A stretch of 64,000 nucleotides of DNA from Perna viridis. Lineage: Eukaryota. This document shows positions 1-64,000 of this stretch, piece by piece (position 1 is the stretch's first letter; each line of letters opens with the position of its first letter). The notes beneath the pieces were generated by a model. The model did no database searches. It was not told where the DNA came from and saw only the letters and a program-made list of their open reading frames with translations. Location of the stretch: positions 41,770,851 to 41,834,850 of the forward strand of contig CM074519.1 of assembly GCA_037379345.1 (NCBI GenBank), written 5' to 3'. Both the position numbers and the translations under genes were made by a program.

Positions 1-797
1 AAAAAAACAGTTGAAGACCACATAGTCATTCAGATGTTTGAGATAAAAAACATATACTGTTCGAATCAATTTTTGTGGTTAGAGTGAACTAGAGGCTCTA
101 AAGAGCCTGAATCTATCTTTTTGCAAATGGAAATATGAGGCACCAATGCTAGTTGAATGGGAAACATAAGTGGAAAACTCAAGTGAATGGAAAGCTACTT
201 TTGCAACAACATCAATGGAAAGAAGAGAAAAGCTGAGAAAACCATACTTCACTCTAAGGATTTATTTTTGGCTACCAAAGACATCACATATCTCTGATAG
301 CCCCAGGAATTTATGAGGCTATTAAACAACTAACTTTCATTTTTATAATAAAGCAACTAACAGTGACATAATGTCAACAGCTTAATATTGCTTCTTCCAA
401 TTATCAATTGAATGATATGGAGATGATACTATCTGATTAAACATTCATCCATGGAAATTTTTTTCATTGGAAACTGAATTTTGTTGTTCATTACTAACCA
501 CAAAAACTATGAAAATTAGTAATGAGCAAAGAAAAATTAATCAACAGTCAATTATATATGAAATAAGCAACTAAGCAAGATTTATCAGTCTGGATTTGGT
601 TGACCCAAGATGGAGATGAATGTATAGTTTCTCCAAAATCCAGATAAAAAAATACATGTAGCTTTAATTTCATAAATATGGTGTATGAAGATCAAAAAAC
701 ATATTTTGTTTGGTATTTTTTTCTGCACCTTGTATCACCTTAACCATTAGCAGTGGATGAATTTTTTAAGGATTTGTACTTAATTCAATATTATTAC

Positions 798-3700
798 CTG
801 GCATCTCTGTGAGCTCTCTGGAGGTATGTCTTTCAACTTCTTTCCAGTGTCAAAATCCCAAACCTATAATATCAGGATAAACACAAATTAAAAGAATTAC
901 AAAACATCAACATTCCTGGCTATTTAGTTCTTACAATGAAGGAAGTAGTCATGTTACATCAGGAATTAATAGAACTAAACAGCCTTAATATTCCTTGACA
1001 TTTAGTTTTTACAATGAAGGGAGAAGTCCTGTACAATCATGAATTAATAGAACTACACAACCTTAACATTCCTGGTCGTTTCGTTTTTACAGTATGGGGA
1101 GAAGTCATGTACAATCATGAATTAATAGAATTACACAACCTTAACATTCCTGATCAATATGAAGAATTGTTTATAGGAGAAATCTGTTTATAAGTTATAT
1201 GAAAACTGTAATACATTGTACTTGAAATTTGTTTCCATTGCTGTGAAGAGTTCAATTTTAGTCAAGTTTGAAATGATATTATTCCTGAAATGCTTTTTTC
1301 CAATAGATAAATTTTCTGATATAAGTCCATGACCAAACTTCACAAAAATAATACCCATGAATATCATGACCTCCAGAGCATTATATCTAGATCAGAAACC
1401 TAAGTTATACATCACCTCTAGAGGATTTTTCCTTCTCCATGACCCAGTAAGCAACATCCTCTTGTTGACTGGATCAATTTCTAAAGCATCTCCACAAATA
1501 TGGGGGCCACTAATTGACCTTCAAATTGAATCAGTTGAAGATAATTTACTAAAGTTTTAAAAGTATTAATCAATGATAGTGTTAGAAAATTTAAAGCATT
1601 TTAACAACTCTGTATATTTCAACAAACTGGTTGAGTATTAAACATCAAAGCCCTTTTTTTTACATTATTTGGTACAATGATAATAGTGAAGTTGTATCAG
1701 ACCTGTTTATGATACTCTCTGACAATCCATCTTTTTTTTTTACCATATTTTACAAAAATGATTAGTAGAATTATAGATTTTGTGATTTTCAACAAAAGCA
1801 GAGGACACTTACCCTACCGGTGCACCTGGTCCATGCTCCCAGTTTTTAGTGGATTCCGAGTTGCTCATTTACTTTTGTTACTTTGTATGTATGATTTTCA
1901 TTACTTTATGTTCTTTGTTGTGTATGTCTGTTTTCCATGTCTGGTCTTTGTCTCTGGATTACATTCTTTTGATTGCCGCTATGACCTTGGTTCCCTTGAT
2001 TACTCTTTCAACATAGATACCACAGAGAGATTTACAATCCTTTGGAAAGTTTGCAGTCAAAAATTGATAGGAACTGCAGATAATCTATAAAAGTATATAC
2101 CTGACAGAATGTTATTATGAGATATAAGGGACTATTTTATATCTGTATATATTATACTTTATACAAAATTCTACGTTTTTCATTAGTTTACAAAGGTGAA
2201 TTATTCTGGTAAATAACCACTCCATTGTAAATACTGCCCTCCCATCAATCATGAACAACATTCTTCCTTCAAAAATACAATCAGCACCAAAAGGAAATCT
2301 CATCCTTTCCTTTCCTTTCTCCACATTTTTATACATCCACCAAAACACACAAAAAATTTCAAAATGGGTTTTGCAAGTGTAAGAAGGAAATATCAGAAAT
2401 TTTTTTGGCAAATAATGATGCAAATGGAACACAACAAATTTTGCAAAGAAAAATGTAAAAAGACAACTGCTTATCTTTATATAGCTGACAGAATGCTATC
2501 ATTAGGTACAAGAAACAATTGTTTATATGTATATAGCTGATAGAATGTTATCATAAGGAATAAGAGACAACTGTACATCTGTAAATACCTGATAGAATGC
2601 TTCTGTCTGTCATCCCAGTACTGTCAGCATAAAACAAACAATCATCATTATTATGATATCACAATGGAACATAACATAAAAGTATATAGCTGTGTTTTAA
2701 CTAAGTTTACTACTCCTATTACAGGTATTATTCTCTTTTTTACTTACATGAACTGTATCATCCCACAAACTGAAGATCTTTACTAACATAAGTTTAAACA
2801 TTCAAAACACACTTTTTTGACTTACTTGAACTAATTGATTGATTGATTGTTCGGGTTTAATGCCCGAGGAGCAATATTTCAGCTATTTTCAGGCAATGAA
2901 TATGAAATGGATGATAAGAATGAACATGAAATGATGATGAAATGAAAAATGGGATGGGACACAAGGATAATGGGGTGGACAAATTTTGATTGCCACTAGA
3001 AATAGGGAATGGTGGGTAGGGTCGGGTAATCTAGCCTCCTGTGGCGGAGCCCTATGGTTCCTACTCCTGGAGAATACCACAGACCGGTTCTTTAACATGC
3101 GAGGAATGTGGCATTTTCCCCAACACATTGCACCACTATGGTTTGAGGTCAAGTTTTCCGTATTTTAGCCTGACAACTCCAGCATCTAACACACCAGGGG
3201 TACCTTGTTCCACCATCTGGGGCACACAACCCAGTTCCTTTGTGGGCAGAGCACCCTAGCCCCTGGCCAGGGTTCTGAGCTCATCTCACAAACTGAAGAT
3301 CTTTACTAATGTAAGTTTAAACATTCCATACACATTTTTTTACTTACATGAACTGTATCATCCCATCCACCAGAAATAAACAAATGGTTTTCATCTGGGT
3401 GATACTGAGCAGCAAATACTCTGAAACAGTGCCCATCCAACTTCTGATTTTTCTCTCTAAGTAAAATAGGAGGTCACGGGTTACAATTAGGATATTGAAA
3501 TTGTTGTTTATTTTCACTCTAAGTAGAGGCTACTCTTGAGTCCATATTTTTTAAATAAAAAAATTCCTGCATTTTAGAACATTTACAGGTACAAGATATA
3601 AGAACAGTACACCATTGTCCCAACCTCATGAATAAGTTTTAATACAAATAAATATTTCCAAGTTAAATCTTAAACACATCTTGCAGATGAATTTATCAAA

Positions 3701-6700
3701 TATATCAAATGCACAAATAAATATATATATACGATATAGGAGTGACAGTTACATATACGATACAGGAGTGAGAGTTACATATACGATACAGGAGTGAGAG
3801 TTACAAATATGATATAGGAGTGAGAGTTACATATACAATATAGGAGTAAGAGTTACATATACGATACAGGAGTGAGAGTTACATATACGATATAGGCAGG
3901 TGCATAGCTGAGGCCAAATTGAAGTGTAGGCAAAATTATGGCAGGAGGTCTGGGCAGAGCCCTGGTAGGGGGTCCAGGGGGGCAAAGCCCCCCCCCCCGA
4001 AGCTCTGTGGAGATAGCGTTTTAGAGCATCATTTATGCCTCTCCTGGATGTATTTTATCTAAAAAAAAAAAAAAATTTAAAAAAATTGGCAAAATTAAGT
4101 GCAGCTACACGCCTGATAGGAGAAAGAGTTACATATATGATATAGGAGAGAGAGTTACATATATCTCTTTATAATATATGACACAGAAAATCTATGTGAT
4201 AAACCCCTCTGATAACACCTCTACTAATTGCTTTCATCCCGCAATAATTAGTTGATCTGCTTTTGGAGAGATACATGCAATCAATTAACTTTTTCATTAT
4301 TCTTTAATATAAAGAGAGAATTTTCAAAATTCAAAGGGAGGTTACTTTGCATATCATGTAATAGTATGATTGAGAGGTCACCAAAACATGTTCTATTACA
4401 AATCCATTAAAAATGATGTGCACATACAATGTGAAGAGGCAGCAAATTTGTCCTTGTATTATTTTGCAGTACTAAGGAGGTAAACACTACATAATAATCT
4501 CACCATAATTAAATGTCATTGTAAATTAATACTCTGGAATCTATACTAAAAAGTCAACAGTCAATATTTTATAAGAGATCGACACAATTAATATCAAAAT
4601 AAGAATTCCAAAATTTTTCACCTATCACCACTTGTGTAAATATCTAAATTGACAAAGTGAAAATCAAACACTTGATTCCTTATGGCAAAAAGTGCAATTT
4701 ATAATAATCAATTTGACCTGTGACCTCAACCAATCAAAACCACCCTGATATCTCTTTTTTTCTTATCAAAATACTTGCATTGGGGAGAACGACAAGGATG
4801 TAACACTGAAACAGAAGTTAAATCAAATATAAAGAGAATAGAATCAACATGAAGTATAAAGGTTTAAACATAGAAGTTATGTATTACCTGTTTATCCATC
4901 AAACTTCTGCTTTTTATCTGTAAAACATGACAAATACTAATAAAAAAATTTAATAAATGCATCTTAGACAAGTCAAAATTAAAACCCATTCCCCTATTCA
5001 AAAACATTCACCCTTTCATCTCCAAACTGATTTGGCTCAAAATCTTAAATAGTAGGTACAAAATGGGAACTGTAATAAAGATTATGTGAAAGTTTCACTA
5101 AATTTCCTTTAGTGGTGTCAATAAGGAGGAGTAATGGCTAAGAGATGGGTAAATCTCTGTAATGGAAGGAAGGAAGGTCAATAAGGAGGAGTAATGGATA
5201 AGAGATGGGTATCCCTCTGTGTAATGGAAGGAAGGAGGGACGGTCAATAAGAAGGAGTAATGGATAAGAGATACGTACCCCGCTGTGTAACTGAAGGAAG
5301 GAAGGTCAATACGGAGGAGTAATGGATAAGAGATGGGTACCTCCTTGTGTCACAGAAGGAAGGAAGGAAGTTCAATAAGAAGGAGTAATGGATAAGAGAT
5401 GGGTACTCCTCTGTGTAACAGAAGGAAGGAAGGAAGATCAAAAGGGAGGATTAATGGATAAGAGATGGGTACCCCTCTGTGTAATGGAAGAAAGGAAGGA
5501 AGGTCAGTAAGAAAGAATAATGGATACGAGTTGGGTACCATTCTGTGTAATGGAAGGAAGGAAGGAAGGAAGGAAGGAAGGTCAATAAGGGGAGTAATGA
5601 ATAAGAGATGGGTACTCCTCTGTGTAACAGAAGGAAGGAAGGATGGTCAATAAGAAGAAGTAATTGATAAGAGATAGGTACCCCTCAGTGTAATGGAGGG
5701 AAGGAAGGAAGGTCAATAAGAAAGAATAATGGATACGAGTTGGGTACCATTCTGTGTAATGGAAGGAAGGAAGGAAGAAAGGAAGGTCAATAAGGGGAGT
5801 AATGAATAAGAGATGGGTACTCCTCTGTGTAACAGAAGGAAGGAAGGATGGTCAATAAGAAGAAGTAATTGATAAGAGATAGGTACCCTTCTGTATAATG
5901 GAAGGAAGGTCAATAAGGAGGAGTAATGGAAAAGAGATGGGTACCCCTCAGTGTAATGGAGGGAAGGAAGGAAGGTCAATAAGGAGGAGTAATGGATAAG
6001 AGATGGGTACTCCTGTGCGTCTAACGGGAGGAAGGAAAGACAGTCAACAAGGAGGAGTAATGGATAAGAGATGGGTACCCCTCTGTGTAATGGAAAAGGA
6101 AGGAAGGAAGGTCAATAAGAAAGAATAATGGATAAGAGATGGGTACCATTCTGGGTAATGGAAGGAAGGAAGGAATGTCAATAAGGAGGAGTAATGGATA
6201 AGAGATGGGTACCCCTCTGTGTAATGGAAGGAAGGAAGGAAGGAAGGAAGGAAGGTCAATCAGGAGAAGTAATGGATATGAGTTGGGTACCCCTTTGTGT
6301 AATAGAAGGAAGGAAGAAAGGAAGGAAGGAAGGTCAATAAGGAGGAGTAATGAATAAGAGATGGGTACCCCTCTGTGTATCAGAAGGAAGGAAGGATGAT
6401 CAATAAGAAGGAGTAATGGAAAAGAGATAGGTATCCCTCTGTATAATGGAAGGATAATCAATAAGAAGTAGTAATGGAAAAGAGATGGGTATCCCTCTGT
6501 ATAATGGAAGGAAGGTCAATAAGGAGGAGTAATGGATAAGAGATGGGTACCCCTCAGTGTAATGGAGGGAAGGAAGGAAGGTCAATAAGGAGGAGTAATG
6601 GATAAGAGATGGGTACTCCTGTGCGTCTAACGGGAGGAAGGAAAGACAGTCAATAAGGAGGAGTAATGGATAAGAGATGGGTACCCCTCTGTGTAATGGA

Positions 6701-9700
6701 AAAGGAAGGAAGGAAGGTCAATAAGAAAGAATAATGGATAAGAGATGGGTACCATTCTGGGTAATGGAAGGAAGGAAGGAATGTCAATAAGGAGGAGTAA
6801 TGGATAAGCGATATCACAATTTGAAAGTATAAAAAAACCTATGTCTTCCCCTTGCAAATTTTAAGATTTTGCAGACCCCAAAAAACTGATATGCAACAGC
6901 ACTTTATAAACCACCCCCAAAATTTTCAGTGTATATAGATCTACTACTCTGTAATGTAGAATTATAACACAAAAAAAACAAAAACAAAAGGAGCTTCCCT
7001 TCTCATATCTTGACCTACTCTTAGAGATTGATGGTAAAGGAAAACTACTGACCAAACTATACAACAAACGCGATGACTTTCCATTCCATATTGTCAACTT
7101 TCCTTTCGTCTGTGGCAACATCCCTAAAGCATCTGTGTATGGAGATTTCATAACACAGCTCATACTTTATGCCAGAGATTGCTGCAGACTTTTTATATCA
7201 TGCTAGACTTGTTGATCATGTTTGTCTGGCAAGCCAGATTAGTACCATAGAGGGATCAAATTAGTCTGGCAAGCCAGAATAGTACTGTAGATTGACATGT
7301 TTATCCAGCAAGCAAGAATAGTACCCAAGATTAATCACATTTTTCTGGCACGCCAGATTAGTACCGTAGATTGATCATACTCCTACCATGTTCTTATCTG
7401 ATTCCTCTATCACTGAATCTACAATAGTTACATGTAATGAATATATACCAGCAATACATCGATTTATCAACAAACTTTATTAAAAATAAGTAACTTCATG
7501 AATTACCTTGCTTCAAGAGAATTAATTTTCTTTCTTGTGTCTCTATCATATACATAAATTTCTGGTGTATCTCCCATAGTAACGAACCTACGGCCATCTG
7601 GACTGTATGCTATATTTAGTAACTGTCGATCTTCTGTCATCGTCTGTAGACAATTTCCATCTTTATAATGCCATAGTTTTATATGACCAGATGCATCTGC
7701 AATAAAGAATTTCTAGCTTAGAAAATCAGTTTAGTATTAATCTAAAAAGCTGTCATTTAAAAAAAAATGTAATCAGCCTATCAAGAAACAGTTCTTGAGA
7801 GTTTTCTGACATCTTTTTAGATTTAATTCATCAATAATAACATTAAATTACATTGTACTTACAAAAAATATTTACACAAGAGACGAACAAACCATCTCAA
7901 ATCTTATCAGTTTTTCTAAAAAGAAATGCTAAACTGTCTCCCTCTTTTTAACCATCCAGGTAAATGCACATGAATTTTTTGCCTTTTCAATGAAAGACCA
8001 GGCATGACCAGTTTAAGTAAATTTTCTGGTAATATTCATGTTTTTGCAATAAACATAAAATTTTAGAAAGTGCTTTATAGGTAAGAATTTTCAAAAATTT
8101 GGATGTTCACAATATACATCATAAAATCTCAATATCAAAAAATGTTGCCTTAATATTTGCTAAAACCTTTCTAAACATAAATTAGCTACAATGTACATTT
8201 GTAGGTGTAAGTACCTTTAGACCTTCAAAAAATACTTACAGAAAAAATACATTATCAAGAAAAAAAATTGTCAAAATTACATATTCAGCTGATCTGGGAC
8301 AAAATTATATAGGTATGATATTTTGAAGTAAATTTAATTTTGCACTCTTTCAATGTATTTAAATAATTTGAGATAGTTTGGACCACTTTTACGAAAAAAT
8401 ATATTTTGCCATGCATTTAGATTTAAGGTATAACAGTCACTTTCCATGAGCTCCATTGCTAATAATGGAGCTTCTATCATATGTTTAGCCTTAAAAAGAC
8501 TTAAATATCACATACATACAAATGCTGCTTTTATAAACTAAAAGCTGTGATAATAGGAGGATTCCTAACATGCACAGCGACACAGGCTCCTAGAAGTCAA
8601 GAGCTTAAAATAGAATGGGAATTTCCCTACATTTCACAGTGTAAAAATATGATATTTTTGAGAGAAATACCAGTAGATTTTTCATCAAATCAGAAAGCAT
8701 GTCACATCTGAAATTAAATTATTTCACAATAAGCCTCATTATTTTGATGAATTTGCTTTCATCATGAGTTTTAGCCTTTATCCAGTGGTGGATCTAGAGA
8801 ATAACCTAAAGGGGCCAACAGGGGAACCACAAAAAAATCCTTGATAAACACATTTACACACAAAAATACGCTTTTTTCATAAAGTTTGCAAATTGATAAG
8901 GGGACATGACATATAACCTTTACAACTTGTACACAGTCTTCACGTTTAATTTTTGGAACACAGACACAAGCCGAACTTTAAATTTATGAAGTTTTTCTTT
9001 AATTATAATTGGTTTGTAACTCCACAATTTGGAGAAATTTCACAAGCCCAAAACAAGGTTTACTGACCAGGGCAATTTTGAAGACTGTGAACATGATGCT
9101 ATCAGTCTACATCCTTCCCTGTTCCCTCAATTACCTACATGTATAACCTTTGAACCTTAGCACCTCTTTACATGAATTCATCAGTCTATCCCACCCTGGA
9201 ATAACCTTTAACCCTACTTACATGATGCTATCGCTCTTTCCTTCCCCTGAATAGTTGACCTTTTTCTTCTTAACCTTTAACCCTTCTTAGATGATGCTAT
9301 CACTCTTTCCTTCCCCCTAACTGGCTGACCTTTTAACCTTGACTCCTACTTACATGATGCTATCAGTGTATCTTCTTCCCCTCTTCCTGGATACCTAATT
9401 TGTGTGACTGGTAGATGGTGACTAGTAGTATCCTCATCCTCTAGATAATGGACTATCTGGGGGTCATGACATTTAATCATCTGGAGAAACACAAATATGA
9501 CTATCAGAACTGTTTTTTTTTGCAGCTTTGAAACTATGGTAGTACATTGATCTTGTTTATTGCAAATACATCTCTTGATTATATGATAACCATTTCATAC
9601 AGTATAAAGTATGCTTTAAAATGGTTAGGAAATACCCTTGTCTATGTCTAGGGAAAAAATCAAACAATACAGATGTATCCATACAAGTATCCTTAGTGCA

Positions 9701-12700
9701 GGGGTATTTTCTCTATTTTAGAAATATATCTCTTCCATACTCAGTACTTAACCACACCATTTTATGCAAATTAATTATGACAGCAATATCCTAAATACCT
9801 AAAGGTCCAAAACCTTGAATTGCTCAAAATTGTTTTGTCTGAAATGACACACTCAATTAAGAAGTGAATGTTTGAACTTTTAACTCAGGCACAAAGATGG
9901 CGTTCTAGAAAGTCTCACATATACATAACCCTTGGTTGAGACATCTCCCTTATAATAATTACTAATATGTCAGTGCAAATAGATTTGTCCCTCCTAGAAA
10001 GAGTCTAAATCATATTTCAGTACAGAAAGAAGAGGTTTGCAGATTTTTTTTGGAGTTTGCACATGCCTGTCAAATTACTAATAAACTATGGCCAGAATAG
10101 ACTTCAAGACAGACACACAAGATGATATCAATGATACACATGCAGTGCTCGCCTTTAGCCACTAGCTCAAAGCCCGGGGCTAGTAAAATTTAATTCGGGC
10201 TAGTGAAATGAAATGTACATTTCTTGTTTCTGTCTAATTGAATCCAATACAATCCTCTAGTATTTGGGCTAGTTGTTGAGAATTTTGAAGGAAAGGACTG
10301 CACATGTACCTGAAAATGTTTTGGCTAGATGTGCAACAACATTTCTCTAATTACTTTTTTTATATTTACACAGCAATCAAGTATCCCTTACTACATATAC
10401 ACATGCTACCACAAGGAAAACGGAACATTATTTAAGGTAACAAACCCACCAAGCCTGAGGCCAAATAGTCTTTAGAAACAAGTTTTTAACATAACAGAGA
10501 ATAATTACATGTAGTAAATCAAAATCATCTACATGTAACTGTAAAGCAAAACTAAAGAAGTCATAAATACCCAACACCTGACACTAATAAAAAGAGACTA
10601 CTAAATATTTAATGAAAAAAAAACTCACCTTGAGAATACTTCCTCCCCCACCCTCCGCAAAAAAAAATGAAAATAACCTAGGACTACTTCGACACTCTGG
10701 TAGTGGAATTTTATCTTTAGACAAACACTTACCATTATAGAACCATTAACAAGACCAACAGCCAACATAGAAGCATCAGGTGTGTATTTACAGCATATAA
10801 CATCACCAGGACAATCACTAAAATAACATTATAAATCATGTTTCATCAAGTAGTACAAAAAAGGTAAGCTTGGAGGCACGTGACAATTAGTTTTAGTGTG
10901 TTGGTGGCTCTGGGAAAGCATGCCAACTCGAGTGTAGGAGGTTGTGAGTTTGGTCCTCAGCCGAGTCACTCACACCAAAGACAAGTAAATGGGTAGTCAC
11001 TGCTTTTCCCTAAAACACATGGTGTTTATGGGATAGAGTAACACCTGGTTGGCTCAGAGTCAGCATAATATGTCTGAATGGGTTGACATGCCTACTTGCA
11101 GGCTTGTCAAACTCATCCTAAAATGCATGAAACATCTGTCATATGACTTCAAACAATAATCAATCAATCAGTAATTCAAGCCTCCCTCATATCATGGTTC
11201 TCAAACATAATTGGCCATTACCATTGGAAAAAAATGAAAAAAATATTGGGTCAATAAACATTGTACCAAAAATGATCAAAGTTAGTATCCTACCTGTGAA
11301 CCTTGTCCATGTTTCCAGTTTTTAGTGGAGTTCAGGTTGCTTATTTTTACCTGTTATTTTGCTTAATTCATGATGTTTTTTTTCTCTGTTTAGTCTATTC
11401 TTGGTAAACAATGTGTATTCTTTTCATTAATCCTCAAATCTTGATTCCCTTGATTACTCTTTGTCAAATCTTCTTAATGAAAATTATGTAAGGATGTGGA
11501 TAGACTAAACAGCGATATATATACATGTACAATACATGTACATGCCATATTACATAATTATTTGTATGTCCATCTGATAAGTAGCAAAAAATTAGCATAA
11601 ACAAAAATCTGTACACTGAGGTTTTTTTATTAAATAGTACATGTAATTTATATAGGAGTACCAACAATTCATGAAAGCTAAGACAATTAAATGGCTGCAA
11701 TATTCAAATTCATCTCTGTAAGTTTAACATTGATTTTGTCACCCAGCTTTTGCATGTACAATGAATGACTGGCGGACTAACAAAGCATTACATAATTCCT
11801 CATGTTTAGGTAATTGATAGTTTTTATCTTAAATGGTCAAAATCAGGAACATGTATACATTGTGCTACCTAGGGATAAGTGCACTTTCATTTGTCAATCC
11901 CTTTTATATCACATTTCAACATATAGAATTTATTATCTCAAATCTTTTATACAGAATGCTTCATTAGTAAAGCACTGGTTCATTTTTATTGTTTATTGCA
12001 TTGTTTCCTTAACAAAGGTAAAGAAAGAAATTAATGAACTTTTAAATACAAAACTGAGCTTTCATGTTCTAAGTTGGATCCTGTGAAATCAATCTTTAAA
12101 TACTAGGTTACTAAGTCAGCATGCCTGCTTAAACACTTTTTAAATCTCTTATAGTCTGTGACTGTCCAAAATATGTGTTTAATATAAAAAAAAGTGTGAA
12201 GTCAGGGTCATTACAAAAAAAAATGCACCAGGATTTTTATTTTTGTGCTTATCTCAATTCATAATGTTGCACTATTGGTAATATTCTAAGTCAAAAGTCA
12301 TGAGACTATAAAACACACACACACCTACATGTATCTATATGTTTGACTGTATATAACAGTATTATTACATGTACACTACCATCAACCAAAATTTTAATTT
12401 CTCCATTCTTCACAGTGGAGTCACTCATCATCATTCCTCCTCCACTATGACTCAACCGAGATAAAAACCAGGATAAAATTGCTCTATTTCAATAGTTTTC
12501 AAAATTTTTGGGGTCCATTACTGAAATGTTATTAAACTGCTAAAGACATTAAATACATTTGTATACCTTGGTATAAAGACAGGAGAAGTTGGTGACAGTC
12601 TGTGGAGTGGAGACTCTGTGTCTCCACTTAAAATATCTCCACAGTGGAGAGTAAAAAATTAAAATTTGTGTTGACAGCAGTGATATACATGTACACAAAA

Positions 12701-15700
12701 ACCTATAATACATGTACAAACAAATGTGTACAAAAATGTATAAATACATGCACAAACAAATGTATACAAAAATGTATAATTACATGTACACACTAATGCA
12801 TACAAAAATGTACACTACAAGTATCATTAACTTAATTCAAACAAAAAAAAGAACGATATCAATATGAAAAAAAGTAAGTTGTAAATATTTGTAGTGATAT
12901 TAATAAACCTTTCAAAGGCAATAACTCATTAACTTGTGGCCTCACTCACCACTTCTAACATTACCATTACTTTACATTTAAAAAAGTAACTTTTCAAAGT
13001 TTCACTGTGTATTCCAAGGACAAATGACATTTGAATGTTGCATACTATTACAGAGCTTGGAAAATAAAACTTTCAAAGTCATTATGCAAATGGTTTGATG
13101 ATAGTAGAAAATTTTCACAAAATCGACTTGAATAAATAATGTAGTATCATCATTTTTTAGATTTTAAGCATGTCACAATGAGATTTGTGGGAAATAATGG
13201 AACTAATCTCCACCACTATAGCTAAATTTTTCCTTAAAATGCAACATTTTACAGGGAAAATACATGTAAGTACAGTACACTTGTCAAATGAAACTCAGAT
13301 TTCTTTCATGTGTGAGAAAAATTCATCACATATCACTGGTTCAGCTGTGCGAATCACTTGTGCGAAAGACAGAATTTCTAAACACTTATGTAAGAAATTC
13401 CAGGCCTTTAGTATGGACTCACGTATGAACCTACATGTATTACCAGTAGTCTATAGGTATAAGGATGTCTGAAATGACTTCCATTTTCTAGAAGTGTCTG
13501 GTTCTTTATCTTACTTATAAAAACAACTTTGTGAACATGTAAATGTACATGTATATTAACTCAGAATGCTCTGTTTGGATTTATATCTTTAGTTTATAAG
13601 ATGCCATGTATATAGCATGTTCAATTGTGACCTTCCTGTCCTCACAAATTGTATGAAGCAATAATTTTTTAGTTTTTGTTCCAAAATTTGATTTTTATTT
13701 GATTCCTGTGTTCAATACATTTACATGTAGGTGCAAAATGTGTAACCCAACTTTTCCCCTTACCAAGCTTACCCAAAGAATGTTTTGACATGTACATGTA
13801 AGTTATGAAAATTACACTTGTATGCGATAGTCTTTTTTCAATTCATTCCAAGTGGAAGTCATGAAGATTATTGGATAGTTTACTTATATTTCTTGTTAGA
13901 GTGGTTTTCTGTTTTCAAAAGTGACAAAATGTGTATCTGGAAGTTACCGTGTACCAAACTAATTATTGTCTATTTCATACTCTCATGTCTGATTTTTACA
14001 GGTTTCTGAAAACATTCATAAATTAACACACTTTACTTTAAAATTATGTATGTTTTGAAAAATTTGAAACTGTTTAAAAAAAAACAAAAAAAACAAGGGG
14101 CTCCCATGAGCCTGACTTGTTCATCTGGTTAAATTTTGTCTTTCAATGGCAATAAATTTAACAAGAATTTTACTGATAACTTTGACTCAAAAAGACTTTG
14201 GTAGGACTGATCATAAGGATCAATACATGGCTTAACAGATAAAAATGAAAATTTGACCACAGATAGATCTCATCATACCAAACACTTTTACCCGAAGTCA
14301 AAGTTTGGCTGAACTTAAACATACCTTTTGTGCAAGATACCACAAGGACATTCATACAAAGTTTGGTTCCGGTTGGTCAAATAGTGTCAAAGAAGATTTT
14401 TGAAAGAAATAACATTAAAAATAGCAAAAAAAAAAAACCAAAAAAGGGCAATAACTCCTAAATGGCTTAACAGATTATAATGAAAATTTTCAACACTGAT
14501 AGATCTCATCGAGCTGAACCCTTTAACCTGGTCAGAATTTGGCTAAACCTTATGGTTTTGGCAATATATGTGAAAAACTGCAGTCTGACCCCTATGTTCT
14601 ATTTTTAGTAACATCTGCCATGTTTTTTGATGGATCAAAAATCTAAACATAACTTTTGTGCAAGATAACCCAAGAAACATTCATACTAAGTTTGATTTCA
14701 ATTTGTTAAGCGGGGTCAGAGGAGAAGATTTTTTAAAGAAATAACATCAAAAAAAGCAAAAAGACTATGAAAATGGGCAGTAACTCCTAAATGGCTAGAC
14801 AGATTAAAATGAAAATTTGACCACAGATATACTACTGTCAACCAAAATTTTAATTTTTCCACTCTTCACAGTGGAGTCACTCATGTCCTCCACTGTGACT
14901 CCACCAAAGTGAAAAACAGGATAAAATTGCTCCATTTCAATAGTTTTCAAAATTTTTTTCTGTCCTTTACTGAAATGTTATTGAACTGCTAGACCCATTA
15001 GATATATCTTGGTTTAAAGACAGGGGAAGTTAATTACAATTAACAATTAAAATTTGTGTTGACCGTAGTGTACATCAGAGTTTTATTTTCCGCACTGGTA
15101 TTCTGGGTTACACATTTTGTACCTACATGTAAACAGAATGAACTCTTGAAGCGGGGAAGTGTTGCAGTACTGCCTACATGTATGTACATAATTTTAAACT
15201 CACTCTTACTGTTTATTTTTGAATTCACTCCTTTTGTTAATATTTAAAATCACTAGTTTAATTTAGTTTCAAGTTTTAAAAAATTGTAAACAGCATGCCC
15301 AGAGAAAAGTGACAGTATCTTCAGCATGTTGAAGTTGGTAAGACGACTGTACTGTAGTAGTTACATGCAGTAGATTTAAATAGCGAGTTACTTGACTTGA
15401 CTTAAGGATCAATTCATTATAGTTCTCAGTATCGTATTAATTTTTCCATAGACTTCTATAGTGAAGTGCATATTTTTAGGATTTTTTAAAAAATATGTAA
15501 ATTGATTCAATAAAACTTTCACTTATGTAGCATTTCTAAGGACATGTGAAAAAATAATTTCCCGCAAAGAAAATAGGGTGAGTCCACGAAGATCGGACAG
15601 AAAAGTAGTCTCGAACTATAAATAGCCATTTTCCCTACTTTCACTTTCGTTTTGCACTCACCAAACCAACCTTTTCAGTGGAACATTTTTATGATATTAT

Positions 15701-18264
15701 GTTAGATTTTCTTTTAAAAAAGTTCTTCATCTTACAGTGTGATGTTTGCTCTATTTTATAAGTCATTGTTCATATCTTTTGACAAAATATTAGTTTGTAG
15801 AGAGGCAGAAAGAAAATGCACTATATTTTTATAGCATCCATGTTTTGACGTACACCTGCTCAGGGATATGCAATACGATACTGGTACCTATTACTAATAA
15901 ACATTTCAATATAATCATAAAAGTTGTTGTTTTTCTGCTAGAGTATTCATTTTCATACTGAAAATTCAGAACATCATTGCCCTGCTATAAACATGAGTTT
16001 TCTATTAAAATTTTTATATAGGTACCCTATTCCAGGCATGAGACTAGTATCTCAGTGTTAGCCAGAAAATATTACTTTTGATAAAAAGCTGCTGCATTAG
16101 TCAAACTAAGCAAATTTGTGGTTTATTCTGACATGGTAGATACATGAGCTGTACTATGAGTTCCAAATCATTATTTAATCCCCACTTGTGACTTCCATAT
16201 ATGGAAATATTAATATTGGAACCTCCGTTTTTGTCTTTAACTCAAGGGAGCCTCTTGTTTAAAGTAAAGTATAATGACTGGTACAACCAACTGTTTTAAA
16301 CTATAGATATGGTCATTTCAATAATAATAAATCCAAAAAAAATTATACCAATATCATAGTTTTAAAAAAATATAGCTTTTCATATGCAGAAAATACAGAT
16401 TTTAAGCCATTTTGGTACCCCAGGCAGATACAAAAGGACCTCAATATGACAGGAAAAGGACTTTTTCTTTAAAAAAGATAGCTATGATGCAAGAAAAATA
16501 GTTTATTGGTATAAATATTATAATAACAACTGTCTGCTTTAGATATTTTTTGAAAAAATTCAGTTTTTATATGAAAAAACACCTTTATTTTTCTTGCCGC
16601 ATTAGAATCTGTCCATTTGAACCACTAAAAAAAGTCCACTAAAAAATTGGCTGTTGACTTTTGTGACATTTCTGTGTTTAAATCAACCACACAGTTATAT
16701 GGCAACTCATTTTAGCTATTTATTTGAAAGAAAAACGAAAAATAAAAAAAATATTCATTTTTTCATATATAAGAGGCAATGTATGGAAAATGACTATTTT
16801 CAAGTCCTAACCACATACTTAAAATGTGTTGTAACTTGAAAACTATCCTTTATGCAGGAGTATTACTTGCTTTAGGTTACATGAATATATATATGCTCAT
16901 CATAAACAGTCAAGATAATAATTTTATTGAACTGATATTATACAAATTCATGAAAACAAAATGCATTTCCAAATTTGGTAAAGATTAACCATAAATGCAA
17001 AAAACCAGAGCTACCATAAAAAATTAGGTTCAAAAGTTGGCTAATTCATCTTAAAAGTGTTACCTGCATTGGGGTACTACTTTTTCAGCTGGTAAAGACC
17101 ACTTGCTGAATATCCAACTTTACTTGAAAAACTGGCTTACTAGGTCTCAGTATCGTATTAATTTTTCCATAGACTTCTATAGTGAAGTGCATATTTTTAG
17201 GATTTTTTAAAAAATACGTAAATTGATTCAATAAAACTTTCACTTATGTAGCATTTCTAAGGACATGTGAAAAAATAATTTCCCGCAAAGAAAATAGGGT
17301 GAGTCCACGAAGATCGGACAGAAAAGTAGTCTCGAACTATAAATAGCCATTTTCCCTACTTTCACTTTCGTTTTGCACTCACCAAACCAACCTTTTCAGT
17401 GGAACATTTTTATGATATTATGTTAGATTTTCTTTTAAAAAAGTTCTTCATCTTACAGTGTGATGTTTGCTCTATTTTATAAGTCATTGTTCATATCTTT
17501 TGACAAAATATTAGTTTGTAGAGAGGCAGAAAGAAAATGCACTATATTTTTATAGCATCCATGTTTTGACGTACACCTGCTCAGGGATATACAATACGAT
17601 ACTGGTACCTATAGCCAAATTGGTTTCTCACTGGCCTGCCACCAAACAGTCTATAAAGGGTTCAATCCATGGTGGCAGAGGACAGAAGTATAATCTGTGG
17701 TTCAAATCATATGCTCTGCTGTTGCAATTTCAAAAGGGAGGGTACCTCCCTTTTTTAAATCAGCACTGGAGATATTTGGTGGTGGTAAAAACAAAAACAA
17801 AAAAAATCTCCAGCCAGTAGTGGTCAAAAGTAAGGAAGAAGCCAGTAATTTTTAAAAATAGTCATGTTTCATATTAACAATAATCATTAGCTCTTATGAG
17901 CTTTTAATAACGACTTATATGTTCATATAAATGCATCCATAAAATGAATAGTCTATAGACACAAGACATACACATGATATATAACAAAACAAAATCTCCA
18001 GCGCTGAATTCCAAAATCGGTTTGGAAGGGTGCAGTAAAAATAATTGAGCTAAATTTAAAAACTTACATCTTATGCTCTAATCGTATTAACTTATCGACA
18101 TTTGGAATGGAATCACGTCTTCTGTGAATAGAAAAATCGAAATCATTGGGAACGGCACACGGTGTATTTGCAAGTGAATTGTCAGGCGTCCTTGTTCCAT
18201 CATAATGCAAATTATTCTCTTCTTGAATAATTCCTAGAGCAGAACTTGGTTTGGGTTCTACCAT
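798..18264 (-). CDS. WD40-repeat protein, paralog A (multi-exon, 3'-incomplete; remaining exons lie left of the window)
   Basis: Exons 18264-18068, 10817-10733, 9480-9354, 7696-7507, 3456-3348, 2620-2589, 1518-1416 and 863-798 are all GT-AG with compatible phases (303 codons in window). The translation includes DVICCKYTPDASMLAVGLVNGSI, YASGHIKLWHY, DGHCFRVFAAQYHPDENHLFISGGWDDTVHYWDDR, SGPHICGDALEID and LLTGSWRRKNPLEVWDFDTGK, which are WD40 blades. The exon layout mirrors paralog B. The start could be the ATG at 18270 or at 18264. Confidence 0.9.
885..1152. repeat. Tandem repeat, about 78-bp unit x3, abutting the acceptor of WD-A exon 8
   Basis: Recurring GAATTAATAGAACTACACAACCTTAACATTCCTG...TTTTACA. 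Confidence 0.75.
1790..2008 (+). mobile_element. 3' tail fragment of a Penelope-like retroelement family
   Basis: CTTACCCTACCGGTGCACCTGGTCCATGCTCCCAG...CTTGGTTCCCTTGATTACTCTTT is near-identical at 19262-19452, 30445-30646 and 32497-32734. The last copy is joined to RT coding sequence. Confidence 0.8.
2836..3280 (-). mobile_element. SINE/LINE-like retroposon remnant with (TCAA)n tail
   Basis: TTGATTGATTGATTGTTCGGGTTTAATGCCCGAGGAGCAATATTTCAGCTAT is the reverse complement of the tail at 37897-37955. It interrupts a splice-donor echo repeat. Confidence 0.55.
3725..4165. repeat. 26-bp minisatellite (CATATACGATACAGGAGTGAGAGTTA) interrupted by a MITE
   Basis: About 6-7 units before 3897 and about 2 after 4115. 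Confidence 0.9.
3897..4115 (+). mobile_element. MITE with CAGG(C/T)GC(G/A)TAGCTG terminal inverted repeats and 5-bp TSD (ATAGG)
   Basis: TIRs at both ends and ATAGG duplicated on each side. A second copy in opposite orientation lies at 25739-25960. Confidence 0.85.
5117..6808. repeat. Purine-rich minisatellite, about 57-80-bp unit with variable (GGAA)n, about 25 units
   Basis: GTCAATAAGGAGGAGTAATGGATAAGAGATGGGTACCCCTCTGTGTAATGGAAGGAAGGAAG repeated. Higher-order block duplication is visible (about 5940-6200 versus 6540-6805). Confidence 0.95.
7003..7210 (+). mobile_element. Degenerate Penelope-like reverse transcriptase fragment (RT C-terminal/thumb region)
   Basis: Translates, with one frameshift, to SYLDLLLEIDGKGKLLTKLYNKRDDF/FHIVNFPFVCGNIPKASVYGDFITQLILYARDCC. 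This matches the YLDL..KLYDKRDDF..IVNFPF..NIP motif string of invertebrate Penelope-like RTs. Confidence 0.75.
7212..7378. repeat. Short tandem repeat, about 40-48-bp unit x4
   Basis: Recurring TCTGGCAAGCCAGA(T/A)TAGTACC. Confidence 0.7.
9090..9385 (-). repeat. Tandem echoes of the WD-A exon 3 end plus splice donor (about 60-75-bp period, 4 degenerate copies)
   Basis: The true junction TACTTACATGATGCTATCAGTGTATCTTCTTCCCC (9348-9381) is re-seen at about 9286, 9215, 9166 and 9090. Confidence 0.8.
10143..10300. mobile_element. Small MITE with imperfect CAGT(G/C)CT TIRs and 6-bp TSD (CACATG)
   Basis: CACATG occurs at 10137-10142 and 10301-10306. Confidence 0.6.
10900..11170 (+). mobile_element. 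Degenerate tRNA-derived SINE
   Basis: Decayed B-box-like head, conserved-looking core (CTGGTTGGCTCAGAGTCAGCATAATATGTCTGAATGG) and (AATC)n tail resembling bivalve SINEs. Confidence 0.55.
12374..12682 (+). mobile_element. MITE with CACTAC...GTAGTG-type TIRs (CACTA/EnSpm-like)
   Basis: CACTACCATCAACCAAAATTTTAATTT / AAATTAAAATTTGTGTTGACAGCAGTG. A second, internally deleted copy lies at 14830-15070. Confidence 0.7.
14092..14829 (+). mobile_element. Non-autonomous Helentron-like (HINE/Pearl-type) element, 5' part with internal ~345-bp repeats
   Basis: Starts AACAAGGGGCTCCCATGAGCCTG and is collinear with 29765-31345. Confidence 0.65.
14830..15070 (+). mobile_element. Second copy of the CACTA-like MITE
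   Basis: Collinear with 12374-12682 and ends in TTGACCGTAGTG. Confidence 0.7.
15422..15888 (+). mobile_element. 467-bp MITE, TA target site, TIR core CAGTATCGTATT
   Basis: TA|GTTCTCAGTATCGTATT...AATACGATACTGGTACC|TA; nearly identical to 17143-17609. Confidence 0.9.
17143..17609 (+). mobile_element. 467-bp MITE, second copy
   Basis: TA|GGTCTCAGTATCGTATT...AATACGATACTGGTACC|TA. The flanks differ from those of copy 1. Confidence 0.9.
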
Positions 18265-19261
18265 ATGCATTATTCGTGTAACTGTTCACTAACAGCTTTC
18301 TTTCTATTTAAGTCCGTAACCGTTCCGCTACCACAGTCACCTGTAAACAAACCAGTCCCGCGGTTAAGTCAGAAAACGTGACAATTCGGTCCACAGGAAA
18401 TTCGGACCATATAGCAACACCATTGATTTTTTTGTTGTCTTTATCCTTGGCAATACAACGGATTCAACTTAACCTGTGTAATTGCATATTCCTGCTGATC
18501 TGTTAACTGCTATTGTGAGTCGTTTATCCTGTGTAGGATTGCTGTCTTATAAGAATTGTCTCCTCTGTACCAAATATATTAATCAGAATGTTGTTCATTT
18601 CTAAGAAACATTTCGTTTTTATCTGTTTGTGAGATGCCTAATATACGAAAATTATACGCACTTAAAAGTTTAAAGTACCTATGCAACTATTATGTAAAGC
18701 GCACATAAGATTTGTAAACGAGGGGAATCAAGGGAACAAGGATTAGAACGCTAATAAAAAGAACACAATCCAGGGACAACAAACTAAAGGCAGACACACA
18801 CAGCGAAGAACGTGGATTAACTAAAATAGCACATACTTGGAAACAAATATAAATGAGAAGCATGGACTGTACTTAAAAATATTTTAGTGATGAGGTTTCC
18901 CGTTTTTATGGATCTCTAAGTTTAAGTCAAAATATGAGGCTGATTTAAAAGTGTATTAAGGTATTCCAAATGATTGAAATGAATGTATTATTGATTGAAT
19001 TTAGTTATGTGTTTGTTTGTTATATCAGTTCAATTTAGACCTTACAATTGATTAAAGTGGGCAGATAAAGCCTTATATTATAAATCTAGTTAAACCCACA
19101 GCAGATTTAATGATCCTATCCACAGTCAGATATTGGACATTAATGTTGCCGTTGCATAGCGATTGATTTTGTGGAAATGTCATCGTGACGGTTCTGATAC
19201 CATGGACAGTTTTACTTTTGTTGTCGAGGCCTTTCAGAGTTTGTTTGAAGGTGTTATTTAA

Positions 19262-19452
19262 CCGGTGCACCTGGTCCATGCTCCCAGTTTTTAGTGGAGT
19301 CCGAGTTGCTCATTTGCTTTTGTTACTTTGTATGTATGATTTTAGTTACTTTATGTTCTTTGCTGTGTATGTTTGTTTTCCATGTCTGGACTTTGTCCCT
19401 GGATTACATTCTTTTGATTACCGCTATAACCTTGGTTCCCTTGATTACTCTT
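19262..19452 (+). mobile_element. 3' tail fragment of the Penelope-like family
   Basis: Near-identical to 1815-2008 and 30455-30646. Confidence 0.8.
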
Positions 19453-19637
19453 TAAGACCTTAATACGGCAACTTCCAGGTATTTACCGATATACGTTATG
19501 TTCATTTGTTGCGTTTAACTCAGTTCACTCTTTCGTTGTAGTTAATGAATAGATATAACCAACTACAAACTTAGTCATCACTGATTTGTTTTATTTGTAA
19601 AATAGATGCTGTATTGGTTTTCTAAATTTCTTGCATG

Positions 19638-21572
19638 TTACTTTAAACTGTGTAATTGTTTCCTATTGTTGCATCCGGTTAAAATATTGTTCCAATATCT
19701 GACTAATTTCTCCTTTTCAGATACCGTAAATATTGTTTGTCCAAAGTAATTATGAGTATTTCCTGGACGCTTGAATGTCCCTTCGACATTTCTAACAACA
19801 CAAGATAAATCTTCATTTGTAACTATAATTTTAAGGTATTCCAGCACTGATTTCAGTACAATTTCCGTATTCTGTTGAAGAGTGTCGTATCTGATGATTT
19901 TAAGTGGTCCCGAGTATTGTAACCAACGACTGTTAAATGTATACCAACGTTCCATCTCTTCATAGAGAAAACTTTTCCATTCTACAATGAATACATATAA
20001 AATAGAAATGATCGGAGGTAAATAGGCTTAACGTTTTGTTTCTTCTTCGTGTATTTTTTGCAAGATTTTCAAAACCACTCAGACAAATACAGTTGAATTT
20101 CTAAAGAAATTCAATACAATCGAATAAAAAATCAATTAAGCAATCAATCCAATTTAAGATAATATACTGGCCATATAGTTCAAAGGCGCATGCCGTAAAA
20201 TTGTGGATTTGTATTTTCATATTACATGTACGAAGATATCCTAATGNNNNNNNNNNNNNNNNNNNNNNNNNNNNNNNNNNNNNNNNNNNNNNNNNNNNNN
20301 NNNNNNNNNNNNNNNNNNNNNNNNNNNNNNNNNNNNNNNNNNNNNNNNNNNNNNNNNNNNNNNNNNNNNNNNNNNNNNNNNNNNNNNNNNNNNNNNNNNN
20401 NNNNNNNNNNNNNNNNNNNNNNNAAATCGTCAAAAATACCAACCTAACAATTACAGTATTTGTAGTGTTAATTACCTATTTTAAAATGTATTTTTTGAGC
20501 GTGTCCTAGGTGTCCAGCGCATCTTCTGTTAAATTCTGCAAGCAATGCATCCTCGGGTTTCCTAATTAAGAGAATCCCCTTGTCGAATTTCTGTAAAGTT
20601 TCGTCTGTTGATTCGTGTGTTTTTACTGTCAGTACAGACCGATTGCTGATTCCCTCGCCTGGAAAACCATAGTACTTTAATCCTAGGTCCACATATTCAC
20701 TTCCGGTGGCAATACCTGAAACACATCAGTAACAATCGACAGTGTCAACAAGTAAGAGTCAGGCTGATAGTGACACCCCTAATTCTTTCTTCGGTACTTT
20801 CTTTTAATTACTAAAGCGCATTAAAAACACACAAAAAAATGGAATTGCTAAAATAGCGTGAAGAGAGATAAATGTTTATAGTTAAGAATTAGGAGCATAA
20901 AAATGGCGTGAACTCCCTTGTGCATTTCTATCATTTTTTTAATGATTTCTTCACACATCGTAGATCTGCATTATATGACGATGTCTTCAAAGATGCATTG
21001 AATGTATAACAGTAATAAGAATCTCCGCAATATTACCTGATGTAGCACTATTACTATATAAGATCTTTCGATTTTTTCATGGATTTTTAATTTATTATCG
21101 CGTGACTGTTACATTGTATAATCAGTAGAATAAACACAGGTGAACAGATTTGGCACGCAAGTATTGCTCGTCAACAAAGCGTTCAAAGTGCGAATCTCAA
21201 AACCGTCCACTCTGTTAAATTGTCGTGTAAGATGTACCAAGAATATACACTTGTATTATCAACTAAAGTAACGGAATTCTTTTTAAGAGATGACATACCA
21301 GTTGCTTGTTGTAACAGATGGCGTAACCACGTGTTTCCTGAGCCGGGGTAACTAGCTAATGATATCAGTGGTAAAGGCTTAGAAGACAGACCAATTGGTC
21401 TACAAGTCTTAAACTTGTTCAGACGTCCAACATACAAGGAACCATATGTATGGATGAAGTGACTTGGTCTTGATTTAGATAACTGGTGAACAGTCAAAAT
21501 ATTAAAGAAGACAATGACGGTTACTAATACAGCACAGACGTAGGACTTTGCACATCTATGGCTCCGAACCAT
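19638..21572 (-). CDS. WSCD-family (WSCD1/2-like) sulfotransferase without WSC domains; type II membrane protein, about 285 aa
   Basis: Exons 21572-21299, 20715-20476 and 19981-19638 (858 nt, in phase). N-terminal hydrophobic anchor (YVCAVLVTVIVFFNIL), PAPS-binding loop LASYPGSGNTWLRHLLQQATG, VKTHE, LLIRKPEDALLAEFNR and IRYDTL. These motifs are typical of the WSCD sulfotransferase domain. An assembly gap lies in intron 2. Confidence 0.88.
20247..20423. other. Assembly gap (177 N)
   Basis: Run of N inside intron 2 of the sulfotransferase gene. Confidence 1.
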
Positions 21573-23704
21573 GTGGTACCACTCTCCTTTTTAAAACCTT
21601 TAAGCACAGATTGAAAATTAGATTTTTTTATTTAAACTTTCTGAACAATCTACCTGTAATTTTTTAGATTTGTGGTAAAAAAGAATTGTCTCTGACATTT
21701 GTAGGTTTGAAATGCCCTCAATGAACAGGTTTCTATTAAATATATTTATCAAAATTTGGAAAAAATGTACAAATAACATATTTTAGGAGTACCATTTGCG
21801 CCGCATTAATATTATTTAACTTTCATTATTTATCAAACTTGCTCAATTGAGTGATTTTAAAATGTCTGCAATTGAGTTCACAGAATAAAATAATAAGTGG
21901 TGCAAACCTACAACGGTCGCAAATAATTTGTTGTGCAAGCGAACTCAAAATTGTCGCAATCGGACATCCCCTGAAATTTTGGGCTTAGTTATCTCCCCTT
22001 TATGTAGAGAATCATAGGTGATCCTGTACTTTATAATTTGTAAAATATACTTGAAAAATTAATCAAAACTCGTGTATTTGCTAATAAAATCAGCCTTATA
22101 GTTCACAACTTTGAAACTGAGCGGACCTAAAGCTTTTTAGAGATGTTTATATAAAATATTATCCAAGTGCTCAAGCACTAAATCAATTAAGACTTTCAAT
22201 CTATGAAGCCCAATTTAATCTTGAACGGATTCTACAAAAATAGTAAGGTGACTTCCCTATTTAGAAGAATTTCCGAATTTCCTTTTTTCAATGTATCAGG
22301 GAATCTGAAAAAAGATTGAAAAGGGGAGATAACTCAATTACAAGAAAATGATCAAATATCAAAAATATGGCAATATTTCATGATCAAGCTCCATGTGGTA
22401 TGTTTTTTTTTAAATTTTTTAAACGAACTATTTTTTGGACAGATACTTCTTGGTATTAAAATGCAAATAAAGAAACTTTATTGGAATTTTGATTCGAATT
22501 CATCGATTTTTTTAGAGACCAAACATTAAAATTTTAGAAAAAAAGGTGGTCTGACAATTTTCCGCCTATCTCTGTAAATAGTCGGGTGATCCTCTATTTC
22601 CTACCTCAATAGCGGGATTTGACTAAATGTATGTTACAGGATATATTTATTGTTTTATTTATATTTAAAATGTAGTGTATGCTAAACACATAACAACAAT
22701 AAAGGCGCTGGAGTATTATTTCAATTTGCATATATTCTGCATATATACTACTCAATCTAAAGGAAATGTGAATTCATTTCAGGGCATAATTCCCCATTTT
22801 GGACCCTGACTTATCAGAAAATGAGTCGGGTGACCCACTACTTTCTTTTCATTTTTGGAAAAATAGGTAAAAAGTTGTTCAACATATATCAAAATAAAGA
22901 AAACGAAACTCGGGCTTCATAAATCAAGGAGCCACCTTTATTAAAAAATATAATATGTAATACGATCTTAAAAAGTGAAAAAAATGACAAATTCATGTAT
23001 TTCATTACGAGAGTATTTGAATATTAGAATACATAATGATTGATGTTTAAAGCGAAATACTGAACCAAACTTCTGACGTGTCATTAAAGTTTGATCGAAG
23101 AGAGTTGTGGAACCTCATCCATCCAAGCCAGGGTTTATGAGTCCACATTTGCTCCCTCAACGAAGGTGGACTCAAAACCCTGACTTAGGAGGATGGTGGA
23201 CCCCCCGCCAAAAAATCAAATCAAATCAAAACCAAAAACAAAAATTCAAAAAAACAAAAACAAAACAAAAATAAAAATACACATGTACTAAAATTAAAGG
23301 ACCATTGTTGCAAAAGAATTGCTAAGGTTTTTCCCATGAATATTACTTAATCCCAGTGTTTCAGAGTAAGAATTATCCAATTTTTAGAGTGAAATGTAAA
23401 ATAAAATAGAATAATAAGAAAAAAAATCATTTTCTCATCGAAACTCTGAACCAAGTATTCATTGTTTTAGACGTCCTAACTGACACGTCCAGCTGTGTAA
23501 AACATCAACTGAAATATGAAGCGTGTATCTTTTACATGTGTACTTATGTTGTTACACATATTTATTTGGTATAGAACTCAACTTGATTTCAGATTTTCAG
23601 ATTTTGAAAACAGATGATTGCAGAGCATGACATTATTGTATTAATACTTAGCATAAAAATTGTAAGTAGAGATATTATGAAATTCGAAGGGGTTAATTGG
23701 CTTA

Positions 23705-24171
23705 ACTTTTCACGCCTTCCTACAGGTAAGAATACGGAGAACACACGCTGAAGTGTAATAGTAACTTTCACGCCTTCCAACAGGTATGAATACGGAGAAC
23801 ACACGCTGAAGTGTAATAGTAACTTTCGCGCCTTCCCACAGGTATGAATACGGAGAACACACGCTGAAGTGTAATAGTAACGTTCACGCCTTCCCACAGG
23901 TATGAATACGGAGAACACACGCTGAAGTGTAATAGTAACTTTCACGCCTTCCCACAGATATGAATACGGAGAACACACGCTGAAGTGTAATAGTAACTTT
24001 CACGCCTTCCCACAGGTATGAATACGGAGAACACACGCTGAAGTGTAATAGTAACTTTCACGCCTTCCCACAGGTATGAATACGGAGAACACACGCTGAA
24101 GTGTAATAGTAACGTTCACGCCTTCCCACAGGTATGAATACGGAGAACACACGCTGAAGTGTAATAGTAAC
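23705..24171. repeat. 58-bp tandem repeat x8, highly homogeneous
   Basis: AACTTTCACGCCTTCCCACAGGTATGAATACGGAGAACACACGCTGAAGTGTAATAGT. Confidence 0.97.
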
Positions 24172-25738
24172 ATAACGTCATTGAGCGCAGTGTTAAGTTG
24201 AGAAAATGCTCCGCCTGACAAGTGTCTGTGATCTGTTATGGTAGTTGATATATATGTTAGTATTGAAGACAGAAAGAAAATACTGCTTTTTTCGGAATTT
24301 ATCGATTTAAAGCAGGAAGCGTTTCCTCGAGTCTCGGACTATGTTTATAGTATGATAATTTATGCAACGAATTTCTGTACAAAGGCTTTAGTCATTCTCT
24401 TGGGAATACACCATCATACTTCATTTACGACACAGGGATTTCAATGATTTAGAAATACATTTTTTTTTGTATTAAAGTGAAGGTTCGCGCTTTACGCTGT
24501 AATCATGGTGACATGCACAAACTTCTAGTTAGCACTGACCGTTTCCTTCTGGAATTTTATGTTAAGATTTTTTTTTCGGCTAAAGCGCAGGAACTAAAAA
24601 ATAAATTTTTGAACGTCTACAGTATTAAGTTATGGGGGATATTGATTTTTTTCCTGTCAATGGTAGAGTGAAACAAAATGCTCAAATTTTGAATATTTTT
24701 TTTAATCCAATCAATAATCTAAACTAGTTTGTCAATTATTTGTAAAACAGTTGCAGGTCTTTGCTTTGAAAGCTTTCCCCTTCTAATGTACATGTTAAGA
24801 CCTTTTGTTTGACATACAACATCAAATAATCCCAGTCCCCCCACCCCTACCCTCAATGCCTTACCAATAATGACATCGAATCACTTGAATCTACTAATAT
24901 ACTAAATTATTTTATTTTCAATCGAGGGCCAGGCGATTTCATCTTTATGTATTTAAGCATTGGATATCATGGTGTTTTGAACCTTTCCCTACATTTAGTG
25001 AAACATGATCACGCATATATTTGTCAATGTTTGTCATAATTGAGAACTATATACAACAACGCTAGAAAGAATTACTTGAGGTCAACAGCTTACACTACCA
25101 AACTTATCAAAAAATGATTTCAAACATTAAGATAAAAAGTTTAATTGATAATACCCTCCATATTAAAATCATTATTAAATATTATTTTAGGGATACCAGA
25201 TCTACACATAAAACTTTTCAAAACCCAATTGAGGCATTATGTTAGCCATGAGTTACTTAACAGAAGCGAGTCGGCATGTATAGCAGATCAAATATTAGTC
25301 GTTAAATGTATCGACGACGTCGTTTAATGAGGTATTTATGTTACATTTATCTATATTTCGATCAATTTCAAAAAGATATAGCCTCTAATCAACCTCGCTG
25401 TGAAACAAGCATTCACTGTTTCTGAAAGAAATTAAAAGCTTCACGAAGCATGATAAGACTGCAGCATGTTGAACACTGTTCCTTTGGGGCATATGTCGTC
25501 ACAATACTAGGATTTGCACACTTAAGAATAGGGACATACAGTTCATTATGCAATTGGATAACCAGAAGTGTAGTCACAACTGATTTCGAAATATAGCACA
25601 AAATTTAAAATTAACTTAAAGAGGAAAAAAAGTTCTGCTAAACGGCGCTAATCAAAGACCCTTGCCTTCGATCTCTGTTACTGTATAAAAGAGTTGTAAA
25701 TCTGAATGAAAAACGAAGGCAGCAATTTTTATAAGGAA

Positions 25739-25960
25739 CAGGCGCGTAGCTGCACTTAATTTTGCCAATTTGTTTTTTTGGAGATAAAATACATCCAGGA
25801 GAGGCATAAATGATGCTCTAAAACGCTATCTCCGCGGAGCTTCGGGGGGGAGGAGGGGAGGGGGGCTCTGCCCCCTGGACCTGCTGGGGGCCTTAAGCGT
25901 CCCACAGATCCCTTGCCGTAATTTTGCCTACATTTCAATTTGGCCTCAGCTACGCGCCTG
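25739..25960 (-). mobile_element. MITE, same family as 3897-4115, 5-bp TSD (AGGAA)
   Basis: CAGGCGCGTAGCTG...CAGCTACGCGCCTG perfect 14-bp TIR with AGGAA flanking both ends. Confidence 0.88.
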
Positions 25961-28841
25961 AGGAATCTAATACAAAAATCGAAATTGGACCAATAATACA
26001 AATGTTGATTTTTTGAGGGGGCGTGGCCCCTTTAGCCCGGCCCTTCAAAATCGAAGACTGTAAGAAATATCTGAAATCCGATTGAAAAACGCATGAAGGG
26101 ATTTCCAGCAGCAATCAAATAAAAAAATCAAAATCTTTTTTGAAGTAGATTTTTTTGGGCGTGGTCCTCATTTCTCACCCTTTGACGGTTCAACATAAGT
26201 CTACCTTGTAAAACGGTTCAACATAAGTCTACCTTGTAAAACATTTACAACATAATTTCAAAAGTAATACATTGACAATTCGACCATCAAAGTCAGATCA
26301 ACAATAAACTTTTTCTATCAATTCTAATGATAACACCAGTTTCCTCCTTTCAGCCTCTTATTTCAGAATGGGTTGGACAAAAACCTCCAAAATACTAGAG
26401 AGCCCTCCGCCATGTCCCTATGAACAATTTGAAATAAAAGAATAAAAAGATTGGATAAGTTTTACTGAAGTTTCCGTAAATAAACGAATGTTAAAGGCTA
26501 AAAACCACTAATTCCACTTCCCATAGGCTTCTATGCTAATTTCACAATATTCAATGGCTTCTCTAGACTTTACCTTAACTTTAACCTGCAGAGGACTATA
26601 TATCAGCATGATTCTACATATGTCAGCTCACAATCCTCAGAATGGCATGTGGGGTTAGCAGACTTGCAGTGCAGTACTGGTCACCGGAAGTGAAGGGTCT
26701 ATAAATAGCATGGGAAATCCCAGTGTTTTCACAAGATAGGGGTATATTTAAAAATCATTATGGAGATTAGGCTTCACATCACAAGAAGCAAAATGCACCT
26801 ATAAAATGTTTTTCCTTTCAGAAACTGTTTAAATTTTTTAAATAAGATGAGAACTTTTTTCACAGCACTATGAGGAACAGGGGTAATTTCTGCGTAGGAC
26901 TATTTTTGCGTACGTTCCAAATGCTCATTGGTTGAATTGGTGGTCTGTAACCTAAAGGACGCTAAAGATGCAGACGGCGACGAAGACAGATTGTTTCCAT
27001 TATACTATCGAAAACACATCGCAGTCGTATAAAAACTTGCTTGAAAATTATGTCACTAGATATATCTTCCTGTGATGATAAATTCTATTTTAATAAGGCG
27101 ACAAATTGTATAACCCTTTTCTGTGAAAACAAGAGGATCTCACGTCCTATTTAACTAGTTCATTCCACTGTTCACATCAATCGAATTTTGTTCAAATGTA
27201 TGAAATCTGTAATACCCATTTGTCATCTACAGGAATACGAGCTGACGCATGTAGTTTTAGTTTTAGAGTAAAGTTTTAGTATAGTCAAGGGACACCATTT
27301 AAAATTTTGACATTAGCAATGAATCTTGTTGGAGAGGATTCCAAGCCTTATTTGGGTAATAATTTCATATTTTGCCTCACTGTTCTCCACTCGCTAGTCA
27401 CTATCTTATAAATATTGTCCCGTTTTCTTTCTTGGCAAGTCGCTTGTTTATATATGTCTATGTTTTACCATTTTCATATACTCAGTAACACACAGGACTA
27501 TAATCTACCAGACTGAGTTTATTTTTTCTTTTATTGCCGCCTTTTCAATCAAGTGGGTTAGGTTCCCATCGAATAATGTTTGTAAGACCAGGTATGTTGA
27601 AACAGCTCCCACATACCAAACTTTACTTCCAACAGAATCGATAAAACAAATTCAGCATATGTTACCTCCCAATTCCTTCGCCCGGCCCTTATTCATGCTA
27701 CCCTCAGTTTTTTTTCCTCATGCATGCCCACAAAAGACGTCATTTTAAAAGACATCAGTTGGTGGTCTTTCATTTTAGTGACTGGTTGTTGAATGTCCAC
27801 GGGTTAATAAAATGTAATCTCTTGTTGTGTCATTAGCAAGCAATACAAATCTAGCTACTATTCATCGATTAATTTGATGAAATATTCTTCTTGAAATATC
27901 TTCCAATGTTCCGATGTAAGCTAGCTGAAATAAATCAATCAAAACGAACTTATATTTCAGTGGTGGATCCCGGGGAAAAGGGGGCTAAGAATCACATTTG
28001 GTGAAATTTTGGGGAAAAAATTTTTCAAATGCCAGCCAGGACCCCCTTCTTTTCTAAATTTCTGGACCCACCCCTACATTATTACAAGTTTTTAAATAAC
28101 CAATATTATCTTACCTGTTTAAATGGATAAAGAATCCAAGCACACTCTCCTGTTCATTCTTTAGGACATTACAACCCTACTACCACACTGCATCAATGTG
28201 ATTAATGATAGATAGCACAGACAATGGTACGTGCTCATAGATAACATTGACATTATATCGTATTGAATTAATAGTAGATGGTAGTTTTATCTTCCAGCAG
28301 GTATATCATTCGGATGATAGTACATAAAACAGAATTTACATAGTAATTCATCAGGCTTCCGGTCGGGGTCATTTGATTATATACTGACAATAACCAATAA
28401 TATATATATACAAGCTTGTATGAATAAGAATTTATGGAAACTTCCTTGATCTAGAATTGTGCTTTTCGTATTTATTATAGTATTATTGCGACTAGTCCAA
28501 TACGTCTTAATGGCCTAGGCCACCGTGGATTTTTTGGCGCACTTTTTGTATTTTTGTATGTTGTATTGTATTGGCAGATTTTATCATATTTGGCTAATAT
28601 TCGAACGTTAGTCAATAATACGAAATATCAAAATCCTTAAATTCTTTCTACATTTTACTATCAAACAATTGAAAGCATATGCAAGCTATAATTATCTTTT
28701 TAAAAAAAGCTCTGATGCGATTGTGAATTATTCAATAGTTACACAGGTATTTAAACAATGGTCTGTTTGATTCATGACACACCTGTAGCAAGTTTCAACA
28801 CAGAGCCAAATCTTTTTTTCTTTTAATTAATCATTTGCACG

Positions 28842-31800
28842 TCATCCAATGGGATTGAAACCAGTCAGATGTAGATGTAAATTAGTATAGGAGGTGACAT
28901 CTTCGTCAAAATTTCGCCCTCGTTTTGAGTACCCGGCAGAACCGTCAACAGCGCGTGAAAATACTACTCTAAATGTCGGATGTTTTTCCGATGTATCTCC
29001 GTATCCGCTGTGATGATCTAAAGCATCGAAAGCACTCGTCGCTACTTTCACAAATTCTGATTTTCGCGAAGTTATAGGAGTCTTGGAATTAAAGATGTCT
29101 CTTGAGTTTAAAGGTGTTGGAAATCTCTCATTTCCCAACATAGATGTCTTTGACGATGAGAATTCTATGGATTTGTTACTAAGAAACATTTTGTCTCCTT
29201 CTGTCAGATAATGCAGAAATACGTTCTCTATTGCAAAGTAGAAATGTTTCATGTCTATAGATGACTTTGAAACATCCATGAAGGTGACTCCATTTTCTCC
29301 TATTACCTACAAAACAGACAAATCGTTTTACAGGTGTACAGTGGAGACAAAAGTTTGGTTAAATATAAAAAAAAACAAACTAGAAAATCACCGGGGCACC
29401 CCCTTGCCGAATTTCTGGTTTCGCCAGTGTAAACACTTTTTGTTTAAATACTGACACACATACACACTTGTACAAAATATGAATCACTAACTTGTATAAC
29501 AGTGAGTTGACCGTGACCCCTCTGACCTTGTTAAACTAGAATAGCCATTCATCTTTTGAATTAGTAATAATGGAACTTAAACTCTTGCTTTCAGTTGTTT
29601 AACTGCTTGAATTAAAGTGTCTATATAAATGGCCATAGAGTTTAAGCTCCATTGTAACTATTCAACAGGGGAGTTCATTTCGCAAAACTGGTGTTAACCT
29701 AGGGCTACTCCAATTCAACAAGGTCAGAAGTGAAAGTCAACCGACTGTAAGAATTCGTAAATATAACAAGAGGCTCCCAGGAGCCTGAATCACCTACCTG
29801 GTTGAATTTTGCCTTTCAAAGGCAATAAATTTAACAAGAAGTTGTCCAACAATTTTGACTGAAGAAGTCTATGGTAGGGCTTATCATATGGGTCATTTCA
29901 ACAAATTGAAAGTTTCTTTCAATCTATCATTGTTTTTAAGATAATGACTGAAAACTGTTAAAAAAGTCATTTTTCCCCTTTCAAGGGCAATAACTCTTAC
30001 AAGGTGTCAGGTCTCACTAACCACTTCCGGGTCAAATTGCCACCCCCTATGTAGTACCAAAAACACACTGAACCTAGATATATGCATTGTAAATACATTA
30101 TTTGTGTGTATTCTGATCAAAAATAGTTAAAATAAAGCTGAGAATGTGTACTTTAAAATCATTTTTGTAATTTACTACAAAAAGTGAATGAATATCATAT
30201 AAATGTGTGAGTAATTTGCCTCCATGCTGTCAGTTAGAAGAAAAGGTAAAAATGTTGATTTTCAGTTTTTTTTTTTTTTATTCAAGTAAATTTTGTGAAG
30301 AATTTCTAAGATCATCGTACCATTAGAATAAATTTAGAATAATGATTTTGAAAGCCTTCGTTTCCAAGCTTCGCAATGGTATGCAACTTTCAGGTGTCAT
30401 TTGTCTTGGGAATTCACAGTGAAACATTGAAAATTACTAGTTGACGCTTACCCTACCGGTGCACCTGGTCCATGCTCCCAGTTTTTAGTGGAGTCCGAGT
30501 TGCTCATTTACTTTTGTTACTTTGTGTGTATGATTTTAGTTACTTTATGTTCTTTATTGTGAGTGTCTGTTTTCCATGTCTGGTCTTTGTCCCTGGATTG
30601 CGTTCTTTTGATTACCGCTATGGCCTTGGTTCCCTTGATTACTCTTTAACCTCATCTGACAAATTTTATCCCAGGCCTGTAGACTTTAGTAGTCTTAATA
30701 ATAAGGATCATTTCAGCTATTGAAAGAATTTGGCTAAACCTAACGGTTTTGGAGATATATACATGTACGTAAAAACTACTGTCTGACCCCCACACTGTAT
30801 GTTCTATTTCTAGTATCGGCTGCCATGTTTTTTGACGGATCAAAAATCCCCACTACAGTTCTATGCAGGATACACCATGGAACATTCGTACCATGTTTGG
30901 TTCCAATTAATCAAATAATGTCAGAGGAGGAGATTTTTGAAAGAAATAACATTAAAAATAGCAAAAATCGTTGAAAAAGGGCAATAATTCTAACATGGCT
31001 TAACGGATTAAAACCAAACTTTGACCAGAGATAGATCTTATCATACTGAACACCTTTACCCAATATCAGAATTTAGTTAAACCTAACGGTTTTGGAGATA
31101 TATGTGAAAAACTACTGTCTGACCCCAATCTTCTGTTTTTAGTAACAGCAGCCATGTTTTTCGACGAATCAAAAATCCCCACATTAGTTCTATGCAGGAT
31201 ACCCCAAAGAACATTTATACCAAGTTTGGTTCTAATTAGCCGAGTAGTTTCAGAGGAGAAGAGTTTTGTATAATTGTTAACGACGACGACGACGGACGCC
31301 AAGTGATGGCAATAGCTCACATGGCCTTTGGCCAAGTGAGCTAAAATATGATGTTCACGTTATGATTTGTATACAATTCAATGGAAATACAGAAAGCAAT
31401 ACCTCGGCAACAGCTTGATCAGTTCCCACGTGTCGGATGATTAATGCAGTGTTCTCGTCAATACCGATGCCCCATTTCACTCCATTCGGGAGACGTTGAG
31501 TTTCATGCAACACCCTGACAAGACGCCCCTCTCTACCCTTTTGACTAAAATAGAATGTTGGGGAGCATATAATAATTACCACTGCAAGGGAGGAACTATT
31601 TCATTGAGAACTTGTCTTAATTTTCCGCGATTTTATGTGTTTATTTCAATTAAATATTACATTTAGTCCTAGTCAATCTGATATATCAAATATTCCATAG
31701 GCATTTCTGTCTTAGCAAATAAATCATTCATTAGATGTTTTGGATTTCCTTTACATGATTATGCAACACTTAAAAATTTTAAAGAAGCTCGGAATTGGTC

Positions 31801-34800
31801 AAAATTATCATTATTAAGGGAGGTCTGTAAATGTTTATTTAAGACCCTTACGTATTTATGAACCTCAACAATTCGATTTCAGAACGTCCACAATTCGATT
31901 TCTGGACCTCCAATTCGAATTATGGTGGTCCTGAAATCAACTTGTGGAGCTTCTCAGATATTTATGGAAGTCCTGAAATCGATTTGAGGAGATCCTGAAA
32001 ACGAATTGCGGAAGTCCATAAATAATTAAAGACCTCCTTAAAAAATGATAATTTTGACTTATTCCGTACCTCATATATTTTACTGTTTTTCGGAGTGATA
32101 AAAAAAGTCTACTATAGGTAATCATTGTTGGATATATAATTATATACACTGAAATTACTTTCTATATGTTAACTGTTTTTGCATATAATATCTATGTATC
32201 GTGTTTAGATCACACCTTTTACGTCCTCTTTCCAGTAAAATATTGAATTGAAAATGCATATACTAAATGCTTATAAAACACAAGACTATTTGTATCGCGC
32301 TAGAACTCTAACATATAGGCTTCTGGAACAGGGTTATGTTGCTCCAAGACTGAAGTAATCACTACAGAAGTTTTGTGGTCGTCATCATGAACGCGTGGTG
32401 GATTGTTATGGTGTATCCATCTGCACCATGAAAACTGATTTATTCAACGGGTCATGGTTTTCCTTTCCTCGTTTGTCTACCCCGGACTGACTTTTTATGA
32501 GCAACTCGGCGGGTGTGTCTAGAAAAACAGAGGACGCTTACCCTACTGGTGCACCTGGTCCATGCTCCCAGTTTTAGTGGAGTCCGAGTTGCTCATTTGC
32601 TTCTGTTACTTTGTATGTATGAATTTAGTTACTTTATGTTCTTTGTTGTATATGTCTGTTTTCCATGTCTGGTCTTTGTCCCTTTGTAAATTCTCTTGAT
32701 TACCGCTATAACATTGGTTCCCTTGATTACTCTTTAATTTCCATTGTCTTAACACATTTTGTAGCAGAAGCTGTCATTTTTGTTTATGCCCAATCAAATG
32801 CTATGCATGAATTAAAAATATAATCTGCTTTTCGTGAAAGTATAAATTTAAGGTAGATTTATCATGGTTGATATACGAACCTGAAATGAGCATCCAGTAC
32901 GAAGCCATCGAGGAAACCTAGACCTCCACGTTGGTCGTACAGTAAGTAATCTCTGTTTTGGCTTGCATGTATCTCATACGGACCGTACTTCAATGTATCA
33001 TACGAGTTACCGGCTACAATATAAAGATGCTATTCTGTACGTATAAGCTAGCAATTTTACTTTACTAGAGCTAATTTTAAAAACTAATCATGATCAATAA
33101 GTAATACCGGTTTTCTTTAAAACGTATATACTGCATTATTTCCATTTAAACCATAAGGTGCATAGGTTTGGTAACCCTTCTGCGTCATAATAACCCTTCA
33201 ATAAAGGAAACTGATTAACACATGACTATGCCCGGGGACTGTGTAAACGCTTCAATGCTTTAAACCGTGTGTGTGTGTGAGAGACCCCAAATGACAGTCA
33301 AGGGGTTAAGAAACCCATCTGACCGTCATGTATTAGAAATACCACATATGAGTGCAAACCGGGTCTAACAGTATTGAGTATATATGTTGGCAGAAAACGA
33401 TAATTAAACCAAGTATATCCTGCAAATGATTGGCTAACATTGTATTACGATAGATTTTTTGGGGGGATTTTATTGGTTTATTTTCACAAAGACAGTCGAA
33501 TTATCTGCTAAAAGCAACAATATCCTAGCTTTATAATGCACGAAATGAAGGGTGTAACGGATATATACGGAAAGTGCTATAATTTTCAACTTTATTGTTA
33601 TAGTGCAATTTAACAACAATTTGCGTGTAGTTAAGGGTGTTATTTTATTTTGCAATCTCAGGTTAAAGCAAATAATTATCAAGTTATTTATTCCACAATC
33701 ATAAAGCCAACGAGTTTCTGAAACTATAGATATATCAGATCGTTTCCCTCCCTACAACATGACAACTAATGACATACATGTACATCCCTGTCCGATAATA
33801 AAAAGATGTGAAGTACCCACTCCTCCGCTGAAAGTACATACCTCCTCCCCCTGCATACATGTAACAGCTGGTGACACACAATTTCCTGTTCGGAAATGGA
33901 ACAAGATAGTTCCGCTTTTGTATTTTTAATTTTCCCTTCTACAACATTACGAAGTACGAAATGCATTCCTCATCGTCGCTGGATATTTATCACAAGGGCC
34001 ATTTTTTTCACAAAGTTAATAAAGATATGTTGAATTTGAATTTATATTTGTTTCTATGTTCCTTTCCTACAATATGACAGCCGAGGACGCAAGTTGTCTC
34101 CCTTGTTGGAGCTAGATATGATTACACTACTTACTTCCTCCCCACAGCATTACAGCTGAGGACATGCATTCCTCCCCAGCGCTGGAACCAGATACCACAA
34201 TACCTTTGTTATACATGTCCTTAATGGTCAGTAGTGCTGGTGATGGTACTCTGTTCCGTGAGTAGAGACTTGAAAGTAAAAAATGTTGAAGAAAATTGCC
34301 CGATTTAACTATATTGCCATTAACGAAACGAAACCACCGAAAAGTCTATCGATTATAGTCCAAATCTCAAATTTGGCTAGGCAATGCTAAGAAATGTTTT
34401 TATTAGGAAAACAATTTCTAGAGAAACCACGAAATGACTAAATAAATCAAGCGATAAAAGTCCTAATTTTTTTGGCTAAATACTTAGAAAACATTTGTAA
34501 TAAGACAATAATCAAAGTGGCCAGCCATTTTAAATTAGGTCACAAATTTTACGGAATACAATATATTTTTGACAAAACGGACTTAAAGTTAGTAATGGCA
34601 ATTCGTTGGCTATTTTTATATTTTCTTTCCGCAAATTAAAATACGTATTTGTTAACTTCTAACCAGATGTACCCATTCAAAATGCTGAAAACCAAATGTT
34701 AAGTGCGTTTAAACTGCTTTTATAAAGGATTTCCAGGATTGTTGGACTTTCTCATCAGGAAGGTCACTTTTGTTTCGTCAGTTTAGTCACAATCTGCCGT

Positions 34801-37152
34801 GTTAGGGTAAACAACTATATAAAATGTTTTAAATGGGAACTATTTTACTATAATTCGGCAGATTTCAAGGAACGTCGGAACAAACGGTTTGCAATATGGC
34901 GCTCAGAAGTAAGAGGTTGAGGTATGCGCATGGAGAAACGGACTTCAAACCGCTTACACTGTAGGAGTAATGGCACGCGGATTCCCAGTTTTCCTGTTTT
35001 TTTTTTGTTTTTTTTTTGTTCAGTATTATAAAAATCTGACAGGAGGTGACTCATGCATGTCAAAAACCCACCAAATTCATATTTATTACTTCTTAAGAAG
35101 CAGTTCTGAATACATAATCAGTCTCAGTTTTTCATTTGATTGTTGCTCTTTTAAGAAAAAAATAATATAGAGATTGTACATGAAACTGGCACTTCGCAAG
35201 AGTTATCGTTTTTTTTTTAGATTTGATTTGGTTGTTTAGAGTGGGAGATAAGTGTACGATTTTCTCAAAAATATAGACCTGAATACAGAAAGGATCACAG
35301 TTATGCAAGTATATAGCATATGCAGACTGGAAGTAGCATTGTTTGTTCGGTGAGTTTTTCAACACAATGAATCACTTTGCTATTGACAGTGTCTGTTTTA
35401 TATGAATTGGTGCTTAAGAAGTAAAACAGTGCAATAAAAACTAGATTAAGCTTACGCATCAATAATCCGTTCTGGTTCTCCACCGGCGAAATAAAAGCCT
35501 GTCTGTTGTCTTATCATGCTAATAACAGTAGGATCTGAGTTTCTTGAGTAGTCGGTCCAGGAGATTGGAATACAGTACACTGACCTTGCATGGTGTTGGT
35601 TAATGAAGACATTAGTATATTGTTTACAACTTGATGTGGGATATAATGTAGCCGCCACTATTACACCAATTTTGGCTACATTACTGCCTCCCTGCAATGA
35701 AATTATCAGAAGTTGAACAACAAGAACAACGCTTATTTATTCGTGTTCTATTCAGTGCTCATTTTTTTAAATTAAGAATTGGCAATAATAAAAGTGCAAT
35801 AAACAAATATGCACATGGAAAATTTATGTTATTTTTCAATGGACAATTTTTTTTATCATAGCCATTTATTATTAGAATTAATTTTAAAACATGTTTTTAT
35901 CTTTAAACAATGGAAAAGTAGCTCTGAATTTAACTGAATAGGGGGTGTGTCAATATTTTTTTATCCATTGAGATATAACAAGATTATTTTAACCAATCAG
36001 ATTGCAGTATTTATCTCAAATCAATTTATTTAGAAATGTTGTGTACCCTAAAGTGACCTTCTTGCCGGGTTTCTTAATTGTACGTATTGCTAGGACAACT
36101 AAGTTAACTACTAAATCCCCATCTCAGGTGTTTAACAAGTGTCACAAAATTGTCTCCAAAGTATTGTGGTACTTGTTATTCATAAAGTTCCTTCAATCAG
36201 ATGTTGATTTCCATATAACCGGATAAAAACGTAATATTTTTTTTTACTCTTTATACCATCATCACATTTTCACAACAAAAGGAAGACTGGAAACTTTAAT
36301 TCAAAACTGCTTTTTATACAAATGACGAGGATTGTAGCAAAGATACATTGTCAAAGCCCACTAGTAATCTTTCTTGTTTGAAGATAATTATCTGTACAAA
36401 AACAAATATATACAGGTAATGAAACCACTTTGTTGAACTTTCTGATTGATACAAAATTTGTTCAGTTTGGAAGATGTCTTTTTTTTTTCAACAGACAGCA
36501 GAATCCCTATGGTTACCAGTTTTCTACCTCTATTTTCTGAACTTTTAAATGATTACTTAATCCAAATAAAAGAGACGAAAGTTGGCACAATCCTTTATTG
36601 TCAGCCTTCACTATGATTAAATAATCCATTTACCCAAAATGGTTCACACTGAGATTCATTTTGAAATTGACCAAATTAGAGAGCACTCAAACTATACGAT
36701 AAGGATCTCCAACTGTCATAGATAACCTTTCTCTTCAAAAGTGCGTATTGAAAAAAGAAGGACTTTATTAGCACTCGCCAGGAACGCGGATGTCACCCTT
36801 GGTTTTAAGTTTTAGTTAGACTCGTGTTGTCCGGTTTATTTATTTCTGCTTTTTAGATCATTCGAGTTTTTATGTTTTTGTTTTGTGTGTGTTAGTTTTC
36901 ATTTACATCATCGGTATTTCTATACTTCTTCATTTAGATATTAATCAGCATAATATAAAAACTTATCAAACTCGTGGTTACATAACTTACCGCGAGGTCA
37001 ATGATTGTCTGATAGAAATGAGTATTATTATCGTTATAAATCCCTCCCCCTAAAACTAAAGTCCTCGAAGCAGCACCATCACAGCCTCGTACTAATATGG
37101 AAACAGCAGTAACAAAGAGGTAAAACCAGACTAACTGGTTGCTTGCTGACAT
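28842..37152 (-). CDS. Secreted cyanophycinase-like serine peptidase (peptidase family S51, class I GATase-like fold), about 423 aa
   Basis: Exons 37152-36991, 35691-35456, 34268-34135, 33013-32881, 31544-31403 and 29306-28842 (1272 nt, in phase). Signal-peptide-like N-terminus (MSASNQLVWFYLFVTAVSILVRGCDG). Motifs LVLGGG, GFYFAGGEPERI, nucleophile GSSAG, GGLGF...LDAHFSQKGREGRL and GIGIDENTAL give the Ser-His-Glu triad of cyanophycinases. Confidence 0.88.
29500..29748. mobile_element. Foldback/palindromic MITE remnant
   Basis: CAGTGAGTTGAC..TCTGACCTTGTT..AATAGCC..AATGGAACTTAAACTCT pairs with AGAGTTTAAGCTCCATT..GGCTACT..AACAAGGTCAGA..GTCAACCGACTG. Confidence 0.6.
29765..31345 (+). mobile_element. 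Helentron-like non-autonomous element with nested insertions, in cyanophycinase intron 5
   Basis: 5' AACAAGAGGCTCCCAGGAGCCTG..CCTGG, internal tandem units, a (GAC)n microsatellite and a 3' hairpin AGCTCACATGGCCTTTGGCCAAGTGAGCT. Interrupted by about 30010-30440 and the Penelope tail at 30445-30646. Confidence 0.7.
31818..32037. mobile_element. MITE flanked by TTAA (piggyBac/Kolobok-like)
   Basis: TTAA|GGGAGGTCT...AGACCTCC|TTAA, with internal inverted CAATTCGATTTC/GAAATCGATTTG repeats. Confidence 0.65.
32290..32734 (+). mobile_element. 5'-truncated Penelope-like element: RT C-terminus plus 3' tail
   Basis: LYRARTLTYRLLEQGYVAPRLK*SLQKFCGRHHE...YGVSICTMKTDLF continues the peptide of 7003-7210 and is followed directly by the repeated tail. 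Confidence 0.8.
33745..34195 (-). repeat. Degenerate tandem echoes of the cyanophycinase exon 3 end plus donor
   Basis: The true junction TACTTACTTCCTCCCCACAGCATTACAGCTGAGGACATGCATTCCTCCCCAGCGCTGGA is re-seen in decayed form at about 34063, 33935, 33835 and 33745. Confidence 0.6.
36310..36660 (+). mobile_element. Highly degenerate Penelope-like RT core fragment
   Basis: LLNFLID..FVQFGRCLF/QQT..IPM.T...PLFSEL resembles the RT motif F.Q..GIPMG.NC.PL.ADL. Confidence 0.5.
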
Positions 37153-40017
37153 AGTTCCGGCGAAGATCGCGTAGTAAAAGAACAGTACGTTGATAACAAG
37201 ACCGTGACTACAGGGTTATAGGTCTACATAATATCCAAGGTTATCTATAATAGTTCATAGACAAGGTCATTGGTGCACTACTTTGCATTTCTCTCTATGC
37301 AGAAGTGTCAAGTGTAAATGGTATACTTTGGTTTATATAGTTCGAACATTGGGACTTGCATATAGTGTAAGTAGTGAACAAAACATTTGGATTTTTAAAA
37401 TGCCCGATGGTGAAACAATTTCTCTATGTACCTAGTCCATGCCCCCAGTTTTTAGTTCTGTGTTTATGTACGTGTTATTTGGTTGGTTATTTCATGTTCT
37501 TTGTTGTGCACTTCTATTTCCTTTATCTAGTAGTTATGTGCTTTTTGGTATCCTTTTACTCCAGCATTGCTAGAGGTTGTCTGGCAAGCTATTTTTTGAC
37601 TTGGTGCCATCCTTGAGGTATGGAGGAACGGAATTCCAACCTCTTACGTTGTAGGAGTAATAACCTTTCTAACCGTGTTCCCTCAATTTCCCTAGATAAC
37701 ATGCGTATACCCGTAAATGGTCTAGACCAACGAGCTGAACCTTACACTTGTCTCATAATCAGCACTGTTCCTGTCAGGACCATGATGTTCTTCTATACGG
37801 AAAAATACAAACATTTATTACAAAGGGATGATTGTACGCTTCTTCTGTTGTTCATTATTATTTGGACGGTAACGTACCTCTAGTTATTTTCTCTCGTCTG
37901 AATATAGCTGAAATATTGCTGCTCGGACGTTAAACCCCAACAAACAAACAAACAAAAGTTATTTTCTCGTATGTGCAACTATTTGTCTGATTTTCTATAC
38001 ACCTGAATAGTTTTTGCTATCAAAAACTTGTCAATAGTTTTATCTATTTTTTCATTGATACGAATGCATTAATTATTCGTAAATATGACTTACAGACATC
38101 AGACACGGCTCACGAATTCAAATCCAATTTAATGGTAATATTTCTTTTACATTGCACAAATGCGCATACTCATTTCAAAAGGGTATGGATCAAGGCATTA
38201 GAAATGACATTTTTCGAATGAATATTGATTCCCAGTCCCGGGGGCTTCGCATGTTGCGACGGTATTTGTTGACATTGTACCGGACAGGGGTATGCTCTCC
38301 TCGCATACAATACCCTTATACTAAAAATAAAATCTCACAAGTTTTCAAATTATTCCAATCACATTTAATACAAGAATCCAATTTGAACTAGACACAAATA
38401 TAATATTGAAAATTCCGTCAAACTAGCGCAATTTATTATTTTTAATATTTATGCAATTATTGGCATTGCATAGGACTGTTAAACTCTTTCTAATATTATT
38501 GAACTGAAATGTTACATATGATTTACGTCCATAACATGACCAATTGTACTAAATACCAGGCAGAAGGAAGAAGAAAAATATTCATGTTGCTGAAAAATTT
38601 ATTTCAAATTAATTTTGATATAAGGTAAAACAAGTACTACCTATAAAAATCAAGATGGCCGACGCAGTAAAATTTTTTTCTTTTTACTTATAATTTTCTA
38701 CATTTCATTCAAGAAATAACAAGAGGACCAAACATCATTTGTCTATGTTAACATGCAATCGAGATCTTTAATTCATTAAAAATTTAATGATACAAGAAAA
38801 TACATATGCATGAAGGTACCTATAACCTAATGGCTTATCATCCAGCAGTTAGTTTCTACCCTCAAGTAGACACAAACTATTGGTGTTTTTTTTTTATTTG
38901 AAAAAAAAAAAACATTTACTTATAACTATTGCTTTAGAGATCTATGTCTTATCTAGCATACAATAGAGGGGATACAGCCCCTCCCGAAAAGTTTTTGATG
39001 TGCCTTCACCCAGCTCAAGGTTTAAAAGATTATCCAACACCATTTCAATCATAACTTTCCTTTTTTCTGGAAACGTATGTTTAAGTTTTACTAGGATGAA
39101 CCATGAAATAATTATATTACAATTGAATGTAAAGACTGGGTTCTGTAAGTATCAGGCAAAATTGAAAAATTATTAATTGTTCAGAAAAAAAACCCCCACA
39201 AATTTCACAATGTGGACACATAGTTTATGGTCTATTGAAGAAGAATTGACAGTTTGTTTCTCTTAGAAGTGTCAGAGGAGGCAGAAATACAACAGACTGT
39301 TAGCGGACAAGTGACTAATGAAATTGCAATGCATTATGTATTTATACCTCAAATTCCCGACACATAAAAAAATTCTGTATAAATTCCAGGTAACATTTTT
39401 GATAATATTTTTTGAAGACTTGTGTGTATTCATTCACTGTCTGATTCTAAGCATATAATCATACTCCACCCCACAAAGCATTAAGTATGCCTATATGAGT
39501 TTGGCTTAGTGAACTTAAGTGACCTCCAGCTGTCGCACTGTAAATGATTGGATTTATCATCGATTTGTCAATGATAACGCATTAATTTTCAGGTTCATAT
39601 TTTTATTTCACAGGTTGAGAATTTTTAGTTGTACTTCTTGGTCCACCAAGGACATAGTGAAAATAACGTGGAAATTATTATATATTATATGTGTTTCTAA
39701 CAATTAATTTCCCCCTTAAATATTGAAAGTACAGCACATCATTGAAAAATAACCAAAAAAAAATCAGCTACATTGTAACAAGAGAAAAGTAGAGACAAAA
39801 AAATACAGTGAGACTATCTAAACCAAACACCAGTCTATACTGAAGGGGTTTGGTTTACATAGGTTTTACTGTATTAGAATAAATTATAAATGTTTGAAAA
39901 ATCATAAAAAAAACTTACAAGTATGATCTGGATTTCTCAGTCATAAATAAAAATCCATACACATTTCAATTTATTTTTTCATTCATGTAAAGCATTGGTT
40001 GATAACATGAAGGATCA

Positions 40018-40203
40018 AGAAACATGAGAACAGTCTAAGTACTGCTCAGTGACTCCCTCTTTAAAGAAACATGAGAACAGTCTAAGTACTGCTCAGTGAC
40101 TCCCTCTTTAAAGAAACATGAGAACAGTCTAAGTACTGCTCAGTGACTCCCTCTTAAAGAAAAATGAGAATAATCGAAGTACTGCTCAATGACACCCTCT
40201 TTA
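40018..40203. repeat. 47-bp tandem repeat x4
   Basis: AAGAAACATGAGAACAGTCTAAGTACTGCTCAGTGACTCCCTCTTTA. Confidence 0.92.
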
Positions 40204-40810
40204 AAAAAAAAAACACTAGTAATCCTTGTAACTCAAATCACATTAAAAAAACAAGCACTGCTCATGGTTCTGTGTAATGAAAACATATTTTTGGTAACAA
40301 TGACCTTGAGTTTCAACCTACTAATATGTAATTCCATAGGTATCTGCGGTTGATTTCATCTAAAAATTGCAATTGTAATGGCTTTTGAAAGAAAACAGCA
40401 TTGTGATGTCATTAATTAGGACAAATATTACACTTATGACTTCATGGGAAATGAACCATTGGTTTTCTTTGGGGATGAAGCTTCCAGTTACGTAAGGTCT
40501 ATCAAGTTCTATCAAGTTAAACCCTAACTCTATCAAGATCTACTGAAGAAAACTAAAGTTTCATGAAAGAAAATAAATATAAACAGACAAATGGTCATTC
40601 ATAAGAAGGGACATTAAGCCCATTTTATAAAAAAAAACATCTTCTCTGTAGAAAAGTTAATAGTTTGTATAAAGAGCAAATTCACATACAAGTATCTTTA
40701 AGATCAGACAGCATACATTTAATACAGAAATAGAAAATATTGTTAGAATCACAACCATACAACATTCTAACATACATGGATATCACATAAAAAAATATCA
40801 AATAATAGCA

Positions 40811-43800
40811 CTATATTTTTTTCTCTGGTTTGAGTAGATATATCTGTCTATAGCTGCCAATGGCCATAACGGGACGGGCGGAGTTATTGTCATGGTCACA
40901 GCAGTAAACTCCCTGACTTAGATCTGTTACCTGGCCTATTGTCTGTTAAGAAATAAAAAAAAATGAATATAAGACATTTGCCACATTTATCACTAAAGAT
41001 AAAAAATATCAGTATTTTAGGGTTGTGACAGAAGTCTACAGATATAGGATTTTTATAACTTGTGTAGTGTTCCATACATATGATTATGTGTGAGCAAAAG
41101 GAACCATGCCTTTATGAGGGATTTATATAAGCACCCTGCCATTTCTGTCAAATTTCTCTAAATAGATTTTAAAGCTAGAGTTTTTATTTCACCTGGACAA
41201 CTGTGGTGCCTCTTCAAAAGATGCAGAGAACACTATTGTGTAGAGGGCCATGAATTAAATCCTTGACAGATTGTAACAAAAGACTAGAGGGCTGCATATG
41301 GAAGATAGCATTAACTGAGCGTGTCAGTATGTGCCTCACATTCTGTGTGGAAGGAGACTGACAAAAGTAGAAAGAGAAGAGACAACCCAATGATTTTATA
41401 ATGTAGAAAGAAAAGGAATATTTATAAACCAAATTACAATCCCATGAAAGACAAAGTAATACATATTTATTGCGTTTGTAATTTCTCTTTGAAATGAAAT
41501 ATATGAAAGTTGTCGATAAACTAGTCAATATTGTGATATTTAGACTGCTCACAGGACAGTGCTATTGACAAAGACCATGATAATGACCTCACTTACAGCA
41601 GGATCATTATCGCTGTCATAGTCGACACCACTGTCCTGTGGGCAGTGTAAATATCACGATATTGACCAGTTTATCAACAACTATTATGTTAATTTCATTG
41701 AGGAACCATATCCTCGATTTTTTTTCAGAAAGTCATGCAAATCATGTTTCTGCATTATACATTGACAACTGCTTGATCACAAATGCATTTTAATAAGCGG
41801 ATGTAACTCTAAATTTGTAACCGGTCATTTCCAATGTGTGATAATGCCCGCGGGCATTATCACCATATGGTATTGACTGGTAAAACTTTATACTGCAGGT
41901 TAATTAATACCAAATGTAAAAGTTTTAACCAATTGAAATTACTGATTTTTCACTGATATGAAATGAATTAGTGTTAATATATTTTACAATGAAGTAATCT
42001 TGTGATATTTTTTAACTTACACTAAGTGTTCTTCTCCATCTACCAGTGTTTTTAAGTTTAAACTTACACAATGTACCAGTATTCATCTATTTCCTTTTTG
42101 AGCTAAGTGTTCCTATATCTACTACTTTGATTCAGTTTTTACTTACACTAAGTTTTCCTATATCTACTACTTTGATTCAGTTTTTACTGACACTAAGTGT
42201 TCCTATATCTACTACTTTGACTCAGTTTTTACTTACACTAAGTGTTCCTATATCTACTACTTCGACTAAGTTTTTACTTACACTAAGAGTTCCTATATCT
42301 ACTACTTTGATTCAGTTTTTACTGACACTAAGTGTTCCTATATCTACTACTTTGACTCAGTTTTTACTTACACTAAGTGTTCCTATATCTACTACTTTGA
42401 CTCAGTTTTTACTTACACTAAGAGTTCCTATATCTACTACTTTGACTCAGTTTTTACTTACACTAAGTGTTCCTATATCTACTACTTTGACTCAGTTTTT
42501 ACTTACACTAAGAGTTCCTATATCTACTACTTTGACTCAGTTTTTACTTACACTAAGTGTTCCTCTATCAACTACTTTGGCTAAGTTTCGATCAGATCCT
42601 CCACATAGTATACTGTCTCTACCCAACCACTGGCAACAGTATAACTAAAATCAATTTAAAAAAAACCAAATATTTTGGTCAGAGCTTCTAGTCCTACTTA
42701 AATGAGCTGATAGAAAATCAATATAGTGGACCAACACAGCAGAAAATCAATATAGTGGACCAACACAGCAGGAAATCAATACAGTGGACCAACACAGCAG
42801 AAAATCAATATAGTGGACCAACACAGCAGAAAATCAATATAGTGGACCAACACAACACAATTCACCTAGTATGTATATTGTTTTAATTCATTTTCAGATC
42901 AAAATACATGTATCATGAAGTACACCAAGTTTCCTTCTTTTAGCCTTAAAATTGTTAAAACTGGCTTTTTTGCCATTATTGGCTGTTTTGCCCTTAGATA
43001 CAATCTAGGTGTGGTACAAAAAACTGTATTGTTTATATACATGATATATGTGATACAAAAAGGGTAGTAACAATAAACACAAGCCAATAATCCAAAGGAA
43101 TAGTTAAAAAGGAAAGTCTGTGTAAAAACTGGAAAGTTGGACCACCCTTTTGTTCAGAAATGTTGTTGATTTTTTGGAAAATATGAGCAAAAAAGAGCAA
43201 ATTATTGCCTGGACGCCCCTCTGTTTCTTAAAATGTATGGAATCATCCCTACAATATGTAGATAATAAGAAAGTGGGAATGAGGTCAGAAGCTGGTAACA
43301 TACCTGTGTTTGACCCATTGGATCTGGAGGTACATCTTTTATTTTTTCTGCTGATGAGAAATCCCAAATCTGAAATGTCATTGTTTATACAAAGTATGGG
43401 TAAATCTTAGATAAAACTCATTTAATTAAGAAAAATATCTAAATTTGTGGAAAAATGTATTACAAGATTAAATACAAGTATCATATAGGATTGAATAAGA
43501 ATTTCTTGGGTTATTTTCTAACCATCTTAGTTACATTTTTTTTGCATATTCCTTAATTCACACATTACATAATAATTTTTCCTTATCAGAGGTAAGTCAG
43601 AGAATGATATGATGATTTATCTGCAAAAAAGACATATTTAAGATAATAATAAACAGTATTTAAGACTTTGGAGGCATCATATGTGGATTTGGTGATGGCA
43701 AATTGATTTTACTGGAGATGTATAAATGGGAGATAGTAAACCAGTATTGCAACTGTCAAATCTAGATTGATGAAAACAAAATTTTTAAATACTATACAGT

Positions 43801-46800
43801 TATCAATGACTCTAGGTAACTGTCAAATATATTTGTGAAAATTACATTTATAAATCTTTACAAATGTTGTCTGCACATGTGTAACAGTTTTGAGGCAGTA
43901 AACTGTGGAACTGATACCCCCAAATTAGCAGTGTTGTCCAATGCACTTCCCAATTATAACAAATGTTGCATTAACATTGTTTTCTTATACATTGAACATT
44001 AGTATTTACTTCACTGACATTTCTCATCTAAAATTTGGTTACATGTTACTCACCTGTAAAACTTCATTTTTCCTCCATGACCCAGTCAGTATGTGATTAT
44101 TGTAAGGGTCTATATCTAAAGCATCACCACAAATATGAGGTCCATGCAAATATCTAGAAAAATAGGACATACAATTGAGGAGTCCAATTTCGTGAATGCT
44201 TCCTCATTTCATATTCAACCAATCAGACCCAAACTTAGGAAAAATAACTTCTATTAACTTTAAAACTTATTAATTTTCAATTTTCATTTTCTGACAGAGA
44301 AAGTTCTTTTCTGAGAGTTTTTTTAGGACTGCACCAATTCTTCCATTCTAAATGTATTGAAAAGCAACAGGAAATTAAATTTCCATATTATCTAAAAAAA
44401 CTATACTACAGTCAGTTCCCACAAAGTAGTGCTATGATATGTCAGCTAGCTTTGTTTTTTTTTAATATGTGATCTTTTGCCAGTTATATACAACCCAGAC
44501 ATGAAATTCAATGAGTAACTTGTCGGGATTTTTTAGAATAGTAGAGGATACTTCACCCAACCTGTGCACCTCGTCCATGATCCAAATTTTTATTTACTTT
44601 TGTTTCTTTGTATACATGTATGTGATTCATATTTTTGTGTGTGTGTCTATTTTCCATGTCTTGTCTTCATCATTTTAATATATTCTTTTGATTATAGCTG
44701 GAATCTTGGTTCCCTTGATTAATATCTGATGTACATGAAATGCATAGAAATATAAAGAAAAGGTTTTACCTAATAGAATGGGGTTGCCTATCATCCCAGT
44801 ACTGTAAAAAAGTAAAAAGCTGTAAAAAATCTCATTTAAACATTTCCAATAAATAATTAAATACACATTTAACACAAAATTCTGTTTTATAACAGATACA
44901 TTCCAGAAGTTGACAACGTAAATAAGAATAATACATTTACTAGTAATTAAGATATAATTTAGTTCTCCTAGATATTTAAATATCAAAATAAATTGAGTTA
45001 GCTCCCCTTTTACTGACATCAAAAGCTACAAGATAATATTTTAGCATAATTCAAGGCCAATATACATGTGATTAAAGATCATTCAGTCCCACTATGTAAA
45101 GACCATCACTGAAGAGGGACCACCTGATTAGTTAACAAGGCATTGATCTCTCAGAAATGAGGAAGAAAACAAGGAGTTTGCCTAGTAACTTACATGTACT
45201 GTATTATCCCAGCCACCTGACAGGAACACATGAGGTATTTCTGGATGATAGATGGCAGCAAATACTCTGAAGTGATGGCCATCCATCTTGTTCCTACTGT
45301 CACTATAAACATGAAATGAACAATCATGGATATCATATCATTTGGAAATGAGTATGGCAAGATATATATTAGTATGTTTGATTCTAATCTGTAAGACAAT
45401 GACATGATTTTGAACATTATAACTATAATGGTTTAAGAGAGAAAAAATATTCTTATTCATTTAATCAAAGCTCCCAAACTGACAACTCAAATACTGTTGG
45501 TCAAAAATTGAAATTTGAAAATATGTATTAATTGTTGACTGTAAACCATGCAGTCTGCCCAGGCATTAATGTGCTATCTTCCAAACATACCTTGGTTCTA
45601 AAGTACTCAGTTTTTTCTTGGTTTCCTCATCATATACATATATCTGTGTGGTATCACCAGTAGTAATGAACTTTGTCCCCTCAGGGTTCAAGGCTACATT
45701 CAATGTGGTCCTGGCTTCATTGATAGTATGTAGACATTTACTAGAAGTGTAATGCCAAATTTTAACATGACCTGATGCATCTGGATAAGAAAATAAAAAT
45801 AACCAACATGTAAGAAAGTTTTATGTCAAGCCCCACCCCCCCCCCCAAAAAAAAAAAAAACCCAAAAAAAACTGTTTCTTGGAACCTGCAAAAAAATTGG
45901 GTAGGTACATGTAGGTAGGGAAATTATTTCATTTTTCAAAAACGTTCTTCATTGAGTTATTTGGGAAACAATCCAGACCTTAACAGTGCTTGAGCCAAAA
46001 TGGCCATTTAATGTTTAGGGTATGCACTAAAAATAGGTTAGGTAATAAATAGGTAGGGTAACAGGAAAAAGATAATTTTTTGGGGCCTCAGATTATTTAA
46101 AAATCCTGGAAATTCAGAAAATTACTGCTCAAAGTGTAGCTGAGACTAGCAGATAAAATGATTTATTCACAGCAATAATTTGTTTAAAATGACAGTATCA
46201 GTTTTTAACTTACTTGTAGAGAAACAATTTTGTAACAAGCAAGCTTCAAGAGGTCTGGTGGGGTATAGATTACAGTAACAGATGATACACCAGTAAAGTA
46301 CTTTTATTACTCTATTTCAAAGTGTCCCCTAGCTATATCTTGTAAAAGTTTTTAATTGGGAAGGAAAGAGCTGGTTTTGTTGGGGCATGGTGGGAATGCA
46401 CCCTCTCTAAGATTGACAAAGCATGAGGTATAAGATGAAAAGAAATTCATTAATCTATTTTGTAGTTACAAAAACAAATACAAACATTTAATAGGACAAA
46501 ATAATCATCTGTCTTAAATAGAGATATACTGAGAAACTATTCGTCTATAAGACAGGTGGCAGCCTGAATTATTTCATTGCCTTTTATACAGGTATAGACA
46601 TAAAATATCCAAATTACACCAAGTTATGGTTTAAATATTTTATATATATACTTGTTTATTATTTTACCTAGTATAAGGTGAGGCAATAAAATTTGGCCAT
46701 GACTTTAAATCTGATGTTTCAGTCAGTTAAAAACACCAAATTATCTTGTTGCATGAATCAAATCATTCTGACACTTTGATAACTAAAGCCAATTAACTCT

Positions 46801-49800
46801 GGTACATTACAAAGGCAGGAGACTATGTAAACAACTATTTTATAGGGCATCCATTATAATGGAATTTTATTGTTCTGAAATCTTTTATTTTAACACTGAA
46901 CTATGAAAAATAGATGTATAATACCAATTATGAAAATGAAGGTCAATGAGTGCTTAGCTTTCTGATTTGTTCCCAAGAATACAAACTTCAACTGAAAAGT
47001 TTTGTATAAAATTTACTTTTTTGGCTTCCATTGATTAAAATAGAAAAAGGCAAAAATGCCAACTAAAAGGGAGAATATTAAAGGGGATATCCATGGACAT
47101 ATTAGATGGGAGAGGCAACTCTTTGGAGGGTATCACATAATACCTTGTCATTTCATTCATGAGGCCAGGTACAAAAACATGTACGAGAGCATATCATCTG
47201 ACAAGGACAAACAACAAAAAAGACAAAAAATATAAGTTCACACAGAAGCTGTGAGCCCTGTCAAGTACCCTCCCTCCCCCGAAAAAAAAGTAAATAAAAA
47301 TGCACAAAAAATTTTGCACTATCAAGGCTATCTCAAGTTTAACAAAGTTTGTGTCTTTTGTAACCCATCTATTTCTATCTTTTTTGAAACACACTTTTCT
47401 GACAAGGTTACCAAGTACCTTTATTTTTATTAGTCAGCTGCTTACGCTTTTTTTAAAGAGTAAAATGGAAACGGAAAATTTGACATTTATACAAATAAAA
47501 TGGGAGCTTAAATCAATAGGTATGAATAATACACCAAAGTTTCATAAAAGTTGAGGAAAGTGTTTTTGAGTTATTGCGCAAAAACTTGAAAATCTCCCTT
47601 TTTTTAAGTATAAAATTCATAACACAGAAACAAAAAATCTGAAATTAATAAAAATCGAAAGGAAGCTTATGTCAATAGATATGAACAATTCATTAAAGTT
47701 TCATTAAAGTCGGTGAAAGCATTTTTGAGTTATTGTCCAAAGTATGGACAACAGTATACCATAATACGTTCTGTCTTAGACGGGTGTATAAAAAATGTCA
47801 CCAATTTATTTTTTATGTTTTTTTTTTTTAGATTTGAATAGGATTTGTAAGTTTACACTATCAGTTCCCTTTGAAGCATCTGCAAGAATACCACTTATGT
47901 TCTCTTGTGGTGCTTTTAAAACTGACCTAATAATTCATTTTTTCATGATAATTAATCAATAACACTTCACAACTTATATGTATTTTGTTCCAACTTTATT
48001 TATGATCAAAGGACAAGACAATTTGTTTTTTTTTAGAAACTGTAAAAATTCTACAACAGTGAAACAGAGATGTAGGGAAATTTCCAATAATCAACCACTA
48101 AAGTAAATATTTTACAACAAGGAAATCAACTAGAAATATTGTGAACAAACACTTAAAGAGAATATGCTTCAAATTGAGTTCAATGATTTAATGTTAAAAG
48201 CTCTTTAATTGTACAATGTATTACAAAAATGTATCTCCCTTTGGAGACATCAGACAGTAATAATATCCCTCCATCTACATATGATGCCAAACCTTCTTAT
48301 AAAATTTTATCATAAGCCACTGGGAAGAGTTGCACTTGTGAGGCTTTAGCATGTAAAACCCTTAAGTTGGATTATCTCCCTTTGGAGTCCTCCAACAAAT
48401 AATGCATCTTAATGCTCATCTACCAATGCATGATGCCTTATCTTCCTGTAAAAATTAATCAAACTCCTTTGATTGGTTTAGGAGGAGTGACACTAAGATG
48501 GATTATCTCCCTTTGGAATCATTTCATCAAATTCCTTTGAGTGGCTTAGGTAGAGTTGTGCTTACAAGATGTAATGCCAGACGGACAAACAGACTGATAT
48601 GGTGATTCCTATATACCCCTAAATTTTGGGCTATGAAAGGGTAAAATCACATCAGCTCCTTCTCCTGGTTTTGGGACAGATGTTTAAAAATATTTAAAAA
48701 TGTGTTTTTTTAACTCATTGTTGATCTATTTTATTATGCTGTGTTGTCACTGTAAAGTGATCAAAGTACAGAATATTGCAGAACATGTGAGGTTGTCTAA
48801 AATAAAATATTACTTTTACAGAAGCAGGATTTAGTCTTCATGGCTTAAACAAATTAGAGCAGTTAAGGTTTTTTTTCCATTTTTTCTATTAAGGGAAACA
48901 CTCAACAAACTCTATTCACTTTCAGAACAATATTAACATCACAAGACGAATACCATCAAACAAAGACCATAATGGGCAGGAACTATGGACAATAAATATG
49001 TTTGAAGATCAAACTAAACAGACTTATCTTGAGCTTGTCTTTATATAATCAATCACTATTAGTCAAACTGTTGGGATAAAGAGATTTAACCTAATATTTC
49101 TACCCTTTTCCATAAAATGTCAAATTGGTATTTAATCACTCTATTCCCTTTCTGTCAACATTCTTTAAAAAATCTAGAATTCTATAAAAGTATAACAGAC
49201 CAATCGACACAGACAGAGCAGCAGTGACGTCCTACATATGTAGATCCACTGTCAAAACATGTCTTTCTGCCGAGAGTGACATATGCAATTAGGATGTGAT
49301 TGTTTGAACTTTTGATACACTCGTCATGTGCACATTCCCATTGGTAATGATTGAGACATTAGTGATATAACAATATAACATCACATGATCAATTTGAGTA
49401 CATTTGTATATGTATAAATGTAGCTCTATCCCTAATAGGCAAACCCTAAAATAATATTAAATAAAATTACTTGAGTGTATATGTATATTTTGATGGTCAT
49501 CTTTCTTCAAAATAATTGATGCAATTTACTAATCAATCAGGCAACAGTGGATTCATGGTTCCAATAGCAGCTAGCTATAGTTCCTGTCGGCTCTGCTTTT
49601 GTAAATTTACTTCAATCCATACATTTATAATGAAAATGGATAAGGTGAATTTGTCAAAGAGACAACAACCTCTTTATCTGTCACTTAACGTTTAGTATTT
49701 GACGACACAGAAATTACTGATGTCCAATGCATTTGGTTGTTGTTGAGTTTGAATACTTACATGATGCTATCAAAATGTGTGAATATTCCTCCTTCTCTGT

Positions 49801-52800
49801 CTGGGAATAGATACGGAACTTAATTTGTGTAACTGGTAATGGATGCTTCAATAAGTCATCGTCCTGTAAACTGTATAACATCTGACTGTTGTGTGCATTA
49901 AATATCTGAAACAATAAAATTACAGCAAGTTACACATGTTGTGCTAAGTATATCCCCACTCATGTGTAGAAATTATGCATGTTGTGCTGAGTATATCCCA
50001 CTCTAATGTAGAAGTTACATGTGTTGTGCTAAGTATATCCCCACTTATATGTTGAAGTTACATGTGTTGTGTTAAGTTTATCTGCACTCTTATGAAGAAG
50101 TTTCATGTGTTGTGCTAAGTATATGCCCACTTGTATATAGAAGTTACATGTGTTGTGCTAAATATATGCCCACTCGTACTGAGAAATTATTCATGTTGTG
50201 CTAAATATATGCCCACTCGTACTGAGAAATTATTCATGTTGTGCTAAATATATCCCCACTTGTATGTAGAAGTTACATGTGTTGTGCTAAGTATATCCCC
50301 TCTTGTATGTAGAAGTTACATGTGTTAAGTACATCTCCACTTGTTTGTAGAAGTTACTCGTTGTGCTAAGTATATCCCAACTTGTATGTAGAAGTTACAT
50401 GTGTTAGTATATCTCCTCTTGTATGTGGAAGTTACACATGTAATGCTAAGAATATCCCCACTTGTATGTAGAAGTTACTTGAGTTAAGTATATCTTCACT
50501 TGTAGGTAGAAGTTACACATGTAATGCTAAGTATATCCCAACTCCTATGTAGAAGTCACAGGTGTTGTGCTAGATGTATTCCCAGTCATAAACATGTAAC
50601 AGTTGATATTAGACAGCAACCAAAAACAATGCATGTCCCATAAATGAAAACCACCTGCCAAATTGGTAAACAATCTGTCCATATAAAGGTGTGGAGATAA
50701 TTGTTATAGAACTTATACAGGACAGAATCATGGACAAGGACTAAGGTTATTTCAACATACAACCTTCTTGTTGAGTGGGATATAATTTACACATCTTAAT
50801 TAAGGCCTAGTTACGAATAGCATGTCTGTTTCCTGCTTGCCAAAAATCCTAAACATTTAATGTCCATTTTGGATCCTGCACCTTTAAATTATATTCTATT
50901 TTTGAAAAGTAAAATAATTCTCCTACAAATGTACCTGTATCAACCCTATTTCTATCTTGCTGGTAGCAGGAAAGAAGAATTATAATCATATATCAATATA
51001 ATCAGCAGCAGTGTGGTAATGAAGGATGATAAGTTTAGGTTCTTACATTGAGTACCAACTATACATGCATAAAACCAAGGAACTTCTACTAAAAACTTGT
51101 CTGAATCCTGTGAAAAATAATTTTAAAAAATGACATCTTTTTTAAAATGTGATTATGAAATTTTGTTTCAGCACAGTACACACAGTATTAAGAATTTCTC
51201 TTATTGTTATTCATTGTAATAACAACCAAATTTCCAATGAAAAGCAATTTAATAGAAATTCCAAACTTCACATATGACATCAAATTTTCATTGTAAAAAG
51301 ACATGTTAAAACATCTCTTATTGAGAAATAACATTTCAGATGAAAATTCAATTTGAATAAATAAAAGGAGATGGTCCAAAACAAATTATGTTTTCATATA
51401 TCTACTTTATGGTATCATTAAAAAGTCATACATATCATAACATTATGTAACAATTTTTAAGAGGAAAAAAATGGAGTGTTAAAACATCTATTTATGTAAA
51501 TATGGAAGTTTTATAAGTTTTTATAGCTGTTCTCTTCTAACAGTTGGGGTCATATAAATCTGAAAGTTCAATATTTACTTCCAATAGAATTTCCTCCCTA
51601 AACAAACAGAATTTCTCGAACAATTAGGCTGTGCAAATGTTGAACAAAAATTATACTGGTACTTCAATTTATCAAAACTTATCTAACTTTATAAGGGACC
51701 ATCATTGTATAGATTTCAACAGCTTATTGATCAGTTGATTAAAAACAGGTGTCAAAAGGATAAAAATATTAACCAAAGTTAATTACAAACCTCAACCAAT
51801 CTACACTAGAAATATATATTTTTAAATTAAGAAGTGTTTTAAGTCATACAATGTCATACATATTAACCACTTAAATCCGTCAATAATCACGAAGTGCACT
51901 GCACTGTACAAAGCAATATACAAAAGCAGGTGATGTTTGTTCATAAAATTAAATGCTTGAGAATTTGTAAACATTGCAATCTACCTTGAGTATGTGTGGT
52001 CTAATTAAAAGACTAGTGTATGTAAGAAGTTTTTTTTCACAAAGAACTGCAGACATAATTCTCAGATAAGAACTCAAAAATATGTCATCATAGATCCATC
52101 ACATCAACAAAAGGAATAGAAACATTAGCCCTGTGGTCCTTTCTACATTATTCTTAACCCATTTAAATGTTGAACACTGTTCCAACATCCAGGACAAATA
52201 ATAAATTACATAAGATCTATAAACCTCCCTTTTTGGATGGCACAATTGAGGTTGTCAAAACAAGCAGACCCCAATCTCCTCTGCATGCAGATCTAGTAAA
52301 TACTTTTTGATTTCCTACATACATTTTTGTACATGTATCACTTAGCTAGATAAATGACATACTTGTAGCTCTGTTTTCAAGAATTTGAAAATTTACAGTA
52401 AACGAGGCTGTGACGTCAATGAAGCTGCCCATGGTGTACTGTAATAATTTACGTAAAGAGGGAGAACTTAGTTTCGTATGAGCGTGCTTCAAGCTTCAAT
52501 ATATACATGTAATAATAATCAGGTATGACATCAGGGAACCTCATTTATTGCTCACATGGCCCTTGGATCATGTGTCAGCTATTGCCATTTCTTGGGTAAT
52601 GTTGTAAACCATTGACAGCTTTTCAAAATCTTAGACTCTGAAACTACTGAGCAGTTTTCTTTTGACAGTTAGATTGTTCCTTGGGATATCCTTGATAATG
52701 CGAAAAGTTGTGATTTAATTTTTGATAAGACTTCTATTTGGAGATACTGTCCTTGAATGTTAAAAAAATACCAGTATCCATTTTGTAGTTTTAGCTTAAT

Positions 52801-55800
52801 ATTAAATACGAACACTAACAGATGGGAAGAGGTCTCATTTAAAGGAATAATCTTTCATTCATGACATCAATAATTCATATTATGGAAAAAATGAGTTCCA
52901 GGTTAGTGATGTTGGTGGATTAATTTTTTAACCTGGGATAGGTTATAAACGTACAGGTGCATAGTAATTATAAAGCACCAAGGACTGCATGTACAGTGAC
53001 GTCTACAACCCTTATACTGAATTACATGGTGAAAACTACAGTTCAGCTTTTTACAAAAGACTACTTAGCATAACATATTTCAAATTAGTTTTTTGAATAT
53101 CTTAAATTTTTAGTGTTTACAATCTTAAGTTCTACTGTTTGTTGCAAAGCACTAGTGTTTTTAGAATCACCCATAAACTTGGCAAATACCTTGACCATGC
53201 TGTTTGTCATGCAGGTATAAACATTACAAAAGGTTTGGCTTTATTTTCAGATTTCTAAAACATGTAAACATGGGTGCCTTAATATTTAATTATAACAAGC
53301 TATTAAAGTCAACATATTTTAAACCCCTACATAAATGTGTCTGGTGACATCTTATTATCTTTTACTACACAATCTTCATTGCATTATCAAGTTTTGAAAT
53401 GTTTCCAAGACCTTTATATCTCGTGAATAACATGGGTTCAATCCTACCTTTACTCAGATTTTTGCAGGGTTGCAGTACACTTGATTAAATCTAATGTAAA
53501 TTGATTTGATAAATTGTCTTGAATTTGGGATTATATTCAAAATCCTTGGTGCACCAAGTGCAGCAAAACAATATTTAACTACAGAATGAAAATAGAAATC
53601 TCTCCATAAGCCTATATATCCTAGATTTTCATCCCCCTTCCAACCCAATTTTTTCATCCTCCCCGAAAAATTTTATTCTGGTTTATATCCAAATTTCGGT
53701 CAACTTCTTTCAAATTGACGGCATTTTTCATTCAAACTGATAAAAAATGGAAACCAATACTATATTTTTCTAGAGTCATTACTAAATATTTGATGCATTT
53801 TTACATATGTTGAAGAAAATAAAATATACTGTTTATTGTTACTGAAAGTACTCTACTAAATGATGCTAAAAGATTTGAAATAAGTTTCACATATCCCATA
53901 GCAGTGTGTGCACCAAGAGACAAAGGAATGATACAAGTACAGGCAAAATCATATCATTAGTGTTTCATCTGAACATTTTCTCATAATTTCCTTGAAAACT
54001 AAATGAAAAATATAAAATCCTCCATAGAGACAAACTTAAAAAATATACATGTAGGATGGCTAACAACAGATAGCACACACTTAATTTTCCATTTTAAATT
54101 CTCACTCCCTACATGTATTTGCTACTTTTGACATTAATTGGCATTAGAATGTCAATGTTTAATAGCCACATACATGTATTGTTGTATGACATGTCTACAC
54201 AAGTCTACTATGTTTTTCACTATTTTCAACATAATATTACAACTTAACCATAATATGCACAGTTTATTGTTTAAAAATGATCTGATTTCATAGTATGCAA
54301 TTTTTGATCATTTGTTAAAAAATGATATGGTTGTGTTTGCCAGTCATTAGATTCTGTTCTTTTTTTAAAACTCCAGACTTTTTTTAGAAGAAAAAAAAAC
54401 ACATTTGATGTTACATTCTTTTGTTGTTCTCTAACTTTTGAAATTCAATTTATGTCACACAATGTGATAAATTGAATTCAACAATAATTTTGATACATGA
54501 AAATGTATATAATATACTTTTTGGAAAGGGAATATTTTGTTACCCTGAGAATATTGCAGTGTTAAGGTTCTATAATAATAAACTTTATTTAGTACATTGT
54601 ACTTTAGCCTTAATAGCAAGCACTGCTGAGTAACACAAAGTGACTGTCCTTATAGAGAAAATTTAACATAATCTTAAGCCAAACAAATAAAAATGTTTGA
54701 TGAAAGATCATGTCTCAATAAAATTAAGTTAATCTTTTCTGATAGTCTTGAGGTCTTCTCTTAATTTTTTTTTTATCTAATAAAAAGAAAAGAATATGGT
54801 TTTAAAAAAAAAGTTTGGGAAATGCATGTACACATCTTTCTCTGCTGTTTTGCTCCAATGGCTGTTAAAAAACTTAGCCAGCCTAAGAAAAAATATAGCT
54901 TCAATTGTTTTATCCTAATCAAAGCATAACTTATCTAAGATAGGAAAAGCATTCAATATATTCTTGAAATAGATGCCCAGTTGCATCTAAAATTGTTTAC
55001 GTCAAAACTTATGTGTAAAATATTACCACTTTCCATGGAGAACTGACATTGTTCCAGAAGCATAAAAATTATTAAAAAAAATGATATGGCTGGAGCTACT
55101 CATGAGGGTAAAATAAAATTTCAAGTATGGTAAATTACAAGGTGCTCGCTTTTATAGGCCATGCCTACTTCATATTAATTACACTGACCTTAATGACACC
55201 ATCTTTCTGGCCTACAGCAATAAGGCTGCCATCAGCACTAAATTTACAGCACATTACATCATTTGTGCATTCTCTGAAATTAAAATTAAAAAAAAATATC
55301 CAGAGAAATCTTTATACAAATGTTTGTAAAGATTAATGGTATAAAAAATAATTATAATGAATCTCTTAAAAAAGAAACCGACCTTGAAAAACATAACTTA
55401 GCTAAATTAAGTATATAAGAAAAATCTTCATTGTTCTAATTCTAATTCTGAAATTTCAGGTATCATGGAAATGGTGGTTCATGAAAATCTGTATTGATGA
55501 ATGCTAAGAATTAAACCAATCTTTCAAAAAAATTAACTGATATTACTTTTAACCAGTTCAATAAATATTTACAAACACCTAGTAATTTTCTGATTAGGGC
55601 ATATACCGGTACATGTAATCTTATATTTTATAAACAAAATAGTCTTTGTAACCATGCCACTTATCCAGTTTTAAAAACATAAAACAATGTTAGCTCCACT
55701 AAACAAAAAACAACAATAAGTGCAATTCTTAAGTAACAATGATTCAAATTTTATATGAAATCAGGAATTTACATTTCAAGATGCAAACCTAAAAAAAGTG

Positions 55801-56716
55801 ATTTTCATTTAAAAAAAAGTAAACGTATATATACTGTACATTATCTACCCTGTATCAACAATGATCCAATGGAGTATGTAGAGAACATTCTGAGATGTAC
55901 ATACATGTAATGTATACTGGTCAGAGAGTTCATCTTGCCATTTTCAAGACAATTCTCACTGACTCAACAAAATTCTATCCCTCAATGAAATAGAAAATCT
56001 TTTATGAGAGCAAAATATCAGCATTCTGTTTGATATTTTTATTTTTGAATTTTGGGCATGAACTTGTTTCACAAGAGAGGACAAAAAATCAGTTGGCGAG
56101 AATAACTTGACCAGAACATGTACATAATGCACAACATATAGTGATAATGTATTGAAACCTTTCGGTAAAAAGTTAGGGTTCCCAAAAGTACATGTAGTTA
56201 CAAAGCCCCTGCAAAGTTGACTACCTATGTCACAGTCTGTGAAATGAAAACTGAGATGCATGAATGATTTATAGTAACTAAGGAAACCAGTCCTGGGGTT
56301 AAAATTATCTGTAGTCAAAAACACACAATTTCTAATGCAGGAATTTTGAAATATCATTAACCTTTGTCCTGGACCTACCATATTTATGATCACTCACTTT
56401 CTTGACCTTTCATTTCAGTTGCAAAAAACAATTCACTTTTAATTTGAACATCTGCAGACCAAAGGCTATGATCTACCTAATGGTCAATGAGTCTACCTAA
56501 AAGGTTGTCAATCCAATTTGACAATAAAATCCTCTTATTGACTGCAACCGATTCGTGTCATTTCATCTACAAATACATGTATGGGATACAAAAATGTACT
56601 TACAGAGTGTCGATTAGTTTCAAATTTCCCTCCAAGTAGGGACCTGTCTTGGAATTTTGTGACAGATTTGTCTTATCGGACAGACTGCTTTCTGGTCTGG
56701 GACTGAGCATAAACAT
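40811..56716 (-). CDS. WD40-repeat protein, paralog B (complete, 10 coding exons, about 354 aa)
   Basis: Exons 56716-56604, 55273-55189, 49905-49761, 45780-45591, 45302-45194, 44801-44770, 44153-44054, 43369-43304, 42644-42552 and 40942-40811 (1065 nt, ends in TAG). Motifs DVMCCKFSADGSLIAVGQKDGVIKIF, DGHHFRVFAAIYHP..VFLSGGWDNTVHYWDDR, HGPHICGDALDID, ILTGSWRKNEVLQIWDF and LYCCQWLG. Confidence 0.92.
41493..41700. repeat. About 200-bp imperfect palindrome (foldback element), with a further 26-bp palindrome at 41838-41863
   Basis: AGTTGTCGATAAACTAGTCAATATTGTGATATTTAGACTGCTCACAGGACAGTG pairs with CACTGTCCTGTGGGCAGTGTAAATATCACGATATTGACCAGTTTATCAACAACT. The short palindrome is GTGATAATGCCCGCGGGCATTATCAC. 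Confidence 0.8.
42014..42588 (-). repeat. 45-bp tandem array made of the WD-B exon 9 3' end plus GTAAGT donor (about 10 near-identical and 2 decayed copies)
   Basis: Sense unit GTAAGTAAAAACTGAGTCAAAGTAGTAGATATAGGAACACTTAGT versus exon end AACTTAGCCAAAGTAGTTGATAGAGGAACACTTAGT|GTAAGT. Confidence 0.95.
42712..42858. repeat. 29-bp tandem repeat x5
   Basis: AGAAAATCAATATAGTGGACCAACACAGC. Confidence 0.95.
47440..47795 (+). mobile_element. Helentron-like non-autonomous element remnant
   Basis: Two internal ~165-bp units and a 3' hairpin ATACGTTCTGTCTTAGACGGGTGTAT followed by A's. Confidence 0.5.
49927..50580. repeat. About 38-43-bp minisatellite, about 15 units, abutting the acceptor of WD-B exon 3
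   Basis: AGAAGTTACATGTGTTGTGCTAAGTATATCCCCACTTGTATGT. Confidence 0.93.
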
Positions 56717-57009
56717 TCTGGCTGTTTACACATTAATTATTCTTCGAAGATGAAATGTCCTCACTGAACGTCGTCTGCAGCAATTTAACGTGCCCAACTA
56801 TTTCCGTGTGTTTCCACTGTAAACGATACAGATTCGCACCGAATAGGTGAGAAGCAAATAACAGATTTAAACAAAAGCACAAGATAAAAAGCAGTCAAAA
56901 AATAATAAATCAAGAAAAAAAAAAACACAAGAAGGAACAATTATTATTTTTTACTTTTATTTAAAAAAAAATCAACTATTTTTTTTTATTTTCAGTGCGA
57001 GATTTCAAG
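56717..57009. promoter_or_regulatory. Putative bidirectional promoter between WD40 gene B and SETD6
   Basis: The two start codons diverge only 293 bp apart and the interval is locally richer in CpG. A probable short SETD6 5'-UTR intron runs from GTGAGA at 56847 to polyT-CAG at 56995. Confidence 0.6.
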
Positions 57010-60000
57010 ATGTCTGCGCCCATGAAAAGACCGGCAGGTCATTCTAACATCTCGATACCTGTGAAACTTTCGACTTTTAAGGCGAATAATGATAAAGTTG
57101 ATGTTTTCAAAAAATGGATGACCTCAAATGAGTTCAATTTGAACTCTAAGGTATCTTATTTTGTTATCATGGCACTTGTTTAAAAAAGTTATTAAGTCGC
57201 CGACCACGAAGTGGCGGTGACTTCTTTTGAACTCTAAGCCTAAGGCATCTTATTTTGGTATCATGGCACTTGTTTAAAAAGTTATTAAGTCGCCGACCAC
57301 GAAGTGGCGGTGACTTCTTCTTCTTCTCATGTCATAAAAATTATTGAAAGTGTCTGCCCTTTTTCTGGCTGGTCTGATTTAGATGAAACTTTTCCAGAAG
57401 TTGGAATGACTTTGAAGGATGCAGGACTGCCGCCATTTTTTAAGAATGACCACCTGACTAAAGGTGCACATTTTACGCAGGAAGTTTGAATTTCTTATTT
57501 CTTGAAAGCTGCTGATCAGAATTTGACCAAACAAACTTGGTATATACTGTAACAGGAGAGCATAATTTGACTCACAAAATTATACGTCGCCACCGAGGAT
57601 CAAACCCTAGACTGCCCAGTGACAAACTGCTTCGGCTAAAGAATTAATCCTTTAGCCAAGTCAATTAACTGGCTATTTAAATGTCACAACCTACTACAAT
57701 GCAGATTGGCCGTCCTGCCCAATTTCTTCCACCTTAAGAGTCTTCGTACCACAAATGTTATCAAAACAGCTGCCAACGTGGTGGAAAATTCAAATTTGTC
57801 CGATTTTGATGAAAATTGATATCTAATAAAGATTAACTTTCCCACAGTATCATGAAATTATAAACACAGGTGCATAGATATATGGCACTGACCACCAGTA
57901 GCTTTTGTTTATTTACTATCTAACTATTAGACTAAAGATACGTAATTTGATAGCTGTTACAAATTATACTCGGCGTCACATAAATAACATACTGTTAAAA
58001 TTTGAATAAAAATATTTTCTACGACTTTATTGACACCAACCGTCGTTTAAATTGTCTTAAATGACTTGCTCATTCGTTTAGATAAACAGCTTCTCAAAAA
58101 CAAGTCGCTTATAAGCTTAAATGATGCGTAACAAATCCTTACGGGAAAATAAGCTTAAATCATGCGTAACAAATCCTTACGGGAAAATCCCATACTAATA
58201 TCTGCCATGTTGGTTTTTACAGGACGATTTGTTTACAAACGAAGTTCGTAAGTTCCCGTCGAACTCCGGTGACAATCGTCTGCTTGATCAATTTCTCGGT
58301 ATTGTACGTTGTTCACGTAAAATAAATCCGAGATATCCGAAATAACGCCGAAGTGCATTCTGGGTTCTTCGGTTTTTGGACAAACCATTTAAACGTAAAC
58401 AACATCTCCTAGCAACCCGATCACTGTATACATGGCCGACTTTTTACAATGTAAATATTGGCACCTAGAATTAAAATCTGACCGGAATTTAACGATTCAA
58501 TGTTTAGGGAGAAGCCGTTTGGCTAAACGAATGAGCAAGTCATTTAAGACAATTTAAACGACGGTAGGTGTCAATAAAGTCGTAGAAAATATTTTTATTC
58601 AAATTTTAACAGTATGTTATTTATGTGAGGCCGACTATAATTAAGTTGATACTACATATTTACATCATATGAAATGTAATTACTACTTTAGATCAGATCT
58701 AGAGAGAGAGAGAACAAGCTCTAACATCAGAGCAATTAACATCTATATTGTATTAGAACATCAAAATTAATCTAATAAAAAGTGAACTTTATTTTTGGAC
58801 TTAGTATTGTTGCAGGAAAAAGGGCGACGGTGACAAAACATATCATACAATACAAAAACCTCTCGCAAAGTAAATTAAATGAACCTACCTTTCCAGAATG
58901 TATGTTAAAAAATATTACAAATACTTCATGATTTTTCCTTTAAAAAGATTATTTTTATAGGACTTAATTGTTGCATTGATACAGTAGCATTATGGTACTG
59001 TTCATATTCCACAAAAGCCATTCAACTTTATTCGGACATAACAAATTTTCAATTTTGATGTTTTCAGGAGCGGATTCCCCCTCAATTTTTAATGTATGGA
59101 TGGTACTGATAAAACATTTTATGTCTCATAATTAAAAACTTGCATATTTTACAAATAGTGGTGTTGATTTCATTAGGTATCATTTTGATGACTTAATATG
59201 TTGTTGATTTGCATTGATCAGGTGTCAACTGGGATTAAATTCTACAACCCCACTTACATGTACATTGTAACAATAAAAATATTCTGAGTATTAATAGCAG
59301 TCTTATCAGGAAGAAAAATATTTGTTGCATTTTGTTGAGCCACTGTAACATGTTAGGGATTTGGTATCTACTGTATGATGTTTCCTCAGTTGGGAAAACA
59401 AACCAATATTTTTTCTCTAAATATTGGTAAATATCATCATACACCCATATGCCTGGTATTCTGTAGGTTTCAATAGAGACAGAGGGGTCATGTGCGCAGT
59501 ATGGTGCTGTAGCAGTTGATGATATAAAGGAAGGAGAATGCTTGTTTCAGATACCAAGGTCATGTCTACTGAAGCCAGAAACATCTGCTATCTCTAAACA
59601 AATCCATCATGGTAGGTTTTAAATAGTATTTAATTACACAGTCTATGAATACACAAACTTTCCTAGAACAAAGAGGACTCAGGGAAGTATATTTTGTCTA
59701 TTTCACACTCTCTTCCGCCCTGTTATGTAGATATGACTCTCTTTCTTGTTTATAGCTTGGGATGTTAATGAATACTGCCTGTGCTTTAACCACAAGCCAG
59801 ACATACATAATAACTTCGCCTCAGTCCTTTTTTTAAAGTAATCAAAAGGCAGTAATTTCAACCTGCTATAGTTAAAGGGTAAAAATTAGGAAATACAAGC
59901 TGATAGTCCAGACCATATTATTGTTTAATATTTTTGTGTATGTTCAACTAAAAATACCCAAAAGTTTGGAAGCCCAGTTCAAAACCCTTTGGCCATGGGC

Positions 60001-63000
60001 TACTTGGCGACTGATAAGTTTTATCCCTGCAGTTGTTGATCTGATTTTTTTATTTTTACCATCTAATCTGTGTAATTTTGCATTTAATTAAGTAGAGGTA
60101 TTCAACTACATTTGTAAATTTTGAAAGTCCAGTAGTGGCTACAATGTACAAAAAATTATATAACAGATAAAAAGTTAAAATGTTATTTCATGCTTGTCAG
60201 CCACAAGTACATGCATGTGACTAAGTCATGGAATACTAATGATATCACATAGTACAACATGGATTATCAGTTAATGAGTTGGCCTTCCATGAGATGTTTC
60301 TTTTATCTTGTACATCAATTTATTTGATCTTTAAATATCATGACATTATACAAGTTGACAAGAATTTATGTAAAAAAACAGATTTTTCAAGCTAACATAA
60401 AAAAGGACCTTGCAGAAAAATTAATGCCATTTTCATATCAAAATAAACTAATCTTTTTTTGCTTTTAAATTTGAATGGAAGACAAATCTGTTTAAGTGAG
60501 AATAAAATTATCTCATGTCCTACCCAAAGTCTAATAGTAGATGAAAGTGAAAGGTGAAAACGTGATTTTTTTAAAGAATTTATGTTGTTACATTGTATAT
60601 ATGGTAGAGTTATATCTATGTACATGTGACTTTTTATTGATTTATGGTGTAACATTGTAGACATTGTAGAGTTACATGTGATTTGTTATTGGCTAATTTT
60701 GTTACATAGTAGACATGGTAGAGTTACATGTGATTTGTTATTGGCTAATTTTGTTACATAGTAGACACGGTAGAGTTACATGTGATTTGTTGTTACATTG
60801 TAGACATGGTAGAGTTACATGTGTTGGCTAATGTTGCATTGTAGACATGGTAAAGTTACATGTGTTGGCTAATGTTGTTACATTGTAGACATGGTAGAGT
60901 TACATGTGTTGGCTAATGTTACATTGTAGACATGGTAGAGTTACAGAGTACCAGTGGATGGGTACCCCTACTGCTATGTCTCATGTATGAATATAATAGT
61001 CCACAATCTAAATGGAGACCATACCTCGACCTAGTACCTGATTTTAAGGAGTTGGACCTTCCAATGTTTTGGCCTAAGTAAGTAGTAGTATTTAGTCTAG
61101 ATTTAGGACATGCTCAGACCCTAACCAGACTTAAAGGAGTTGGACCTTCCAATGTTCTGGCCTTAGTAAGTTATAGTCTGTAGTTTAGATTGAGACCATG
61201 CCTAGATCTTTCCCTGGCTTTCAGGAGTTGAACCTTCCAATGTTTTGGCTTAAATAAATAAAAGTCTACAGTCTAGATTGAGACCATACCTAGACCTATA
61301 GTCCCTGGCTTTAAGGATTGAGACCTTCCTATGTGTGCCAAATAGTACATTAAGTCCTCTGTCTAGAAGGGAAGTATCAAAAACCTTTAAGATTTGGACC
61401 TTCCAATGCTCTAACTTAGTAAGAAATAGTCCTAGTTGAAAGGAGACCAAACCTAGATCATGTATAAATGTACCTTGATGGACCTTTGCGGCCTTCTTGC
61501 CTGAATGTGTTACAGTCTTCAGTCTAGATGGAGACCATATCTTTACCTTGTACTTGTACATTACTTAAAAAGATCTGGACCTTCCAGTGTCCTGGCCTAA
61601 TTAAATAATAAGATACAGTACATATGGATACTGTTTGAATGTGTAAATAATGGCAGGTGCTTGCAAGGTGAGACAGTCTAGAAACATGAAAAAAAATTCA
61701 CAGTTTTTGAATTTCTAGTCTTTGCCTGCATAAGATGAAGTTGGAACTTCTTTTTTTAGAGTCTTTAGAATGACAGTCTGGGCTTGAAACCACTACAGTA
61801 TGAAATAAGAAGAATATCTGGTGTTACAGTTTCCAAAGCAGCCACTGCTGGCATGGGACAAAAGGAAATGGCCGGTTTATAGGGGTGGCCGGTTTTGTGA
61901 AAAATAGCAATGCATTCTAAAGTTCTCTCCCTTTATGTGTTTTATAACCCTACACATTGTCAATTTGCTGGTCGAGACATGTTTAATTCCAATTAAAAAC
62001 TTTGGGCATTTTTATTACATTTAAAATCTTGCATCATTTGTTAATGATTTGATTTTACAAACTGTACTGCCAACAAAATAATGTTCATGGTTTAGGAAGA
62101 ATGTGAATTTAAAGATCAAAGGGCCTTTGATGGTAATTAATAATTCATTCTGTTTTAGTAAACTCCTGTCAATAATGTTTAATAATTTCACCTCTTTATT
62201 GTGTTGGCTTGGGACAGATCAAATTAATGGACAGTTTAAAGATGGCACTATTATATGACCCCGATTGCCTGATGTGTGTAAACATCAATAAACATCAGTG
62301 ACAAAATGTGATGTCTGGATTAAATTTGTTGATTGTCCACTTCAATTATCATCTGTTCACTGATGAAATACCGGTCAGTAAATGAATTATTAATAACGTA
62401 ATCATTTACTGTTTCGTTGACACATTTGTTACACATGTATTATAACCCATCTGCCGGAATTCAGAGGTTGCTTTACTTGAATTATGTAACTAAAACTGTG
62501 AAAAATTGGCCAATGTACAGTTTTGTGGGGTGGCCGGTCTATTGAAGACAAAACACACAGGTTTTAAGGTATATTGGCCAGGACTTTTGAAAAAGGTTGG
62601 TTTGAAGGGAAGACCAATTTTTTAAGGGTCCAGTTTGGAGAAGTTTCACGGTACATTGAATTCCTGATAAGATGAATGAAAGAAAGAAATTAAACAATTA
62701 AAGCTTCAGGAATATGCAGTTTACAGATTCCAAGGAAAGATAACCAATGTTTCAAGTGTACCCAGTGTGATTCTTTTTAATGTGTATTAAGTTGCCTGTC
62801 TCATTTAACTGTTCAAAGAAAAGAGAAAATATCTGGTAAAAACAAATTTCGTACAAAAAACCAACTGATTTCACTTACAGTTGGTGATGCATTAGTGACT
62901 TATATTATTGAGTACTTTTTTGGCTTGACTAAACTTAGAAAATATGTCCAAGTTTTTTTTTTTCAGAGACAAAAAAGAATGCATATTGAAAGGCACTGGT

Positions 63001-63601
63001 GTAATAGAAGCAGTGGACAAAGATATCAAAAATATATCAACAGAGTTTAATGAGGTTGTACTGCCATATGTCAACAAACACTTAGATCTGTTTGGGTTAG
63101 TGCTGTAAGATTACCATTATCTATGTTAACTAAATTAGCCCACTGAGACTACTGTACATGTATTTTCAAAATGTATCAGCAGGTTTTAATACAATAGAGA
63201 TGATAGATGTAGCTATAGATGGAACAAACTCCCTACTTTACCGGTAGATCATATCTTTTGATGTTGAAAAGATAACATTTCACATTTTAGTATGTAGGAA
63301 ACAATACACTTTTAAGTCTCTACAGCCTGAAAGTAAGAACCTGCAATACATGTAAAAGTCAATACTGGTCATACATGTACATTTTAGAAAGTGCTGTAAG
63401 AGTATGGAATTCTACAAACAGATGGTTGCCTTTGTGATGGCGTATAGTTTCACTGAGCCCCCTCCAGATGAATTTGAAGACAGCCCCCCACCAATGATGG
63501 TCCCTATGGCCGACATACTGAACCATGTGGCTAAAAACAATGCTCATTTATCCTTTGAAACAGATGCTTTAAAAATGGTGGCAATTAAACCAATCAAGAA
63601 G
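57010..63601 (+). CDS. SETD6: N-lysine methyltransferase SETD6 (5' part; continues beyond the window)
   Basis: Exons 57010-57150, 59467-59611, 60930-61077, 62967-63095 and 63388-63601 (259 codons, in phase). MSAPMKRP start; [29 protein letters not shown]; [14 protein letters not shown]...[22 protein letters not shown]; LKGTGV; [13 protein letters not shown]; [12 protein letters not shown] (SET-domain NH motif) as in SETD6. Confidence 0.9.
57139..57320 (+). repeat. About 90-bp direct duplication spanning the SETD6 exon 1 donor
   Basis: TTGAACTCTAAG(G)..ATCTTATTTTG..ATCATGGCACTTGTTTAAAAA..GTTATTAAGTCGCCGACCACGAAGTGGCGGTGACTTCT occurs twice. Confidence 0.9.
57962..58642. mobile_element. MITE with about 120-bp near-perfect terminal inverted repeats, in SETD6 intron 1
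   Basis: AATTATACTCGGCGTCACATAAATAAC...CATTCGTTTAG pairs with CTAAACGAATG...GTTATTTATGTGAGGCCGACTATAATT. Confidence 0.9.
60585..60945 (+). repeat. Tandem array of the SETD6 exon 3 acceptor plus exon start (about 35-52-bp units, about 8 copies)
   Basis: TTGGCTAATGTTACATTGTAG|ACATGGTAGAGTTACA repeated. The last copy is the functional junction (60929/60930). Confidence 0.92.
61000..61605 (+). repeat. Tandem echoes of the SETD6 exon 3 3' half plus donor (about 85-90-bp units, about 6 copies)
   Basis: The exon text TCTAAATGGAGACCATACCTCGACCT..TTTAAGGAGTTGGACCTTCCAATGTTTTGGCCTAA|GTAAGT recurs with increasing divergence up to about 61600. Confidence 0.9.
61794..62654. mobile_element. Tc1/mariner-like non-autonomous element remnant
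   Basis: TACAGT...ACGGTA ends and repeated GGCCGGTTT..AGGGG subterminal motifs. Confidence 0.4.
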
Positions 63602-64000
63602 GTAATTTTGTAATTCCAACAATGTTGAACTTATAATTTCAAACTTAGCATAATTTCAAACTTAGCATATGCATTGCCTCCATTTTAAGTGAATTTGATG
63701 ATTTCTATGATAAATCATTGCATGTTGCCATATTTGAGTAATAATACATCTAGCCTGGCAAACAGTGACAATTTTGAACCAGAAATGTAAATGATATTTT
63801 TTGCACAAGTTATATCTAATTTTGTGGTTTACCAAACCCATTTAATCCATGAACAATGATACTTTCACAGTAACACCAATTTTGAACTTTTGACAGAATA
63901 TCAGATCTCCACCTTTCTTTTTCAATGTGAAACATTCTGTTGAATTCAAAACTTGTGTTATTCTATGTGTATCATTTACTATCTGTGTCTTCACGACAAA

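Follow-up and report, generated by a model that had tools for sequence, protein, structure and literature searches.

The window analysed, a stretch of 64,000 nucleotides from contig CM074519.1 of the Perna viridis assembly GCA_037379345.1, contains a genuine, spliced and intact host animal gene, the predicted product of which is a secreted CphE-type S51 serine peptidase. What is new is that the same genome holds a second copy of the gene with a canonical pocket, while the pocket of the window copy has been altered.

Gene structure and transcripts

The six joined minus-strand exons comprise 1272 nt and encode 423 aa plus a stop codon, as anticipated by the first-pass annotation, which had proposed a six-exon reading frame of about 420 aa. 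Positions within the window are as follows.

36991..37152, minus strand: exon 1, aa 1-54; ATG, predicted signal peptide (~aa 1-23/26) and first strand of the S51 core
35692..36990, minus strand: intron 1, 1299 nt
35456..35691, minus strand: exon 2, aa 55-133, carrying the changed motif GGEP; single-exon TIGR02069 match, E 1.3e-4
35478-35476 (E126) and 35475-35473 (P127), minus strand: exon 2 pocket codons, equivalent to CphB Asp100 and Gln101
34269..35455, minus strand: intron 2, 1187 nt
34135..34268, minus strand: exon 3, aa 133-178, with GSSAG; nucleophile Ser162 at 34183-34181
33014..34134, minus strand: intron 3, 1121 nt
32881..33013, minus strand: exon 4, aa 178-222, with D218-A219-H220; catalytic His220 at 32888-32886
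31545..32880, minus strand: intron 4, 1336 nt; host repeat recurring at window positions 1794-2008 and 19261-19455
31403..31544, minus strand: exon 5, aa 222-269; pocket residues K224, R226 and R229; triad Glu252 at 31456-31454
29307..31402, minus strand: intron 5, 2096 nt; interspersed host repeats
28842..29306, minus strand: exon 6, aa 270-423 plus stop; end of the CphB-like core, then the CphE-type C-terminal extension of ~105 aa
28671..28841, minus strand: 3' untranslated region, its extent being the reach of contig X1

All five introns (1121-2096 nt each; phases 0,2,1,2,0) are bounded by GT-AG, and every joint was present in contigs of three of the four runs compared. Single contigs from runs X1, X3 and X11, which represent three separate studies with an 'RNA' status inferred by software and none on record as RNA, each covered the six exons and 5/5 joints with 0 mismatches, that from X1 beginning at 37166, 14 nt upstream of the ATG. 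The raw RNA run X21, of which ~19% was read, yielded 2 reads only, across one joint. Repeats within the introns have counterparts in other parts of the window (identity up to 94%), so that the earlier argument from introns and host repeats against contamination was upheld. As a separate observation, genomic fragments starting at the exon 6 boundary hint that intron 5 is perhaps widely shared.

The motifs GSSAG (160-164), DAHF (218-221) and GIDENT (249-254) place the S51 triad, recognised at first pass, at Ser162-His220-Glu252, in alignment with both CphE and CphB. The signal-peptide-like N-terminus noted at the same stage corresponds to a hydrophobic leader (Kyte-Doolittle maximum 2.41; 11-residue window, residues 11-21) which precedes the core, the C-terminus not being hydrophobic; secretion via this predicted signal peptide is likely. 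A hydrophobic leader was recorded in 29 of 38 rows examined, a count in which 8 rows were left unscored as the script did not locate the start of the core.

Family assignment

Aligned over 376 aa, with the extension among them, the window protein is 37% identical to CPHE_PSEAG, the characterised Pseudomonas CphE (E 1e-65); the copy on contig C3 reaches 41% (E 3e-78). Whole-protein profile scores and the structure model were obtained with a Mytilus orthologue (P0161) standing in for the window protein: PF03575 (S51) scored 27.3 bits against a cut-off of 23.9 (window exon 3 alone, 12.6 bits), and TIGR02069 scored 124.6 bits against a cut-off of 126.6 that only two of the ten long proteins scanned exceeded, with three of the six window exons matching individually. 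The orthologue model (pLDDT 93.2) matched CphB best (Z 31.3, rmsd 2.1, 256 aligned), the best PepE reaching Z 19.6, and profile comparison returned E values of 1.6e-42 to 8.5e-36 for cyanophycinases versus 3e-5 for Xenopus PepE. The long, CphE-type family formed one clade with support of 100 in three trees. A PepE identity was consequently rejected on the weaker sequence and structure matches and on the presence of a separate PepE gene on contig C7 (E 3e-29 to Xenopus PepE), in keeping with the cyanophycinase assignment first made.

The C-terminal extension, initially put at ~150 aa, proved shorter, since the first ~50 aa of exon 6 lie within the CphB-like core; the part beyond it is ~105 aa (~320-423) and is common to bacterial CphE. 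A model of exon 6 (pLDDT 93.5) had no match of Z at least 5 among 48,161 chains, the best being 3.5, which is no proof of a new fold. Searched alone in a word-indexed search, exon 6 gave no match among 129 candidates; the full HMMER scan gave 148 matches. An Atlas search with the same exon produced SprA matches below threshold, which were rejected, a PDB search with exon 2 chance matches only, and a bacterial genome scan with the exon 5 alignment three loci from 59 candidates, of which only L009 is an S51 gene, and a distant one.

Two mussel copies and a remodelled pocket

The C3 copy has intron phases identical to those of the window copy and likely remains the ordinary cyanophycinase. In the window copy GGDQ has become GGEP, so that E126-P127 stand where the C3 copy has D-Q, Pro127 occupying the CphB Gln101 position; at the CphB Gln173/Thr and Arg178 positions the window copy has A219 and K224, the latter change being conservative, positions filled by Thr and Arg in the C3 copy. 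Arg is also retained at 224 by Mytilus copy A. CphB Asp172, Arg180 and Arg183 are retained as D218, R226 and R229.

Of 112 long-family rows, 102 have Gln at the Gln101 position; Pro is found there only in four E-P proteins. In a set of 151 conserved columns, one identical non-consensus residue is shared by all four at just three, 126, 127 and 219, each of them located at the pocket. The window copy retains 110/151 of these columns and the C3 copy 124/151, a shortfall also compatible with relaxed selection.

Support for joining the window copy to Mytilus copy A is 100/100, and the two are nested, with the C3 copy, inside the molluscs; three Mytilus species, at 52-56% identity, also have the gene intact, as it is here. 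The window copy is the diverged mussel duplicate, and the duplication likely occurred in the mussel family. The same E-P/A residue set occurs in a second lineage near a copepod (P0125/P0142, support 89/88). With a single clade of the four E-P proteins rejected (p 0.002), the trees indicate that the set arose separately in the mussel lineage and in this copepod-neighbouring one, a convergence of two origins only, in a group defined after inspection of the trees.

Proposed function

Taking gene, splicing, family, triad residues, duplication and pocket substitutions as established, the best explanation, to which we would give about an even chance, is that the window copy is a secreted CphE-type S51 peptidase acting in the gut on food-derived cyanophycin-type beta-aspartyl polymers, with a side-chain preference shifted from that of the C3 copy. 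By analogy with CphB and CphE, the alpha-peptide backbone would be cut by Ser162, with His220 and Glu252 assisting, and beta-Asp-X dipeptides released; the beta-Asp unit would still be bound by Asp218, Lys224, Arg226 and Arg229, and Glu126-Pro127 plus Ala219 would reshape the adjoining subsite. The dipeptides would then be split by the isoaspartyl peptidase/L-asparaginase of the same genome, the gene for which, a partner sought since the first-pass annotation, was found on contig C2; a search for cyanophycin synthetase gave no match. Of the secreted filter-feeder cyanophycinase originally envisaged, the host gene and its probable, predicted secretion have stood, whereas the window copy departs from the cyanophycin pocket. 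PMC3235067, citing Law 2009, counts Gln101 and Gln173 among the residues critical to CphB, so that cyanophycin activity may even have gone completely from this copy.

A rather unlikely alternative is that this is an ordinary secreted cyanophycinase in which the pocket changes are tolerated, the copies differing only in dose, tissue or timing. Triad, Asp and basic residues are all kept, CphE is active with Thr in place of Gln173, and Ala at the Thr position is also found in oyster proteins that retain GGDQ; against this stand the near-constancy of Gln101, its replacement by Pro in the E-P proteins only, and the joint change of three pocket positions in two lineages.

Action on another class of substrate, for example proteins with isoaspartyl damage or beta-Asp microbial peptides, with a role in clean-up or defence and not in feeding, seems less probable again. 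Microcystin and nodularin, both candidate substrates, contain a beta-methyl-Asp-Arg link, but cyanophycinases cut an alpha-carboxyl amide, and in these toxins that carboxyl is not amide-bonded. The parallel pocket change would favour such a substrate if P0125/P0142 are copepod-like, the two lineages then being plankton feeders, as would the shift of S51 peptidases elsewhere to detoxifying an isoaspartyl-nucleotide antibiotic, described in PMC9239234.

The least probable of these functional readings, and an improbable one, is an enzyme of little or no activity that persists in a binding or accessory role, comparable to the pseudo-CphB of PDB 7UQV and perhaps paired with an active C3 partner. 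The loss of a critical Gln, the long branch (0.34 plus 0.56, versus 0.17 for the C3 copy) and the statement in PMC12661447 that CphB is a homodimer are consistent with this. Against it, the window copy, Mytilus copy A and the second E-P lineage all retain Ser, His and Glu.

Distribution and origin

Family relatives were found in molluscs, an annelid, crustaceans, amphioxus, an acorn worm, lampreys and several protists, five animal phyla in all; this spread across protostomes, deuterostomes and several protist groups disposes of the gene as a filter-feeder speciality. Animals lay on one side in three trees (0.974; 32; 86, the last from the quick version of the C20-model tree) and not in a fourth, and the AU test gave p 0.29 for animals as a clade, 0.34 for the long bacterial proteins and 0.094 for all named eukaryotes, a clade that it did not reject.

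Recent bacterial transfer is rejected: although the best-studied relatives are bacterial and Atlas look-alikes are 97-100% bacterial, a contaminant or recent transfer into this species is already refuted, to near certainty, by the spliced introns, host repeats and large contig, the matching intron phases of the C3 paralogue, nesting within molluscs (100/99) and AU values of p 1.1e-4 (window plus bacteria) and 1.4e-4 (molluscs plus Pseudomonas CphE). Given the breadth of the family, any horizontal transfer is likely, on this distribution, to predate the bilaterian split.

Those animal carriers that have names live in water and for the most part feed on microbes, which favours the proposed gut role; Babylonia, Eriocheir and Solemya also have the family without being typical cyanobacteria feeders, which counts against it. 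We suggest tentatively, at somewhat under even odds, that aquatic animals such as mussels, water fleas, amphioxus and lampreys have kept a secreted cyanophycinase of their own since the bilaterian ancestor, digesting a bacterial nitrogen polymer for which bacterial enzymes have been considered necessary, and that mussels and a copepod-like lineage independently rebuilt the same three pocket residues to yield a second enzyme of new beta-aspartyl specificity.

Cyanophycin is described in PMC7318851 as resistant to common proteases, and in the same account it is prokaryotes that secrete CphE enzymes, and animals depend on the bacteria of their gut, whose products are formed too late for absorption. 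With an animal-encoded, full-pocket CphE known in species as far apart as Daphnia and lampreys, the grazers' own uptake of cyanobacterial stored nitrogen becomes directly testable, a question relevant to nitrogen flow through food webs and to the use of cyanophycin in aquaculture feed. PDB searches turned up no long CphE-type structure, which makes the two mussel copies a natural pair for learning the role of Gln101. Our literature search found no study of animal-encoded cyanophycinases, in line with the first-pass remark that no functional characterisation was known; the supplements of a metazoan transfer compendium (PMC13342648) may list such genes.

Comparison with known systems

Dipeptidase E (PepE; Salmonella, Xenopus) has S51 membership and fold class in common with the window family (Z 18.6-19.6), from which it differs in its low identity (15-19%) and in lacking the D-x-H...R-x-R-x-x-R pocket.

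The earlier view of cyanophycinases as bacterial enzymes had been overtaken by secreted fungal ones already in print: those of Pyrenophora and Trichoderma (PMC3612039), likened here by description, are eukaryotic and predicted to be secreted, and are reported there as a bacterial transfer with Spirosoma as top bacterial match. No fungal name appeared among the family matches listed.

Synechocystis CphB (PDB 3EN0, 7UQW) shares core fold, as judged from the orthologue model, and triad with the window family at 24-27% identity; it has neither leader nor ~105 aa extension, and its Gln101 and Gln173 are not retained in the window copy.

As the first-pass annotation had expected of invertebrates, many relatives carry machine-assigned 'cyanophycinase-like' names, and entries from Mytilus, Magallana, Haliotis, Branchiostoma, Glandiceps, lampreys, Daphnia and Eriocheir belong to the same family, which limits the surprise. 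The Mytilus proteins XP_063397536.1 and XP_076107375.1 are likely window orthologues (55%), with GGEP in both; named animal rows other than the E-P ones keep D-Q in the census, save for one partial record gapped there.

The closest counterpart is the CphE of Pseudomonas anguilliseptica (CPHE_PSEAG, P0287) and P. alcaligenes, which, like the window protein, has ~420 aa, an N-terminal leader, a Ser-His-Glu triad, the pocket D-x-H-x-x-x-[RK]-x-R-x-x-R and a homologous C-terminal extension. Relative to it the window gene has five introns, GGDQ changed to GGEP, DTH to DAH and the first pocket Arg to Lys, and a two-residue insertion with Trp175, whereas the C3 copy has none of these pocket changes and no insertion.

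The window gene: structure, transcripts and surroundings

The window CphE-type gene, located on contig C9 of an assembly of 723 Mb in 46 contigs, is a real gene whose six-exon, intron-bearing structure, as proposed in the first-pass annotation, was borne out: all five introns are GT-AG, with phases 0, 2, 1, 2 and 0, and, as also claimed there, the introns contain repeats; these recur elsewhere in the window. Judged by its nearest relatives, the animal is probably a mussel of the Mytilidae. The features concerned (window positions) are:

37152-28842, minus strand: CphE-type gene, six exons joined into an open frame of 423 residues that ends in a single stop
about 19638-21570, minus strand: sulfotransferase-like multi-exon neighbour gene with a membrane anchor and PGSGNTW motif
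5350-6717, 23589-24338 and 42016-42648: tandem-repeat stretches with repetitive open frames

In sequencing runs X1, X3 and X11, which represent three studies and three of the four runs aligned to the gene (their RNA status being a guess), a single contig of 1222-1457 nt covered all six exons and five joints with 0 mismatches; in the fourth, a raw RNA run of which ~19% was read, 2 reads crossed one joint. At least half of the words sampled from exon 6 were present in 20 of the 24 runs listed, and next to none in three. Given these joints, and the near-absence of exon 6 words from those three runs, the gene is spliced in some samples and almost silent in others.

One repeat of ~200 nt, probably a SINE-like element, was found at 30443-30649, 32523-32737, 1794-2008 and 19261-19455, with copies up to 94% identical, and was very abundant in the aligned runs. 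The last exon of the sulfotransferase-like neighbour gave a weak PF00685 match (E 0.011); the gene resembles WSCD-type sulfotransferases.

Family assignment

Three of the six exons individually matched TIGR02069. A profile of exon 6 matched 148 proteins among 1.84 billion representatives, and searches onward from these returned 46 full-length relatives in one case and 289 in another, the latter with 120 entries listed. The characterised CphE of Pseudomonas anguilliseptica was among the full-length relatives retrieved, and shares 37% identity with the window protein across 376 residues, at E 1e-65. Structurally, a model built for P0161, the Mytilus orthologue (pLDDT 93.2), matched CphB with Z 31.3 (rmsd 2.1, 256 aligned) and PepE with Z 19.6 or less, so that the enzyme class first suggested, cyanophycinase rather than PepE-type dipeptidase, was upheld. 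Since the CphB-like core stops near residue 319, the C-terminal extension, correctly recognised but put at ~150 aa, comprises ~105 residues.

A hydrophobic N-terminal leader was present in 29 of 38 protein rows examined, 8 being unscored. The C-termini of both Branchiostoma P0023 and P0253 are hydrophobic (KD 2.85-2.89); this points to possible anchoring in the membrane, directly or through GPI, as in brush-border peptidases.

A second copy and a changed pocket

Genome searches disclosed two CphE-type loci, that of the window and another on contig C3 (G000, the genome; L006, the cut-out holding this copy):

G000:C3:5358499-5363002 (L006:2000-6503), minus strand: CphE-type gene, six exons with the window-copy phases, 417 residues
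L006:8641-8790, minus strand: exon resembling tetraspanin, with a PF00335 match (E 8e-4), lying upstream of the C3 copy

The two proteins are 49.6% identical. In trees, the window copy joined Mytilus copy A (support 100/100); a wider group took in Mytilus copy B together with the C3 copy (97-100) and fell within molluscs (100/99). The trees indicate a duplication within mussels, after which the window side bears the longer branch.

An excerpt of PMC3235067 (citing Law 2009) gives the critical CphB residues as Gln101, Asp172, Gln173, Arg178, Arg180 and Arg183, all retained by CphE except Gln173, which is replaced by Thr. Among 112 long-family rows (123 non-redundant minus 11 short or outgroup), Asp100 was conserved in 100, Gln101 in 102 and Arg178 in 106. 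The pocket of the C3 copy is exactly the CphE set (GGDQ, DTH and three arginines), and this copy is likely the animal's ordinary cyanophycinase. The window copy retains the triad plus D218, R226 and R229, and carries E126, P127, A219 and K224; Mytilus copy A has E-P (GGEP instead of GGDQ) and A in common with it, while P0125 and P0142, which cluster with the copepod Tigriopus (89/88), carry identical E-P, A and K. Across 151 conserved columns, an identical non-consensus residue occurred in 4/4 E-P proteins only at 126, 127 and 219. Placing all four in one clade was rejected (p 0.002), the group having been defined after earlier trees were seen.

We read the E-P/A set as a parallel change of specificity, although it has two origins only and the window copy retains fewer conserved columns overall (110/151 vs 124/151 in the C3 copy). 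P0211, also near Tigriopus in the tree, belongs to the P0142 cluster. At the Glu252 column, the triad Glu is replaced by Gln in 9 of the 112 rows, including Pelomyxa and one Ktedonobacteraceae protein.

Distribution and origin

Among the matches listed, animal carriers comprised bivalves, gastropods, a chiton, Capitella, Branchiostoma, Glandiceps, lampreys and the crustaceans Daphnia, Artemia, Tigriopus and Eriocheir; protist carriers were Anaeramoeba, Pelomyxa and Willaertia, and bacterial carriers included Pseudomonas, Tumebacillus, Nocardia, Kitasatospora and Leptolyngbya. The lampreys Lethenteron, Lampetra and Petromyzon (P0043 cluster, P0286) have D-Q and three arginines intact, and by sequence possess a vertebrate CphE-type gene. 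The long form occurs in the bacteria-eating protists Anaeramoeba, Willaertia and Pelomyxa (P0027, P0187, P0095, P0038).

Animals fell on one side of a branch in a 123-row FastTree (0.974), a 67-row tree (32) and a 45-row mixture tree (86); in a 28-row tree they were not together, and constraining them to be so was not rejected (p 0.29). Bacterial CphE grouped with Anaeramoeba and Willaertia (99), separate from animals, and holding all named eukaryotes together was not rejected (p 0.094). A narrow reading of the horizontal acquisition proposed initially was not supported: grouping the window copy with bacteria (p 1.1e-4), or molluscs with Pseudomonas CphE (p 1.4e-4), was rejected, and carriers span many animals and protists. 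These tests, together with the spread across animals, protists and bacteria, indicate that the gene is old and likely predates the protostome-deuterostome split. No donor is nameable from these trees, whose root depends on distant outgroups; ancient transfer, or vertical descent with many losses, may account for it. In excerpts, PMC3612039 reports a fungal secreted cyanophycinase as a transfer, and PMC5567314 records S51 in fungi with function unknown.

Function and comparison with known enzymes

Public annotations already name these animal proteins 'cyanophycinase-like', as the first-pass annotation anticipated; no study of an animal-encoded cyanophycinase, nor any paper pairing 'cyanophycinase' with 'Daphnia', was found in the open-access literature (without most subscription journals). 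The animal CphE-type family, of predicted function, appears unstudied; it is widely kept and open to a clear assay, and a parallel pocket change is read within it.

The gene itself, its splicing, family, triad residues, duplication and pocket changes are established. For plain digestion of cyanophycin, the C3 copy is, from its pocket, the leading candidate, not the window copy. For the latter, we give about an even chance to a retuned cyanophycin-type exopeptidase, ranked ahead of three rivals. That it is an ordinary cyanophycinase, with its triad, D218 and basic pocket residues kept and E126, P127 and A219 set against them, seems unlikely; action on another beta-aspartyl substrate is a still more doubtful prospect. 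A dead or accessory copy, with Gln101 lost and a long branch but its triad intact, is the least probable.

Three further loci, among them a candidate for the isoaspartyl partner whose search had been advised, were placed as follows:

G000:C7:33845273-33847663: gene for PepE, an alpha-aspartyl dipeptidase, with Xenopus dipeptidase E as a close relative
G000:C2:28212194-28219935: isoaspartyl peptidase/L-asparaginase gene
C10:28701868-28736032: cluster of several PF01112 genes

An exon-wise search of the genome gave no match to cyanophycin synthetase, a weak form of absence. CphB and CphE are described in PMC3235067 as serine exopeptidases yielding Asp-Arg dipeptides. The hydrophobic leader would direct secretion of the CphE-type protein, which might then act in the gut on ingested cyanophycin, the released dipeptide presumably being split by the isoaspartyl peptidase. 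PepE is coded for by a separate gene, distinct from that of the window, and the C-terminal extension of the window protein is the ordinary extension of CphE.
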